NCBI GenBank assembly: GCA_050742415.1
Contig: JBOGIF010000045.1
Span: forward strand, 1-49,123
DNA from: Acidimicrobiales bacterium
Lineage (GTDB): Bacteria > Actinomycetota > Acidimicrobiia > Acidimicrobiales > AC-14
DNA: 49,123 bases
Direction: 5' to 3'
Shown: piece after piece, positions 1 to 49,123 of the stretch
How positions within the stretch are numbered: position 1 is the first letter of the stretch
How the letters are laid out: the number at the start of each line of letters is the position of its first letter
Translations under genes and position numbers: made by a program
Notes under the pieces: generated by a model
What the model was told of the DNA's origin: nothing
Database searches by the model: none
What the model saw: the letters and a program-made list of their open reading frames with translations, nothing else

Positions 1-1
1 C

Positions 2-214
2 CTGACCGAAGCACTCGCTCTCGACCCGGTGCCGGTGGACGATTCGGTTGCCGAGGCTTGGTCGAGACTTCGCCTGCTCTTGCGAGACAGCGGCCAGCGC
101 ATGGGGGTCAACGACTCGTGGATCGCGGCCACCGCCATGGCGCATGGCATCCCGGTAGTCACCCAGGACGGCGATTACGTCGACGTTGAGGGTCTCGACG
201 TGCTCGTCGTTTGA
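2..214 (+). CDS. PIN-domain toxin (VapC-like), C-terminal fragment; 5' end lies outside the window
   Basis: Reading frame is open to the window edge. The C-terminal sequence ...SRLRLLLRDSGQRMGVNDSWIAATAMAHGIPVVTQDGDY... looks like the C-terminal half of PIN/VapC toxins. Confidence 0.6.
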   Translation: MTEALALDPVPVDDSVAEAWSRLRLLLRDSGQRMGVNDSWIAATAMAHGIPVVTQDGDYVDVEGLDVLVV

Positions 215-256
215 GACCGAGGCCGACGCTCGTTAGGACGCGTCGGCCTCGGTCTC
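213..256. terminator. Perfect 17-bp inverted repeat between convergent gene ends (candidate bidirectional terminator)
   Basis: GAGACCGAGGCCGACGC (213-229) and GCGTCGGCCTCGGTCTC (240-256) are exact reverse complements with a 10-nt loop. The left arm starts right after the PIN stop (212-214). The right arm lies in the last codons of the HAD gene. Confidence 0.5.
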
Positions 257-1432
257 GGTTTCGGGGCAGCAGTCCGTGTGTCCACGGTTGCGGCGGGAGA
301 CCAGCCGGACGAGGTCGCCGGCCATCCCGGTCATGTTGTGGGCGGCGATGCGCGGCAGTGAGTACCGGCAGCCGTCGTCGGGCTGGCTGCTGGCCAGTGG
401 CGAGATGTGGTCGACATGGGCCGACACCCGGTTGTCCTCGCCGAAGGTGACGTGGAGGCTGCGGCGCTGTGCCACCTCGCGCAGCGAGATCTCGCCGCGG
501 TGGAACAGGGCGCCGAGGCGTGTGTCGCGACGGAACCGGCCACTCGCTTCGAGCTGGCGCAACAGGTCCTCGGGGTCGTCAGCCTTGAAGTGGTGGGTGC
601 GGCCCGACGGGGCCATGCCGGCCGGGCGCAACGACGACTCGAGCCCGAGGGCTCGGAAGCGGTCATGCACCACGACCGTCGGCTGGCGCCGGTCTCGCTT
701 GGGGCCTTCCACGTCGTGGACTGGCCATCCGCGGTCATCGGCCACCCGGCGAAGCTTGTCGTCGGGGTTGACGACCGCCGGCCGGCCCACGAGCTCCAGC
801 AAGGGCAGGTCGTTGATGCTGTCGGAGTAGGCGACCGACTCGTTCAGGTTGATCCCCGCCGTCGCCGCGTGCGCCTCCACTGCGGACGCCTTGGCTGCTC
901 CGCGCAGGACCGAGCCTTCCAGGCGTCCGCTGTAGCGCTGGGCGTCGTCGACCTCGGCGCGGGTGCCGAGGCTCCCGGTCATGCCAAGTCCCTCCGCCAC
1001 GACCTGGGCCACCTCCGCGGGGGCAGCGGTGGCGACGAAGGTCAGGTCCCCGGCGCAGCGGTGCTGCTCGATGAGCTTGGCGATGTCCGGGAAGACGCGA
1101 GGAACTATCCGCTCGTGGGTGATCTCACGGGCGAGTGCCTCGATGTCTGGCCGACGACGTCCGGCCACGAACTCGAGGGCAGCGTTCGTGGAGCTCTCCA
1201 CTTGGGGGGCGGTCTCGAGGACTCCCCGGGACCGGTACTGCTCCCAGGCGAAGCGGGCGATCTCACGGGTGCGGAAGAAGTCACGCTGGTGCAGGCCCTG
1301 GGCGACCAGGAACAGGCTGGACCCGTGGATCAAGGTCTTGTCGAGGCCGAAGAAGGCCGCTCGCCGTTGTTCGGCGCCGAATTCCGGTTCGGTGGGAGGT
1401 GGCAGGTCGTGCGCGTCCAAGATTGCGTTCAT
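233..1432 (-). CDS. HAD-IB family hydrolase (SerB-like phosphatase fold) fused to a ~130-aa C-terminal domain of unknown function
   Basis: N-terminal ~260 aa carry HAD motifs (FFGLDKTLI..., ...YSDSINDLPLLELVGRPAVVNPD). The C-terminal part (HHFKADDPEDLL...VSAHVDHISPL...CRYSLPRIAAHN) is paralogous to the stand-alone ORF 18341-18787. Confidence 0.8.
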   Translation of the reverse strand: MNAILDAHDLPPPTEPEFGAEQRRAAFFGLDKTLIHGSSLFLVAQGLHQRDFFRTREIARFAWEQYRSRGVLETAPQVESSTNAALEFVAGRRRPDIEALAREITHERIVPRVFPDIAKLIEQHRCAGDLTFVATAAPAEVAQVVAEGLGMTGSLGTRAEVDDAQRYSGRLEGSVLRGAAKASAVEAHAATAGINLNESVAYSDSINDLPLLELVGRPAVVNPDDKLRRVADDRGWPVHDVEGPKRDRRQPTVVVHDRFRALGLESSLRPAGMAPSGRTHHFKADDPEDLLRQLEASGRFRRDTRLGALFHRGEISLREVAQRRSLHVTFGEDNRVSAHVDHISPLASSQPDDGCRYSLPRIAAHNMTGMAGDLVRLVSRRNRGHTDCCPETETEADAS

Positions 1433-1520
1433 GAGGGAGAACCTTTCCGTCGAGGGGTGAGGCGCCTTGAAGCAATGCGTGGGGTCTCGCCAAGGGCTCT
1501 GTTAAACGGTACCAGGACTT

Positions 1521-1536
1521 CGTGAAAAGTTTCACG
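1521..1536. promoter_or_regulatory. Palindrome CGTGAAA-AG-TTTCACG in an AT-richer stretch upstream of the HAD gene (possible operator)
   Basis: 7-bp perfect arms with a 2-nt spacer, about 90 nt upstream of the ATG at 1432, in the only low-GC patch of this intergenic region. Confidence 0.3.
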
Positions 1537-1650
1537 TATTAACCGGGGAACCTCTCCGATCTCTCGGGGCTCACTTTACGCGGCGGGGGTGACGGCCAGG
1601 TTCCCACGAGAAGGCGGCGGGATGAACACGTCAGCACACCCATCTGACGT

Positions 1651-1896
1651 CTACTTGGGCCGACGCCCGACTGCGTACCAGATCGACGACGCCACCAACC
1701 ACGTGGCATTGGTGGCGACCGCCGACGGCTCGCCCCGGACCGCCCAGCCGGCGACTATGGCGGCGACGGCAACGTGGTGCACGGCGAGCCAACGCCATCG
1801 CCGTTCGCGGACCACCGGCACGAAGCGTGTGATCACCGCGATCGAGGTTGGGTAACCGAAGGCGAAGAGGGCAGTGGCAACTGCGGTTGACGACAA
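1651..1896 (-). CDS. Small hydrophobic membrane protein, function unknown
   Basis: 81-aa ORF with 2-3 hydrophobic segments. It starts 2 nt after the stop of the upstream DUF983-like gene and shows G/C third-position bias. Confidence 0.5.
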   Translation of the reverse strand: MSSTAVATALFAFGYPTSIAVITRFVPVVRERRWRWLAVHHVAVAAIVAGWAVRGEPSAVATNATWLVASSIWYAVGRRPK

Positions 1897-1897
1897 T

Positions 1898-2293
1898 TCA
1901 ATCCTCGTCCCGCGGCTCGGTGGTTTCGGACGGGCGCATGATCAGGTCTATCGCGGTCCAGAGCGTCTTGGAGAACGGGTAGAAGATCAGCGGCGCCAGC
2001 AGGGCGGCCACGAGCCCACCCGCAACCACGCCGGCCACGCCCGCGTCGGGGTCCCGCGCCAGCAAGACGATGAGAGGCACGACGCCCACTGCGAGGAGCA
2101 GGCCCTCGGTGACGGCCAGGTTCACGACGTAGGCACCGAGAAAGAAGCCCTCCTCCCGCTCGAAGCGGTAGCCGCATCCCGGGCATCGCTCGCGCATGCG
2201 GAACCACCCGGTGAACAGACCACCGCTCCCGCAGAGGGGGCACCGTCGCCTCAGGCCGCGCCACAGCATTTTCCGGGTGGTCGGCGCCGTCAC
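1898..2293 (-). CDS. DUF983-like zinc-ribbon membrane protein
   Basis: N-terminal CPLCG...CPGCG zinc ribbon followed by two TM segments, the typical DUF983 layout. Its GTG start overlaps the upstream stop (GTGA). Confidence 0.75.
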   Translation of the reverse strand: MTAPTTRKMLWRGLRRRCPLCGSGGLFTGWFRMRERCPGCGYRFEREEGFFLGAYVVNLAVTEGLLLAVGVVPLIVLLARDPDAGVAGVVAGGLVAALLAPLIFYPFSKTLWTAIDLIMRPSETTEPRDED

Positions 2294-2859
2294 CGCTGTA
2301 GTCGGTCGCTGGCCAAGATCTCGGCCGCGCTGACTGCCATCCAGAGGTGGCCCAGCGTGAGCCCGATCCGCTGGAACAGGCCGGGATCAGGGCCGAGGAG
2401 ACTCGCCGCCAGCGAAGCCGCCGCCAACGCCCCGGTGGCCCTCGACGCCACGAGGGCTCGACCGCTACCGCCCGCTCCACCGGCAGCGAGCAGCGGAAGC
2501 GCCGCCAGGCTGAGATAGCCGGCACCCGCGAAAAGCCCGTGGAGGGTGTCGACGACGTGGGAGCCCGAACCGAGCGGGAAGGCGGCGGCCCCGAGGGTGG
2601 ACAGGCCGGTACCCACAGCCGCGACCCAGGCCGGCCCCGGGCGGGCCGAGCGCAGCGCCAGCCCGTAGAGCGGGGCACCGATTCCGAGGGCCACGAACCC
2701 AGCGGTCATCAGCGGGCGGGTGGGTGCCCCGACCGCAGCCAACCGGCTGATGGCGTCGCGGGTGGGGAAGTAGCCCGGCTGGCCGGTCCCGAGCAGCGAC
2801 CACGCCGAGACGAACGCGGCCGGGCCGACCACGCCGCCGACGGCGAGGGTACGAGTCAC
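2290..2859 (-). CDS. Polytopic membrane protein (DUF998-like)
   Basis: Gly/Ala/Leu-rich multi-TM protein. Start placed at GTG 2859 (VTRTLAVGG...), because the longer track ORF would overlap the upstream gene. The start is uncertain. Confidence 0.6.
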   Translation of the reverse strand: MTRTLAVGGVVGPAAFVSAWSLLGTGQPGYFPTRDAISRLAAVGAPTRPLMTAGFVALGIGAPLYGLALRSARPGPAWVAAVGTGLSTLGAAAFPLGSGSHVVDTLHGLFAGAGYLSLAALPLLAAGGAGGSGRALVASRATGALAAASLAASLLGPDPGLFQRIGLTLGHLWMAVSAAEILASDRLQR

Positions 2860-2876
2860 CCTGGGCGTGACGGCGT

Positions 2877-3194
2877 CTACCCGAAGGTCATGCTGCTGAG
2901 GGCGGCGACGATGAATATGACCGCCAGCACGGTAAGGACCAGCCCGACCCAACCGAGGACGATGCCGGCCGTCGCCATCCCCTGGCCGGCTTCACCTCGG
3001 TCGGCGATCTGGCGCCGGCCCACGTAGCCGAAGACGAGGGCCAGGATGGCGGGCAGGAAGACGAACGGGAGCACCAGGCCGAGGATCCCGCACACGAGCG
3101 AGGCAACCGCCATCCCGTTGGTCCGACCACTCGACGCGGGAGGCTGGGGCGGGGCCCACTCCGGTTGGCCGCCGGGCGCGGCAGGGACGCTCAC
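2877..3194 (-). CDS. DUF4190-like small membrane protein
   Basis: The C-terminal 78 aa (MAVASLVCGILGLVLPFVFLPAILALVFGYVGRRQI...GIVLGWVGLVLTVLAVIFIV) form the two-TM DUF4190 pattern. A GTG at 3194 overlaps the MBL stop (GTGA). An ATG at 3113 is an alternative start. Confidence 0.65.
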   Translation of the reverse strand: MSVPAAPGGQPEWAPPQPPASSGRTNGMAVASLVCGILGLVLPFVFLPAILALVFGYVGRRQIADRGEAGQGMATAGIVLGWVGLVLTVLAVIFIVAALSSMTFG

Positions 3195-3925
3195 GGCATC
3201 CGCGACAGCAGCCGGTGCTCGTAGCCGTCGGCCAGGGCATGGAGGGCTTCCACGCAGTCGCCCTCGTAGGACGAGCCGTGCATGAGGGCGAGGGTGCGGG
3301 GTTCCAGGTCGGCCAGCCGCCGGATCAACGGGGCCGTGCCGGGCATGAGGCAGGTGGCGGCGGCGGTGTCCTCGTCGGTAGCCAGGGCCCGCTCGACCAC
3401 GTCGTCCTCGCGCACCGCCGGGCCCGGGCCGCCGTGGGTGAACAGGTCCCCGCACAGCAGCGTGGAGGTGCGTTCCTCGAAGAGGATCCCAGCGTCCCAG
3501 CCGTGGGGCACGTGCGGGGTGTCGATCCAGCGCACCCTCAGCCCACCGAGGTCGACGCGCTCCCCGTCGGCCAGGGCCCGGGGTGCCCGGTCGGCCAGGT
3601 CGCCCACGTTGACGTTGCAACCCACCGCGCCCTGGGCGGCCTGGGAATCGGGTGCGGCGGCCAGCCACTGGTTCATCGCCCCCATCTCGTCGGCCTCGGT
3701 GTGGCCGAACGCCAGCCAGCGGAGCGTGCGCACCTTGACCACCCTGCCCGCTGCCTCCTGGAGCATCGGGAACATGTGCCGGTAGCCGCAGTGGAAGAGC
3801 AATGGCTCGTCGGCCCGCAACAGGAACTGGTTGACGGTGAACCCATCGGTAGCCACGTCGGGGAAGAACGTCGACAGCCGGAAGATGTTGTCGGCGATCT
3901 CGTCGACCGCCGTCTTGAGCGTCAT
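3191..3925 (-). CDS. MBL-fold metallo-hydrolase
   Basis: 244-aa ORF with beta-lactamase-fold signatures (...FGHTEADEMGA..., ...TPHVPHGWD..., ...LMHGSS...). It starts 10 nt after the grdA stop. Confidence 0.8.
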   Translation of the reverse strand: MTLKTAVDEIADNIFRLSTFFPDVATDGFTVNQFLLRADEPLLFHCGYRHMFPMLQEAAGRVVKVRTLRWLAFGHTEADEMGAMNQWLAAAPDSQAAQGAVGCNVNVGDLADRAPRALADGERVDLGGLRVRWIDTPHVPHGWDAGILFEERTSTLLCGDLFTHGGPGPAVREDDVVERALATDEDTAAATCLMPGTAPLIRRLADLEPRTLALMHGSSYEGDCVEALHALADGYEHRLLSRMP

Positions 3926-3935
3926 CGCCCAGGCG

Positions 3936-4391
3936 TCAGCCCGGGGCGCGCATGGACCGCACCGCGGTGGCCAGGGCCTCGGCGTCGAGGACGTCGGCCA
4001 TCAGTCCGATCTGGGTCTCCCACACGTCGTCGGGCACCAAGGTCCGGACCTCTTCGTCGAGCACGTGGTACACGTCGAGGCCCAACTGGGCCCCAGCCAG
4101 TGCACCTGCGTAGGCCGGGTCCCCCGACACGACCGTCTCGGCTGCGATCTCGGCGGCTTCCGGGTCGGGAGCGCCGAGCAGCACGAGCAGGTTGCGGGGG
4201 CCGTGGGCCTCGGCCAGCCGGGCTATCGCCAGCTGACTCTGCAGGTCCATGGCGCCTGACGCCGTTCAGACGAAGCACTCGGTGGCGACGAACGCCACCG
4301 TGCCACCGGCCGCCGCTACACAGGCGGCGATGGCCGGACCGGGGACGCCGTCGCGTTCGCCCAGGGCGATCACCCGACGGTCCTCGAACAT
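3936..4391 (-). CDS. grdA: Glycine/sarcosine/betaine reductase complex selenoprotein A (GrdA); in-frame TGA (4266-4268) = selenocysteine
   Basis: Track ORFs 4266-4688 (tail MFEDRRVIALGERDGVPGPAIAACVAAAGGTVAFVATECFV) and 3936-4250 (MDLQSQ...) are in the same frame, separated only by TGA + TASGA. Joined, they read ...ATECFV-U-TASGAMDLQSQ..., which reproduces the GrdA ...ECFVUTAAGAMDLENQ... Sec motif. ATG at 4391. Confidence 0.9.
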
Positions 4392-4393
4392 GG

Positions 4394-4762
4394 TCAACTC
4401 ACCTCCCCGGCATTCTCGAGCGCCGGCTCGGCGCCTGCCGGCTCGCCCAGCTCCGAGTCGAGCCAGCCGGTCAGCTTGGCCGCAGACAGCGCCGGATCGG
4501 ACAGGCGGGCCACCTCCTGGCCGTCGCGGTAGAGCAGGAACGTGGGCAAGCCCATCACCCGAATCTGCATGCACAGGCGGCGGGCGGTAGGCGCCTCGAG
4601 CTTGACCACCCGCAGGTCGGCCCGGGACTCGGCGATCCCCTCGACTGTGGGCAGCAAGGCCAGGCACGGCCGGCACTGCGGCCCCCACACGTCGACGAGG
4701 ACAGTGCCAGCGGCGACGAGCTCGTGGAACGTGTCAGGGCTGGCATCCATTATCGGCATCAT
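4394..4762 (-). CDS. trxA: Thioredoxin
   Basis: WGPQCRPC active site and thioredoxin-fold length. ATG 4762 overlaps the grdC stop (ATGA). Sits between grdC and grdA, as thioredoxins do in grd operons. Confidence 0.85.
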   Translation of the reverse strand: MMPIMDASPDTFHELVAAGTVLVDVWGPQCRPCLALLPTVEGIAESRADLRVVKLEAPTARRLCMQIRVMGLPTFLLYRDGQEVARLSDPALSAAKLTGWLDSELGEPAGAEPALENAGEVS

Positions 4763-6192
4763 GAGTCGGACCCCCTTTTCGGATTGCGTTCGAGAAGCAC
4801 GCTCATCCCGTCGGAGAGCTGGCACATTCGTCCCAGGAACAGGCTGCCCTTGGCGATCATCTGGACCCTACTAGCACCCCCGGCGGTGAGCCGGTCGAGG
4901 GCGTGGGGCAGGTAGCACAGCGCAGACGCCAGGTGGCCCTGGGTGGGGGCGTAGCCGGGCATGCCCCGCTCGGCCACAAAGGCGGCGATGTCGGTGCGGG
5001 CGATGTCGCCCCTCTGGGCCGCCAGGGCGGCAATGGTGCGGTAGTTCCGCTCCGGCACGTTGCCCGAGCCCTGGGGCTCGGTGACCTGGGGGTCGTGCAG
5101 CTCGGTGGCGTAGTCGTCCACGTCGGTGGCCGACAGCCCCAGGCGCTCCAGCGGCTCGATGGACAGGGCGCCCATCACCTGGGCGTTGGAACCACCGGCG
5201 CTGACCCGGTGGCGCCCGACCGAGTCGAGGCGCAGTCGGGGCGAGGTCCAGTCGTCGGCCGTGAACAGGGCGGCGGCCCCGCCGAGCACGTCCTCCAGCA
5301 CTGGCAGGTCGTTGCGGAGGTGGCCCTGGAACTTCATGCCCAGCTTGGCCAGGGACCCTCCGGCCACCACCGCGACCCTCTCGAAGACACCCGCTGCCAC
5401 CAGGGAGCTGGCGACCACGAGGGCGGGAACGGGCGCGGCGCAGAAGTCCTTGACGTCGCACCCGGAGGCCTCGGTGAGGCCCACTGCTTCGGCCACCGCC
5501 TTGGCCATGTTGCCGCCACCGCGCTGGTAGCGATCCCCGATGGCCTCCTCGCCGCAGCCCACCACGTAGTCGATGGACGCCGGGTCGACGCCGGTCTGGT
5601 CGAGCAGGTGGAACAGGGCCAGGGTGGCGGTGGCCTTGGCCGCCAGGTTGTCGATCAGGACGCCGGCGGCCAGCGACGGGTCGTCGGCCTGGCCGCAGCG
5701 CATCACCGCCCCCTGGCGGAGGCGCAGAGCCCCGGCCTCGGCGGCCACCGCTTCCACGTCGCCCCTGGCCCGGTCGATGCCCTCGAGGTTCAGCCGCTTG
5801 GCGAGAGGGTGGGCGGCCAGGGCCTTGGCCGCCTCGTCGGCCAGCTCGTCCGACAGAACGAGGAGCCCGAACTCGTCGACTGTCGCCGCAAGACCCAGCA
5901 GCTCGTGCTCGGGCATCAGCTCGCCGGCCCGTCCCCATCTCGACGCCGACACGACTGCGCCGGGCTGGTAGGGCCGAGGAGGCAGGTCGCGAGGGTGGAT
6001 GGTGTTCAGGTATGCCTGGTGGGGCGGGTAGGCGACGGCCTCGTCGAATTCACGCAGGGCGGCGGCGAAGGCGGCCTCGACCGCCGGGTTCTTCGCAAGC
6101 TCGCGGCTCGGTTTCGAGCCGTGGCGGGCCAGGCCGGGCACGTGGGCCAGGACCTGGGTGGCGGCCGGGATGACGACCTCAGGCATTCTCAT
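4759..6192 (-). CDS. grdC: Glycine reductase complex component C, beta subunit-like (GrdC; thiolase/FabH-like)
   Basis: 477 aa. The conserved stretch ...YVVGCGEEAIGDRYQRGGGNMAKAVAEAVGL...GCDVKDFCAAP... matches GrdC as I recall it. Context is between grdB and trx/grdA. The start could be the second ATG at 6186. Confidence 0.8.
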   Translation of the reverse strand: MRMPEVVIPAATQVLAHVPGLARHGSKPSRELAKNPAVEAAFAAALREFDEAVAYPPHQAYLNTIHPRDLPPRPYQPGAVVSASRWGRAGELMPEHELLGLAATVDEFGLLVLSDELADEAAKALAAHPLAKRLNLEGIDRARGDVEAVAAEAGALRLRQGAVMRCGQADDPSLAAGVLIDNLAAKATATLALFHLLDQTGVDPASIDYVVGCGEEAIGDRYQRGGGNMAKAVAEAVGLTEASGCDVKDFCAAPVPALVVASSLVAAGVFERVAVVAGGSLAKLGMKFQGHLRNDLPVLEDVLGGAAALFTADDWTSPRLRLDSVGRHRVSAGGSNAQVMGALSIEPLERLGLSATDVDDYATELHDPQVTEPQGSGNVPERNYRTIAALAAQRGDIARTDIAAFVAERGMPGYAPTQGHLASALCYLPHALDRLTAGGASRVQMIAKGSLFLGRMCQLSDGMSVLLERNPKRGSDS

Positions 6193-7489
6193 CCACCTCG
6201 AAGACAGTTGGGGCCGACACCGGTGTGCTGACCGCCTGTAGGGCTCTTTTCAGAAGTGACCGTCGCCACGCCCGCTCGGCGGCGGGTTCGAGCGATGGGT
6301 CCCCGGTGGGATAGGGGATGCCCCGGGTCGGCACGATGCGAGGCGCCCCCACGCGCACCGCGATCGACACCAGGTTGCAGAGCAGGGCCGTGGGTATCCC
6401 GGCTCGCTCCAGCTCCTTCGCAAGCGTTGCCCCGCAACGCGTCCCGGTTCCTCACGTGGCCGTCAGGATCGCAGCCCGGGCCTCGGAATGGTGGAGGTCG
6501 GCGGCCCACTCGATGCCGAACCGCCGGGCATTCCCCACCGAGGTGCCGTTGCCGGTGGTCACGAAGTACTCGCCAGCGAGCCGGCCGACTGCGCCCTCGC
6601 TCTCCAGCTCCCGGGCGGTGTCGAGGGGCAGTATCCGGTGCGGATCGGCGTTGGCCCAGGCGGTGGAGAAGCCACCGTGGACGGACCGCCACTGGCCGGG
6701 CTCCAGGCTCCCCACGCCGTCAAGGCGGTAGCGCAGCCATCGGGTGGCCCGCGCCGACTCGAGGTTGCCGGGATTGTCGTCGGGCACCAGGCCGCCCTCG
6801 GTGAGCAGGGCGACCGTGACGTTCGCCAGGTCGGTCACCGGCGCCGCCGGCGTGACCCGGTCGAAGCGGGGGAGTGGCACCTCGGTGGTGGTGGTGTCGC
6901 CGCCCAGCCGGGCCAGCACCAGGTCCACAGCGCGCTCGGCGGCCGAGCGGGAGGCGAGCCGCGAGATCCGGGGCACGCTGCCCACTCGGCCCTCGGCGGC
7001 GGTGAGGGGACGGCCGGACGCCACCACGGCCACGGCAGCGGCCAGCGCTTCCAGCGAGGGGCCCATACCCCGGGCAACCTCGGTGCTGGCCACGACCGGA
7101 GCTCCGGCCGCCTCGTCGAGCCCGGGATTGTCGCCGTGCATGGAGGCGAGGGCCGGCAGGCCTGCGGCGGTGGCGGCTGCCACCAGCCGGGCGCAGGCCA
7201 GCCCGTAGCGGCCGCTGGTGAACGCCGGACCGGCCACCACGAGGTCGGGCTCCGCCGCCGTGACCAGACCCAGGATCTCGTCGATGGCGCCGGTGGTGCC
7301 GGCGGCGTAGTCGTCGCCGCAGGAGACGGTCGCCACGATCTTGTACTCGTCGCCCAGGAGCTGGGCCAGTCGGCGGCCAGGACCGACCGGCCCCGGCGTC
7401 GACGCAGGAGCGGTCCCGGCCGCGTCCTCGCCGCCCACCCCGGCGAAGAACTGGTTGACGTAGTGGACGACGCGGGTCACTGGTGTCAC
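6179..7489 (-). CDS. grdB: Glycine/sarcosine/betaine reductase component B selenoprotein (GrdB family); in-frame TGA (6452-6454) = selenocysteine
   Basis: ORF 6452-7489 (MTPVTRVVHYVNQFFAGVGGED...AAILTAT) continues in the same frame after TGA as GTGTRCGATLAKELERAGIPTALLCNLVSIAVRVGAPRIVPTRGIPYPTGDPSL... (includes track ORF 6179-6370). This gives the GrdB ...T-U-GTxTRCGAT... motif. Total is 436 codons, the usual GrdB size. Confidence 0.9.
6424..6440 (-). promoter_or_regulatory. Candidate bacterial SECIS hairpin for the grdB UGA
   Basis: On the mRNA strand, GCGUUGC-GGG-GCAACGC (7-bp stem, G-rich triloop) begins 11 nt after the UGA. This is the expected position of a bacterial SECIS. Confidence 0.4.
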
Positions 7490-8769
7490 GCCACGTTCTC
7501 GGCGCAGGTGAACCGGCCCCAGCCGAGGGGGCTGAGGGCGCAGTAGACGACGGCGGCCGGCAGCACGAGCTCGGAGGTAGCGGGCAAGCCGAGCAGGGCC
7601 AGCTGGTCGCCCCCGAGGCTGCGCTCGACGGCTGGCAGCACCAGCCGGGTGTCGTAGTTGCCGGTGCTCACCATGGCGGTAGCCCGCTCGGGGGCGACCA
7701 CGATCGGCGGGCCGGTGCCGTCGGGACCGGCCATCTCGCCGAACAGGCCCACGGCCGGGATGCCGAGCTCCTCCAGGGCGTCCATCTTCAGGGCCATGTC
7801 GGCGTCGGCATTGCCGCCGCCCTCCTTGGTCACTATCACTGCCTGGAAGCCGGATTCCTGGCAGAGGCGGGCGGCCTGGGCCGAGACCGCCTCCTTGGCC
7901 GCCATGTCGACCGGCTCGGGAGAGAGCACGATCCCGGCGAAGCGGAGGTCGTGCCCGTGGCGGGCGGCCAGGGCGGCCACTACCGGGTGGTTCTGGTGCA
8001 CGTAGGTGGGGTTCTTGAGCGCTGGGTGGCCGTACTGGCCACTCACCACGGCACCGTCGTCGAGCTCGCCGGGGCCGATCAGGATGGGCTCACCGCCAGC
8101 CAGGCTACGCCCGTAGACGAAGACGTCCTTGAACGCCCCCTGGGTCTGGAGGTTGGTGATCACGCCCACCGCGGGGAGGCCGTCGGCGCTGTCGGGCAGC
8201 GGCGGGAGGACCTCCTCCACCGCGTCGGGCGGTGCGGCCAGGGTCGCATCGGCCAGGTGCACGGCGAGCGCCAGCAGGCCCTGCCGAAGCCCGGCCTCCA
8301 CCTCGTCCCACGCCGCGCCGTCGGCCGGCGTGAACTCCACCACCAGGTTGTGGGTGCCGGCCAGAGGCGACAGCGACGCCGCCGGGCCGCTCATGTCGAC
8401 CACCGCCTCCTGGGCCCGGGGCAGGTAGCCGGCGGCGACGACCGCGGCGCCGCGCAGCACGTGGGTCCTACCGGTGGCCTGGGGCTCCGCGGGTCCCACG
8501 AAGCCGGGGAAGATCCCGCCCCCGCCGGGGCCCTTGGTGCGGGGTTCCACCGCGTCGAGGACCTTCACGATCCGCGCCGGCTCGCCCGGCGAAACCCACG
8601 AGACCCGGACGGCCGCGACCGCCGGGGACGCCTTCGAGCGGACCAGGGCCTCCACCTCGGGCGCCGACACGGTCAGTAAGCCGTCGGCGTAGCTGGTGGC
8701 CGGCCCGAAGGCGACGGCGCGGACTTGGTGGACGAGGCGGACCAGGGAAGCTCCGGGCGACAAAGCCAT
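7486..8769 (-). CDS. grdE: Glycine/sarcosine/betaine reductase component B alpha/beta proprotein-like (GrdE/GrdG/GrdI family)
   Basis: 427 aa from ATG 8769, with ATGA overlap onto grdB. Conserved blocks ...GVITNLQTQGAFKDVFVYG..., ...VIVTKEGGGNADADMALKMDALEELGIP... are typical of this family. The substrate subtype is not assignable (see findings). Confidence 0.8.
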   Translation of the reverse strand: MALSPGASLVRLVHQVRAVAFGPATSYADGLLTVSAPEVEALVRSKASPAVAAVRVSWVSPGEPARIVKVLDAVEPRTKGPGGGGIFPGFVGPAEPQATGRTHVLRGAAVVAAGYLPRAQEAVVDMSGPAASLSPLAGTHNLVVEFTPADGAAWDEVEAGLRQGLLALAVHLADATLAAPPDAVEEVLPPLPDSADGLPAVGVITNLQTQGAFKDVFVYGRSLAGGEPILIGPGELDDGAVVSGQYGHPALKNPTYVHQNHPVVAALAARHGHDLRFAGIVLSPEPVDMAAKEAVSAQAARLCQESGFQAVIVTKEGGGNADADMALKMDALEELGIPAVGLFGEMAGPDGTGPPIVVAPERATAMVSTGNYDTRLVLPAVERSLGGDQLALLGLPATSELVLPAAVVYCALSPLGWGRFTCAENVA

Positions 8770-8785
8770 GCCTGATAATTGCACT

Positions 8786-9634
8786 ATGGAGGCAGGGAGG
8801 CGCTGGCGGCGGTTGGTGCGGGCCCGGGCCGCCGAGACCCGCCGCCTTACCGCCGAGGTCGTGCCCACCTCGCCGGGGTTCTGGGACCAGAGCGCCCGCC
8901 GCATGGCGGACAGGATGCCCCTGGCGACCGCGGACGATCCCTTCTTGCGGCGCCTCCGGCGCGCCTGCGGCACGGCGACCACCGTCGTCGACGTCGGGGC
9001 GGGCAGTGGCCGGTACGCGCTGGCGCTCGCGCCCCACGTGCGCCGGGTGGTCGCCGTGGATTCCAGCCCGGCCATGCTCGACGTCCTGGCTGATCGGTCG
9101 GCCGCGGCCGGCGTGGGCAACGTGGATCTGGTGGTGAGCCGCTGGGAGGACGCCGAGGTGCCTGTCGCCGACGTCGTCTTCTCGGCCTTCGTCCTGCCGC
9201 TCGTGGAGGACGCTGCTGCGTTCCTGCGGCGCCTCGATGCCGGGCCCCGCCGCCGGGCATTCCTTTACCTCGGGGCGCCGGGCAGCGAGGCGGTCTACGA
9301 GCCCTTCTGGCGGTATTTCCACGGTGTTCCGCGCCGACCCGGGCCCACGTGGCTCGACGCCCTCGCTGTGCTGCGCGAGATAGGCGTGGAGCCCGACGTG
9401 GAGGTCCTGGACATGCCGTTCCGCCCGCGTTTCGCCAGCCTGGAGGAGGCGGTTGACGACTTCCGCCGCATGCTGGCTCTCCCCGACACGGCTGCCGCCC
9501 GCTCGGAGCTGAGTGCGCTTCTCGACCTGTGGCTGGTCCGCCGCGGGCCGCACCTCGCCTCGCCCGCTGGCAGCCTGACGACTGCCCTCCTGAGCTGGCG
9601 ACCGGCCAGCACGGCGGCGAGAGTAGGCCCATGA
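8786..9634 (+). CDS. Class I SAM-dependent methyltransferase
   Basis: Motif I VVDVGAGSGRYAL and motif II-like DVVFSAF. Start taken at ATG 8786, so the track ORF start at 8696 would overlap grdE. Later starts are possible. Confidence 0.75.
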   Translation: MEAGRRWRRLVRARAAETRRLTAEVVPTSPGFWDQSARRMADRMPLATADDPFLRRLRRACGTATTVVDVGAGSGRYALALAPHVRRVVAVDSSPAMLDVLADRSAAAGVGNVDLVVSRWEDAEVPVADVVFSAFVLPLVEDAAAFLRRLDAGPRRRAFLYLGAPGSEAVYEPFWRYFHGVPRRPGPTWLDALAVLREIGVEPDVEVLDMPFRPRFASLEEAVDDFRRMLALPDTAAARSELSALLDLWLVRRGPHLASPAGSLTTALLSWRPASTAARVGP

Positions 9635-11454
9635 GCACCGAGGGGATACGGGTCGAGGTCGTCGCCGAGCCCACCGAGGAGGCGCAGGTGACGGCGGCGA
9701 CCGCCCCGCTGCTCCGCCAACCGCTGGTCCTGCGCGACTTCCCGGGCGGCGACCATTGGCTCCTCGGGTGGGACGTGGCCGACAAGGACGACGGCCGGCC
9801 GTTCGTCGCCCGGGTGGCCGACGTCACGTCCGGTCGCATGACGGAGGTGCGGGGCCTGCTGGACGACCCCGGCTCGGCGTCCATCCACTTCGTCGGCTCG
9901 CAGCGCCCACCGTCGGACGACGAGTGGGAATGGGCGGTGAAGAAGCTGCGGGAAGCGGCGGCCGACGCGCTCGAAGAGGCCGCCGCAGCTGCCCATGACG
10001 CCGCCGCAGCAGCTGCCGAAGCGGCGGCGGACGCAGAGCCCGACCTCGCCGCCGAGCCGGCTGTCGCCGTGCCGTCGGTCCCGCGACCGCCGTCGGTGCC
10101 TCCGGTCGGCTCGGCCGGAGGAAGTCCCCTGCCCGTCGTGCGATTCACCGACCACGTGGAGGATGAGGACGACGACGAGCCGGAGCGAGACCTCCCACCC
10201 CTGGACGCCTACCGGCCAATGCCCCCACTGGCCAATGTCGTCGATGCCGACGGCGTCGTCCGCAGGGTCGTGACGGTCGGCTTGAGGGCGGACGACGGAA
10301 CCCACAGCATCGTCGGCGTCCGGGTGGGAGATGGCGAGCAGGTCGAGCTCGGCCCCGACGTGACGGCCTTGGCTGCCGGGCCGGAGTGCGGCCTGCCTCC
10401 AGGAGATGCATGCGGACCGGTCGCCGGATCGGAGCGGGCCCGGGTCCGGGTGGTCCGCGGCGACACCGTCCTGTGGGACCTGGTCGTCGTGCGGGCGCCG
10501 GGGTCGTCGGGCACCAACGGCTCCGGAGTGGAGCTGTGCGACGTGGACCACCTCGGCAAGCGCGTCCTGAGTCGTGCCCACCTCCCGATCCTCAACGTCG
10601 CCTACCGCGGCGCCGGGGATAGCCCCGTCTACCGGTCGTGGCTGCACGACGAAGCCTGCTTCGAAGCGACCGGCGACGACGTGGCCGCCGGCTTCCGGCT
10701 GTGCACCGAGCCGCCGGTCACCGCCCTGGAATCTGAGACCGACGGCGGTGCCTTCCGGGGCGTCGCCCTCTGGGTCGATGGCGAGGACCTCGTCGTCGTG
10801 AGCCAGCTCCGGGCCGGCTGGCACCGCTACGTGAGCGAATGGCGCCTCGGCGCCGACGGCACCATCGCGCCCCGGCTCGGCATCGCCACCGCGCGCCATG
10901 GAGGCGGCGGCTGGGTGCACACCCACCACGCCTACTGGCGGTTCGACTTCGACATCGTTGGCCCGGCCGAGAACACCGTGCAGGAGCACAACGACCCCCC
11001 GGTGTTCGGCACCACCTCCTGGCACACCATCCGCCACGAGATGCGTCGCACCCGCAGCCCGGAGAGCGATCGCTACTGGAGGGTCCGCAACGACCGGTCG
11101 TCACGGTCCTACTCGCTGGTGCCGGGGGCCGGCGACGGCGAGGCAGACGGCTTCGGCGTGGGCGACGTGTGGTTGTTGCGCTACTCGCCCGACGAGATCG
11201 ACGACGGCCAGGGATTCACGGCCGACCCGGTGCTGGCCAGGGCTGGCCTCGACCGCTTCCTGACGGGGGAGCCGACGCACCGTGAGGACGTCGTCCTCTG
11301 GTACTCCGCCCACCTCGTTCACGAGCCGGCCTCCTCGCCCGTTGCCGGTCGCATCGGCCCCGACGTGCGAGCTCGGCTGTGGTCGTCCGAGCCGTCGGCC
11401 GAGCTTCAGCCCGCGGGGATCGCCGAGTCGGGGCCGTCGGCGGTCACGACGTAG
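9631..11454 (+). CDS. Divergent copper amine oxidase-like (C-terminal catalytic-domain-like) protein with an Ala/Pro/acidic low-complexity linker
   Basis: ATG 9631 overlaps the methyltransferase stop (ATGA). The C-terminal half has CuAO-like blocks: LPILNVAYRGAGDSPVYRSWLHDEACFEATG (cf. VVPYGDP...FDxGExGxG), WVHTHHAYWRFDFDI (cf. HxHxFxxRxDxDxDG) and DVVLWYSAHLVHEP (cf. DxVxWxxxGxxHxP). Confidence 0.6.
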   Translation: MSTEGIRVEVVAEPTEEAQVTAATAPLLRQPLVLRDFPGGDHWLLGWDVADKDDGRPFVARVADVTSGRMTEVRGLLDDPGSASIHFVGSQRPPSDDEWEWAVKKLREAAADALEEAAAAAHDAAAAAAEAAADAEPDLAAEPAVAVPSVPRPPSVPPVGSAGGSPLPVVRFTDHVEDEDDDEPERDLPPLDAYRPMPPLANVVDADGVVRRVVTVGLRADDGTHSIVGVRVGDGEQVELGPDVTALAAGPECGLPPGDACGPVAGSERARVRVVRGDTVLWDLVVVRAPGSSGTNGSGVELCDVDHLGKRVLSRAHLPILNVAYRGAGDSPVYRSWLHDEACFEATGDDVAAGFRLCTEPPVTALESETDGGAFRGVALWVDGEDLVVVSQLRAGWHRYVSEWRLGADGTIAPRLGIATARHGGGGWVHTHHAYWRFDFDIVGPAENTVQEHNDPPVFGTTSWHTIRHEMRRTRSPESDRYWRVRNDRSSRSYSLVPGAGDGEADGFGVGDVWLLRYSPDEIDDGQGFTADPVLARAGLDRFLTGEPTHREDVVLWYSAHLVHEPASSPVAGRIGPDVRARLWSSEPSAELQPAGIAESGPSAVTT

Positions 11455-11542
11455 GCGGCCTCGACCTTGCGGACGACGGACCACGACGGGTCCGTCTCCA
11501 TTTCACACCGATACTGCAGGTGGCGACCCGGGGAGCCTGCGG

Positions 11543-12073
11543 TCAGTGGGCCCCACGACGACCAGGTACGCCCGGGGGCGCGCCGGTCCCCGGTCCGCAC
11601 GCTTTTGCCTCGGCCAAGGTGAAGTGTGTACGGGCGTAGAGCCGCCGCCCCCATTTTGTGCTGAACATGGCCCAAGGAACGTGCTCGTAGGCGATACCGA
11701 AGCCCACATGTTGGTCAGGCCTGGACACGACCGTCGCCTCGAACTCGAGTGACCTCCCGCCCCGCACCAGGCCTTCGTAGCCGGCGAGCCCGCCGTCGAG
11801 CCGTAGACCACCGTTCTCCTGGGTTGTCCCCCCACCCTCGACCCAGGGCCGGCCGAACCATCCCTCGGGTAAGCTGTTGACGGAGAACTCGGCCACCATG
11901 GTCGGGGCCAGAAGCACCTCGGCGGCGTTGGTGGACACGTGGATCCCTCGGTCGGGGAACCCACGGGAGAAGTCTGCAGGCGTGCAGTCGCCCACGACTA
12001 CGTCGGTCTCATCGGCGGGCATCCTGGCACAGGGCTGAATTCTCGTTGCCGGCGGAGCAGTCCTACGCGACAA
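11543..12073 (-). CDS. Hypothetical protein (possibly a concanavalin/LamG-like beta-sandwich); possibly frameshifted at its 3' end
   Basis: Coding-like G/C3 bias. A coding-looking continuation exists in another frame (11406-11675). See findings. Confidence 0.4.
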   Translation of the reverse strand: MSRRTAPPATRIQPCARMPADETDVVVGDCTPADFSRGFPDRGIHVSTNAAEVLLAPTMVAEFSVNSLPEGWFGRPWVEGGGTTQENGGLRLDGGLAGYEGLVRGGRSLEFEATVVSRPDQHVGFGIAYEHVPWAMFSTKWGRRLYARTHFTLAEAKACGPGTGAPPGVPGRRGAH

Positions 12074-12122
12074 TGCTCAGAGACAATCATTCGCAGCATA
12101 ATTCGGTGAAAGGATCGCGCCA

Positions 12123-12533
12123 GTGAGGCTCAGATTGAAGAAATGGTCCAACGGCGGGTTCGTGCGGGAAGACGCTGAACGGGAGGCGGCCGAGGAGATC
12201 GAGCGCCAGGTGGGCATGGGCAAGCCGTCCCCGGAGGAGTGGGCCGAGCTGGAAGCGCGCCTGTTGGCGACCCCGCCAGCCGAGCCGGCTGCCATCGCCG
12301 AGGCGACGACCTCGCCCTCCACGGTGGCCGAGGTCGCGCCCAAGGCCAAGCCGCGGTCCCGCCCGGCTCGGAAGGCCGCTGAGGGCAGGACGGCCGCGAG
12401 GATCGCCGCGCCCAAGGTGGCCGCGTCCGCCAAGACGGCAAAGACGGCCAAGCCCACCCAGGCGCCACGCTCCACGGCCCCCAAGGCCACGGTGGCCGCC
12501 AAGCCGGCGACGAGGGCCCGAAAGCCGGTCTGA
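12123..12533 (+). CDS. Hypothetical protein with an acidic N-terminal part and a Lys/Ala/Pro-rich (histone H1-like) basic tail
   Basis: GTG start preceded by GAAAGGA. The tail APKAKPRSRPARKAA...AAPKVAASAKTAKTAKPT...AAKPATRARKPV resembles actinobacterial basic low-complexity DNA-binding tails. Confidence 0.45.
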   Translation: MRLRLKKWSNGGFVREDAEREAAEEIERQVGMGKPSPEEWAELEARLLATPPAEPAAIAEATTSPSTVAEVAPKAKPRSRPARKAAEGRTAARIAAPKVAASAKTAKTAKPTQAPRSTAPKATVAAKPATRARKPV

Positions 12534-12567
12534 CGAGGTAAGCGGCGGCGGCGGAAATGTCGGTGGA

Positions 12568-12594
12568 CATGACGGCGTTACAAGAACCGTCATG
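12568..12594 (+). promoter_or_regulatory. 8-bp inverted repeat CATGACGG(N11)CCGTCATG that includes the whiB-like start codon
   Basis: Arms at 12568-12575 and 12587-12594. The ATG at 12592-12594 lies inside the right arm. Confidence 0.3.
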
Positions 12595-12873
12595 TCTGAG
12601 ACCGAACGAAGCATCAGCACCTGGCGGGACGAATCCGCCTGTCGCGGCATGGACGCGAACATCTTCTTTCCTGACAGCGACGAGGACGCCGGGCCGGCGC
12701 GGGCGGTTTGCGCCACCTGCCCAGTCCGTACCGAGTGCCTGGACTTCGCCCTGGCGACCCGCCAGGACGACGGCATCTGGGGCGGGCTGACCGAGAACGA
12801 GCGCCGTCGGGTCCGGCGCCGGCGCCAGGAGGACACCAGGATCGCCCGTCGCCAGGGGGGCGAAGCGGCCTAG
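12592..12873 (+). CDS. WhiB-family [4Fe-4S] transcriptional regulator
   Basis: Four Cys in the WhiB pattern (C..., CxxCxxxxxC: ACRGMD...AVCATCPVRTEC), the GIWGG turn and a basic C-terminal tail. Confidence 0.9.
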   Translation: MSETERSISTWRDESACRGMDANIFFPDSDEDAGPARAVCATCPVRTECLDFALATRQDDGIWGGLTENERRRVRRRRQEDTRIARRQGGEAA

Positions 12874-13070
12874 GAGATCTTTCGCACCGCACTAGACCAG
12901 GCGCACTGTGGAGCTCCGAATCGGCACGATCGCTCCCTTCCAGCGCTGAGCCGAACCGGCGGCAATGATGACGAAATGGCCACCAGGCGCGACGACGAGC
13001 GCGTACGAGGTCACCGACGAAGCACCGGCGCGTTCTCTCCCGCCTTCCACGGCTGAGCGGCCCAAGGATC

Positions 13071-13622
13071 ATGATGGTGACAGTGCGCACCGACCTCCCC
13101 GACCCGCGTCTGATGGCCCGAGGCCTCGCCGTGCTGAGGATCTTCGCCGGCGTGATCCTGTTTGCCAACGGCGTGGCCAAGCTCTTCGGGATCACCACCA
13201 TCACGGCGGGCCCGTACGCCGCCAATTTGATCAACCGGAGCGCCACTCGCTTCATCCTGCGTTTCGAGGGCCTCCAGAACCAGGCCAACGGCGGCCCGGG
13301 CACCGAGGTGCCGGGGCTCCAGCCGATCGTACGGTTCATGCTCGACAACTTCGGTTGGGTCCAATGGCTGATCACGGCCGCAGAGCTCGGGATCGGCGCC
13401 CTGCTGATCGTCGGCCTGGCCAGCCGGGGCGCCGCGGTACTGGGTCTTGCCAACCACCTCTTCCTTGCCGCGCTCTATGCGTCGTCCAATCGCTGGCTGT
13501 TCGAGCAGCCCCATGAGTACGTACCGCTGCTGATCCTGGTCCTTGTGCCCTCCGGGCGAGTCTGGGGACTCGACGGTGCGCTCCCGTTTTCGAGGGCCCG
13601 GGCCGGCCGGTTCCCCTTCTAA
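13071..13622 (+). CDS. DoxX/DoxD-like membrane protein
   Basis: 4-TM protein with LRIFAGVILFANGVAKL... and ...GRVWGLDG, typical of the DoxX family. Confidence 0.75.
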   Translation: MMVTVRTDLPDPRLMARGLAVLRIFAGVILFANGVAKLFGITTITAGPYAANLINRSATRFILRFEGLQNQANGGPGTEVPGLQPIVRFMLDNFGWVQWLITAAELGIGALLIVGLASRGAAVLGLANHLFLAALYASSNRWLFEQPHEYVPLLILVLVPSGRVWGLDGALPFSRARAGRFPF

Positions 13623-13632
13623 CCTTCAGGGA

Positions 13633-14265
13633 ATGCCCATCTCGCCCGCCCCCAACCCGGTCGGCGGGACCGCCGACGCCTGTGGCGGAGTCAGCACCGC
13701 CAATGGCCGCGTAGCTCCTCTCGTGCCCCTTATCGCTGCCGAGCAGGCACCGCTGCTGGCCCGGCGGTTCTTCGCCGACGGTGATCCCGGGCCGATCGTC
13801 GCCGCGCTCGCCCAGGTGCCCGAGCTGCTCGAAGTGACGGCACCGTTCCTGGGCACGGTGCTCGGGCCGTCCTGCATCGCCACCCGGACCAAGGAGATCA
13901 TCATCCTGAGGACGTCGGCCCGGGCGTCGTGCCGGTACTGCGTCGACGCGCACACTGTCGTGGCGCTCGACGCCGGCCTGTCGGTGACCGAGGTACGAGC
14001 CCTGCGGGGTGAGCTCGACGCGGCGAAGGTCTTCGTTGACCCGGCTGACAGGGCGGCGGTCGGGTGGTGCGACGCGCTGGTCGCTACCGGCCCGGTGTCG
14101 CCGGAGGCCAAGTCGCAGCTCCGTGGCCGCTTCGCCGACCACGAGGTGGTCGAGCTGACGCTGCTAGCCACCACGACGTTGCTGCTCAACCGGTTCTGCA
14201 CCTCCCTGGACCTGCCCACCTCTCCGGGGGTCCGGGCCCGTCTGGCCACCGAGGGCCTCGGGTGA
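13633..14265 (+). CDS. Carboxymuconolactone decarboxylase (AhpD-like) family protein
   Basis: ...EIIILRTSARASCRYCVDAHT... is the CxxC-H AhpD/CMD signature. ATG at 13633. Confidence 0.8.
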   Translation: MPISPAPNPVGGTADACGGVSTANGRVAPLVPLIAAEQAPLLARRFFADGDPGPIVAALAQVPELLEVTAPFLGTVLGPSCIATRTKEIIILRTSARASCRYCVDAHTVVALDAGLSVTEVRALRGELDAAKVFVDPADRAAVGWCDALVATGPVSPEAKSQLRGRFADHEVVELTLLATTTLLLNRFCTSLDLPTSPGVRARLATEGLG

Positions 14266-15098
14266 CCGCCGTCGCCGACGCCGCGGCCGGCGGGGTCCTG
14301 GGTGATCGGGTATGGCTGTACAGCAACTACCACTGCAACCTGGCGTGCGCTTACTGCCTCACCGACTCGGCCCCCTCGTCGCCCCGGCGAGACCTGTCGG
14401 CCGAGGCCATGGTCACGGTGGCCCGCCAGGCCGCGGAGCTGGGCTTCGGGGCACTGGGCGTCACCGGTGGGGAGCCGTTCCTGCGATCGGACCTTCCCGA
14501 GACGTTGGCCACCCTGGCCGCCGTCCTCCCCACCGTCGTCCTGTCCAACGCCACCCTGTTCGCAGGCGCCCGCCTGGAGAGGCTCAGGCCCCTCGCTGAT
14601 CTCGACGTAGCCGTCCAGGTCTCTCTGGACCGAGCCGAGGCGGCTGCCAACGACGAGCTACGGGCTGCCGGCAACCACGCCCGGGTGGTGGAGGCCATCC
14701 CCCGCCTGGTGGAGATGGGAATCCGCGTGCGGATCGGCACCACGCTCGACCCCGCGGCCGAGATCGGCGACGACGAGAAGGCCCGCCTCTGCGCCCTCCA
14801 CCGCGCCCTGGGCGTGGGCGACGAGGACCACGTGGTGCGCCCGGTGGTGCGCCGGGGCCGGGCTGCCGCGACCGACATGGGGGTGCCGGCCACGGCCGCC
14901 GATCTGCCCCCCGAGCTCACCATCACCGCCGACGGGGCGTTCTGGAGCCCGTTCGGCCCCACCGTGCGCGACGGGCGCCTGGACACCGACCTGCTGGTGA
15001 CCCGCACCACCGACCCCCTGGACATCCCGGCCTCCGCCCTGGCCCGTCTCGTCGAGGCGCGCCCACCGGGCGACGACTCCCGCCTCGGCATCCGCTGA
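14262..15098 (+). CDS. Radical SAM protein (no SPASM-type C-terminal Cys cluster)
   Basis: CNLACAYC (CxxxCxxC) and the GGEPFL glycine-rich motif. Its GTG overlaps the CMD stop (GTGA). Confidence 0.85.
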   Translation: MTAVADAAAGGVLGDRVWLYSNYHCNLACAYCLTDSAPSSPRRDLSAEAMVTVARQAAELGFGALGVTGGEPFLRSDLPETLATLAAVLPTVVLSNATLFAGARLERLRPLADLDVAVQVSLDRAEAAANDELRAAGNHARVVEAIPRLVEMGIRVRIGTTLDPAAEIGDDEKARLCALHRALGVGDEDHVVRPVVRRGRAAATDMGVPATAADLPPELTITADGAFWSPFGPTVRDGRLDTDLLVTRTTDPLDIPASALARLVEARPPGDDSRLGIR

Positions 15099-15259
15099 GC
15101 GTGAGGCCACCGCCGGCCCGGTCGGGCCGCCGCCGCACGAGGAGCCAGCCCACCCATGGCCACAAACGCCTGCCGCCACCCACGACTGTTCTGGCTGGCC
15201 GCGGGTAGCGGGCGACCGGTCCCACACTGGGGCCATGACGTGACCGACGAGGCGTCCGG

Positions 15260-15484
15260 TCAGGCCGTGGGTCGGGCGAACTGGTCAGACACCGAGCTCA
15301 CGGCGGCGATCACCTGCGGGCAGACTCGGCGTTGGGGGTGGACGTATCGGATCCACTCGACCTCGCCGACCATCGCCGACCCGCTCAGCATGCCCCGGAA
15401 CAGGCGGTCGTGGTTGTCGACCACCGCCTGGCGGCCGAGTTCCTGGCCCGCTACGGCGACCAGCTCCGACGCATCGTGCGCCAC
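15260..15484 (-). CDS. Hypothetical small protein or gene remnant
   Basis: Only G/C3 bias supports coding (…VAHDASELVAVAGQELGRQAVVDNHDRLFRGMLSGS…). No recognisable domain. The start is uncertain. Confidence 0.25.
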   Translation of the reverse strand: MAHDASELVAVAGQELGRQAVVDNHDRLFRGMLSGSAMVGEVEWIRYVHPQRRVCPQVIAAVSSVSDQFARPTA

Positions 15485-15665
15485 CTGGTCGCGCCCGGCG
15501 ACTGAGCCCGGTGAGCCACACAGTGAGGGCAGCGTCCATGCTGCGACCTCCTGGTCAGGGCGCTGACTCACCGGAATCACACGGCCGGTTCGGATCGGAC
15601 GATGCACCGAACAGGATCACGTCGCGGCACTCACGTGCCGCAAACCGGCGCAGGCGCTCGCAACT

Positions 15666-16835
15666 ATGGTCGGAGCCGTGCCCGATCCCGGCGCCGCCGA
15701 CGCTGCCCGTCGCCTGGTGGTCGAACGCAATCTCGTGCGGGCGGCATTCGACCACCTCACCCGGGACGCCGTCACCTCCCTGCCCTTCGAGGTGCTCGGC
15801 CCGACCAAGGCGCTGCTCAAGCGCTTTCTCTCAACGGAGCCGTGGGGATCCGACCACGACGATGCCCTGGCCGCGGCGGTAGGGCCGGGCGAGGGCGAGT
15901 GGCGTCGGCCGCTCGATGCGGACGTGGCCTTGGAGTTCGGATGGCAGTCCGGCCGTTTCCGCGTGCACGTGTGCTCGACTGCCGCCGACTCCGGATCTGA
16001 CGCCGGTGGCGGATCCGCTCCAGAACCGGCGCGAGCCACCGGCCTCACCTTCGCCGGCCCGGTGGTACCCGAGGTCACGCCCAACCCGCGCACGATCATG
16101 TTCCGAGTCGGTCCGATCAACGACGGTGCCAGCCGCTGGTACGAGTCGGCGAACGACATCGGTGACCCCTCCGTGGCCAAGTTGTTCGACCGGTTCGAGG
16201 AGGTGGCCAACGTCCTGGTCGGCCCCGACTTCGTCGCCGTCGGACTGCACCGTCCTGGCGATTGGGAGCGCCTGCTCGAACCCGTGCTCGCGGTGGTCAG
16301 CGAGGAGTTCGCCGAGCACGCCGCCATCGGTGACGACGGCGATGACGATGATGAGCCCTTGGCTTCCGGGCCCGTTCCGGTGAACGCGCCGACGGCGGGG
16401 CGAGGCCGCAACCAGGGCCGCCTCGTGAAAGCGTGGCAGGAGCTGGGGTCGCTGCGGCCGGCCGACCCGACCGACCTGGTCCTGGTGCGAGCAGCGGCGG
16501 GCGACCGTAACTCCGCTTTCCGACAGGTGGCTGCGAACCTGCTGCGGGAGGCCGACCCCGAGGTAGCGGCAGCGGAATGGGCCTGTTTGGTAACCGACGC
16601 TGTGCGCTCGGTGCGCCGGGCCACCGTAGATGCCATGGTCGACGTCGGCCGCCAGGAGCTACGGCCGCTTCTGGAGGCCGCCCTCGCCGACGCCGACGCG
16701 TGGGTGCGCTGGAAGGCATTGCGGGGACTGGCCGAGATCGGGTCCGCTCCCAGCCGGGAGACGATCGCCGCCCACGCAGCCGACCCGGACTTCCGGGTCC
16801 GCCTGGAAGCGGCCGCCGCGCTCCAGAGCGGTTGA
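15666..16835 (+). CDS. Nfu/NifU N-terminal-like domain protein with C-terminal HEAT repeats
   Basis: The central TPNPRTIMFRVGPI...VANVLVGPDFVAVGL resembles the Nfu_N scaffold domain. The C-terminus DAWVRWKALRGLAEIG...DPDFRVRLEAAAAL looks like HEAT/PBS-lyase repeats. Confidence 0.65.
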   Translation: MVGAVPDPGAADAARRLVVERNLVRAAFDHLTRDAVTSLPFEVLGPTKALLKRFLSTEPWGSDHDDALAAAVGPGEGEWRRPLDADVALEFGWQSGRFRVHVCSTAADSGSDAGGGSAPEPARATGLTFAGPVVPEVTPNPRTIMFRVGPINDGASRWYESANDIGDPSVAKLFDRFEEVANVLVGPDFVAVGLHRPGDWERLLEPVLAVVSEEFAEHAAIGDDGDDDDEPLASGPVPVNAPTAGRGRNQGRLVKAWQELGSLRPADPTDLVLVRAAAGDRNSAFRQVAANLLREADPEVAAAEWACLVTDAVRSVRRATVDAMVDVGRQELRPLLEAALADADAWVRWKALRGLAEIGSAPSRETIAAHAADPDFRVRLEAAAALQSG

Positions 16836-16942
16836 ACGTCGTCCCACGCCGGAGCCCGAGTTGCATCCCGAGATCGAGCCGCTTGCTCGGTCCTGCTCGG
16901 TTGCTGGGTCGGGCGGGGTGGGGGCCGCTTACCCGCAGGATC

Positions 16943-17320
16943 TCAGAGTGGGATGAGCCGAAGACTGGGATCGAGGAGCCGGAGATCGTCGGGGTCCGAG
17001 GTGACAACGTCTTGTTGGCTGCGACGCGCGCAGACGACGACGTGGGCATCGGTGATGTCGGTTGTCCCAGTCGCGGCGAGGAGGCGCCCGACGTTGGTCG
17101 CATCCACGCGGTCCAGGGGAACGACGTCTGTGGTCGGTTGGCGGACCAGACGTGCCAGGCGAACCTGGCGTTCGGGCCGGCGGATCGCCTGGGCGAGCGC
17201 AGTGGCAGGAACGGTTATCCGGACGCCCTTCTCCCGAGAGCGGGCAAGCAGTACCAGGACTCGACGGTCGTCGCGGTCCAACGCGATCAGTCCGCCGGCG
17301 TCGAGGGTTACGCCCGGCAT
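16943..17320 (-). CDS. PIN-domain toxin
   Basis: 125 aa, begins TLDAGGLIALDRDD, with ...DAHVVVCA... and ...VVTSDPDDL acidic PIN residues. TAATG overlap with the upstream antitoxin. Confidence 0.8.
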   Translation of the reverse strand: MPGVTLDAGGLIALDRDDRRVLVLLARSREKGVRITVPATALAQAIRRPERQVRLARLVRQPTTDVVPLDRVDATNVGRLLAATGTTDITDAHVVVCARRSQQDVVTSDPDDLRLLDPSLRLIPL

Positions 17321-17580
17321 TAGGCGACCGATCTCTCTGGGCGGTCCTCGACACCGAGGATCTCGTCGGCCCAGGCCCGTTCTTCGTCCGACAGCGTGCC
17401 ACCGGTTTCTCGGAGAGCTTCAGCGAGCAGCGCACCCCAGCCGGCGACGTCATCGAGGGCGACGCCCACGGCATGCTGGACGAACCCCGACAGGCTTGTC
17501 GCCGTCCCCGACTCGACGAGGGCGCGAATCCGGCCCACCTGCACCTCGTCGAGTGTGATCGTCACCTTCCGTGTCGCCAT
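17320..17580 (-). CDS. Ribbon-helix-helix antitoxin
   Basis: 86 aa starting MATRKVTITLDEVQVGRIRALV (RHH beta-strand/helix pattern). Lies directly upstream of, and overlapping, the PIN gene. Confidence 0.75.
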   Translation of the reverse strand: MATRKVTITLDEVQVGRIRALVESGTATSLSGFVQHAVGVALDDVAGWGALLAEALRETGGTLSDEERAWADEILGVEDRPERSVA

Positions 17581-17647
17581 ACCGCTTACCATACCAAGCC
17601 CGTGTACGTCGCGGGCCACCGAACACGACGTTTTTGCAAGGAACCTG

Positions 17648-17685
17648 GCGCTAAGATGCCTGCAATAGCGCCAGAACAGCGCTAA
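17648..17685. promoter_or_regulatory. GCGCTA-type inverted/direct repeats in the divergent TA promoter region (candidate antitoxin operator)
   Basis: GGCGCTA (17648-17654) and TAGCGCC (17666-17672) are reverse complements. AGCGCTAA recurs at 17678-17685, 10 nt before the vapB ATG. Confidence 0.35.
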
Positions 17686-17694
17686 TCTGCGAAC

Positions 17695-17925
17695 ATGCCC
17701 AGCATCCAAGTGAAGGACGTCCCTCAGGACGTTCACTCCGTCCTGAGACGGCGGGCCGGGGCCGCCGGCCAGTCTCTTCAGGAGTACCTGCTCGCGCTGC
17801 TGATGGACGAGGCTCGAACGCCAACGCTCGATGAGCTTCTCGAGCGCGTCGAGCACCGCACTGGTGGTCGGGTCTCCCTGAAGGAGGCAGCGCGGGCGGT
17901 CCGTGCCGATCGCGATGCACGTTGA
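17695..17925 (+). CDS. vapB: VapB-type antitoxin (FitA/Arc-like)
   Basis: MPSIQVKDVPQDVHSVLRRRAGAAGQSLQEYLL... is the typical N-terminus of this antitoxin class. Overlaps the vapC start. Confidence 0.8.
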   Translation: MPSIQVKDVPQDVHSVLRRRAGAAGQSLQEYLLALLMDEARTPTLDELLERVEHRTGGRVSLKEAARAVRADRDAR

Positions 17926-18314
17926 TCGTCGTCGACGCGAGCGTGATCGTCTCGGCTCTCGCCGACGGCGGACCTGACGGGCGGAACGTCAGGGCGAGGG
18001 TCTCCGGGGAGCATCTCGCGGCGCCGGAGGTCATCGACCTCGAGGTCGTGTCCGCCTTCCGGAGGCTGTGTTCGGCGGGCCGGCTCGATGGCGACCGGGC
18101 CGAAGCGGCGATCGCCGACCTACAGGAGCTTCGTATCCAGCGGGTTCCACATCGCAGCCTCCTCGAACGCTGTTGGGAGCTGCGCGAGACCATGACCGTC
18201 TATGACGCTTCGTATGTCGCGCTTGCAGAGAGCCTCCAGGCGACTCTGCTGACCGGGGATCAGCGGCTCGCGAAGGCGCCCGGCGCCCGTTGCGTGTTCG
18301 AGGTGGTTTCCTGA
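17922..18314 (+). CDS. vapC: VapC PIN-domain ribonuclease toxin
   Basis: MIVVDASVIV..., ...EVIDLEV..., ...VYDASYVALAE..., ...LLTGDQRL carry the four PIN acidic positions. TTG start overlaps the vapB stop. Confidence 0.85.
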   Translation: MIVVDASVIVSALADGGPDGRNVRARVSGEHLAAPEVIDLEVVSAFRRLCSAGRLDGDRAEAAIADLQELRIQRVPHRSLLERCWELRETMTVYDASYVALAESLQATLLTGDQRLAKAPGARCVFEVVS

Positions 18315-18340
18315 AAGTCCTCGACCGTAAGGACGGGAGA

Positions 18341-18787
18341 TCAGGCCGGGCCGCCGCCTGAAATCTGCTCGTCGTCGACCCAGACGACCTCGCAGTCGAG
18401 CTCGCAGCGCTGCTTTCCGTGTAGGCCGCCCACCCGGCGCCTGATGTCGTCGGCCACGCCGGCGACGTTGTGGGCGAGAATGCGTGTCCACGAGTACCGG
18501 CAACTGCCCTCGCTCCTGGGTTGCAGAGGCGAGATGCGGTCGACATGGGCGGACACCTGGTCGCCGTCGATGACGACATGGAGACTGTCGTGTGCAGAGA
18601 CCTCTCGGAACGACGTCTTGCCGGGGTGGAAGATGCCACCGAGCTTTGAGTCTCGGCGGAAGCCTGCTGTCTCGAGCGCCTGCTGCATGCCGAGAGGATC
18701 GTCCGTCGTGAAGGTGCTCTCCTTGCCGCTCATCTCGAGATGTCTACGGAGTTGGCGCCAGGAGCGGATGGGAGGCCGGCCGGTCAT
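18341..18787 (-). CDS. Stand-alone copy of the unknown domain fused to the HAD-IB hydrolase at 233-1432
   Basis: FRRDSKLGGIFHPGKTSFREV..SLHVVIDGDQVSAHVDRISPL..SCRYSWTRILAHNVAGVADD aligns without gaps to FRRDTRLGALFHRGEISLREV..SLHVTFGEDNRVSAHVDHISPL..GCRYSLPRIAAHNMTGMAGD. Confidence 0.7.
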   Translation of the reverse strand: MTGRPPIRSWRQLRRHLEMSGKESTFTTDDPLGMQQALETAGFRRDSKLGGIFHPGKTSFREVSAHDSLHVVIDGDQVSAHVDRISPLQPRSEGSCRYSWTRILAHNVAGVADDIRRRVGGLHGKQRCELDCEVVWVDDEQISGGGPA

Positions 18788-18939
18788 GTCCGCCGCATCC
18801 GTTGCCGCACGAAGTTGGCGATGGTCGCGCTGGTGCTATTGATCTGGTGCGCCTTCTTCACGTGCGCGGCGAACAGTGCCAGAAGCTCTTCCGGCGTGTC
18901 CGCGGTCCCCTGCCACCTGCAGGCGTGTCCTGCATCCCT
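18784..18939 (-). pseudogene. Start-less 51-codon reading frame (HTH-like tail) whose TGA overlaps the ATG of 18341-18787
   Basis: ...GTADTPEELLALFAAHVKKAHQINSTSATIANFVRQRMRRT* ends in an ATGA overlap with the downstream gene. The only canonical in-frame start is a late GTG. An ATG-initiated frame (MQDTPAGG...) runs one frame off just upstream. Confidence 0.25.
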
Positions 18940-19015
18940 TCACCTGAACTGGTAGGCCACGGGCTCATTCTGCCCTGGACGCGCCGGGCAGCGCGCGCGG
19001 CGCGCACAACGGCGC

Positions 19016-20233
19016 TCAGGCCGTCAGGGCGTCGGCAAGCTCCCGCACGAAGAGGCCTACGTCGGTCACGATGCCCAAGGCCTGCTGGGTGCCCCGGTCG
19101 GCCAGCTTCGTGACCACGGCCTGGTTGATGTCGACGCAGTAGATCTCCACGCTGGCCGCCAACAAGTTGCCGACGGCCACGGCGTGGAGGGTGGAGGCCA
19201 GCATGAGAGCGACGCGTACGCCGTCGAGATGCGCACGCATGGCGTCCTGCGCTTCGACCACGTCGGTCACCACGTCGGGCAGCGGGCCGTCGTCGCGCAC
19301 CGAGCCACCGAGCACGAACGGCACCCCACGGCGCACGCACTCGTACATGACCCCAACGGTGAGGTCGCCGTCGGTGACACCCCGCTCGATGGATCCCCAC
19401 CGGCGGACCGCGTTGATGACGCGGAGGTGGTTGGCGTGGCTGCCCTCGGTGGTGGCGCCCTCCATAACGGACACGCCCAATGACGTGCCGAAGAGGCTCG
19501 TCTCGATGTCGTGGGTGGCGAACCCGTTGCCGGAGAACAGCACGTCGACCCATCCCTCGCGCACGAGGGTGGCAAGGTGCGGGCCGGCCCCCGTGTGGAC
19601 CACCGCCGGACCGGGGACGGCGAGCAGGCGGCCGCCGTCGGCGCGCGACGCGCGTATGCGATCGGCCACCCGGGTGACCAGCAGGCCCTTGGGCTTCTCG
19701 GCCGAGACCTCCGAGGTCATGAACTCGAACTGGCCCACACCCCTGGGCTTCTCCCGTGGCCTGACCCGCACCCCGCCCTGGCCCACGACCACCGCGTCGC
19801 CGGCCCGCACGTGGTGCATAGGCCGGGCCTGCGCGCGCCGGCCGGCCCGGTCGACGACGAGCGCGCAGTCCATCTCCGGGCGGTCCACCTCGAGCCAGCG
19901 ACCCTCGACCCGGACCGAGGTCGGCAGGTTGGTGGTGGCGTAGAAGCCCTCGGGCAGGACGCCAGGTAGGGGAGCCGGGACCAGCACGGCGTCGCCCGTT
20001 TCGAGCGGTTGGGCGCCGTGGGGGTGCAGCTCGGCCAACAGCTTGCCCAGCGCAGCTTCGTCGGCCGCGGTGATCGTGATGCGGGCGACGGACGGGTTCG
20101 CGTTGGACCGGCCGAGGTCGAGGTCGACCATCCGGTAGTCGGCCCCGGCATCGACGATCAGGTCGAGGATCCTGGCGAGAACCAGCGAGTCGATGATGTG
20201 GCCCCGCACCTCGACGGTCTCGCTGGCGCTCAC
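19016..20233 (-). CDS. TIGR00300-type protein (LOR/SDH-like N-terminal domain); possible ornithine cyclodeaminase-type enzyme
   Basis: N-terminus VEVRGHIIDSLVLARILDLIVDAGADYRMVDLDLGRSNANPSVARITI is the LOR/SDH conserved domain pattern. GTG start at 20233. Confidence 0.8.
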   Translation of the reverse strand: MSASETVEVRGHIIDSLVLARILDLIVDAGADYRMVDLDLGRSNANPSVARITITAADEAALGKLLAELHPHGAQPLETGDAVLVPAPLPGVLPEGFYATTNLPTSVRVEGRWLEVDRPEMDCALVVDRAGRRAQARPMHHVRAGDAVVVGQGGVRVRPREKPRGVGQFEFMTSEVSAEKPKGLLVTRVADRIRASRADGGRLLAVPGPAVVHTGAGPHLATLVREGWVDVLFSGNGFATHDIETSLFGTSLGVSVMEGATTEGSHANHLRVINAVRRWGSIERGVTDGDLTVGVMYECVRRGVPFVLGGSVRDDGPLPDVVTDVVEAQDAMRAHLDGVRVALMLASTLHAVAVGNLLAASVEIYCVDINQAVVTKLADRGTQQALGIVTDVGLFVRELADALTA

Positions 20234-20291
20234 CGCTACGAACCTTAGGACTGCGCCTCCCGAGGGACACCGGCCGCAATACCGTTGGGTC

Positions 20292-23288
20292 GTGGCCGGC
20301 GCCCTCGAACCCGAGGTGGACGCCCTGGCGCGGCACATCGCCGAGATGGGAAAGTCGCACCGGGCCCGGCTCGTCGAGTCATCGTGGTGGACGGAGCAGA
20401 TGCTCGAGTGGGCGATGTCGCACCCGTCGTTCAAGACCCAGCTGTTCCGCTTCGTCGATGTCTTCCCCGCCACCACCGGCGACGCCGACGTGTTACGCCA
20501 TCTGTGCGAGTACTTCGACGGCGACGATGTGCCGCGGATCCTCGACCTCGGCCTGGGCGCAGCCGACCACCTCCCGATGGGCAAGGCCGCTGCGGCCTCG
20601 GTGGCCCGACGGAACATCGGCCGGGTGGCCCGGCAGTTCATCGTGGGCACCGACGCCGCGGAGGCGGCCTCCCGTCTGCACCACCTCTGGCAGCAGGGGA
20701 GCGCGTTCACCGTCGACCTTCTGGGTGAGAAGACGCTCAGTGAGGCGGAGGCCGACCGCTACGCGGCGCGGGTTGAGGAGCTGTTGGCCACGCTCGTTGT
20801 CGCCACCCGGGACTGGGCTCCGGACGACCGCCTGGAGCGGGATGACCTTGGCCCCGTGGCCCGGGTCAACGTCAGCGTCAAGCCCACGGCCATGGCGTCG
20901 CGGTACGCCCCGCTGAGCGCCGCCGACGGCCTCGCCCAGGCCAAGGCCCGGCTGCGGCCGCTGCTACGGCAGGCCGCGACCGCAGGGGCCTTCGTGCACG
21001 TCGACGCCGAGCACTACGACGTCAAGGACCTGACCCTCGCGTTGTTCCGCGAGCTTCTGGCCGAGCCTGACTTCGCGGACCTCGCGTCGGGCGTCGTCGT
21101 GCAGGCATACCTGCGCGACTCCTACGCCGACCTGGCCGACCTCATCGCGTTCTCGGCCGGGAGAGCCCGGCCCCTGACCGTACGGCTGGTCAAAGGCGCC
21201 TACTGGGACACCGAGACGGTGGTGGCGCGGGCTGCCGGGTGGCCCGTGCCGGTCTTCGTCCGCAAGGAGGAGACCGACGCCAACTACGAGCGGTGTGTGC
21301 GGCTCCTGCACGATCACCACGGCGAGGTCCGGGCCGCCTTCGGCAGCCACAACCTCCGCTCGCTGGCGTACGCCGTGGCCTACGCCCGCTCGGTTGGCAT
21401 CCCCGACAACGGCTACGAGATCCAGCTCCTGCACGGCATGGCCGAGCCGGTCCACGCCGCCGTCCGGCGCCTCGGGTTGCGCCTACGGGTCTACGCCCCG
21501 GTGGGCGACCTCGTGCCAGGCATGGCCTACCTGGTGCGCCGCCTGCTCGAGAACACCGCCAACGAGAGCTTCGTGCGGCTCCGCTTCGTGGAGGGCCGCA
21601 ACCTCGACGAGCTGCTGGCGCCACCGGCCGTCGGCGGGCTCCCAGATCCAGTTCCCAAAGACGCGCCGGCGGAGCGGGCGCCGCCGACCGACGCTGGGTC
21701 GCCCGGCCGGTACCAGCCCGAGCCGGTGGCCGAATGGCGGCGCGAGCGAGTGCGCCGGGACTTCTCCACGGCCGTGGAGGGCATGGCCGACTCGAGCCGC
21801 GGAGGGCTCGGCGCGACCGTGGCGGCGGTGATAGGCGGGCGCCGGTTCATGACGCCCGAGACCATCGTCTCGGTCGACCCGGCCAAGCCGGCCACGACGG
21901 TGGCCCTCTCCGCCTGCTGCGGCGTCGACGAGGCCGACGAGGCCATCGAGGTCGCCCTTGGGGCGTGGCCGGCCTGGCGTGACAGCCCCGCCCCCGAGCG
22001 CGCCGGAGTCTTGTTCCGCGCCGCGGCCTGGATGCGGGAGCGGCGGGACCAGCTCGCCGCCCTCGAGGTGTTCGAGGCGGGCAAGCCCTGGCCCGATGCC
22101 GACGCCGACGTGTGCGAGGCCATCGACTTCTGCGAGTACTACGCGCGCCAGATGCTGCGCCTCGACGCCGGAGCCGACGTGGCCTCCGCGCCGGGTGAGC
22201 GCAACACCATGCGCTACGAGGGCCGAGGTGTTGGCGTGGTCATCGCGCCTTGGAACTTCCCGCTGGCCATCCCCACCGGGATGGTCGTGGCTACGCTCGT
22301 CGCCGGCAACGCGGTCGTGTTCAAGCCAGCCGAGCAGACACCCGCGATCGGCGCCCGCCTGTTGGAGGCACTGGCCGCCGCCGGGCTGCCCGAGGGTGTG
22401 CTGGCCTTCCTGCCCGGGCGCGGCGAGGTGGTGGGCGCCCACCTGGTGGAGCACCCAGCGGTTTCCTTCGTGGCCTTCACCGGGTCGAAGCCGGTCGGCC
22501 TCGGGATCGTGGAGGCTGCCGCTGTCCACCGGCCGGGGCAGGCGCAGGTCAAGCGGGTCGTGGCCGAGATGGGCGGCAAGAACGCCATCGTCGTGGACTC
22601 GGATGCCGACCTCGACCAGGCGATCCCTATCGTCGCGACCTCCGCCTTCGGCTACTCGGGCCAGAAGTGCTCGGCGTGCTCCCGCCTCATCGTTCTCGAA
22701 GAGGTCCACGACCAGATGGTCGAGCGCCTGGTCGCCCGGGCGCGCGAGCTACGCGTCGGCCCCCCGAGTGAGATGGGTGTGGACATGGGACCGCTGATCG
22801 ACGAGGAGGCCTACGTACGGGTGCGGTCCTACGTCGACGCCGCCCCGGGCCAGGGCCGGGTGGCACTCGCCCGCGGCGACGTTCCGGTCGACGGTTATTT
22901 CGTGGGGCCGACGATCGTCACCGACGTGGAACCCACCGGCCGGCTGGCGACCGAGGAGGTCTTCGGGCCGGTGCTGGCGGTGATGCGAGCCGCCAGCTTC
23001 GAAGAGGCGCTGGCGCTGGCCAACGCCTCCGACTACGCCCTCGCCGCCGGGATCGTGTCGCGTTCCCCGTCGCACATCGCCCGGGCCACCCGGGCGCTGC
23101 GGGCCGGCAATGTCTACGTCAACCGGCCGATAACAGGGGCGGTGGTGGGTCGCCAGCCGTTCGGTGGGTTCGGCCTGTCGGGTGTCGGCTCCAAGGCGGG
23201 CGGCCCGGACTACCTGCTCCAGTTCCTCGACCCTCGGGCCGTGAGCGAGAACACCCTCCGCCAGGGCTTCGCCCCCGACGCTCATTGA
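20292..23288 (+). CDS. putA: Bifunctional proline dehydrogenase / L-glutamate gamma-semialdehyde (P5C) dehydrogenase
   Basis: N-terminal PRODH barrel (…VKGAYWDTE…YEIQLLHGMAE…RRLLENTANESF) plus a C-terminal ALDH (…EMGGKNAIVV…FGYSGQKCSACSR…). Start set to GTG 20292 to avoid overlap with the divergent gene. The start is uncertain. Confidence 0.9.
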   Translation: MAGALEPEVDALARHIAEMGKSHRARLVESSWWTEQMLEWAMSHPSFKTQLFRFVDVFPATTGDADVLRHLCEYFDGDDVPRILDLGLGAADHLPMGKAAAASVARRNIGRVARQFIVGTDAAEAASRLHHLWQQGSAFTVDLLGEKTLSEAEADRYAARVEELLATLVVATRDWAPDDRLERDDLGPVARVNVSVKPTAMASRYAPLSAADGLAQAKARLRPLLRQAATAGAFVHVDAEHYDVKDLTLALFRELLAEPDFADLASGVVVQAYLRDSYADLADLIAFSAGRARPLTVRLVKGAYWDTETVVARAAGWPVPVFVRKEETDANYERCVRLLHDHHGEVRAAFGSHNLRSLAYAVAYARSVGIPDNGYEIQLLHGMAEPVHAAVRRLGLRLRVYAPVGDLVPGMAYLVRRLLENTANESFVRLRFVEGRNLDELLAPPAVGGLPDPVPKDAPAERAPPTDAGSPGRYQPEPVAEWRRERVRRDFSTAVEGMADSSRGGLGATVAAVIGGRRFMTPETIVSVDPAKPATTVALSACCGVDEADEAIEVALGAWPAWRDSPAPERAGVLFRAAAWMRERRDQLAALEVFEAGKPWPDADADVCEAIDFCEYYARQMLRLDAGADVASAPGERNTMRYEGRGVGVVIAPWNFPLAIPTGMVVATLVAGNAVVFKPAEQTPAIGARLLEALAAAGLPEGVLAFLPGRGEVVGAHLVEHPAVSFVAFTGSKPVGLGIVEAAAVHRPGQAQVKRVVAEMGGKNAIVVDSDADLDQAIPIVATSAFGYSGQKCSACSRLIVLEEVHDQMVERLVARARELRVGPPSEMGVDMGPLIDEEAYVRVRSYVDAAPGQGRVALARGDVPVDGYFVGPTIVTDVEPTGRLATEEVFGPVLAVMRAASFEEALALANASDYALAAGIVSRSPSHIARATRALRAGNVYVNRPITGAVVGRQPFGGFGLSGVGSKAGGPDYLLQFLDPRAVSENTLRQGFAPDAH

Positions 23289-23332
23289 CTTGGGCGCGGG
23301 CGGCAACGGCACGGGCTGGTCCGGGCACGCCG

Positions 23333-23611
23333 TCACCTCGCCGATCGGCCGGAGGCGGTGGCGGAGTGGGCGGCGATGCGTCGGAGCGGCGGCAGGGTGG
23401 GCGGCGGCTGCCGGCGGGGGGGCAGCTCGCCCAGCAGCTCGGCGCTGGCCGCGGCCACCAGCTCGACGGCCCGTTCGACGGCCGCCGACGTGCGCTCCGA
23501 CGTCGACTGCACTCCGCTGATCTTTCGCACGTACTGACGCGCCGCCGCCTCGATCTCGTCGGTGGTGGCGGCCGGCTCCAGGCCCCTCAGGGTCGTGATG
23601 TTGCGGCACAT
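23333..23611 (-). CDS. DUF2277-like small protein
   Basis: MCRNITTLRGLEPAATTDEIEAAARQYVRKISG is the conserved N-terminus of this family. Confidence 0.75.
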   Translation of the reverse strand: MCRNITTLRGLEPAATTDEIEAAARQYVRKISGVQSTSERTSAAVERAVELVAAASAELLGELPPRRQPPPTLPPLRRIAAHSATASGRSAR

Positions 23612-23658
23612 GCACACCAGATTACGGGCGCGGCGGGGTGCGTCTACCCTGCGCTTCC

Positions 23659-25328
<1,670 letters not shown>

Positions 25329-25338
<10 letters not shown>

Positions 25339-25970
25339 GGACGAAGGAAGTCGCGCACGGCTCGGGCGTTGGCGGCCACGACCTCTTCGTCGGGGGCCTG
25401 AAGAGCAGCCACCGCGGTCGACGCCAGCTCCTGGGCCTTCCGCCAGACGGCGCCCTCGATCCCGTAGGGCGGCAGGCTGAGGCCGACGGTGGTGGCCGCC
25501 TTCGTCAGCTCGGCGGCTAGAGCATCGTTGGGAGGCGAGTGCTGGACGCGGTCGGCGGCCACGAACAGGTCGGCCATCGCCGCCTGCGCCTCCTCGCCAC
25601 CGTCGGCACCGTCGGCACCGTCACCCTCCTCCACCAGCTCCGCCTCATCCGGCACGTCTCGCCCGGAACCCTCGATGTCGTCGACAAGGCGGTCGGCCTC
25701 GCCCTCGGCGGCGGCCGGCACGGCCAGGACCAGCTCGGCCTCCCACCGGTAGGGAATGGCCTCCCCGGACAGGGCGGCGGTCACGGCACCCCGATCGGCT
25801 GCGCCCCAGTCACCGAGGTCGTACTCGACGTCGCTGTCGGAGGCGGCCAGAAGGTCGGCGTCGGATGCCGCAGCCATGCCGCAGTCCGCGCACCTCGGGC
25901 TGGTGCTGAACCATTCCCCGAAACCCTGGATGGGGAGGACGGCTCCGCAGCGCGAGCAGAACAGGATCAT
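25329..25970 (-). CDS. Hypothetical acidic protein with an N-terminal zinc-ribbon (CSRCG...CADCG)
   Basis: ATGA overlap with the upstream SPFH gene and G/C3 bias. No recognised domain beyond the Cys pairs. Confidence 0.55.
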
Positions 25971-26752
25971 CCCGGGGTCGGGGGCCGAGGCGTTCCGAGC
26001 CGGGCGACCGCCTGGAAGGCCTCCAGCATCTCGACCGGGATGGGGAAGATGATCGTCGAGCTGTTCTCGGCCGAGATCTCCGCCAGCGTCTGGAGAGTGC
26101 GGAGCTGGAGAGCCCCCGGTGCGGCGGCGATCACCTGAGCAGCCTCACCCAGCTTCTGCGAGGCCTGGAGCTCACCCTCGGCGGCGATGATCTTCGCTCG
26201 CCTTTCCCGTTCTGCCTCGGCTTGGCGGGCCATCGCCCGCTGCATCTGCTCGGGCAGCCCGACGTCGCGGATCTCCACCCGGTGGACCTTCACCCCCCAG
26301 GGCTCGGTCTGGGTGTCGAGCGCTTCCTGGAGCTCGGCGTCGATCCGGTCCCGCTCGCTCAGCAGCTGGTCCAGCTCGTGGCGGCCGACGGTCGAGCGGA
26401 GCGTGGTCTGGGCCACGAGTTGGGACGACGAGTACCAATCACGGATCTTGACCACCGACGCAACCGGGTCGATCACCTGGAAGTAGGCGACGGCGTCGAC
26501 GGTGGCGGTCACGTTGTCCTTGGTGATCACCGCTTGCGAGGCCACCGGCACCGCCGCGATCTGCAGGTTGGTCTTGACGATCTTGTCGAGGATGGGGATC
26601 ACCAGGAAGATCCCCGGTCCCTTGGCGCCCACACAGCGGCCCAGGCGGAAGATGACCCCGCGCTCGTACTCCTGGACGATCCGGACCGAGGCGGCCAGGA
26701 AGACCACCAACAGCACCAGCACCACCACGCCCGTTCCGAGGAAACCCTGCAT
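25967..26752 (-). CDS. SPFH/band 7 (stomatin-like) protein
   Basis: An N-terminal TM followed by IVQEYERGVIFRLGR...VITKDNV...VEIRDVGLPEQMQRAMARQAEAERERRAKII. ATG at 26752. Confidence 0.88.
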   Translation of the reverse strand: MQGFLGTGVVVLVLLVVFLAASVRIVQEYERGVIFRLGRCVGAKGPGIFLVIPILDKIVKTNLQIAAVPVASQAVITKDNVTATVDAVAYFQVIDPVASVVKIRDWYSSSQLVAQTTLRSTVGRHELDQLLSERDRIDAELQEALDTQTEPWGVKVHRVEIRDVGLPEQMQRAMARQAEAERERRAKIIAAEGELQASQKLGEAAQVIAAAPGALQLRTLQTLAEISAENSSTIIFPIPVEMLEAFQAVARLGTPRPPTPG

Positions 26753-26784
26753 GCCCGCACCTCCTCGCCGTTGTGGCGACGACC

Positions 26785-27387
26785 CTACGGGACCGGGCTG
26801 GGCAGCGCGACCTCGACCGTCATCCCGGTGTGCCCGCAGACGACTACCTCGTCGCCGGGCGAGAGGTCGAACGCACTGCGCGCCTTCCACAGCGAGCCGT
26901 CGACGCGGACGGTGCCGGAACGGCCGTTCCACCGGACGACGGTGCCGGTGCGGCCGATGAGCGCCTCCATGCCCGTCTGGGGCGGTAGCTCGAGGAGCCG
27001 ATTGGCCGCGTGCATCAACGGCCGGAAGGCCATCGGCAGCGCAACCGAACCGCCGATGGCCAGTACGATCGTGGCCGGGTCCCGGGCGGCCACGCCGTAG
27101 CCGATTCCGCCGACGGCGAACAGCCCGGCGGCCACCCACTGTCCGGTTGGGGAGGGGCGGCGTGCGATGAGCAGCACCGCCCACAGGAAGACGGCGGCGG
27201 CCACGGCCAGGAGCGGCCACCACGGGTGAGCCTGATCGCCGGCGGCCAGCACCGCCACCGCCGCCAGCGCCAGCGCCGAGGTCCCGGCCAGGCCGAACGT
27301 GGGGAGGGCGACCTCGACCAGCATCAAAGCTGCCGCCAGCGTGATCGCCACCAGCACCACCGCCGGAGCGTCTGGCAGCCAACCCAT
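26785..27387 (-). CDS. NfeD-family membrane protein
   Basis: Multi-TM N-terminus plus a C-terminal OB-like ...GRTGTVVRWNGRSGTVRVDGSLWKARS...GDEVVV. The classic NfeD-stomatin gene pair. Confidence 0.8.
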   Translation of the reverse strand: MGWLPDAPAVVLVAITLAAALMLVEVALPTFGLAGTSALALAAVAVLAAGDQAHPWWPLLAVAAAVFLWAVLLIARRPSPTGQWVAAGLFAVGGIGYGVAARDPATIVLAIGGSVALPMAFRPLMHAANRLLELPPQTGMEALIGRTGTVVRWNGRSGTVRVDGSLWKARSAFDLSPGDEVVVCGHTGMTVEVALPSPVP

Positions 27388-27406
27388 GGCTACAGAGTAC
27401 GGCGCA

Positions 27407-28213
27407 CTAGAGGTCGTCGAGGAGGTCGCCCACCGCAGTGTTGAAGGCGTCGGCCGCCTCCAGGTTGGACAGGTGCCCGGCGTCGGGCAGCACCGTGAGG
27501 CGCGAACCCGGTATGCGCTGCTGCCATTCGCGCACCACTTCGGGCGGCGACAACCGGTCCTGCTCCCCGACCAGAACCAGCGTGGGCACGCCGATGCCGG
27601 CCAGCTCGTCGGTGGCGTCGGGGCGCTGCTTCATGGCTTCGAGGGCGCCGACGTAGCCGGCCGCCGGGTTGTCGCCCATCAGCCGGCGCACCTGCCCGAC
27701 CAACTCAGGCCGGTGGGCGAAGCTGTGGTCGCCCAGCAGACCCGGGATCAGGGCCTCGACCACCTTGCCGGTTCCGTCGCGCAGCACCTGTTCCTGCTGG
27801 TCGGAGCGCCTGGCCAGCACCTCGGAGGAGTCGGCAGCGGCCCTCGTGTCGGCCAGCACCAGGCCGGCGATGCGCTCGGGAAAGAGCCGAAGGCAGGCGA
27901 ACGCCACGTACCCGCCCATCGAGAGACCGCCGAGCACCACCTCCTCGAGAGCAAGCGCGTCGAGGAGGGCCATCACCTCGTCGGCGTAGCGGGCCATGCC
28001 ATAGGAGGCAGGGTCCTCCGGGGTGTCGGAGCGCCCGAAGCCCGACAGGTCGGGAGCGATCACGCGGAATCGTGACGACAGGCAGGACAGTTGGGGCGCC
28101 CACATCTCCGAGTGCAACGGGAAGGCGTGCAGAAGCACCAGCGGTGGGCGCACGGCATCGGGCCCGAGGTCGTTGAAGTGCAGTCTCGTGCCGCCGAAGT
28201 CGACGAAAGGCAC
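27407..28213 (-). CDS. Alpha/beta hydrolase
   Basis: HAFPLH..., nucleophile elbow GLSMGG, C-terminal ...GHLSNLE. About 268 aa. Confidence 0.85.
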   Translation of the reverse strand: MPFVDFGGTRLHFNDLGPDAVRPPLVLLHAFPLHSEMWAPQLSCLSSRFRVIAPDLSGFGRSDTPEDPASYGMARYADEVMALLDALALEEVVLGGLSMGGYVAFACLRLFPERIAGLVLADTRAAADSSEVLARRSDQQEQVLRDGTGKVVEALIPGLLGDHSFAHRPELVGQVRRLMGDNPAAGYVGALEAMKQRPDATDELAGIGVPTLVLVGEQDRLSPPEVVREWQQRIPGSRLTVLPDAGHLSNLEAADAFNTAVGDLLDDL

Positions 28214-28270
28214 GACCCGACGCTACGCGCCGAGGCCGGACCGTCGGCACCGGAGCCTACGATCGCCCGT

Positions 28271-28810
28271 GTGAGGCCGGGGGTCGTGGTGCTCGTCGGC
28301 CTTCCGGGGGCGGGCAAGAGCGCTCTCGCCGCCGGGCTGGCGGCTCGGCTGCACGGAGCTCGCGTGCTCGACAAGGACCTCGTGCGCGACTCGCTGTTCG
28401 CGCCGTGTGACTACACGGCCGCCGAGCGCGACGTCAGCTTCTCGGCGATGCTCGACGCCGCCCGCTACCACCTCGGACGGGCTCGGGTGGTGATCTTCGA
28501 CGGTCTCACGTTCTCCCGTCGCAGCCAGGTGGCGGCGGCCGAGTCCGTGGCGCTCGATGCCGGCGGGTTCGCGGCGGTGGTCGTCTGCGACGTGCCCGTG
28601 GAGGTGGCCATCGAGCGGTGCGAGGCCGACGCCCGACGGTCGTCGCATCTTGGCGCCAACCGCGACGCCGATCTAGTTCGCCGGGTGGCGGCCGAGATGG
28701 TGGAGCCGGCCGGCTCCTATCTCACCCTCGACATGACCGGCGACCTGGCCAACCGGGTGGGGGAGGCCCTCGCCTACGTGGAGGACTGCGCGGCGGCAGT
28801 CTCTCCCTAG
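28271..28810 (+). CDS. P-loop kinase / AAA-type ATPase family protein
   Basis: Walker A VVLVGLPGAGKSAL. About 180 aa, GTG start at 28271. Confidence 0.7.
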   Translation: MRPGVVVLVGLPGAGKSALAAGLAARLHGARVLDKDLVRDSLFAPCDYTAAERDVSFSAMLDAARYHLGRARVVIFDGLTFSRRSQVAAAESVALDAGGFAAVVVCDVPVEVAIERCEADARRSSHLGANRDADLVRRVAAEMVEPAGSYLTLDMTGDLANRVGEALAYVEDCAAAVSP

Positions 28811-29100
28811 ACCGACTTCTTGGCGGCCGCCTTCTTCACGGCCGACTTCTTGGCGGCCGCCTTCTTCAAGGGTCCCTTCTTGGCTGCCTTGCGGGCCTGC
28901 TCCGCCGCGGCCCAGGCCTTGGTGGTCTGGTCCTCCGACTCAGCGCCCGCCGCCGACTTCTGGACGGCGCGCACGCCGTTGAGGCAGGCCGCCTTGCTGT
29001 TGTAGGCCTGGCTGGTGGCGATCACCTGGCCGTTGTTGGAGCAGAGCGTGAACCGGAACTTCCCGGTCGTGCCCTGCTTGATGACGAACTTGGCTGGCAT
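28807..29100 (-). CDS. YegP (DUF1508) domain protein with a Lys/Ala-rich C-terminal tail
   Basis: MPAKFVIKQGTTGKFRFTLCSNNGQVIATSQAYNSKAACLNGVRAV is the YegP repeat. Tail KKAAAKKSAVKKAAAKKSV. GGAGG sits upstream of the ATG at 29100. Confidence 0.8.
   Translation of the reverse strand: MPAKFVIKQGTTGKFRFTLCSNNGQVIATSQAYNSKAACLNGVRAVQKSAAGAESEDQTTKAWAAAEQARKAAKKGPLKKAAAKKSAVKKAAAKKSV
28812..28871. repeat. 2 x 30-bp tandem duplication inside the YegP tail
   Basis: CCGACTTCTTGGCGGCCGCCTTCTTCA(C/A)GG occurs twice back to back, with 1 mismatch. Confidence 0.8.
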
Positions 29101-29427
29101 CGTTCCTCCCCCTCTGGTGCTCCCCGTTGGAGATGCCGCTGCTCCGCCGTCCTGCCGGTGCGGGCGAAGCATAACCACACCACCCCGTCGGATCACGGTT
29201 CCTCGGGCGCCGGTCAAACTCTCGGCGGCAACGCTGCCACCAGCACAGTTCGGCCCGCCTGACTCTTTTCTCGAGCGAAACGTGACTTCTGGTCGGAAAG
29301 TTTGTACTTTTCACTGGTTGGCGACAACCCATCCGGCAACAGGCGCCTTCAGATCCGCGGCGGCGGTAGGGGGATGAATCGCTGCAGGCGCATCAGGACC
29401 GGTGGGCTACTAGCAAAGGAGCAGTGT

Positions 29428-31173
29428 GTGAGGAAACGTTTTGCGGGGCTCCTCACGGCCGCGTTGATCACGGGCGGTTTGCTCGTGACGTCGCCGGTCC
29501 GGGTAGGCGCACAAGCGGTCAGCGATCAGCCGTTCTCGGCGAGTGGAACCGGCACGGCCGTCCACGTCGGGGCGCTGCGGCTTGGCACCACGGAGATCTT
29601 GAACACCGAGGTGGCCTATTCCGGAGGTTCGGCGAACTCCAAGGGCCTGCCGGGCGTGATCAACAACGAGTTCGGACAGACCGTCCAGCCGGCTCAGCCG
29701 GGCAAGAACTCCTACGGGCGTGGCACCGGCCTGGAGTTGGGCGTGGGCACCACGCTCCCGTCCGACGTCGACCGCAACGCCCTGAACCTGTCGGAGAGGG
29801 CCGAGGCGAACGCCGCCCCGAACCTCCCGATGGTCACCAAGGAGATCCCGATCGACCTCGACCCGGTGGCCTACGCCTCGACGGCGCGGGGGCAGGCGCA
29901 GGCGATCTTCGACCCCACCTACTGCCCCGTCGGCCGGCCTCTCAGCTTCGGGCTGGGCTACGTCGAGAACCTCGAGCTGCTCAACACCACCTCGGGGGTG
30001 CGTGACGCCAACGGCGGCTTCGGCGGCCAGCTGCTCGGAACGAGCGTGAGCCAGGGCAACCCGCGTGGCGCCAGCCAGTCCCGCACGGTGACCTACCTTG
30101 CCCCCAACGGCGACGGCACCTTCGGCGTGGTCAGTGAGACGCGCCAGACCGTGGCTCCGATCACCGCCCTGGGCGACCTCAACAACGGCCTCATCATCGA
30201 GATCGCGGGCGAGTTCGGCCTCAAGGCCACGGCCACCGGCAAGCCCGGCGGCTCGAGTGTGGTGTACACCGGCAACCCGGTGGTGACCATCAAGACCGTC
30301 ACACTCGGCGTAGAGCTCCAGGTCCTGCAGCTCACACTGCAGCAGCTCCTGGGCAACCCGGGCCTCAACGTGAACCTCGCCCCCGTGGCCGAGGTCAGCG
30401 TCGGCGCCCCGCCCCGTGCCATCGGCAGCGCCCCGGCCGCACCTTCGCCGGCCGTCGCCGCCGCCAACGGCACCGCCGCCTCGGGCGCGGTCGACACCGT
30501 GCGCCTGAAGGTGCTCAACCTCCCGGGCCTGATGGGTCTCGACCTGTCCCTGGGGCACATGGAGGCCACGGCGAACGCCCCCGCAGGAGGCGTCCGTTGC
30601 CAGATCCCGGTGAGCAAGGCCGCCAGCCCGGACCCGGTCCAGGTCGGCCAGGAGGTCACCTTCACCATCAAGATCCCGAGCGACGCCGCCTTCTTCAGCA
30701 CGCTGTTCAACTGCGACCTGGTGGGCATCAAGGCCACCGACACGCACGAGAGCACGACTGGCGGACCGCGCGTGATCCTGACCTCCGCCGAGCCGGGTGG
30801 CCGGATAGTGGGGAACCAGGCGATCTTCGACAACCTCGGCAGCTATCGCCTCGGCGATCCGCCGATAGTCCTCACGATCAGGGGACGGATCCCGTCCAAC
30901 TCCCGATCGGGTGTCCTGCGTGACACCGTCGACGTGACCGCTGCTCTCGGCAACTGCCGAGGTGGCGCCGCCGGCGAGGACATCGTCAGAGGTGGAGCGA
31001 CCTTCGATGGCAGCGCCATCGTGGGCCGGGTCACCCTGGTAGGCCCCAACGTGACCGGCGGGGACCTGGCCGCCACCGGTGGGACCTCGTTGCCGCTGGT
31101 GCTGGGCGGCGGGCTCGGGCTCTTGGCCCTCGGCCTGTTCCGCCTGCGTCGCCGGGCTGGTCTCTCGGACTAG
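29428..31173 (+). CDS. Secreted, sortase-anchored (LAxTG) surface protein with a DUF11-like repeat domain
   Basis: GTG 29428 lies 6 nt after AAAGGAG. Signal peptide VRKRFAGLLTAALITGGLLVTSPVRVGAQA. DUF11-like VSKAASPDPVQVGQEVTFTIKI. The C-terminus is LAATG + hydrophobic segment + RLRRR. Confidence 0.8.
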   Translation: MRKRFAGLLTAALITGGLLVTSPVRVGAQAVSDQPFSASGTGTAVHVGALRLGTTEILNTEVAYSGGSANSKGLPGVINNEFGQTVQPAQPGKNSYGRGTGLELGVGTTLPSDVDRNALNLSERAEANAAPNLPMVTKEIPIDLDPVAYASTARGQAQAIFDPTYCPVGRPLSFGLGYVENLELLNTTSGVRDANGGFGGQLLGTSVSQGNPRGASQSRTVTYLAPNGDGTFGVVSETRQTVAPITALGDLNNGLIIEIAGEFGLKATATGKPGGSSVVYTGNPVVTIKTVTLGVELQVLQLTLQQLLGNPGLNVNLAPVAEVSVGAPPRAIGSAPAAPSPAVAAANGTAASGAVDTVRLKVLNLPGLMGLDLSLGHMEATANAPAGGVRCQIPVSKAASPDPVQVGQEVTFTIKIPSDAAFFSTLFNCDLVGIKATDTHESTTGGPRVILTSAEPGGRIVGNQAIFDNLGSYRLGDPPIVLTIRGRIPSNSRSGVLRDTVDVTAALGNCRGGAAGEDIVRGGATFDGSAIVGRVTLVGPNVTGGDLAATGGTSLPLVLGGGLGLLALGLFRLRRRAGLSD

Positions 31174-31210
31174 CCATACGGGCCTAGACGGCCCGCTGAA
31201 CATGGAACTC

Positions 31211-31245
31211 GATGGACCGGCCCGTTGCGAGACGGCCGGTCCATC
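31211..31245 (+). terminator. 12-bp perfect hairpin downstream of the surface-protein gene
   Basis: GATGGACCGGCC (31211-31222) / GGCCGGTCCATC (31234-31245) with an 11-nt loop. No clear U-tract. Confidence 0.45.
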
Positions 31246-31335
31246 GCATCTCCGCCGCTGTCTCCAGTTCCGGGGCGAACCGGCCGAATAACCGGTGCGT
31301 AGCCCGGGAGCGCGATTTCGGTAGAGAATGGAGCT

Positions 31336-31992
31336 GTGATGGTCCGGAGCGGTCGGCGAGCTGGGTCCGTGGCGATCCGCCGGATCGGGCTGGTTGCGCT
31401 CGTGTCCACGCTGCTGTCGGCCTGTGCGGGCTCTGGCTACCAGTACGTGCAGAGCAGCTCCAACGCCACCTACTTCAAGGTCCCGAAGGACTGGAAGGTC
31501 TTCGACCGGGCCGACGTGTTGAAGGCAGCGTCCAGCTCGCAGCCGGTAGATGCCGCGTCGGACCTGAAGTTTCTGGCCATATTCGACGGTGATCCGGTCC
31601 CCTCGCTCGAGCACGGCCTGGAGACGGCCAGTCATCCGTTCGGCATCGTCACCGTGCGCGAGCTCGACATCGAGGAGAGGGACAAGTTCTCGAGGTCCGA
31701 GCTGCGCAACCAGGTGGTGCCGATCGACGAGATCCTCGACCTGAAGAAGGGCAAGGTCGACCTGGTGAGCGAGCCGAAGAGCATCCTGCAGCCCAAGGGG
31801 CTGGCGGGGACCCGTCTCACCTACCGGATCAGCACCGACGACCTCTCCTTCACCGTGGACCAGATCGGCTTGGTCGACCCCGACCACCGGTTCGTCTACT
31901 TCTTCATAGCCGGCTGCGAGTCGACCTGCTACGACCAGAACCGCCGCACCATCACCGAGATCGCAGACTCGTGGACCATCAAGGAGCCATGA
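31336..31992 (+). CDS. Lipoprotein, function unknown
   Basis: Lipobox LLSAC after a basic/hydrophobic signal (MMVRSGRRAGSVAIRRIGLVALVSTLLSAC). Its stop is 1 nt before the next ATG. Confidence 0.7.
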   Translation: MMVRSGRRAGSVAIRRIGLVALVSTLLSACAGSGYQYVQSSSNATYFKVPKDWKVFDRADVLKAASSSQPVDAASDLKFLAIFDGDPVPSLEHGLETASHPFGIVTVRELDIEERDKFSRSELRNQVVPIDEILDLKKGKVDLVSEPKSILQPKGLAGTRLTYRISTDDLSFTVDQIGLVDPDHRFVYFFIAGCESTCYDQNRRTITEIADSWTIKEP

Positions 31993-31993
31993 C

Positions 31994-34456
31994 ATGAGTG
32001 AGAACGGCACGACCCCTTCCGGGCAACTGGCTCGGCCCGGCGTCGGGCCCAACCAGGCGCGACACGAGAGCCGACCTCGGGACGACGAGCGCCCCACCCG
32101 CAAGCCACAGGGGGGCTGGGACCGGGTCAAGGTCCTCGTCCTGCTTCTGAGCCTGCTGGGGCTCTCGGTGTGGACGGCTGTCGCCGACAGCCCCATCCTC
32201 CCCGTCGCCGACGCGGTCAACCAGGTGCTGGCGTCGTCGACCGGCCGGTTCCTGATCTTCCTCGTTGTCTTGGAGGTGATCCGCCAGCTCCACTACTGGA
32301 TCAGCGAGCGCTCCGCGCCCTATCACCAGTTCTGGACCAAGCGGTTCTTCGCCAGTATCAACCGCCGGACCGAGGGCATGAACTCGTGGACCCGGTTCCG
32401 GATCGGGCGGCTGGTGAGGGTTGCCGTGGTCCTGGCCATCGTCGGCTCGGTGCTCGGCCGGATGCTCGGCCGGCCCCCGCTGATCGCGCTGTTCGAGGCG
32501 CCGGCGAAGGCGATCGCGGCCCTCCCGATGCTGTTCCAGTTCGCCCTGCTGTTCTTCGTGATCATCATCCAGTTCGTCGGCATGGCGTGGTACGCCGCTC
32601 GCCAGGGGATCGAGGTCTACTTCCCCGACGACATCAAGACGCGCTTCGGCGACGTCTGGGGCCAGGACCACGTGCTCGACCGGGTCCGGGAGAACATCCT
32701 GTTCCTCGAGAACCCCGATTCCATCGAGGCCAAGGGCGGCTACGTGCCGGCTGGCATCCTGCTCTGGGGCCCGCCCGGCACCGGCAAGACGCTGATGGCC
32801 GAGGCGGTCGCCGGTGAGACCGGCAAGCCCTACGTGTTCGTCGACCCCGGTGGGCTGACCGCCTTCGGCTTCGGGGCGCTGGCCGTCAAGGGCGTGTTCC
32901 GCAAGCTCCGCAAGCTGGCTACCCGCTACGGAGGCGTCATCGTGTTCTTCGACGAGGCCGACGCCCTCGGGAGCCGGGTCATGACCCAGCCGAAGCCAAC
33001 CGGCGCATCAGGGGCCGTCTGGGCCCACAACCCGGCCTGCAACGGCATGTCGTACCTCGACCCCCGCACCGCCAACCTTCTGCACACCTCGGCGATGTCG
33101 TCGGCCCTGGCCAGCGAGCCTGAGGAAGGCGGACGACTCCTCCGCAACCGCTTCTTCATGATGGGCGGAGGCGGGGGCGGCGGGATGCTCCAGGCCCTGC
33201 TGACCGAGATCTCCGGGCTCAAGAAGCCCCGGGGCTTCATGAACCGGGTCGTCCGCCGGTCGTTGGGCATGCGGCCGAAGCCCCCGCCCAAGTACCGGAT
33301 CCTCGTCATGATGGCCACCAACCTGCCCGAGGCCCTCGACGAGGCCCTGCTGCGCCCGGGCCGGATCGACCGGGTCTACAAGGTGGGGTACCCCTCCAAG
33401 CCGGGCCGGATCCGCACCTACGAGGGCTACCTGGCGAAGGTCCGCCACGAGCTCACCGCCGCCGACATCGACAAGCTGGCCACCATCACCCCCTACGCCA
33501 CCGGGGCCATCATCAAGGACCTCGTGAACGAGGCGCTGATCCAGTGCATCCGCGACGGCCGCGAGGTGATCACCTGGGGCGACATGGTCAAGGCCAAGCA
33601 CTTCAAGATGCTGGGCCCCCCCGAGGACGTCGAGTACATCGAGCGGGAACGCCACGCTGTGGCCGTCCACGAGGCCTGCCACGCCGTCGCCGCCTACCGG
33701 GTGCGACGTCACCTCACCATCGACATCGCCACCATCGAGAAGGGTGGCACCTACCTGGGCATGGTGGCGTCGATCAAGCCGGAGGACCGGTTCACCCTAT
33801 GGCGGACCGAGTACGAGGCCGATGTCGTCGTCTCTCTCGCCTCGCTCGCCGGGGAGAGGCTGTTCTTCGACGGCGACAACTCGTCGGGCGTCTCCGGCGA
33901 CCTGGAGAGCGCGACCGAGGTGGCCACCCTGATGGAGGGCTACTGGGGCATGGGCACGAGCGTGACCTCCCACGGGGTCACCCATAAGGTGGGCATCGGA
34001 GGGGGCGGCAAGCCGGGCGAGAAGAAGGGCAAGGACGGCAAGGGCGAGCCCGACTTGCTCAACTCCAGCCTGGGCGAGCGCATCGAGGAGAACCTCGGCC
34101 ATCTCCTGGTCCGGGCCGAGCAGCTCCTGCGGGAGAACCGCCTTGAGGTGTTGGCGGTGGCGCACGCCCTCGAGACCCATAAGACGGTGTCGGGAGAGGA
34201 CATCGAAGCCGTCATCGAGGGTCGCCGGGGACCGCTGGTCGACGGCCGGGTGTACGCCGACCCGGGGTTCGCTGCCGTGGTCGAGGCCTACCACTCCCAG
34301 GCGGTGGTCGCCCACAAGGGCAGCGCCGGCTTCGACATCCCCTTGCCCGTGCTCAACGGGCACCGCCCGGAGTACGACAGCGAAGGTGTCGCTGTCCCCG
34401 ATACTGGCGACGGCTCGCCGTGGGCCCGCCCGGCGGGCGAGGACAGCGGCAACTGA
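31994..34456 (+). CDS. Atypical FtsH-like AAA+ ATPase / M41 zinc metalloprotease
   Basis: About 4 N-terminal TM segments, Walker A GPPGTGKT, Walker B VIVFFDEADA, second region of homology LLRPGRIDR and HEXXH (VHEACHAV). Large insertions after Walker B include a MMGGGGGGGM tract. Confidence 0.85.
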   Translation: MSENGTTPSGQLARPGVGPNQARHESRPRDDERPTRKPQGGWDRVKVLVLLLSLLGLSVWTAVADSPILPVADAVNQVLASSTGRFLIFLVVLEVIRQLHYWISERSAPYHQFWTKRFFASINRRTEGMNSWTRFRIGRLVRVAVVLAIVGSVLGRMLGRPPLIALFEAPAKAIAALPMLFQFALLFFVIIIQFVGMAWYAARQGIEVYFPDDIKTRFGDVWGQDHVLDRVRENILFLENPDSIEAKGGYVPAGILLWGPPGTGKTLMAEAVAGETGKPYVFVDPGGLTAFGFGALAVKGVFRKLRKLATRYGGVIVFFDEADALGSRVMTQPKPTGASGAVWAHNPACNGMSYLDPRTANLLHTSAMSSALASEPEEGGRLLRNRFFMMGGGGGGGMLQALLTEISGLKKPRGFMNRVVRRSLGMRPKPPPKYRILVMMATNLPEALDEALLRPGRIDRVYKVGYPSKPGRIRTYEGYLAKVRHELTAADIDKLATITPYATGAIIKDLVNEALIQCIRDGREVITWGDMVKAKHFKMLGPPEDVEYIERERHAVAVHEACHAVAAYRVRRHLTIDIATIEKGGTYLGMVASIKPEDRFTLWRTEYEADVVVSLASLAGERLFFDGDNSSGVSGDLESATEVATLMEGYWGMGTSVTSHGVTHKVGIGGGGKPGEKKGKDGKGEPDLLNSSLGERIEENLGHLLVRAEQLLRENRLEVLAVAHALETHKTVSGEDIEAVIEGRRGPLVDGRVYADPGFAAVVEAYHSQAVVAHKGSAGFDIPLPVLNGHRPEYDSEGVAVPDTGDGSPWARPAGEDSGN

Positions 34457-34474
34457 GGTAGTCACCGGCGGGGC

Positions 34475-35176
34475 TCAGACGAGGTCGAGCACGGCGCGCA
34501 GGTCGGCTATACGGGAGGCGCCCTCGGGCAGCGCAGGGAGGCCGTCGCCTTCGTGGCGGTGGTCGGGCCGGCGCAGGTGGGCGGCCCGCATGCCGAGGGC
34601 CAGCGGCCCGGCGACGTCGGGGCCCCATGTGTCACCCACGAACAGCACCTCCGCCGGCGCCAGGCCGCACCGGTCCAACGTGTGGTGGAAGATCCGGGGA
34701 TGGGGCTTGCGCGCCCCAGCCTGGGCGGAGGTGACGACCACGTCGGCGAGCCCGCTGAGCCCGGCCGCCGTCACGGCCCGGTCGATGTGCCAGTCCCAGT
34801 TGGAGCACACAGCCACCTTCACTCCTCGGCGGCGCAGCTCTCCGAGAACATCGGGGACCTCGTTGTAGGCGGCCAACATGTAGTCCTTGGAGACGGCGTA
34901 GAGGTCGGCCACCAGCGCTTCGAGGTCGTCCTCGCCGACGCCGGCGGAACGGGAGCGCTGCCGCAGCCGGTCGAGCTCCCAGGCCCGGTAGTGCTCGGGG
35001 CTCCGGGAGTGCTCGGCATGCTCCTCTCCGTCGAGGGCGCCACCGACCCATCGGTCGGTCCAGGCGGCCTCGTCGTACTGGATGCCGTGGCGGGAGAACA
35101 CCTGCTCATGAGTGTCGCCCCACGACACCGCCCGGGCGAGGGTGCCGTAGAAGTCGAACAGGACCCCGCGGGTCAC
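34475..35176 (-). CDS. HAD-family hydrolase
   Basis: GVLFDFYGTL (DxYGT motif I), ...VAVCSNWD..., ...ARKPHPRIF..., ...LFVGDTWGPDV. Its GTG overlaps the M50 stop (GTGA). Confidence 0.8.
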   Translation of the reverse strand: MTRGVLFDFYGTLARAVSWGDTHEQVFSRHGIQYDEAAWTDRWVGGALDGEEHAEHSRSPEHYRAWELDRLRQRSRSAGVGEDDLEALVADLYAVSKDYMLAAYNEVPDVLGELRRRGVKVAVCSNWDWHIDRAVTAAGLSGLADVVVTSAQAGARKPHPRIFHHTLDRCGLAPAEVLFVGDTWGPDVAGPLALGMRAAHLRRPDHRHEGDGLPALPEGASRIADLRAVLDLV

Positions 35177-36537
35177 ACCCGTCGGGTCCGGGCCAGGTAT
35201 GTCCCGACCAGCCGGTCCCACTCGGCCGGCGAGATGGCGTCGCGCCGGTTGGGCCGGGCGGAGCGCCCGGCGCGAGCCGCGGCCACCGCGAGGGTGAGCA
35301 CGAGTCCCACCAGCGGCAGCGCCAGCAGGGTGATCTGAAGGGCGGCCAGGGTGGCCGGGCCGTAATCGTGGGCGCCGAGCGCCGAGCTGAAGGCGGCACG
35401 CTGGTCGGCCAGGCTGTCCACAGCGGTGGCGATCAGCTCGGGCCCGGCGGTGATGACCCACGCACACCAACCGATGCCAACCGCGACCGCGGCGATCACC
35501 CACGCCGTCACTGCCCTCCGCACACCCGGCCGCAGGGAGGCGACGGCCGGGCTCGGAGGCCGACGGGCCACGGTGGTGGCGAGGACCGGCCGAACGAGTG
35601 GGAACAGGTCCGGCACGCCGGTGAGGTCGCTGACCACGTAGTAGCCGTCGAGGCGGAGGAAGGGCCAGAACTGGCCGGCCATCTCCAGGTGCTGGACGGC
35701 GACCACCACGAGCAACGCCTCGAATCCGGTGACCGCGTAGGCGGCGACTGTGGCCAGGACGAAGATTGCGTTGAAGTAGATGCCGCCCAGGTCGGCCCGC
35801 AGGCGACCGGCACGGTCGAGGCGGTACGTGTCGGTCAGGTCGTTGTAGAAGACGAGCCAGTAGATGTAGATGCCGATGCCGATAGCGCCCGGCCGGGCGC
35901 CCCCGTAGCGGCTGGCGGCGGCGTGGCCGAGCTCGTGGAAGGTGGCCCCCGCCACCAGCACGACGGCGAGCAGCGGAAGGAGAAGGGGCGTGGCGATGGC
36001 GGCACGGAAGGCGGGCCCGGTGCCGTGGACCAGGAACACCCACACGTCGACGACCGCCAGCGCGGCCAGGACGGTGGCCACGACCGCCGGCGCGAACAGC
36101 GGGCGCAGGGCACCGCTCACGGCCCCGACCGCCCGGGCCGGCATCAAGGGCACGCGGAAGCGCAGGCCCAGGAGGGGGTCGGGAAGGGTTCGGGCGGGGG
36201 AGGCGGGCAATCCCTCTCCGACCAGCACGCCCAGGGGCCCCAGCTTGTGGTCGATCAGGTAGGCGACGTTGGCGGCGCTGACCGGCCGTCCCAGCTCCTT
36301 GGTCACCGAGAGGGCGAGGCCGGCGGCATCGCGCCTGCCGTCGGCCGCCGCAACCACCAGGTAGAGCAACCTGGAAAGCTCCACCACCTGGCCGTCGGGC
36401 CGGCGCAGCAGGTAGGAGCCCTCGGAGCGGCCGGACCCCTGGTACGGCCCGAGGAACTCGACACCAGGCACCAGGGCCGGGGCTTCAGATGCAGAGAGGG
36501 GTGGCGCGAAGCCACCCCTCTCTGGTGCTGCGGGCAA
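35173..36537 (-). CDS. M50/site-2-protease-like polytopic membrane zinc metalloprotease ('peptide zinc metalloprotease' type)
   Basis: HExxH in a TM helix (TFHELGHAAASRYG) plus FLRLDGYYVVSD (LDG motif), with multiple TM segments. The track start TTG 36537 lies upstream of, and reads through, the hairpin at 36492-36524. GTG 36471 (VPGVEFLGPYQGSG...) is an alternative start. Confidence 0.8.
   Translation of the reverse strand: MPAAPERGGFAPPLSASEAPALVPGVEFLGPYQGSGRSEGSYLLRRPDGQVVELSRLLYLVVAAADGRRDAAGLALSVTKELGRPVSAANVAYLIDHKLGPLGVLVGEGLPASPARTLPDPLLGLRFRVPLMPARAVGAVSGALRPLFAPAVVATVLAALAVVDVWVFLVHGTGPAFRAAIATPLLLPLLAVVLVAGATFHELGHAAASRYGGARPGAIGIGIYIYWLVFYNDLTDTYRLDRAGRLRADLGGIYFNAIFVLATVAAYAVTGFEALLVVVAVQHLEMAGQFWPFLRLDGYYVVSDLTGVPDLFPLVRPVLATTVARRPPSPAVASLRPGVRRAVTAWVIAAVAVGIGWCAWVITAGPELIATAVDSLADQRAAFSSALGAHDYGPATLAALQITLLALPLVGLVLTLAVAAARAGRSARPNRRDAISPAEWDRLVGTYLARTRRV
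36492..36524 (-). terminator. Perfect 14-bp GC-rich hairpin between the small peptide ORF and the protease body (attenuator/terminator candidate)
   Basis: CAGAGAGGGGTGGC (36492-36505) and GCCACCCCTCTCTG (36511-36524) are exact reverse complements with loop GCGAA. It sits 21 nt downstream of the peptide stop on the minus strand. Confidence 0.6.
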
Positions 36538-36545
36538 GGCCGTTG

Positions 36546-36677
36546 TTACAGCTTCACCTTCAACTTGACGAGCTTCAGGGCGTTGAGCTTGATCTTCGCC
36601 ATGAGCTGGCGGGCAGGAAGCAGTTCCACTACCTGTCCGTCGAGCTCGTCGACGGACAGTTCGGTAAGGGGTGCCAC
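36546..36677 (-). CDS. Unannotated 43-aa peptide: acidic N-terminal half, Lys/Leu-rich cationic C-terminal half (candidate precursor peptide)
   Basis: Not in the ORF track (too short). GTG 36677 is preceded by AAAGGAGGA with a 9-nt spacer and an in-frame stop 6 codons upstream. Translation: MAPLTELSVDELDGQVVELLPARQLMAKIKLNALKLVKLKVKL. Most third positions are G/C. Confidence 0.5.
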   Translation of the reverse strand: MAPLTELSVDELDGQVVELLPARQLMAKIKLNALKLVKLKVKL

Positions 36678-36813
36678 AGGTGAGTTCCTCCTTTGTCAGC
36701 GTGCGAATCGAAAGCCTCGCCGTAGTAACTCGCCGCTCTCCCAGCCGGACTCACCGACGAGACCGGACCCAGGATCGCACTCCTGTCGTAGGCGGGTCAA
36801 GGCAGAAACTCAC

Positions 36814-37551
36814 TCAGCGTGAATCTTGTCCCACTCTGACAGCCTGCGTCTGGACGCCGGGGGCGGCCGCCTCCCGGAGCCGGAGCCACCCGAAGACCGT
36901 GCCCGTGACGAGCCACAGGCAGCTGGTGCCGGCCAGGCTGGCCAGCCGGAACTGCCACACCAGGGTGGCGGGAACGTCGATCACGTCGGGGCTGGCGGGC
37001 AAGGCCAGGAACCCGGCACCGACCAATGCCAGGTAGGTGGCGGCGGTAGCCGGTACCCGTAGGTGTTCGGGCACGGCCTTCGCCGTCATCGACCGCCAGG
37101 CCCGCCAGGTCGCCCAGGAAGCCACGACCGACCACGCCAGCAGAACCACGTACAACAGGGTCCGGCGGCCGATCGTGGATGGGTTGCCGACGGCCGGCGG
37201 GTTGGCCGGGTACTTGAGGAACGGGACGACGAACACGGTGGCCAGGCCGGTGACGGCCAGTCCCATAGCCGCCCGCCAGTCGCCGCCGGACGCCAAACGG
37301 CGACTAACGGCGGCGAACACCACCGAGAACACAATCCCGACGGCCAGGCCGTAGAGAACGGCGGCGGCCGCCCCACCGGCCTGTTGCGCCCCCCGCCCGA
37401 ACATCTCGGCGGCGCCGCCCGTGGGTTGGCGTTCGGCCTCGATGGCTATGGCCCGGCCGATCGGGCCCTCGCCGGCGATGGCCAGGACGGCGGCCATGGC
37501 GAGGCCGCCGGCCGTACCGGCGAGGGCCCCGTGGGCCAGATGACGTCGCAT
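36814..37551 (-). CDS. cbtA: Cobalt transporter subunit CbtA
   Basis: Multi-TM protein directly after cbtB at the end of the cobalamin operon. Sequence style (…FLKYPANPPAVGNP…) fits CbtA. Confidence 0.8.
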   Translation of the reverse strand: MRRHLAHGALAGTAGGLAMAAVLAIAGEGPIGRAIAIEAERQPTGGAAEMFGRGAQQAGGAAAAVLYGLAVGIVFSVVFAAVSRRLASGGDWRAAMGLAVTGLATVFVVPFLKYPANPPAVGNPSTIGRRTLLYVVLLAWSVVASWATWRAWRSMTAKAVPEHLRVPATAATYLALVGAGFLALPASPDVIDVPATLVWQFRLASLAGTSCLWLVTGTVFGWLRLREAAAPGVQTQAVRVGQDSR

Positions 37552-37575
37552 TGGGACCTCCTGGAAGACTCGGGG

Positions 37576-37803
37576 CTAGTGGCAGGGGACGCCGAGGAAG
37601 TGGCGGCCGTCGTGGAAAAGCTCGTGCAGGGTCGTGGCGCCGGCCTTCAGGACCACGCCGTTCTCCATGGTGACGGCGTAGACCAGCGCCAGGGCCAGGA
37701 CCACCACGGCCCACGCCCACGTCGGGATGCTGATCCCGTCTGCCGGCCGCTCGACGCTGCCGTCGGGGTTGATCGTCTCGCGCTCGAGGTTGTCGAAGTT
37801 CAT
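37576..37803 (-). CDS. cbtB: Cobalt transporter subunit CbtB
   Basis: 75 aa, one TM and the conserved C-terminus LHELFHDGRHFLGVPCH. Confidence 0.85.
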   Translation of the reverse strand: MNFDNLERETINPDGSVERPADGISIPTWAWAVVVLALALVYAVTMENGVVLKAGATTLHELFHDGRHFLGVPCH

Positions 37804-38663
37804 CTCACCTCCTCGGTTTCGCTAGGGGGGATGCTCGAAGAGTGGGAATGGTGGTGCCCGTGGCCGGGCAGCGACACCCGGTAGACGCAGAGGTCGCAGT
37901 TCATGCGCACGTCGCCCTCTAGCGCTTCGCGGTAGCGCTCCAGGACCAGGGCCGCCACCCGGGCATCGGGGCCGAGGTGGGCACCGTTGCACACATGCAC
38001 GTCGGGGTTGTCGCCCGCCCACGCCGCCGCCTGGTCCCGGATCCGCTCGACCAGGATCCCGGTGAAGAGGAAGTACGGCACCACCGCTATGCGTTCGGCG
38101 CCGAGGCGCCGGCAGCGGTCCAGGGCGGCGGGGACGCTCGGGGCCGCCAGGGAGACGAAGGCTGGCTCGACGATGTCCAGACCCCGGGAGTCACCCAGCA
38201 GGCGGGCCACCTTGTAGAGGTCGGCGTTGGCGTCTGGATCCGACGAACCCCGGCCGACCACCACGACCGCAGTGGCGGATGGGTCGGCGTCGCCGATGGC
38301 GGCCCGGATGCGTTCCTCAGCCACCGCCAGGACCAGCGGGTGGATACCGAGGTCTCGGGCATAGCGGAAGTCGACCCCGGGATGGCGGTGGCGGCCGCGG
38401 TGGAGAGCGGCGGGCCCGTCGTTCTTCATGTGGCCGGCGCCGAGCAGCACCAGCGGCGTGGCCACGACCGAGGTGGCACCGCCCGCCACGAGCGAGTCGA
38501 CGGCGGTGTCCAGATCAGGCCCCGCCAGCTCGATGAAGCCGCAGCCCACGGCCAGCTCGGGGGCCTTCGCCGCTACGGCCGAGGCCAGCCCCCAGTACTC
38601 GGCGACGCCGGCGGCCGAGCGGCTGCCGTGGCCGACGAGGAGCATCGACGGCTTCTCAGCCAT
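37800..38663 (-). CDS. cbiX: Sirohydrochlorin cobaltochelatase CbiX (long form with a His-rich tail)
   Basis: MLLVGHGSR..., a second half VVVVGRGSSDPDAN, a C-terminal CDLCxY segment and the PGHGHHHSHS tail. ATG at 38663. Confidence 0.85.
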   Translation of the reverse strand: MAEKPSMLLVGHGSRSAAGVAEYWGLASAVAAKAPELAVGCGFIELAGPDLDTAVDSLVAGGATSVVATPLVLLGAGHMKNDGPAALHRGRHRHPGVDFRYARDLGIHPLVLAVAEERIRAAIGDADPSATAVVVVGRGSSDPDANADLYKVARLLGDSRGLDIVEPAFVSLAAPSVPAALDRCRRLGAERIAVVPYFLFTGILVERIRDQAAAWAGDNPDVHVCNGAHLGPDARVAALVLERYREALEGDVRMNCDLCVYRVSLPGHGHHHSHSSSIPPSETEEVR

Positions 38664-38665
38664 GG

Positions 38666-39244
38666 TCAGCCATCCTGGGCCAGACGAACGAGAGCGTTGA
38701 CTACGGCGGCCGCCACCGCGCTGCCGCCCTTCTCGCCCACATTGGAGATGGCGGTGAGGTCGGTGGCCCGCAACGACTCCTTGGCCTCGGCCGCGCCCAC
38801 GAAGCCCACGGGCATCCCGACCACGAGGGCCGGCCGGAACCCGTCGCGGCGATGCAGCCTGACCACCTCTTCGAGGGCGGTGGGCGCACACCCCACCACG
38901 ACCACGGCGCCGTGGGGATGGTGAGCGGCGGCGAGGCGTATGCCGGCGGCGGAGCGCGTGGACGTACCGGTGACCGCTTCTGGCAAGTAGCATAGAGCCG
39001 CGGCGCCGGTGATCCCGTGGCGCACCACCTCCACGTCGGTGACCACGGGGCCGCCGGCGCCCAATGCCGCGACGCCGGCGGCGACGGCGTCCTCGTCGAG
39101 CACCATGCTCGAGGCGTAGTCGAGGTCGGCGCTGGCGTGGATGACCCGCGCCACCACCGCGGCGACGCCCGGACCGAGACGCGAGAGGTCGACCCGGCCG
39201 GCCAGGATGCGGTAGCTCTCCGCCTCGATCGGATGGATGGTCAC
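38666..39244 (-). CDS. cbiC: Precorrin-8X / cobalt-precorrin-8 methylmutase
   Basis: ...IHPIEAESYRIL..., ...VIHASADLDY..., ...VVGCAPTAL..., ...GMPVGFVGAAEAKE..., ...GEKGGSAVAAAVVNAL. Confidence 0.88.
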   Translation of the reverse strand: MTIHPIEAESYRILAGRVDLSRLGPGVAAVVARVIHASADLDYASSMVLDEDAVAAGVAALGAGGPVVTDVEVVRHGITGAAALCYLPEAVTGTSTRSAAGIRLAAAHHPHGAVVVVGCAPTALEEVVRLHRRDGFRPALVVGMPVGFVGAAEAKESLRATDLTAISNVGEKGGSAVAAAVVNALVRLAQDG

Positions 39245-39429
39245 AGCTCGCTCACCGCGTCGCGCGGGCAGACCTCGATGCACGCCAGGCAGCCGGTGCA
39301 GCGCTCCGCTACCACGACCGGTCGATGGCGGGCGCGCAGCAGGGCGTGGGTGGGGCAGGTGGCGACGCACATGCCGCACGCTGTGCACCGGTAGTCGATC
39401 ACGACCGCGCCTCTCGTCGGCGTGGTCAC
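39241..39429 (-). CDS. Small 2x[4Fe-4S] ferredoxin
   Basis: CTACGMCVATCP and CTGCLACIEVCP motifs in 62 aa. GTGA overlaps at both ends (with cbiGH and cbiC). Confidence 0.75.
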   Translation of the reverse strand: MTTPTRGAVVIDYRCTACGMCVATCPTHALLRARHRPVVVAERCTGCLACIEVCPRDAVSEL

Positions 39430-41081
39430 GGGGCCAGCCCTCGAGGCGTGACCATGCGGCCGGCCACGACGCGGGTGGTCGACGAGCCCACGATCACGCA
39501 GCTCGCCATGCCCACCAGCGAGGTGTCGAGCGCGGCCAGCGTGGTCACGGCCACGCTTTGGCCGGGCCGGGCGGCGTCGGTGACGACGCCCACCGGCGTC
39601 GAGGGATGCCGGTGCTCCAGGAGGAGCTCCCGGGCGGAGTCGAGCTGCCAGGTCCGGCCGGCCGACCGGGGGTTGTACAGGACGACGACGAGGTCGGCTG
39701 CGGCGGCGGCCCGCAGCCGGGCCTTGATGGCGGACCACGGCGTGCGCAGGTCGGACAGGCTCACGACGGCGTGGTCGTGGCCGAGAGGCGCTCCCAGGAC
39801 GGCGGCGGCGGCGAGGCCCGCGGGCACGCCGGGGACCACGTCGACCTCGACAGCCGTCCCGTCAGCGGCCTCCAGGGCGAGCGAAGCCATGCCGTACACG
39901 CCGGCGTCGCCCGAGCAGACAAGCGCGCAGCGACGGCCGGCGGCGGCTTCGGCCACCGCCTGCTTGGCCCGCACCGCCTCGTCGCCGATGGGGCTGCGGA
40001 CCACCTCCTGGGCCGGGCTCAGCAGGTCGGCGCACTGGTCGACGTAGGGGCCGTAGCCAATGACGACGTCGGCGTGGCGCACGGCGGTCTCGGCTGCAGG
40101 GGTCCGGTGACGCCGGTCGCCCGGGCCCAGGCCGACCACCGACAGATGGCCCCGAGGACGGCGGCGGCGGGCGATGGCGACGGTGGCCGACGCCGAGGCC
40201 CGCTTGGCCACCACCAGCTCGGCACCGGGCCCGGCCGCCGACAGGGCAGCGGCCTCGGCCACGCTGGGGGTGCCGACAGCGGCGCGCACCACCTCGCTCG
40301 GCGTGGGGACATCGACGGTGGCCAACACGGGAGCGGGGAACGTCCGCAGCGGAAGGCCCAGCGCCACGATGGCGGGTTCGGCGGCCTTGCGGTCCAGCGT
40401 CGCCACCTCGGCCACCGATGCCCGGGCCAGGCCGGCTCCTTGCAGGGCCGCGGTCAGGAGGTCAGCCAGCTCGGCGGCCGGTGCGCCGGTCGACGCCCCG
40501 ATCCCGGCGACCAGCGACGGCGGATGGAGCACGGCCGTGCCGGGCGCGGGGGAGAGAGCGAAGTCGGTCACCACGATGCGCTCGGGGCCGGTGCCCGAGT
40601 CGACGACGGAGGCGGGCAGGGGCCAGTCGAGCGGGTTCTCGACGACTGCCCGCCGGCCGTCGAGCATGGCCGCGGTGACTCCTGCCACGTCGCCGGCGGC
40701 GATGAGCCCGGGGAGGCCGTCGATGGCGGCGACGCCGGTCGCGTCGGTGGCGGTGCTCACGACCGGTGTGGCTCCGAGCCAGCCGGCCACCTGCCGGGCC
40801 AGGTCGTTGGCGCCACCGGCATGGCCCCCGCAGAGAGCCACCGCGAACCGCCCGGCCTCGTCCACGCAGACCACTGCCGGGTCGGTGGCCTTGTCGGCCA
40901 GGAGGGGGGCGACGATGCGCACGGCGGCTCCGGTGGCGAGGAACAGGACGAACGCATCCGCGGTCCCAGCCCGCCAGACGTCTGGCACGATCTCGCCGGC
41001 GCGGCCGTGGCGGTGCTCGAACGGCAGCCGGCCGGCCAGGTCTCCTCCCCGCTCGGTGACCGAGACCGACAGGACGTTCAC
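39426..41081 (-). CDS. cbiGH: Fusion of CbiG (cobalt-precorrin-5A hydrolase) and CbiH/CobJ (precorrin-3B C17-methyltransferase)
   Basis: N-terminal CbiG-like (…LFLATGAAVRIVAPLL…VVCVDEAGRFAVALCGGHAGGANDLA…), C-terminal tetrapyrrole methylase (…LSVVGLGPGD…VCSGDAGVYGMAS…). GTG 41081 overlaps the upstream stop. Confidence 0.85.
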   Translation of the reverse strand: MNVLSVSVTERGGDLAGRLPFEHRHGRAGEIVPDVWRAGTADAFVLFLATGAAVRIVAPLLADKATDPAVVCVDEAGRFAVALCGGHAGGANDLARQVAGWLGATPVVSTATDATGVAAIDGLPGLIAAGDVAGVTAAMLDGRRAVVENPLDWPLPASVVDSGTGPERIVVTDFALSPAPGTAVLHPPSLVAGIGASTGAPAAELADLLTAALQGAGLARASVAEVATLDRKAAEPAIVALGLPLRTFPAPVLATVDVPTPSEVVRAAVGTPSVAEAAALSAAGPGAELVVAKRASASATVAIARRRRPRGHLSVVGLGPGDRRHRTPAAETAVRHADVVIGYGPYVDQCADLLSPAQEVVRSPIGDEAVRAKQAVAEAAAGRRCALVCSGDAGVYGMASLALEAADGTAVEVDVVPGVPAGLAAAAVLGAPLGHDHAVVSLSDLRTPWSAIKARLRAAAAADLVVVLYNPRSAGRTWQLDSARELLLEHRHPSTPVGVVTDAARPGQSVAVTTLAALDTSLVGMASCVIVGSSTTRVVAGRMVTPRGLAP

Positions 41082-42298
41082 GGCGTCTGCTCCGAGCCCG
41101 GTCCCCAGGCGACGAGCACGGGGTTCTCGGCCGCCAAGCGGACCCCTCCACCCGGGAGGGCGCATCCTCGGCTGACGCTCACCTGGGCCAGGTTCCCGAG
41201 GCGCCGGTAAGCAGCCGCCGCCCGGTCGAGCGCGGCGTAGGTGGCCACCACCCGGCCACCCGGCCGTAGCCGGGCCAGCACGGCATCGAGCACGTCCAGC
41301 CCGCCTCCACCCACGAAGACCCGGTCGGGGTCGGGCAGCCAGGAGAGGGCGTCTGGGGCGTCACCCGCCACCACCTCGACCGTCACACCGTGGGCGGTAG
41401 CGTTGGCGGCCACCGTTGCCACCGCTTCGGGGTCGCGGTCGACGGCCATCACCCGCAGCGCCGGGGCCAGGAGCGCGCACTCGACGGCCACGCTGCCGCT
41501 TCCGGCGCCGACGTCCCACACGACGCCAACGCGGGGCAGAGCCAGCTTGCCAAGGACCACGGCGCGCACCTCGGCCTTGGTGATCATGCCCTGGCGGTGG
41601 GCGAAGCCGGCTTCGGGCAGCCCCCATGCCAAGGTCTTCTCGCCCGCGCACCCGGCGCTTTCGTGGGAGTTGCCGCCGAGCAGCACGACCACCGACAAGG
41701 GATCCCACGTGCCGGCGCCCAGGCCGGCGAGGTCGGTCGTGGTGACCGTCTCGCCCTCCAGCCCGAGGCGGCTGGCTACCGCTACGGATCGGTAGCCAAC
41801 GCCGAGTTCGGACAGGGCGCGGCCCACCGCTTCCGGCGGGTTCTCGGGCGACGTCAGCACTGCCGCCTTGGGTGCGGCCGCCACCTGCCGGACGGCGTCC
41901 GCGAGGGGTCGGCCGTGGGCCGAGGCGACGAGGGCGTCGTCCCACGAGAGACCTACGCGGGCGAACGCGAGGGCCACCGACGAGGTGGTCGGGTGGACGG
42001 TGAGCGAGGCGGCCCCGAACCGCTCCGCCAGGGCCCTGGTGATCCCGAAGAAGCCGGGGTCACCGGAAGCCAGCACGCACACTGGCCCGGGCTCCGATGC
42101 GACCGCGTCGAGGGCAGGGCCGATGTCGCCCTCGATGGTGACCTGGCGGCTGGCCAGGTGGCTCCAGGCTTCGAGGTGCCGCCGGCCACCCACCACCAGG
42201 TCGGCGGCCTCGACGGCCCGAACCGCCTCCTTGGTCAGCCCGTCGCTCCCCACCACCATGCCGACGACGGTGATCCGGCGCTGCGGTTCCTCACGCAC
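41078..42298 (-). CDS. cobL: Precorrin-6Y C5,15-methyltransferase (decarboxylating), CbiE/CbiT fusion
   Basis: N-terminal tetrapyrrole methylase (…VLASGDPGFFGI…) and a C-terminal class I methyltransferase (…VWDVGAGSGSVAVE…). Confidence 0.85.
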   Translation of the reverse strand: MREEPQRRITVVGMVVGSDGLTKEAVRAVEAADLVVGGRRHLEAWSHLASRQVTIEGDIGPALDAVASEPGPVCVLASGDPGFFGITRALAERFGAASLTVHPTTSSVALAFARVGLSWDDALVASAHGRPLADAVRQVAAAPKAAVLTSPENPPEAVGRALSELGVGYRSVAVASRLGLEGETVTTTDLAGLGAGTWDPLSVVVLLGGNSHESAGCAGEKTLAWGLPEAGFAHRQGMITKAEVRAVVLGKLALPRVGVVWDVGAGSGSVAVECALLAPALRVMAVDRDPEAVATVAANATAHGVTVEVVAGDAPDALSWLPDPDRVFVGGGGLDVLDAVLARLRPGGRVVATYAALDRAAAAYRRLGNLAQVSVSRGCALPGGGVRLAAENPVLVAWGPGSEQTP

Positions 42299-43385
42299 GG
42301 GCGACCACCGACTCGCCCTCGAAGTCGACCATGACGACCTCGGTCGGCAAGGCGCCGCCGGTGTGGGCCTCACAGGCCGCCCGGGCCAGCCGGCACAGCT
42401 CGGCCAATGGCTCGGTCACCCCGGCCGCGGTGCAGGCCTCGAAGAAGTGGCGGGCGGTCGCCGTCTCCGTGGCGGCGTCGACGATCGCCAGAGGAGCCCC
42501 GGTGGCCCGAGCGGCGGCGGCCATCAGCTCGCCGTCGACCTTCGACCGGTGGAAGTGGGTCATCATCACGCCGGCCGCCAGCTTGGTGATCTTGCCGGCC
42601 ATGCCGACGAAGACGGCTCGGTGCAGGCCGGCTGCCGCCGCCCGGCGCAGGGCGATGCCGGTGAAGTCGCCGACCTCCACGAAGCACACGTCGGCCAGCT
42701 CGGGACGAAGGCGTGTTGCCGCCCGCTCGGACCGGCTGCCGGTGGCGAGAACCACTTCGGCGTGGCCTTGGGCCGCGGCCACGTCGACCTGCTGGACGAC
42801 CGAGGCGCGGTAGGCGGCAGTGGAGAAGGGACGGACGATCCCGCTGGTGCCGAGGATGGATATGCCCCCGACGATCCCGAGGCGGGCGTTGGAGGTATGC
42901 ACGGCCATCTCCTCGCCGTCGGGCACCGAGAACGTGACGTCGAGAGGCTCGGCCGTCACCTCGGCGACGGCGGCCAGCACCACGCGCCGGGGGACCGGAT
43001 TGATGGCCGGCGCGCCCGGCGCCAGCCCGAGCCCGGGCAGGGTCACCGTGCCCACCCCGGGACCGGCCCGGAGCACGGTGGCGGAGGTCGACGCGAATCG
43101 CACCTCGGCCGTGACCCTGGCGCCGTCGGTGCAGTCGGGGTCGTCGCCGGCATCCTTGACCACGACGGCCCAGGCGCTTGAAGCGCACCGGTCGACGGGC
43201 TCGGCTGGCTCCACTGCGAATCTGATTCGCCTTCCCCCGGGCAGGCCCACCTCCACGGTCGTCGCGAGGGTTCCGGTGACCAGGGCGGTGGTCGCGGCCT
43301 TGGCCGCGGCGCTGGCGCACGTGCCCGTCGTCCAGCCGGTCCGCAGACCAGCGCCGGGCGGAGACGCCGCCCCCGCGGCGCTCAC
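42291..43385 (-). CDS. cbiD: Cobalt-precorrin-5B (C1)-methyltransferase CbiD
   Basis: …LRTGWTTGTCASAAAKAA…, …GIVGGISILGTSGIVRPFS…, …GMAGKITKLAAG… are CbiD signatures. Confidence 0.88.
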   Translation of the reverse strand: MSAAGAASPPGAGLRTGWTTGTCASAAAKAATTALVTGTLATTVEVGLPGGRRIRFAVEPAEPVDRCASSAWAVVVKDAGDDPDCTDGARVTAEVRFASTSATVLRAGPGVGTVTLPGLGLAPGAPAINPVPRRVVLAAVAEVTAEPLDVTFSVPDGEEMAVHTSNARLGIVGGISILGTSGIVRPFSTAAYRASVVQQVDVAAAQGHAEVVLATGSRSERAATRLRPELADVCFVEVGDFTGIALRRAAAAGLHRAVFVGMAGKITKLAAGVMMTHFHRSKVDGELMAAAARATGAPLAIVDAATETATARHFFEACTAAGVTEPLAELCRLARAACEAHTGGALPTEVVMVDFEGESVVARA

Positions 43386-44194
43386 CGGGGCCTCCCGGCA
43401 GTTGTCCCGGGCCGGGAACGGCGGCGGAAGCCGTGGGCGAAGCCGGGGGAGTACAGGCGGCTGCGGGCGGCGGAGGACGGATCCGTGCCTGCCGCGCCGG
43501 CCAGTGCCGGGCCGACCAGGACGAGCGTGGTGGTGCGGGCGCCGGTGGCGTCGAGGTCGGCGGCTAGGCAGCCCACGGTGGTGAGCACCACCTGCTCGTC
43601 GGGCTGGGAGGCCCGCACGACGATGGCGGCGGGCGTCTCGGCGGAGTAGGCGCTGCCCGGGGCCAGTAGCTCGGCCACCAGCTCGGCCGGGCGGGCCGCC
43701 GAGAGGAACACGGCCATGGTGGCCCCGGCGGCGGCGAATCCCGCCACCGACTGCCCGGCCGGCATCGACTCTGCCGTACGGCCGCCCAGCCGGGTGAGGA
43801 CGACGGCCTGGGCCACGCCCGGGACGGTCAGCTCCCGTCGCACCGCGGCTGCAGCGGCGCCGAGCGAGCTGACCCCCGGCACGATCTCGAACGGGTGGCT
43901 GTTGGCCAGGCACCAGTCGATCTGCTCCTGCACCGCCCCGTAGACCGAGGGGTCCCCCGAGTGCAGCCGCACGACCGCCGCTTCCGGGGGGGACGCGGCG
44001 TACACGGCAAGCACGTCCTCCAGGGTCATGGAGGCGGAGTCGTGCACCGCCGCCCCGGCGCGCACGTGGCGGAGGACCGCTTCGGGCACGAGCGACGAGG
44101 CCCACACCACCACGTCGGCCGCCGCCAGGCGGTCGCGGGCCCGCAGCGTGAGCAGGTCGGGAGCACCGGGGCCGGCACCGACGAAGGAGATCAC
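43382..44194 (-). CDS. cbiF: Precorrin-4 / cobalt-precorrin-4 C11-methyltransferase
   Basis: MISFVGAGPGAPDLLTLRA…RLHSGDPSVYGA…EIVPGVSS…. Confidence 0.9.
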   Translation of the reverse strand: MISFVGAGPGAPDLLTLRARDRLAAADVVVWASSLVPEAVLRHVRAGAAVHDSASMTLEDVLAVYAASPPEAAVVRLHSGDPSVYGAVQEQIDWCLANSHPFEIVPGVSSLGAAAAAVRRELTVPGVAQAVVLTRLGGRTAESMPAGQSVAGFAAAGATMAVFLSAARPAELVAELLAPGSAYSAETPAAIVVRASQPDEQVVLTTVGCLAADLDATGARTTTLVLVGPALAGAAGTDPSSAARSRLYSPGFAHGFRRRSRPGTTAGRPR

Positions 44195-44889
44195 GTCCCG
44201 TCCCGCCCGGCCGGCGGCACGATCACCGTCGCCAGGTAGGTGGCGGGCCTGTCGGCGGCGTCGGCCACCGCCGCCACCCGCTGGCCGGGAAGGCCCAGCA
44301 GCTCACCGACGATGGCTCCGTCCAACCGGCCGGCGTCGGCCAGGCTCTTGGCCACGGCCGGCAGGTGGCGGCCGCCCTTGTAGACGACGATCGTGGCATC
44401 GGGGTCGTCGAGAGCGCCTTCGAGGGCCTCGGGACCGTCGAGGGCCGTCACCAGGCGGAGGTGACCGCGACCCTCGAGCAGGACCGTGCCCGTCCGGGAG
44501 GCCAGGTCCTGGAAGGCGGTGATGCCCGGCACCGTCTCGACCGTGGCCGCGGGCCGCAGGGACTGGACCGCCGCAGCCACCGCGGTGAAGGTGCTGTAGA
44601 CGTTGGGGTCGCCGAGGGTGACAAAAGCAACCACCTCGCCGGCGTCGAGGGCCTCGACCAGGCGCGAGGCGGCGTCGCGGATGGAACCGTCGGCGGTCCC
44701 CATGTCGAAGACAAGTCTCTCGACCATCACGTCGGGGCAGGCCTGGCGGACTATGGCCTCGGCTCGCCCGACAGCGTCGAGGGCAACGGACGGCGCCAGC
44801 ACCCGGTCGGCCTCCCGCAGGACGCGCACCGCCCGCGCCGTCACCAGCTCGGGGTCACCGGGGCCGACACCGACGCCCACCAGCCTCAT
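44191..44889 (-). CDS. cbiL: Precorrin-2 / cobalt-factor-II C20-methyltransferase
   Basis: MRLVGVGVGPGDPELVT…TLGDPNVYSTF…VPGITAF… ATG at 44889. Confidence 0.88.
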   Translation of the reverse strand: MRLVGVGVGPGDPELVTARAVRVLREADRVLAPSVALDAVGRAEAIVRQACPDVMVERLVFDMGTADGSIRDAASRLVEALDAGEVVAFVTLGDPNVYSTFTAVAAAVQSLRPAATVETVPGITAFQDLASRTGTVLLEGRGHLRLVTALDGPEALEGALDDPDATIVVYKGGRHLPAVAKSLADAGRLDGAIVGELLGLPGQRVAAVADAADRPATYLATVIVPPAGRDGT

Positions 44890-45022
44890 CCGGCAACACC
44901 CTCGACCGACGTCGTTGACCGAGCCGGGTGCCTGGCTCCCGGGCAACGCCGCTCGGCGTCTACCCGTCACAGTGGTGGACCGCGCCGGACTCGTCACCGG
45001 CTTCCCGTGGCTTCGGTGCCGG
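44890..45022 (-). promoter_or_regulatory. Cobalamin (AdoCbl) riboswitch
   Basis: The minus-strand RNA reads CCGGCACCGAAGCCACGGGAAGCCGGUGACGAGUCCGGCGCGGUCCACCACUGUGACGGG...GGGAGCCAGGCACCCGGC...GGUGUUGCCGG-AUG. It contains the GGGAA-GGUG...CCACUGU core and a B12-box-like AGCCAGG..ACC.GGC. The P1 3' arm abuts the cbiL AUG. Confidence 0.8.
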
Positions 45023-45026
45023 AAAT

Positions 45027-46400
45027 CTAGCTGGAACGCGGCCGGGACAACTTGCCTGCGGCGGCGGCGACGAAACGTTCGGCCAGGCTCGGGTCGGCGG
45101 CCAGGTGGAGGTGCACGTAGGACGCCAACAGGGTGGGGGAGGCGAAGCCGCCGATCCCGGTGCCGCTCCGCCCCCGCCAGTCGAGAGCGTCGCCCCGGGG
45201 CGACAGCTGCGAGTAGTGGAACTCGTGGCCCCGGACCTCCGTCCCGGCCGGCCCCAGCGGGTTGTCCACCCGGAATCGCGCCCGGCGGTAGCCGAGGGTC
45301 AGGCGGTCGGTCATGGCTGCCTCGGCGGGCACGGCGCCGGCCAGGGCTCGGCCGTCGAGGGTCCGGGCCAGCCACAACAGGCCCCCGCATTCCGCCCAGG
45401 AGACCAGACCGGCACCGACCCGGGCCCGGACGTCGGCCAGCATCGACCGGTTCGCCGCCAAGCCCTTGGCGAAGCACTCCGGGAAGCCGCCCCCGGCGTA
45501 GAGGGCATCGGCGTCTTCAGGCAGGTACCGGTCCGAGAGCGGGTCGAAGGGCACGATCTCGGCGCCGGCCTGCTCCAGGGCTTCGAGGTTGTCCGGGTAG
45601 ACGAAGCTGAAGGCGCCACCAGCGGCCACGGCCACGCGCACCCGAGCCTGGTGGCGGGCCAGTGGCGGGGCGGCCACCGACAACGTGGAAGCGCCTCGGG
45701 CGAGAGCCAGGATGGCGTCGACGTCGCAGTAGCGCTCGACGGCGGCGGCCAGTGGCGCCAGCGAGCGCCTCACGTCGTCGGGCCTCTCCACCACGGGCAC
45801 CAGCCCGAGGTGGCGGTCCCGCCACGCCAGCCTCGGGTCGCGGCGGAGGGCGCCGAGCACGGGAACTCCCGTCGCCGCTACGGCGGATCGCAACATCTCC
45901 TCGTGGCTGTCGCCGGCCACCCGGTTGAGGACGACGCCGGCGACGTCCACGCTGCGGTCGAAGGTGGCGAACCCGTGGACCATCGCAGCCACCGAGGCCC
46001 CGACGGCCGAGCCGTCCACCACCAGGACGATGGGGGCGTCGAGGAGGCCGGCTGCCTCGGCGGTGCTCGCCGTCGGCCCCTCGGGGTCGCCCGAGCCGTC
46101 GAAGAGACCCATGACGCCCTCCACCACGAGCACGTCGGCTCCGGCGCTCGCCCGCCCGGCCAGGGGGCCAACCGAGGTGGCGCCGCACATCCACGAATCG
46201 AGGTTGCGGCTGGGCCGGCCGGTGGCCAGGGCGTGGTAGCCGGGGTCGACGAAGTCCGGCCCCACCTTGGCGGCGCCGACCACGAGGCCGCGGCGGGCGA
46301 GGGCGGCCATGAGCCCGGTGGCGACGGTCGTCTTGCCGGATCCCGACGACGTGCCGGCCACCACCACCCGGGGTCCGAGCCGGGACGCGGCGTTGGGCAT
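45027..46400 (-). CDS. cbiA: Cobyrinate a,c-diamide synthase
   Basis: …VVVAGTSSGSGKTTVATGLMAAL…GPDFVDPGYH… plus a C-terminal glutamine amidotransferase part (…AECGGLLWL…GHEFHYS…). ATG at 46400. Confidence 0.9.
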   Translation of the reverse strand: MPNAASRLGPRVVVAGTSSGSGKTTVATGLMAALARRGLVVGAAKVGPDFVDPGYHALATGRPSRNLDSWMCGATSVGPLAGRASAGADVLVVEGVMGLFDGSGDPEGPTASTAEAAGLLDAPIVLVVDGSAVGASVAAMVHGFATFDRSVDVAGVVLNRVAGDSHEEMLRSAVAATGVPVLGALRRDPRLAWRDRHLGLVPVVERPDDVRRSLAPLAAAVERYCDVDAILALARGASTLSVAAPPLARHQARVRVAVAAGGAFSFVYPDNLEALEQAGAEIVPFDPLSDRYLPEDADALYAGGGFPECFAKGLAANRSMLADVRARVGAGLVSWAECGGLLWLARTLDGRALAGAVPAEAAMTDRLTLGYRRARFRVDNPLGPAGTEVRGHEFHYSQLSPRGDALDWRGRSGTGIGGFASPTLLASYVHLHLAADPSLAERFVAAAAGKLSRPRSS

Positions 46401-46504
46401 GGACGCGCATTCTGGTCCACCGAAGCCCTGGGCGAGCCGCTTGCCTGATCCAGCCCCGTCCCTGCCGGCCGGACCGTCGGTGGGCGTAGGTAGCATCCGA
46501 TGCG

Positions 46505-47239
46505 ATGGGCCTGGAGGTGATCACGCTGCCGCTCGTAGCCGTGGCGGCCGGGATCCTGTCTTTCAGCTCGCCTTGCTGCCTGCCGCTGGTCCCCGGCTAC
46601 CTGTCGTACATGTCGTCGCTACCGGTAGCCGAGCTCGGACGTCGACAGGCCCGCGGAGTGGCGCTCAGGGCTTCACTGCTCTTCGTCGCCGGGTTCACGA
46701 CCGTGTTCACCGCCCTGGGGGTGGCTGCCCAGCTCCTGGGCTCGGTGTTCTTCTCGAACAAGGGCCCGGTGGTGCGGGTGTTCGGGGTGCTGATCATCGC
46801 CCTCGGCCTGTCGACCGCCGGGGTGCTCAAGGTGCCGTTCCTGCAGCGGGAGCGCCGGCTCGACATGACCCGGGTGCCGAAGGGCGCCCGCTGGGCGTTC
46901 CCGATGGGGATGGCCTTCGCCGCCGGCTGGGCGCCTTGCATCGGGCCGGTTCTGGCCGCCATCCTCGCCGCCGCTGCGGCCACCGACACCGTCGTCTGGG
47001 GCGCAGTCCTGCTCGTCCTCTACTCCGCCGGCCTCGGCGTGCCCTTCGTGCTGCTGGCCCTGGGGTTCCAGCGGGCGCAGGGCTCGATGGCGTGGTTGCG
47101 CGACAACGGCCGGCGCATAGAGGTAGCTGGCGGGAGCCTGCTCGTGGTGGTCGGCCTGCTGTTCGTGACCGGGCGTTGGCAGGCCCTTTTCCTGCCGCTC
47201 CAGCGCTGGTTCGCGCGGTTCGGTTGGCCTCCGGTATGA
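46505..47239 (+). CDS. ccdA: Cytochrome c biogenesis / thiol-disulfide electron transporter CcdA (DsbD family)
   Basis: …LSFSSPCCLPLVPGYLSY… and …AGWAPCIGPVLAAIL…, the two conserved Cys-Pro TM motifs. Confidence 0.88.
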   Translation: MGLEVITLPLVAVAAGILSFSSPCCLPLVPGYLSYMSSLPVAELGRRQARGVALRASLLFVAGFTTVFTALGVAAQLLGSVFFSNKGPVVRVFGVLIIALGLSTAGVLKVPFLQRERRLDMTRVPKGARWAFPMGMAFAAGWAPCIGPVLAAILAAAAATDTVVWGAVLLVLYSAGLGVPFVLLALGFQRAQGSMAWLRDNGRRIEVAGGSLLVVVGLLFVTGRWQALFLPLQRWFARFGWPPV

Positions 47240-47829
47240 GCGAGGCGGGCGAGCCTGTAGCCGTCCCCCCTTTGGCCCGGCGCCGCCGCGCGTTGTGGAT
47301 CTCGGCGGCCGTGGCGGCTGTGGTCGGCCTGCTGGTTGCTGCCCTTGCCACCCGCCCGCCGGCTGAGAGCGTGGCCGTGCGCTCGCCCCTCGTCGGCCGG
47401 CCGGCTCCGGCCATCGCCGCGTCCACGATCGACGGCCAGCCCTTCCGTTTGGCAAACCTCCGCGGTCGCTGGGTGGTCCTCAACTACTTCGCCACCTGGT
47501 GCGTGCCGTGCCGCATGGAGCACGCCGACCTCGTCCGCTTCCAGGCGAAGCACGAGGCCGGCCGAGACGCGTCGGTGGTGGCCGTCGTCTACAACGACTC
47601 CTCCCAGGCGGTGAAGGAGTTTCGGGCCGCTGAGGGCGGCACGTGGCCCATGGTGGAGGACCTGAAGGGCCGCATCGCCATCGACTACGGCGTCTCCGGG
47701 GTGCCGGAGTCGTTCCTGATCGACCCGAAGGGCGTCGTGGTGGCCAAGATCCTGGGCGGCGTGCGCTTCGACGACCTCGAGGCCCTCCTGGCCAGGGCCA
47801 AGGCGGGAGAGACGGTCGCACGCTCCTAG
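47236..47829 (+). CDS. TlpA/ResA-like membrane-anchored thiol:disulfide oxidoreductase
   Basis: An N-terminal TM, then …VVLNYFATWCVPCRMEH… (WCxxC). ATGA overlap with ccdA. Confidence 0.85.
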   Translation: MSEAGEPVAVPPLARRRRALWISAAVAAVVGLLVAALATRPPAESVAVRSPLVGRPAPAIAASTIDGQPFRLANLRGRWVVLNYFATWCVPCRMEHADLVRFQAKHEAGRDASVVAVVYNDSSQAVKEFRAAEGGTWPMVEDLKGRIAIDYGVSGVPESFLIDPKGVVVAKILGGVRFDDLEALLARAKAGETVARS

Positions 47830-47840
47830 CATCGGCGGAA

Positions 47841-49123
47841 GTGGCCGACGACCTGTTCGACGCCGCGCTCGCCGATCGCCTGGCGGCCGCTGCCCCGCTC
47901 GCCACCCGCCTGCGCCCGACCACCCTCGACGAGGTGGTGGGCCAGGAGCACCTGCTGGCGCCCGGGCGCCCGCTGCGCACGCTCATGGAGGCCGACCGTC
48001 TCAGCTCGGTGATCCTGTGGGGACCGCCGGGGACGGGCAAGACCACGCTGGCCCGCCTCATCGCCGGGAGCACGGCCAAAGCGTTCGAGCCGATGTCGGC
48101 GGTGACCGCCGGCGTCAAGGACGTGCGCGACGTCGTCGCCCGGGCCCGGAGCCGGATGGGCCAGCAGGGCCGGGGGACCATCCTGTTCCTCGACGAGGTC
48201 CACCGGTTCAACCGCTCCCAGCAGGACGCCCTGCTGCCTTCGGTGGAGGACGGCCTTCTGGTGCTCGTGGGCGCCACGACCGAGAACCCCTATTTCGAGG
48301 TCAACTCGCCGCTGCTGTCGCGGTCGAGCCTCTTCCGCCTCCACCCGCTGTCCGCAGAGGCGGCCCGCACCCTGCTCGACCGGGGCCTCGCCGTGGAGGG
48401 GGCCACCGCCGACGACGACGCCCTCGACCACCTGGTGAACCGGGCCGACGGGGACGCGAGAGTGGCCCTCAACGCTCTGGAGGTGGCGGTCGCCCTGGCG
48501 GGCCCCGACCGTCACGTCACCCTTCCAGCGGCGGAGTCGGCGCTCGATGCCCGCGCCCTGCGCTACGAGCGCGACGAGCACTACGACGTCGTGAGCGCGT
48601 TCATAAAGAGCGTGCGCGGCTCCGACCCCGACGCCGGCCTCTACTGGCTGGCGCGCATGCTCGAGGCCGGGGAGGACGCCCGCTTCGTTGCCCGCCGCCT
48701 GGTGATCCTGGCGTCGGAGGACGTGGGCATGGCCGACCCCACGGCGCTTCTGGTGGCCGACGCCGCCGCCCGTGCGGTCGAGTTCGTGGGCCTGCCCGAG
48801 GCCCAGCTCAACCTCGCCCACGCGGTCGTCCACCTGTCGTGCGCACCGAAGTCGAACCGGGTGACCCAGGCACTGGGTCGGGCCAGCGCCGACGTGCGGC
48901 TGCGGGGGGGCGGGGAGGTCCCGCCCTACCTGCGCGACGGGTCGTACCACGGCGCCGAGAAGCTGGGTCACGGCGTGGGCTACGACTATCCTCACGACGA
49001 CCGGCGCGGGTGGGTCGCCCAGCAGTACCGCCCGCCGGAGGTCGAGGGGCGGGTCTACTACGAGCCGTCCGACCACGGCGCAGAACGGGAGGTCGGCGAA
49101 CGCATGCGGCACCTGGACCAGCC
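47841..49123 (+). CDS. rarA: Replication-associated recombination protein A (RarA/MgsA), 3' end outside the window
   Basis: Translated by hand from GTG 47841; it is absent from the track because no stop lies within the window. …RLRPTTLDEVVGQEHLLAPGRPLR…ILWGPPGTGKTTLARLIA…LFLDEVHRFNRSQQDALLPSVEDG…GATTENPYFEVNSPLLSR…YHGAEKLGHGVGYDYPHD… The track's 47826-49112 minus ORF is its antisense shadow. Confidence 0.9.
   Translation, partial: MADDLFDAALADRLAAAAPLATRLRPTTLDEVVGQEHLLAPGRPLRTLMEADRLSSVILWGPPGTGKTTLARLIAGSTAKAFEPMSAVTAGVKDVRDVVARARSRMGQQGRGTILFLDEVHRFNRSQQDALLPSVEDGLLVLVGATTENPYFEVNSPLLSRSSLFRLHPLSAEAARTLLDRGLAVEGATADDDALDHLVNRADGDARVALNALEVAVALAGPDRHVTLPAAESALDARALRYERDEHYDVVSAFIKSVRGSDPDAGLYWLARMLEAGEDARFVARRLVILASEDVGMADPTALLVADAAARAVEFVGLPEAQLNLAHAVVHLSCAPKSNRVTQALGRASADVRLRGGGEVPPYLRDGSYHGAEKLGHGVGYDYPHDDRRGWVAQQYRPPEVEGRVYYEPSDHGAEREVGERMRHLDQ

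Follow-up and report, generated by a model that had tools for sequence, protein, structure and literature searches.

What substrate is served by a glycine reductase-type gene cluster that has no grdD and whose GrdE-like subunit lacks the cysteine from which the pyruvoyl cofactor is made? This question is raised by a locus on a 49,123-nucleotide stretch of DNA from an Acidimicrobiales bacterium (GCA_050742415.1 JBOGIF010000045.1:1-49123), here called the window, and a sequence-only reading of it had suggested either a non-processed type resembling the betaine-specific GrdI or a new substrate specificity.

Organisation of the cassette and its surroundings

The region is a tightly coupled, intact Grd-type selenium reductase cassette, in which the order given by the sequence-only reading (grdE-like, grdB, grdC, trx, grdA, MBL gene, membrane genes) is confirmed, with all of these genes encoded on the minus strand. 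The grdE-like gene (8769-7486) encodes a protein of 427 amino acids with a PF09338 domain, predicted to be the unprocessed alpha subunit of the substrate-specific 'protein B'. It is followed by a grdB-like selenoprotein gene (7489-6179; 436 amino acids including Sec; PF07355 and TIGR01918), by grdC (6192-4759; 477 amino acids, the thiolase/KAS-III-like subunit of 'protein C'; NF040746), by the gene of a dedicated thioredoxin with the active site CRPC (4762-4394; 122 amino acids; PF00085) and by grdA for selenoprotein A (4391-3936; 151 amino acids including Sec; NF040748 and PF04723). Two ATGA overlaps had been described, of which the one between grdC and trx (4762-4759) stands, while that between grdE and grdB (7489-7486) reads GTGA, the start codon of grdB being GTG. 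Furthermore, grdB and grdC share 8-14 nt, and gaps of 2 nt and 10 nt separate trx from grdA and grdA from the MBL gene, respectively.

The ODP/MBL-fold gene (3925-3191) matches PF19583 at 26.7 bits, just under the cut-off of 27.2, and has the DUF4190 (3113-2877) and DUF998 (2952-2290) membrane genes downstream of it; at the low end of the window, a plus-strand open reading frame (29-214) is directed towards the minus-strand genes. The homology cluster of the MBL gene was found in fewer than three of 81 related loci, and among these 81 neither a conserved flanking gene nor a transporter recurs beside the cassette. The MBL and membrane genes, which had already been set apart from the standard grd components, are therefore local neighbours rather than parts of the system, and the gene context gives no clue to the substrate.

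GrdA, GrdC and thioredoxin

The components that act after protein B are recognisable without difficulty. GrdA, which has the CxxU motif and matches PF04723, scores 196 bits against the NF040748 cut-off of 130, and GrdC scores 522.9 bits against the NF040746 cut-off of 450. Cys251 of GrdC is present without exception in the 67 sequences compared, canonical ones included, and H291, H328, H366, N383 and H420 are kept in at least 66 of the 67. Since both proteins exceed their equivalog cut-offs, the conversion of a carboxymethyl to an acetyl group downstream of protein B is most probably conserved. Beyond the KGSxFxGR sequence, however, the tail of GrdC measures 22 amino acids as compared to 45-50 in two GrdC proteins followed by GrdD, and this short C-terminal tail is shared, together with an 'LSDGMS' sequence, by GrdD-less clusters of four lineages. 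The best NCBIfam match of the thioredoxin is the clostridial Grd-type TrxA (74.8 bits; cut-off 140). In the related cassettes, most of which contain trx (it is missing from about 11), the thioredoxin active site is mostly C-x-P-C with a variable second residue and never WCGPC.

The protein B subunits

With 321 bits for PF09338 (cut-off 22.2; E 1.2e-95) in the GrdE-like subunit, and 350 bits for PF07355 (cut-off 22) and 402.2 bits for TIGR01918 (cut-off 65.45) in the GrdB-like subunit, the pair passes the superfamily models and is assigned to protein B of the Grd/Prd reductase superfamily. None of the more specific models tried is passed. The GrdE-like subunit reaches 218.4 bits as sarcosine GrdG (NF040793, cut-off 780), 139.1 as FarE (NF053623, cut-off 675) and 29.1 as PrdA (TIGR04480, cut-off 700), and shares at most 40% identity with the other representative groups of PF09338. 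The GrdB-like subunit reaches 418.6 bits as sarcosine GrdF (NF040794, cut-off 800), 370.8 as glycine GrdB (TIGR01917, cut-off 602.2), 356.8 as betaine GrdH (NF040795, cut-off 775) and 68.2 as PrdB (TIGR04483, cut-off 300). Its TIGR01917 score is the lowest among all GrdB proteins compared, the GrdB of a control locus (L086) scoring 663.7 bits. A regular-expression search of the GrdB-like subunit gave no match to the published GrdB motif (PMC9751293), which a canonical control (L003) passes, and the GrdF motif (IHGGYDR...TTGTGT) was not found in it either. The departures include GPAFTSGRYG, VHGGFST where AHGGxD is expected, and RILPLD; of the glycine GrdB motif as published, the stretch 'TTGNGTSV' (TxGNxTxV) is retained.

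The pyruvoyl group of GrdE derives from Cys242 (PMC9908766), and the sequence-only reading had found no cysteine in the corresponding region of the GrdE-like subunit. This holds: the only cysteines are the C-terminal residues 303, 410 and 422 of 427, and alignment with 125 representatives of the family places 'SGQY-GHPA-LKNPTY' opposite the canonical 'SGNCVSAC-DKNTTY', so that the two cysteine columns of 'GNCVSAC' are occupied by Tyr246 and Ala250. Neither a misplaced processing cysteine nor clear orthology to glycine-specific GrdE was found. At the processing column, the 120 closest cluster representatives have Ala (58), Ser (37) or Gly (25), but never Cys. Homologues that remain unprocessed are known, namely GrdI and FarE (PMC10838667). 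Then again, a missing cysteine is no proof of a missing carbonyl cofactor, since Ser stands at this column in 37 of the 120 and a second carbonyl, not located, has been proposed in GrdB (PMC10838667, PMC9908766). Moreover, one locus (L091) pairs a Cys-less GrdE with a GrdB above the glycine reductase equivalog cut-off, and loss of the cysteine by itself therefore does not exclude glycine as the substrate.

Selenocysteine codons

Gene callers break both grdB and grdA at an in-frame TGA. In grdB this codon (6454-6452; '...ILTAT-U-GTGTRCG...') lies in a frame that stays open to position 6179, and UGA is found at the homologous codon in 69 of 69 related loci. The Sec motif of this clade, T[AS]T-U-GTGTRCG, differs from the canonical ST-U-GTCTRCG in that all clade members carry Gly in place of the first Cys of UxxCxxC. 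Immediately 3' of the UGA lies a SECIS hairpin (6414..6451, minus strand; GCGUUG-CGGGG-CAACGC), which matches the Rfam family SECIS_4 (RF01990) with 26.5 bits (E 0.0047), under the gathering score of 38, the homologous site of a relative (L022) scoring 40.9 bits and thus above it. Its stem is invariant in 68 distinct sequences even at wobble positions, whereas the codons just upstream vary at theirs. The reading frame of grdA likewise continues through its UGA (4268-4266; 'ECFV-U-TASGAMD'), which is retained in 61 of 61 related loci within the clade motif ECFV-U-TA[AS]GAMD; downstream of it, nothing beyond a weak 4-bp hairpin is predicted. In four loci selA-selB adjoin the cassette.

Absence of grdD and distribution of the clade

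Does the missing grdD lie nearby? With queries from L086, tblastn found no match at E<=1 to canonical GrdD, GrdX or TrxB in the window, and Pfam scans of 20 further large open reading frames of the window gave neither FA_synthesis nor Pyr_redox_2 domains. Extended to 82 related loci, with 10 kb on either side of each cassette (1.18 Mb together with the window), the search for GrdD stayed negative at E<=1, and grdD stands beside none of 70 grdC genes of the clade. By comparison, in a metagenome pattern scan, which is biased and has no matched positive control, 52 genuine GrdD loci were recovered, none of Actinomycetota type and none above 65% GC, and grdC lies directly upstream in 30 of the 30 that have enough upstream sequence. 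The claims that grdD and trxB are missing from the window are thus both borne out. The absence of trxB, however, is unremarkable, because TrxB is a housekeeping enzyme whose gene follows the cassette in just two related loci.

A pattern search for the cassette clade gave 353 matches, and 311 of them were confirmed, corresponding to about 311 species-level genomes. The best 80 of these 311 are all Actinomycetota MAGs, among them Acidimicrobiales, Solirubrobacterales, Thermoleophilaceae, Egibacteraceae and Mycobacteriales, and the MAGs were obtained from samples of soil, desert, cave and Antarctic origin; the window sequence itself turns up only in DNA runs from cave metagenomes. Among the 55 loci whose sequence suffices, 45 show the order E-B-C-T-A; the order is E-B-C-A in a further eight, and median amino acid identity to the window genes is 59-73% per gene, with synonymous variation. 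The missing grdD and the missing processing cysteine are traits that define the clade and not quirks of one window. Source annotations name its members 'glycine' or 'sarcosine reductase', never betaine; judging from its sequences, the cassette family is a distinct and uncharacterised Grd subfamily.

Which reaction does the cassette support?

Because both the self-cleaving cysteine and GrdD are lacking, substrate and end product probably differ from those of the textbook enzyme. We suggest, with a probability of roughly 60%, that the cassette encodes a functional, pyruvoyl-free and GrdD-independent Grd-type Sec reductase for some X-CH2-COO- substrate. The unprocessed GrdE-like/GrdB-like pair would bind this substrate. 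In the absence of a pyruvoyl carbonyl, X is expected to leave without Schiff-base activation, and candidates for X would be a quaternary or tertiary ammonium group like that of betaine, a halide like that of fluoroacetate, or some similar group, but not the amino group of glycine. The Sec of the GrdB-like subunit would attack the alpha carbon, releasing X, and the carboxymethyl group would pass to the Sec of GrdA. GrdC would then accept this group as an acetyl thioester through Cys251, leaving GrdA in an oxidised (Se-S) state, from which the thioredoxin of the cassette would re-reduce it and itself be recycled by a housekeeping thioredoxin reductase encoded elsewhere. GrdD is the acetyl-phosphate-forming subunit of the clostridial enzyme (PF02504 fold, Cys); as it is missing here, GrdC would most likely transfer the acetyl group to CoA or water by itself, or an unlinked phosphotransferase may take it over instead.

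But could the cassette not simply be decaying, its in-frame TGA codons being true stops or assembly errors? Apart from the splitting of grdB and grdA by gene callers, all indications are against such a non-functional remnant, which we regard as highly improbable: the TGA codons occupy the same two positions in all 69 and 61 independent genomes, the frames beyond them are open and conserved, the grdB hairpin is kept, protein identity is maintained alongside synonymous variation, and some genomes have selA/selB next to the cassette. A reductase of the ordinary glycine or sarcosine type, with grdD and trxB elsewhere in the genome, a carbonyl from another source and acetyl phosphate as product, would be in keeping with the GrdA and GrdC scores, the retained 'TTGNGTSV' and the L091 pairing, and trxB would be expected elsewhere anyway. 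It is nevertheless distinctly unlikely in view of the failure of both published motifs, the TIGR01917 score (371 bits as opposed to 602), the strict adjacency of grdD to grdC in GrdD loci (30/30, as against 0/70 in the clade) and the lack, in the GrdC of the clade, of the C-terminal tail that GrdD-linked GrdC proteins possess.

A true betaine reductase of the GrdHI type, which would release trimethylamine from betaine, leaving a carboxymethyl unit, and so provide soil Actinomycetota with a reductive osmolyte route, has in its favour that GrdI is the classic unprocessed homologue without the cysteine (PMC10838667), which the alpha subunit of the window lacks as well, and that betaine is presumably plentiful in the dry, saline and cold soils suggested by many of the MAG names. 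This too we consider unlikely, as the GrdH model scores below those for GrdF and GrdB, the clade annotations never name betaine and no OpuD/BCCT-type transporter recurs beside the cassette in the 81 loci. Were the cassette active on betaine, it would represent a lineage independent of GrdHI. The preferred reading of a pyruvoyl-free, GrdD-independent reductase can be widened, albeit only tentatively, to the proposal that GrdD-independent E-B-C-(Trx)-A modules form a separate, widespread class of pyruvoyl-free selenoenzymes whose substrates are not glycine, sarcosine or betaine and in which GrdC alone yields acetyl-CoA or acetate. Other N-, S-, O- or halogen-substituted acetates may be examples of such substrates, and the class may be most abundant in Actinomycetota of soil, desert and cave, habitats commonly regarded as oxic, and extend to Chloroflexota and Desulfobacterota. 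If so, it would serve to scavenge carbon and nitrogen or to detoxify, and not to make ATP by fermentation.

Relationship to known systems

The E, B, A and C proteins of the cassette are homologous to those of clostridial glycine reductase (GrdE/GrdB, GrdA, GrdC/GrdD and TrxA/TrxB), known for example from Acetoanaerobium sticklandii, Peptoclostridium acidaminophilum and C. difficile. Both systems have a Grd-type thioredoxin, Sec in GrdB and in GrdA (CxxU), the nucleophilic Cys of GrdC and a grdB SECIS element of the same Rfam family. Different from the clostridial complex, however, the window has 'GQYGHPA' in place of 'GNCVSAC', U-GTGTRC in place of U-GTCTRC and a short GrdC tail, lacks GrdD, GrdX and TrxB in cis, and contains a GrdB-like subunit that fails both TIGR01917 and the published motif. 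The hosts differ as well, being high-GC Actinomycetota of soil and cave on the one side and anaerobic fermenters on the other. Among the specific NCBIfam models, those for sarcosine GrdG and GrdF score highest for the two subunits (218 and 419 bits), yet far under their cut-offs (780 and 800), and GrdG is a proprotein processed at a Cys.

Other, likewise uncharacterised GrdD-less clusters, from Chloroflexota (L088), Desulfobacteraceae (L091) and an unassigned source (L089), contain E, B, C, trx and A and share the short GrdC tail and 'LSDGMS' with the window. Their GrdE proteins are at most 40% identical to that of the window, L089 and L091 differ in gene order, L088, unlike the window, keeps the processing cysteine, and the GrdB of L091 is glycine-type by HMM.

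Betaine GrdI of Peptoclostridium acidaminophilum lacks the processing cysteine, as does the alpha subunit of the window, and for this reason is not a proprotein (PMC10838667). Compared by profile score, GrdH is not the best model for the GrdB-like subunit (356.8 bits against 775). The GrdA and GrdCD that GrdHI feeds in the characterised organism are shared ones; the cassette, by contrast, brings a GrdA and a GrdC of its own and lacks GrdD. The expectation that the system either resembles the unprocessed GrdI type or has a new specificity thus survives as the best reading, but not in the sense of GrdI/GrdH orthology: the resemblance to GrdI appears to be functional, lying in a predicted unprocessed alpha subunit. 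Similarly, FarE of Cloacibacillus porcorum MFA1 (Synergistota) lacks the two conserved cysteines, and from FarB the CxxC that follows Sec is (partly) lost (PMC10838667); the GrdB-like subunit keeps the second Cys of this motif (U-GTGTRC). Far is inferred to use the common protein A and C of the organism, in which grdA was upregulated, and FarE/FarB provide a precedent for a Grd-type enzyme that acts on a non-amine X-CH2-COO- substrate (PMC10838667).

Results

Gene content and junctions

The five genes of the cassette all lie on the minus strand of the window, whose G+C content is about 72%. The grdE-like gene (8769-7486) encodes 427 amino acids with a PF09338 domain (E 1.2e-95) and leads into the grdB-like gene (7489-6179; PF07355 and TIGR01918), which starts with GTG and carries an in-frame TGA at 6454-6452 (AAILTAT-U-GTGTRCGATLAKE) with 85 conserved codons beyond it. 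grdC (6192-4759) passes the NF040746 equivalog cut-off (522.9 bits versus 450), trx (4762-4394) encodes a thioredoxin of 122 amino acids, and grdA (4391-3936), which passes NF040748 with 196 bits (cut-off 130), is read through an in-frame TGA at 4268-4266 (ECFV-U-TASGAMD). grdB and grdC overlap by 8-14 nt, grdC and trx share an ATGA at 4762-4759, and 2 nt separate trx from grdA. The sequence-only reading had placed a further ATGA overlap at 7489-7486, but the sequence there is GTGA, in keeping with the GTG start codon of grdB. In the Trx proteins of the clade the second residue of the CxxC motif varies (C-x-P-C in most) and Trp is absent, as in the clostridial Grd thioredoxin ('GCVPC' in the canonical operon L086).

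On the 3' side, 10 nt from grdA, follow an ODP/MBL-fold gene, a DUF4190 gene and a DUF998 gene; since a plus-strand ORF (29-214) faces these minus-strand genes at the low end of the window, the operon ends inside it. On the 5' side a divergent SAM-methyltransferase gene starts at 8786 (plus), 16 bp from the grdE-like ATG at 8769 (minus), and is followed by a copper-amine-oxidase (CuAO)-like gene. A search with Rfam at the gathering threshold returned no riboswitch in the window, a consensus scan no promoter or terminator in positions 1-10000, and no sigma-70-like site was found. With a gap of 16 bp (8767-8788), either both mRNAs would be leaderless or each promoter would lie inside the opposite gene. 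Elsewhere (13543-15098, 20139-23288 and 36814-46520) the window holds CMD-family and radical-SAM genes, a bifunctional putA, a cbtA cobalt transporter gene and a cobalamin biosynthesis cluster (CbiC, CbiG/TP_methylase, CobB/CobQ-like).

Selenocysteine use

TGA occupies the Sec site of GrdB in 69 of 69 loci and that of GrdA in 61 of 61. The grdB UGA is followed directly by the hairpin GCGUUG-CGGGK-CAACGC, which is invariant over 68 distinct sequences, wobble positions included; the three preceding codons vary freely at wobble. It matches the Rfam model SECIS_4 (gathering score 38), reaching 40.9 bits in the relative L022 and, below that score, 26.5 bits (E 0.0047) in the window. Four Solirubrobacteraceae loci contain selA-selB 2-3 kb upstream of the cassette (L050, L076, L078 and L082, at about 5-8.6 kb); neither selenium-utilisation genes nor a tRNA-Sec were found in the window itself. 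The conserved TGA sites, the SECIS hairpin and the selA-selB neighbours together rule out pseudogenes and assembly errors. GrdA and GrdB of the Chloroflexota cluster L088, whose genes are called uninterrupted, were considered as Cys forms and rejected as such, both holding an in-frame TGA.

The processing cysteine of GrdE

HMMER, run exhaustively against 1.84 billion cluster representatives, recovered 873 relatives of the GrdE-like protein; of the best 150, the 126 full-length sequences were aligned. At the columns where the canonical group, including the GrdE proteins of the grdX-containing operons L003 and L086, has 'SGNCVSAC-DKNTTY', the window protein shows 'SGQY-GHPA-LKNPTY'. Both cysteines are thus absent, which bears out the earlier claim that the GrdE-like protein lacks the processing Cys. 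Its only three cysteines are residues 303, 410 and 422. In C. difficile GrdE the pyruvoyl precursor is Cys242 (PMC9908766), and GrdI and FarE, being without 'the two conserved cysteines', are not proproteins (PMC10838667). In the 120 closest clusters at 90% identity, the residue at the processing site is Ala in 58, Ser in 37, Gly in 25 and Cys in none, and so variable a residue cannot be an essential nucleophile; a serine-derived carbonyl would formally be conceivable in the Ser-bearing third of the members. Unprocessed members are common in PF09338 at large, as Cys occurs at this column in 28 of 126 family representatives.

As modelled by AlphaFold2 (pLDDT 81.8), the GrdE-like protein has a disordered loop at 247-251 and no significant fold match in the PDB (best E 0.098, TM 0.17), so that its structure offered no hint of function. 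Some PF09338 representatives reach about double the usual length (P0122, 798 aa; P0145, 774 aa; P0191, 789 aa); these could be GrdE-GrdB fusions or gene calls across the 4-nt overlap.

Absence of GrdD, TrxB and GrdX from the window

The canonical operon L086, on a metagenome contig, has the order selA, selB, grdX, grdE, grdB, trxB, trxA, grdA, grdC, grdD and encodes a GrdC of 513 aa and a GrdD of 383 aa (PF02504). Its GrdD, GrdX and TrxB, used as tblastn queries, had no match at E<=1 across the whole window, and Pfam scans of 20 further large ORFs detected neither FA_synthesis nor Pyr_redox_2 domains. The window therefore contains no grdD and no trxB, as had been claimed from the sequence. Likewise, no GrdD is present in 1.18 Mb around 80 related cassettes together with the first 20 kb of the window. 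In two Thermoleophilaceae loci trxB lies directly 3' of grdA (L029, 6393-7307; L031, 14815-15732).

Where, then, does GrdD occur? A metagenome collection was scanned with a G+C-biased back-translation of the invariant active-site peptide GMGCTGPI, giving 63 stretches, 52 of which encode genuine GrdD (GC 0.43-0.65). grdC is immediately upstream of grdD in all 30 stretches with enough upstream sequence, so that this adjacency appears to be the rule wherever GrdD exists; in the clade it is broken in 70 of 70 cases. None of the 52 genuine stretches from this G+C-biased scan has a clade-type GrdE beside GrdD, and none lies in DNA above 65% GC; clade cassettes have a GC of 65-76%.

GrdC itself differs between the two settings. 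All GrdCs of GrdD-less clusters carry the motif 'LSDGMS' and end 15-29 aa after 'KGSxFxGR', whereas the two GrdCs that precede GrdD (L086, 9364-10905; L090, 9161-10696) carry 'LFDG[AV]S' and a tail of 45-50 aa. The longer tail adds an amphipathic helix of some 25-30 aa at the C terminus, which is absent from every GrdC of grdD-less clusters including that of the window (4759-6192); to judge from the two GrdD-linked examples, this helix may be a docking element for GrdD. Cys251 of GrdC is invariant in every sequence, and the conserved His and Asn are present in at least 66 of 67, a pattern consistent with a thiolase-type acyl-enzyme.

Distribution and genomic context of the clade

The 120 closest GrdE-like protein clusters are 68-74% identical to the window protein, and their named sources are Acidimicrobiales/Acidimicrobiia or unclassified Actinomycetota MAGs; identity of the clade to any other PF09338 group is at most 40%. 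When one genome per GTDB species was scanned with two clade-specific peptide patterns, 311 of 353 matches encoded a GrdE-like relative. Every one of the best 80 among the 311 is an Actinomycetota MAG (Acidimicrobiales, Solirubrobacterales, Thermoleophilaceae, Egibacteraceae and Mycobacteriales), and their names point to soil, desert, Antarctic or comparable origins. The window sequence itself is confined to DNA runs of cave metagenomes.

In the 55 loci where 5 kb or more of sequence follow the grdE start, the order is E-B-C-Trx-A in 45 and E-B-C-A in 8. A four-gene version of the cassette thus exists, since in about 11 clade loci (L005, L009, L011, L018, L035, L053, L056, L058, L061, L065 and L075) the grdC-grdA gap of 131-201 nt, as compared to the usual 480-500 or so, is too short for trx. 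Two further loci, L045 and L062, have room for trx and yet no adjacent grdA.

The flanks vary from locus to locus over the 81 loci, and none of the window's MBL, DUF4190 and DUF998 genes is met again beside the cassettes of its relatives. Clustering of 1,112 ORFs from these loci, in search of a transporter, a regulator or a GrdD substitute, revealed no recurring candidate for any of them and gave no hint of the substrate; beyond the cassette there are only lineage-limited neighbours, namely the CuAO-like protein, a Mo-oxidoreductase with a DmsC-like partner, MobA and selA/selB. The gene for the CuAO-like protein (580-640 aa; partial PF01179, E 3e-7 to 1e-11; window 9529-11454, plus strand) lies upstream of the cassette in divergent orientation, both in the window and in 11 of 80 related loci (cluster 7: L007, L013, L014, L018, L022, L027, L039, L041, L058, L072 and L079), which may reflect a functional link or lineage synteny. 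The TPQ tyrosine of true amine oxidases seems, by eye, to be replaced in this protein. A few kb upstream in some 7-10 Acidimicrobiales loci (L005, L014, L022, L027, L033, L036, L040, L045) are genes for a molybdopterin oxidoreductase (Fe4S4, Molybdopterin and Molydop_binding domains), a 4Fe-4S/DmsC-like fused membrane protein, a MobA-like protein and MsrB.

Discussion

Taken together, the cassette is a genuine and conserved version of a known enzyme system and not a new kind of system; it stands out by its occurrence in about 300 species and in an unexpected habitat, and by departing from the textbook mechanism in two ways. Grd-type reductases are regarded as rare selenoenzymes belonging to strictly anaerobic amino-acid fermenters. 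A survey filtering by the canonical GrdB motif listed 107 species from natural non-serpentinite habitats and a further 360 from host-associated or artificial ones (PMC9751293). To these the one divergent clade contributes some 300 species-level genomes of Actinomycetota (soils, deserts, Antarctica and caves), each with Sec-decoding signals, and our searches found no literature linking Grd enzymes with Acidimicrobiia, Solirubrobacterales, Thermoleophilia or Actinomycetota.

How would such a system work with no GrdD in cis and, probably, no pyruvoyl group? We observe the parts list, its clade-wide conservation, the Sec signals, the loss of the cysteines and the absence of GrdD in cis; the Grd chemistry underlying the steps proposed here has been summarised (PMC9908766, PMC10838667, PMC9751293). 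Protein B, made up of the E-like and B-like subunits, would bind X-CH2-COO-, its Sec would attack the alpha carbon with departure of X, and the carboxymethyl group would be transferred to the Sec of GrdA. GrdC would then turn it into an acetyl thioester, leaving GrdA oxidised, and the cassette Trx would re-reduce GrdA via TrxB of the cell and NADPH. As both GrdA and GrdC are of the orthodox kind, the C2 unit is very likely a carboxymethyl group. That the pyruvoyl group is likely absent suggests that X leaves without imine formation, by analogy with betaine and fluoroacetate, the substrates of the two characterised Cys-less systems. Since GrdD is absent in cis, release of the acetyl group probably yields acetyl-CoA or acetate, unless GrdD is replaced by an unlinked enzyme.

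If active, the clade would extend the known ecological range of selenium-dependent metabolism into mostly oxic, oligotrophic habitats, add a new substrate specificity to a family already known to cleave C-N and C-F bonds, and serve as a natural experiment on whether Grd chemistry can do without GrdD and the pyruvoyl group. The current annotations of these genes would then be wrong. They are inconsistent as they stand, ranging from 'glycine reductase' and 'sarcosine reductase' even to 'beta-aspartyl-peptidase', and the source names of ten PF09338 family representatives are generic or absent.

Clusters without GrdD also exist elsewhere, in a Chloroflexota MAG (L088, 10001-14964), an unassigned contig (L089, 7744-12606) and a Desulfobacteraceae contig (L091, 49-5121). 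In L091 GrdB passes the glycine-reductase equivalog cut-off and GrdE has Ala at the Cys site. The neighbours in L089 (amidase, isochorismatase-family, amidohydrolase and MR_MLE genes) may hint at an N-heterocycle or creatinine-type feeding pathway. Sequence searches of solved structures gave no match at E<=1 for the GrdE-like or GrdB-like protein and marginal KAS-III matches (E about 0.1) for GrdC, and neither sequence nor fold searches found a structure of a protein B component.

For assignment to the characterised enzymes we used NCBIfam cut-offs in place of a labelled phylogeny. The GrdB-like protein stays below those of the glycine model TIGR01917 (370.8 bits, cut-off 602.2), GrdF (418.6, 800), GrdH (356.8, 775) and PrdB (68, 300), and the GrdE-like protein below those of GrdG (218, 780), FarE (139, 675) and PrdA (29, 700). 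On TIGR01917 the canonical L086 GrdB scores 663.7 and the GrdBs of other non-canonical clusters 434-667, so that the window protein, with the lowest score, is the most divergent of the GrdBs compared. The published GrdB and GrdF motifs (PMC9751293) both fail in the window, whereas the canonical control passes the GrdB motif: the window protein has GPAFTSGRYG, VHGGFST in place of AHGGxD (GrdB) or IHGGYDR (GrdF), and RILPLD. 'U-GTGTRC' was dropped as a clade marker, being present also in L089 and L090 and hence not diagnostic. After Sec the clade has GTGTRC as opposed to the GTCTRC of canonical GrdB, and has thus lost the first Cys of UxxCxxC, a loss that it shares with other non-canonical GrdBs.

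What the first reader, a model, noticed from the sequence alone, without database searches (positions are those of the whole stretch)
34475..36677. Unannotated acidic-leader/cationic-tail peptide gene, perfect hairpin, M50-like membrane protease and HAD hydrolase: candidate peptide maturation module
A 43-codon minus-strand ORF (36546-36677) is too short for the ORF track. It has a strong Shine-Dalgarno (AAAGGAGGA, 9-nt spacer) and a closed frame upstream.

Its product is MAPLTELSVDELDGQVVELLPARQL-MAKIKLNALKLVKLKVKL, and it is sharply bipartite:
- The N-terminal 25 residues carry 5 Asp/Glu and 1 Arg.
- The C-terminal 18 residues carry 6 Lys interleaved with Leu/Val/Ile and no acidic residue. 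This composition is like an amphipathic membrane-active peptide masked by an anionic leader.

A perfect 14-bp GC hairpin (36492-36524) sits 21 nt after the stop. Next comes a polytopic HExxH/LDG M50-type metalloprotease, which is GTGA-coupled to a HAD hydrolase.

The order precursor - stem-loop - processing enzyme is the classic bacteriocin/RiPP operon layout. M50 proteases of the YydH type are known to accompany small exported peptides. I do not recognise this peptide as a described family.
Basis: partly seen in the sequence, partly recalled or inferred. Interest (0 to 1): 0.8.

Follow-up and report, generated by a model that had tools for sequence, protein, structure and literature searches.

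The report
Leader-bearing cationic peptide with membrane protease
A real 43-codon gene encodes a peptide with an acidic leader and a lysine/leucine tail, sitting in front of the membrane protease that most likely trims it; the pair belongs to a large, undescribed actinobacterial family related to known peptide natural-product systems.

Summary

**Supported**
- A leader profile built from 114 short ORFs upstream of homologous proteases in other genomes hits only this ORF in the window (21.7 bits; next best 2.8).
- 63 of 74 homologous loci carry 1-6 such ORFs upstream of the protease. A strong hairpin usually lies between them.
- One metagenomic homologue (P0122, 62% identical) has the same Lys/Leu core length and +6 charge.
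- The protease has an N-terminal β3α3 domain resembling a RiPP (ribosomal peptide natural product) recognition element. Its nearest curated relative is the daptide leader peptidase, far below that family's cutoff.

**Not supported**
- The HAD gene is absent from all 80 homologous loci.
- No tailoring enzymes or exporters recur nearby.
- The core is amphipathic as a β-strand, not as an α-helix.

**Verdict:** a new variant of a known kind, namely a precursor peptide paired with a leader peptidase that has a fused recognition domain. It has its own leader motif (LSxEELx5ExLPxRxxM) and probably no further modification. Cleavage, export and activity are inferred.

The parts
36686..36694 (-). Shine-Dalgarno AAAGGAGGA of the precursor gene
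   Evidence: Read directly from the sequence. There are 9 nt between GGAGG and the GTG start. The P0122 gene also has an SD-like AAGGGAG before its ATG.
36600..36677 (-). Leader part of the precursor gene (codons 1-26, MAPLTELSVDELDGQVVELLPARQLM, net charge -4)
   Evidence: It matches the leader profile over all 20 positions (21.7 bits, E 7.7e-6) and is the only hit in the window. It has the same register as the leaders of 15 diverse relatives, with L20 and P21 invariant and L12 and R23 conserved in at least 90%.
36546..36599 (-). Core part (codons 27-43, AKIKLNALKLVKLKVKL, +6) plus the TAA stop
   Evidence: Family conservation ends after M26. P0122 has a core of the same length and charge, AKVKLKVLSLAKLKIKL. 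Against the P0122 gene, differences by codon position are 8/8/18, with 10 synonymous codon differences among 39 codons. The hydrophobic moment peaks at 180°.
36633..36659 (-). Second perfect hairpin (11 bp, 5-nt loop) inside the leader-coding region
   Evidence: Found. It is partly forced by the DELD codons. Its function is unknown and it was not followed up.
36492..36524 (-). Perfect 14-bp G+C-rich hairpin between the precursor gene and the protease gene
   Evidence: Folding (z = -4.0). Hairpins at the same position occur in 87% of 61 homologous gaps at or below -28 kcal/mol, against about 30% in controls. L081 also has a hairpin after the P0122 gene.
36196..36471 (-). N-terminal β3α3 winged-helix domain of the protease (residues 1-92 of the 432-aa form), a putative leader-binding RRE (RiPP recognition element)
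   Evidence: AlphaFold2 models give strands 5-10, 19-23 and 29-32 and helices 34-42, 49-60 and 66-80 (pLDDT 83-85). The Foldseek top hit is TbiB1 bound to its leader peptide (prob 0.97, TM 0.51/0.56, but E 0.13), and PqqD is also listed. The NCBIfam daptide peptidase model aligns from residue 20.
35173..36195 (-). Polytopic membrane metalloprotease domain (HELGH at 35923-35937, LDG at 35644-35652) and C-terminal transmembrane helices
   Evidence: Motifs and about 6 hydrophobic segments. NF041824 scores 73 bits and NF058609 29.5 bits. H179, E180, H183, D275 and G276 are invariant in 27 homologues. SpoIVFB is the best membrane-protease structural match (prob 0.72, E 0.32).
34475..35176 (-). HAD-IA hydrolase gene, translationally coupled (GTGA) but not a conserved member of the module
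   Evidence: Pfam Hydrolase/HAD_2. It has no tblastn hit in 80 homologous loci.

Best explanation
The 43-codon ORF encodes a precursor peptide. The gene downstream encodes its dedicated leader peptidase.

**The family.** The pair belongs to a large family, mostly in Actinomycetota, that no curated database describes. In this family, 1-6 tandem short genes sit directly upstream of an intramembrane zinc metalloprotease of the M50/site-2-protease clan. The short genes share a 26-residue acidic leader (consensus L-[ST]-x-[ED]-E-L-[DE]-x4-[EA]-x-L-P-x-R-x-x-[ML]) followed by hypervariable cores. The protease carries an N-terminal RRE-like winged-helix domain.

**Proposed mechanism (inferred, except where marked as shown)**
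1. The precursor is translated from its strong SD.
2. The G+C-rich hairpin after its stop limits read-through into the protease gene, or stabilises the short transcript. Precursor therefore exceeds enzyme. The positional conservation of the hairpin is shown; its effect is inferred.
3. The cytoplasmic RRE-like domain binds the leader through the invariant L-P-x-R stretch.
4. The membrane-embedded HExxH...LDG site cuts at or next to the end of the conserved leader, after M26 or one residue earlier.
5. This frees the 17-18-residue polycationic core AKIKLNALKLVKLKVKL (+6; calculated monoisotopic mass 1919.34 Da, or 2050.38 Da with Met).
6. The alternating Lys/hydrophobic pattern suits an amphipathic β-strand at a membrane or other interface.

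No tailoring enzyme or exporter is encoded in the cassette or recurs near its relatives. The product is therefore most likely matured by proteolysis alone. The protease may also hand it across the membrane. The HAD gene is a local passenger.
For: **Leader and gene order**
- The leader profile hits only this ORF in the window.
- 63 of 74 homologous loci have leader-bearing ORFs within 2.5 kb upstream of the protease, on the same strand.
- Conserved leaders sit on cores of unrelated sequence: Cys-rich, Gly/Asn-rich, hydrophobic, Ala/Asn-rich and Lys/Leu.

**Relatives of the peptide**
- P0122 is an independent metagenomic relative with the same core type, length and charge. Its codon differences are biased to the third position.
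- P0123 and L041 carry an almost identical ELPARQLM leader on a different core. In L041 the gene lies upstream of a protease homologue. In the P0123 contig a further same-strand gene starts 43 nt after it.

**Hairpin**
- Hairpins are enriched between the last precursor gene and the protease. Median best 50-nt energy is -34.8 kcal/mol, against -22.9 inside coding sequence and -25.5 in shuffles.

**Protease**
- HExxH and LDG are invariant in 27 homologues.
- All 27 match the daptide and YydH/LiaK leader-peptidase models.
- The β3α3 N-domain has the lasso-peptide RRE TbiB1, solved with its leader peptide, as its top structural match.
- The daptide paper describes the same architecture: an RRE fused N-terminally to an intramembrane site-2 protease, with several similar short ORFs bearing a conserved leader motif (10.1101/2023.03.08.531785).
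Against: - No expression, cleavage or activity data exist.
- The Foldseek E-values are not significant (0.13 for the RRE, 0.32 for SpoIVFB). Pfam M50 scores only 12.8 bits against a cutoff of 27.2.
- The contigs that carry P0122 end 22-64 nt after the gene. Its linkage to a protease is therefore unseen.
- Identity of the RRE-like domain does not track leader subtype, so no co-variation supports recognition.
- How a +6 peptide would leave the cell without a transporter is unexplained.
- The window is only 49 kb. Tailoring genes elsewhere in the genome cannot be excluded.
Confidence: 0.75

Rival explanations
1. A cryptic modified RiPP. The peptide is tailored by enzymes encoded elsewhere in the genome, for example daptide-like or epimerase-like enzymes, or by the adjacent HAD hydrolase. 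The protease only performs the last step.
For: The nearest curated protease families both belong to pathways with tailoring enzymes. The HAD gene is translationally coupled to the protease. Only 49 kb of the genome is visible.
Against: - The peptide ends in Leu, not the invariant Thr of daptides.
- No aminotransferase, alcohol dehydrogenase, methyltransferase, radical-SAM or YcaO gene lies in the genes scanned on either side, from PutA (20193) to CbiG/CobJ (41165).
- No such family recurs among 110 neighbouring proteins of 42 homologous loci.
- HAD is absent from all 80 loci.
- The core has no Ser, Thr or Cys to modify.
Confidence: 0.12
2. The same processing pair, but the product is not an antimicrobial. 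It serves the producer itself, for example as a surface-active or envelope-associated peptide or as a signal, as proposed for other actinobacterial peptides.
For: - The cassettes of relatives sit among housekeeping genes (metK, ruvABC, priA, clp) and lack immunity or export genes.
- The commonest core type (SLINANVAAPVNAAVAANVLSD...) is conserved across orders, unlike typical bacteriocins.
- The later daptide paper also discusses a surfactant-like role for daptides.
Against: The polycationic alternating Lys/Leu core resembles designed and natural membrane-active antimicrobial peptides (my own knowledge). Hypervariable cores on a constant leader are typical of competition-driven diversification.
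Confidence: 0.3
3. The ORF is a chance open frame. The hairpin is simply the terminator of the upstream cbtB-cbtA operon, or a regulatory 5' structure of the protease mRNA.
For: Open frames are frequent in 70% G+C DNA. The ORF lies only 136 nt downstream of cbtA on the same strand. No promoter-like site was found. If the protease starts at TTG 36537, the hairpin lies inside its coding region.
Against: - The leader profile match is unique in the window.
- A homologue exists at 62% identity with a third-position-biased substitution pattern.
- The ORF has a strong SD.
- The gene order is conserved in 63 of 74 loci with unrelated upstream genes.
Confidence: 0.04

Closest known systems
Daptide leader peptidase DapP/MpaP with its DapA/MpaA precursors (NCBIfam NF041824; Ren et al. 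2023, 10.1101/2023.03.08.531785)
   Same: - An RRE domain fused N-terminally to an intramembrane site-2-type HExxH protease.
- One to several similar short precursor genes with a conserved acidic leader motif containing E-L-x-P, and variable cores.
- Mostly Actinomycetota.
- Best curated model hit (73 bits, E 2.4e-20, aligned over residues 20-289).
   Different: - The score is far below the 300-bit family cutoff.
- The leader motif is LPxRxxM, not ELExMEAP.
- The peptide ends in Leu, not the invariant Thr.
- No DapB/C/D/M genes or ABC transporters are nearby.
- The core is Lys-rich with β-type periodicity, rather than rich in branched-chain aliphatic residues with a helical structure.
Epipeptide protease YydH/EpeP/LiaK with YydF/EpeX (NCBIfam NF058609; review PMC10885120)
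   Same: An M50-clan intramembrane metalloprotease encoded next to a small peptide precursor. EpeP is thought to perform both cleavage and export. That is the role I infer here in the absence of a transporter.
   Different: - Only 29.5 bits against a cutoff of 225.
- No radical-SAM epimerase or ABC transporter is nearby.
- As far as I recall, YydH has no RRE domain.
- Those systems are from Bacillota, not Actinomycetota.
TMcin system (TmcA/TmcP; PMC13252029)
   Same: The leader peptide is removed by a membrane-embedded protease of the site-2-protease clan with HExxH and a distal Asp. Biosynthesis takes place at the membrane.
   Different: - TmcP is a four-helix DUF3267 (PF11667) protein without an RRE.
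- The precursor contains a transmembrane helix and disulfides.
- It is a Staphylococcus system.
Discrete lasso-peptide RRE TbiB1 and PqqD (PDB 5V1U, 5SXY)
   Same: Best structural matches of the N-terminal domain, with the same β3α3 winged-helix topology.
   Different: - TM-score is only about 0.5, sequence identity is 11-17% and the E-values are not significant.
- Those proteins deliver peptides to a Cys protease/cyclase or to a radical-SAM enzyme.
- They are not fused to a membrane protease.

Membership tests
Daptide biosynthetic system | The protease reaches the NF041824 (daptide_HExxH) family cutoff of 300 bits | tested here: not met
   73 bits, E 2.4e-20. It is a relative, not a member.
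Daptide biosynthetic system | The precursor has an invariant C-terminal Thr and the leader motif ELExMEAP | tested here: not met
   The peptide ends ...KVKL and its leader reads ELLPARQLM.
Daptide biosynthetic system | Co-located DapB (DUF-RRE), DapC (alcohol-dehydrogenase-like), DapD (aminotransferase), DapM (methyltransferase) and ABC transporter genes | tested here: not met
   The neighbouring genes scanned, from 20193 to 41165, are PutA, an ABC-F-type ATPase, Band7, an α/β hydrolase, an FtsH-like protein, HAD, CbtA/B, CbiX, CbiC and CbiG/CobJ, plus three long ORFs with no Pfam hit. None of the required families recurs near 42 homologous loci.
Epipeptide (YydF/EpeX) system | The protease reaches the NF058609 cutoff (225 bits), and a radical-SAM epimerase and ABC transporter are adjacent | tested here: not met
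   29.5 bits. No radical-SAM or exporter gene is nearby.
M50 / site-2-protease clan | An HExxH motif in a hydrophobic helix, plus a distal Asp (LDG) in a later helix | tested here: met
   HELGH at residues 179-183 and LDG at 274-276 of the 432-aa form, both invariant in 27 homologues.
M50 / site-2-protease clan | Pfam PF02163 gathering score, or a significant fold match to a solved site-2 protease | tested here: inconclusive
   PF02163 scores 12.8 bits against a cutoff of 27.2. SpoIVFB (8VJL) is the best membrane-protease match, at prob 0.72, E 0.32 and TM 0.22/0.30.
RiPP recognition element (PqqD-like winged helix) | Three β-strands followed by three α-helices, with a fold match to solved RREs | tested here: inconclusive
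   The topology is met in two models. The top Foldseek hit is TbiB1 with its leader peptide (prob 0.97, TM 0.51/0.56), and PqqD is also listed, but the best E-value is 0.13.
RiPP recognition element (PqqD-like winged helix) | Binds the leader peptide of the cognate precursor | not testable with these tools
   This needs a prediction of the complex or a binding assay. The indirect co-variation test was uninformative.
LPxR-leader precursor family (defined here) | Match to the 20-position leader profile in the same register | tested here: met
   21.7 bits, E 7.7e-6, profile positions 1-20, and the sole hit in the window.
LPxR-leader precursor family (defined here) | Encoded on the same strand directly upstream of the protease with the fused RRE-like domain, with a strong hairpin in between | tested here: met
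   In the window the stop-to-hairpin distance is 21 nt. Across the family, 63 of 74 loci have precursors, and 87% of gaps have a hairpin at or below -28 kcal/mol.
RiPP in the strict sense | A post-translational modification of the core other than leader removal | not testable with these tools
   No candidate tailoring enzyme was found. Mass spectrometry is needed.

The most novel reading that the evidence does not exclude
A widespread two-gene system, mostly in Actinomycetota, in which a site-2-type intramembrane protease with a fused recognition domain is the only machinery needed. It would recognise, cleave and release across the membrane unmodified leader-bearing peptides, with no tailoring enzyme, no ABC transporter and no Sec signal. 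That would be a new route of peptide secretion and maturation. The window's member would deliver a polycationic antimicrobial that is amphipathic as a β-strand, and other members would deliver chemically unrelated cores.
Probability: 0.3. Interest if true: 0.8.

Novelty: new variant of a known kind. Interest (0 to 1): 0.62.

Why it matters
**A large unmined family.**
[quoted passage not shown] The branch found here is much larger.
  - 486 confirmed matches were found among species-representative genomes.
  - More than 1000 proteins matched in the large protein collection.
- Its precursors have no Pfam or NCBIfam model, and I found no paper describing it.

**A minimal system.** The cassette appears to hold only the precursor gene(s) and the protease. 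If so, it is a compact, portable module in which a leader directs cleavage. It would also test whether an intramembrane protease can serve as the exit route for a peptide.

**A ready genome-mining handle.** The conserved leader motif can be searched directly and already retrieves very diverse cores: Cys-rich, Gly/Asn-rich, hydrophobic and Lys/Leu.

**A cheap first experiment.** The window's 17-mer (+6, alternating Lys/hydrophobic) can be synthesised and tested for membrane activity.

Tried and rejected
- **Curated families for the peptide.** Pfam and NCBIfam scans of the window peptide and seven related precursors found nothing meaningful.
- **Word-based search with the peptide.** It found only the peptide itself. 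The exhaustive search was needed to find P0122.
- **Metagenome scans.** Two scans aimed to find more Lys/Leu-core genes with their downstream gene. The protein-pattern scan confirmed none of its 173 pattern matches as relatives. The DNA-pattern scan gave six chance matches.
- **P0122 contigs.** All three stop 22-64 nt after the gene, so the downstream protease could not be checked.
- **α-helical amphipathicity of the core.** Rejected: the moment at 100° is no better than shuffles.
- **HAD as a module member.** Rejected on comparative grounds.
- **RRE-leader co-variation.** Identity of the RRE-like domain (45-59%) does not rank loci by leader subtype, so the test is uninformative.
- **Promoter, terminator and RNA scans.**
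  - No σ70-like promoter was found, and the hairpin lacks a U-tract.
  - Rfam found nothing at gathering score in the window, and nothing at E ≤ 1 around the locus.
- **Whole-protein fold search.** It gave no significant E-values. Only the ranking and probabilities point to SpoIVFB and TbiB1.
- **Literature.** Searches for a description of this family found only the daptide, epipeptide/pearlin and TMcin systems.
Full report
**1. The observation**

Reading the minus strand of 34300-37000 and listing ORFs confirms each feature.
- A GTG-initiated 43-codon ORF lies at 36546-36677. An in-frame TGA at 36696-36698 closes the frame upstream.
- An AAAGGAGGA Shine-Dalgarno precedes the ORF, with 9 nt between GGAGG and the start.
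- The product is MAPLTELSVDELDGQVVELLPARQLMAKIKLNALKLVKLKVKL.
- Charge is sharply split: -4 for residues 1-26 and +6 for residues 27-43.
- A perfect 14-bp stem with a 5-nt loop lies at 36492-36524, 21 nt after the stop. In a 121-nt context the fold is -60.3 kcal/mol, z = -4.0, and none of 200 shuffles does as well. It has no U-tract, and the terminator scan did not list it.
- Downstream lies a polytopic protein with HELGH and LDG. A HAD-family gene follows, whose GTG overlaps the protease TGA.
- The ORF already exists as a called protein in the large protein collection (P0121). It is short, not universally unannotated.

**2. Is the small ORF a gene?**

*Homologues of the protease.* The protease has more than 1000 homologues in the protein collection. 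None exceeds about 52% identity, and most come from metagenome-assembled Actinomycetota. An alignment of 27 of them retrieved 486 confirmed matches in species-representative genomes, and I kept 80 loci.

*Short ORFs upstream.* Listing short plus-strand ORFs upstream of each match showed tandem genes of about 50-100 codons in most loci. They share a strikingly conserved acidic N-terminal stretch, typically ...L-[ST]-x-E-E-L-[DE]-x-x-x-G-E-E-L-P-[DE]-R-[EA]-A-M-, followed by different C-terminal parts.

*Profile test.* I built a 20-position profile from 114 unique leaders without using the window. I then scored all 813 six-frame open segments of the window.
- The 43-codon ORF scored 21.7 bits (E 7.7e-6) over all 20 profile positions.
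- The next best segment scored 2.8 bits.
- With the same profile, 63 of 74 loci that have at least 400 nt of upstream sequence carry 1-6 leader-bearing ORFs within 2.5 kb upstream.

*Alignment.* An alignment of 15 diverse members puts the window peptide in the same register. L20 and P21 are invariant, and L12 and R23 are conserved in at least 90%. Conservation stops after residue 26, which is Met or Leu.

*Relatives of the peptide itself.*
- An exhaustive phmmer search of 1.84 billion representatives with the 43-mer found one relative, P0122: MRNELSLDELDREEAAELPARELMAKVKLKVLSLAKLKIKL (38.6 bits, E 5e-5, 62% identity).
  - Its core has the same length, the same six lysines and the same alternating pattern.
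  - At the DNA level, 39 aligned codons show 14 identical, 10 synonymous and 15 non-synonymous differences.
  - Differences by codon position are 8/8/18. The core replacements are conservative: I/V, V/A and A/V, plus an N-to-K and a K-to-S change that leave the charge unchanged.
- A profile search added P0123. Its leader (FSLDELDAQHTAELPARQLMA) is nearly identical to the window's, but its core is hydrophobic. A further gene on the same strand starts 43 nt after it.
- L041 carries the same leader/core type upstream of a protease homologue.

The ORF's GC by codon position (0.72/0.23/0.79) is coding-like. I conclude that the ORF is a real gene of a family with constant leaders and variable cores.

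**3. The hairpin**

In 61 homologous loci I took the gap between the last precursor gene and the protease match and computed the best 50-nt fold.

| Sequence | Median best fold (kcal/mol) | Fraction at or below -28 |
|---|---|---|
| Precursor-protease gap | -34.8 | 87% |
| Same length inside the protease gene | -22.9 | 31% |
| Shuffled gap | -25.5 | 30% |

The stems differ in sequence but are mostly perfect G+C-rich stems of 10-16 bp. The P0122 gene in L081 is also followed by an inverted repeat (GGGCGTCGGG...CCCGACGCCC). The order precursor, hairpin, protease is therefore a conserved feature. Whether the hairpin terminates, attenuates or stabilises transcripts is inferred, not shown.

One caveat concerns the protease start. 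The only in-frame start codons are TTG 36537, 8 nt after the peptide stop, and GTG 36471, the gene caller's choice (P0001, 432 aa). The homologue consensus PxLAxGxELIG aligns with window residues that begin three codons upstream of GTG 36471. If TTG is used, the hairpin lies in codons 5-15 and would act on translation rather than termination.

**4. The protease**

- Pfam M50 is only a weak hit (12.8 bits).
- NCBIfam places the protein and all 27 aligned homologues nearest to the daptide intramembrane metalloprotease model. The window protein scores 73 bits with E 2.4e-20, aligned over residues 20-289, against a cutoff of 300.
- The YydH/LiaK epipeptide protease model comes second, at 29.5 bits against a cutoff of 225.
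- H179, E180, H183, D275 and G276 are invariant. About six hydrophobic segments are present.
- An AlphaFold2 model (pLDDT 84.7, pTM 0.78) shows an N-terminal β-β-β-α-α-α domain (residues 5-80) followed by the helical membrane domain.
- In a Foldseek search of the whole model, the two highest-probability matches are SpoIVFB, an M50 site-2 protease (prob 0.72), and TbiB1 bound to its leader peptide (prob 0.75). Neither E-value is significant.
- The N-domain modelled alone (pLDDT 83) has TbiB1 as its top hit (prob 0.97, TM 0.51/0.56, E 0.13). PqqD is also listed.
- The daptide paper describes exactly this architecture. RRE domains are fused N-terminally to an intramembrane site-2 protease, with several similar short ORFs that bear a conserved leader motif (ELExMEAP). 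The peptidase removes the leader (10.1101/2023.03.08.531785).

I therefore read the N-domain as a leader-binding RRE. Confidence is moderate, because the structural statistics alone are not significant.

**5. What is not part of the module**

- The window's HAD protein has no tblastn hit in any of the 80 loci.
- Many loci of the Ala/Asn-core type instead have a translationally coupled downstream gene. It encodes a 230-280-residue protein with an N-terminal hydrophobic stretch resembling a signal peptide and the motif DNAAIAVNTKDGSxxFxFAF. It has no Pfam match and is absent from the window.
- A Pfam survey of 110 neighbouring proteins from 42 loci shows no recurrent tailoring or export family. 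The most frequent families are housekeeping ones (SAM synthetase, Clp_N, RuvC, PriA), and none occurs more than four times.
- In the window, the neighbouring genes scanned between 20193 and 41165 gave no daptide or epipeptide enzymes. They are:
  - upstream: cbtA, cbtB, cbiX, cbiC and cbiG/cobJ;
  - downstream: an FtsH-like gene, an α/β hydrolase, a Band7 protein, an ABC-F-type ATPase and putA.

**6. Mechanism**

Shown:
- the gene is real;
- leader, hairpin position and gene order are conserved;
- the catalytic motifs are present and invariant.

Inferred:
- the RRE-like domain binds the L-P-x-R leader;
- the HExxH/LDG site cuts at the leader-core boundary, after M26, or after L25 if the daptide spacing of four residues after the Pro applies;
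- the 17-18-residue +6 core is released.

The core has no α-helical amphipathicity (moment 0.27 at 100°, shuffle p = 0.46). It has a strong alternating pattern (0.74 at 180°, p = 0.01). An amphipathic β-strand at an interface is therefore the better structural guess. Export is unexplained. For the epipeptide protease EpeP, a combined cleavage and export role has been proposed (PMC10885120), and the same may apply here.

**7. Comparison and novelty**

The system works like a daptide or epipeptide leader-peptidase pair, but it fails every membership test for both families:
- model cutoffs;
- leader motif;
- C-terminal Thr;
- tailoring genes.

The precursors match no curated family. My literature searches found only the daptide, epipeptide/pearlin and TMcin systems as membrane-protease-processed peptides. 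I class it as a new variant of a known kind. The protease family is large, and the Lys/Leu core currently has just one relative.

**8. Verdict**

The HAD gene should be dropped from the module. 'YydH type' should become 'site-2-type protease with a fused RRE-like domain, nearest to the daptide peptidase'. 'Amphipathic helix-like' should become 'alternating, β-type'. Interest is moderate to high (0.62). This is a concrete, testable lead into an uncharacterised and apparently minimal peptide maturation system, not a new principle.

Noticed in passing
window 36633-36659 (-): A perfect 11-bp inverted repeat with a 5-nt loop lies inside the leader-coding part of the small ORF (CTGTCCGTCGA cgagc TCGACGGACAG, coding LSVDELDGQ). 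It uses a GGA glycine codon, which I would expect to be rare at this G+C content. The DELD codons partly force the repeat. It could affect translation.
   Followed up: no
L004 5632-6336, L046 5683-6438, L021 5725-6558 and many other loci: In loci with the Ala/Asn-rich 'SLINANVAAPVNAAVAANVLSD' cores, the protease gene overlaps by 4 nt a conserved gene. It encodes a 230-280-residue protein with an N-terminal hydrophobic stretch resembling a signal peptide and the motif DNAAIAVNTKDGSxxFxFAF. It has no Pfam match and may be a third component of that sub-family. It is absent from the window.
   Followed up: partly
L001-L080, upstream of the protease match: The commonest precursor type occurs in 2-6 tandem copies per locus. 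It is conserved across Gaiellales, Solirubrobacterales, Acidimicrobiia, Frankiaceae and some Chloroflexota and Dormiibacterota genomes. Other loci have Cys-rich (L066), Gly/Asn-repeat (L079, L080) or hydrophobic (L035, L040, L041) cores on the same leader.
   Followed up: partly
window 34475-35176 (-): The HAD protein's first motif reads DFYGT, with the second Asp replaced by Tyr. As I recall, this is typical of 2-haloacid-dehalogenase-type members. All NCBIfam hits to equivalog and named-subfamily models are below their cutoffs, and only the generic HAD-IA models pass.
   Followed up: no
window 31994-34456 (+): A divergent FtsH-like protein of 820 aa with AAA and M41 domains. It scores only 219 bits against the FtsH model (cutoff 600), and its AAA match is split in two stretches. 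It is convergent with the HAD gene, with 18 nt between the two stop codons.
   Followed up: no
window 36678-41165: A cbtB-cbtA-cbiX-cbiC-cbiG/cobJ cobalamin gene run lies directly upstream on the same strand. No cobalamin riboswitch or any other Rfam family was detected in the window at gathering score, nor at E ≤ 1 in 36300-38400.
   Followed up: partly
window 36471-36537 (-): The protease start codon is ambiguous. TTG 36537 lies 8 nt after the peptide stop, and the hairpin would then be inside the coding region. GTG 36471 is the alternative. Neither has a clear Shine-Dalgarno.
   Followed up: partly
L081-L083: Three contigs from different samples carry the identical P0122 gene, and all end 22-64 nt after it, at or just past the downstream hairpin. 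This may be an assembly break at the structure or at a variable region.
   Followed up: no
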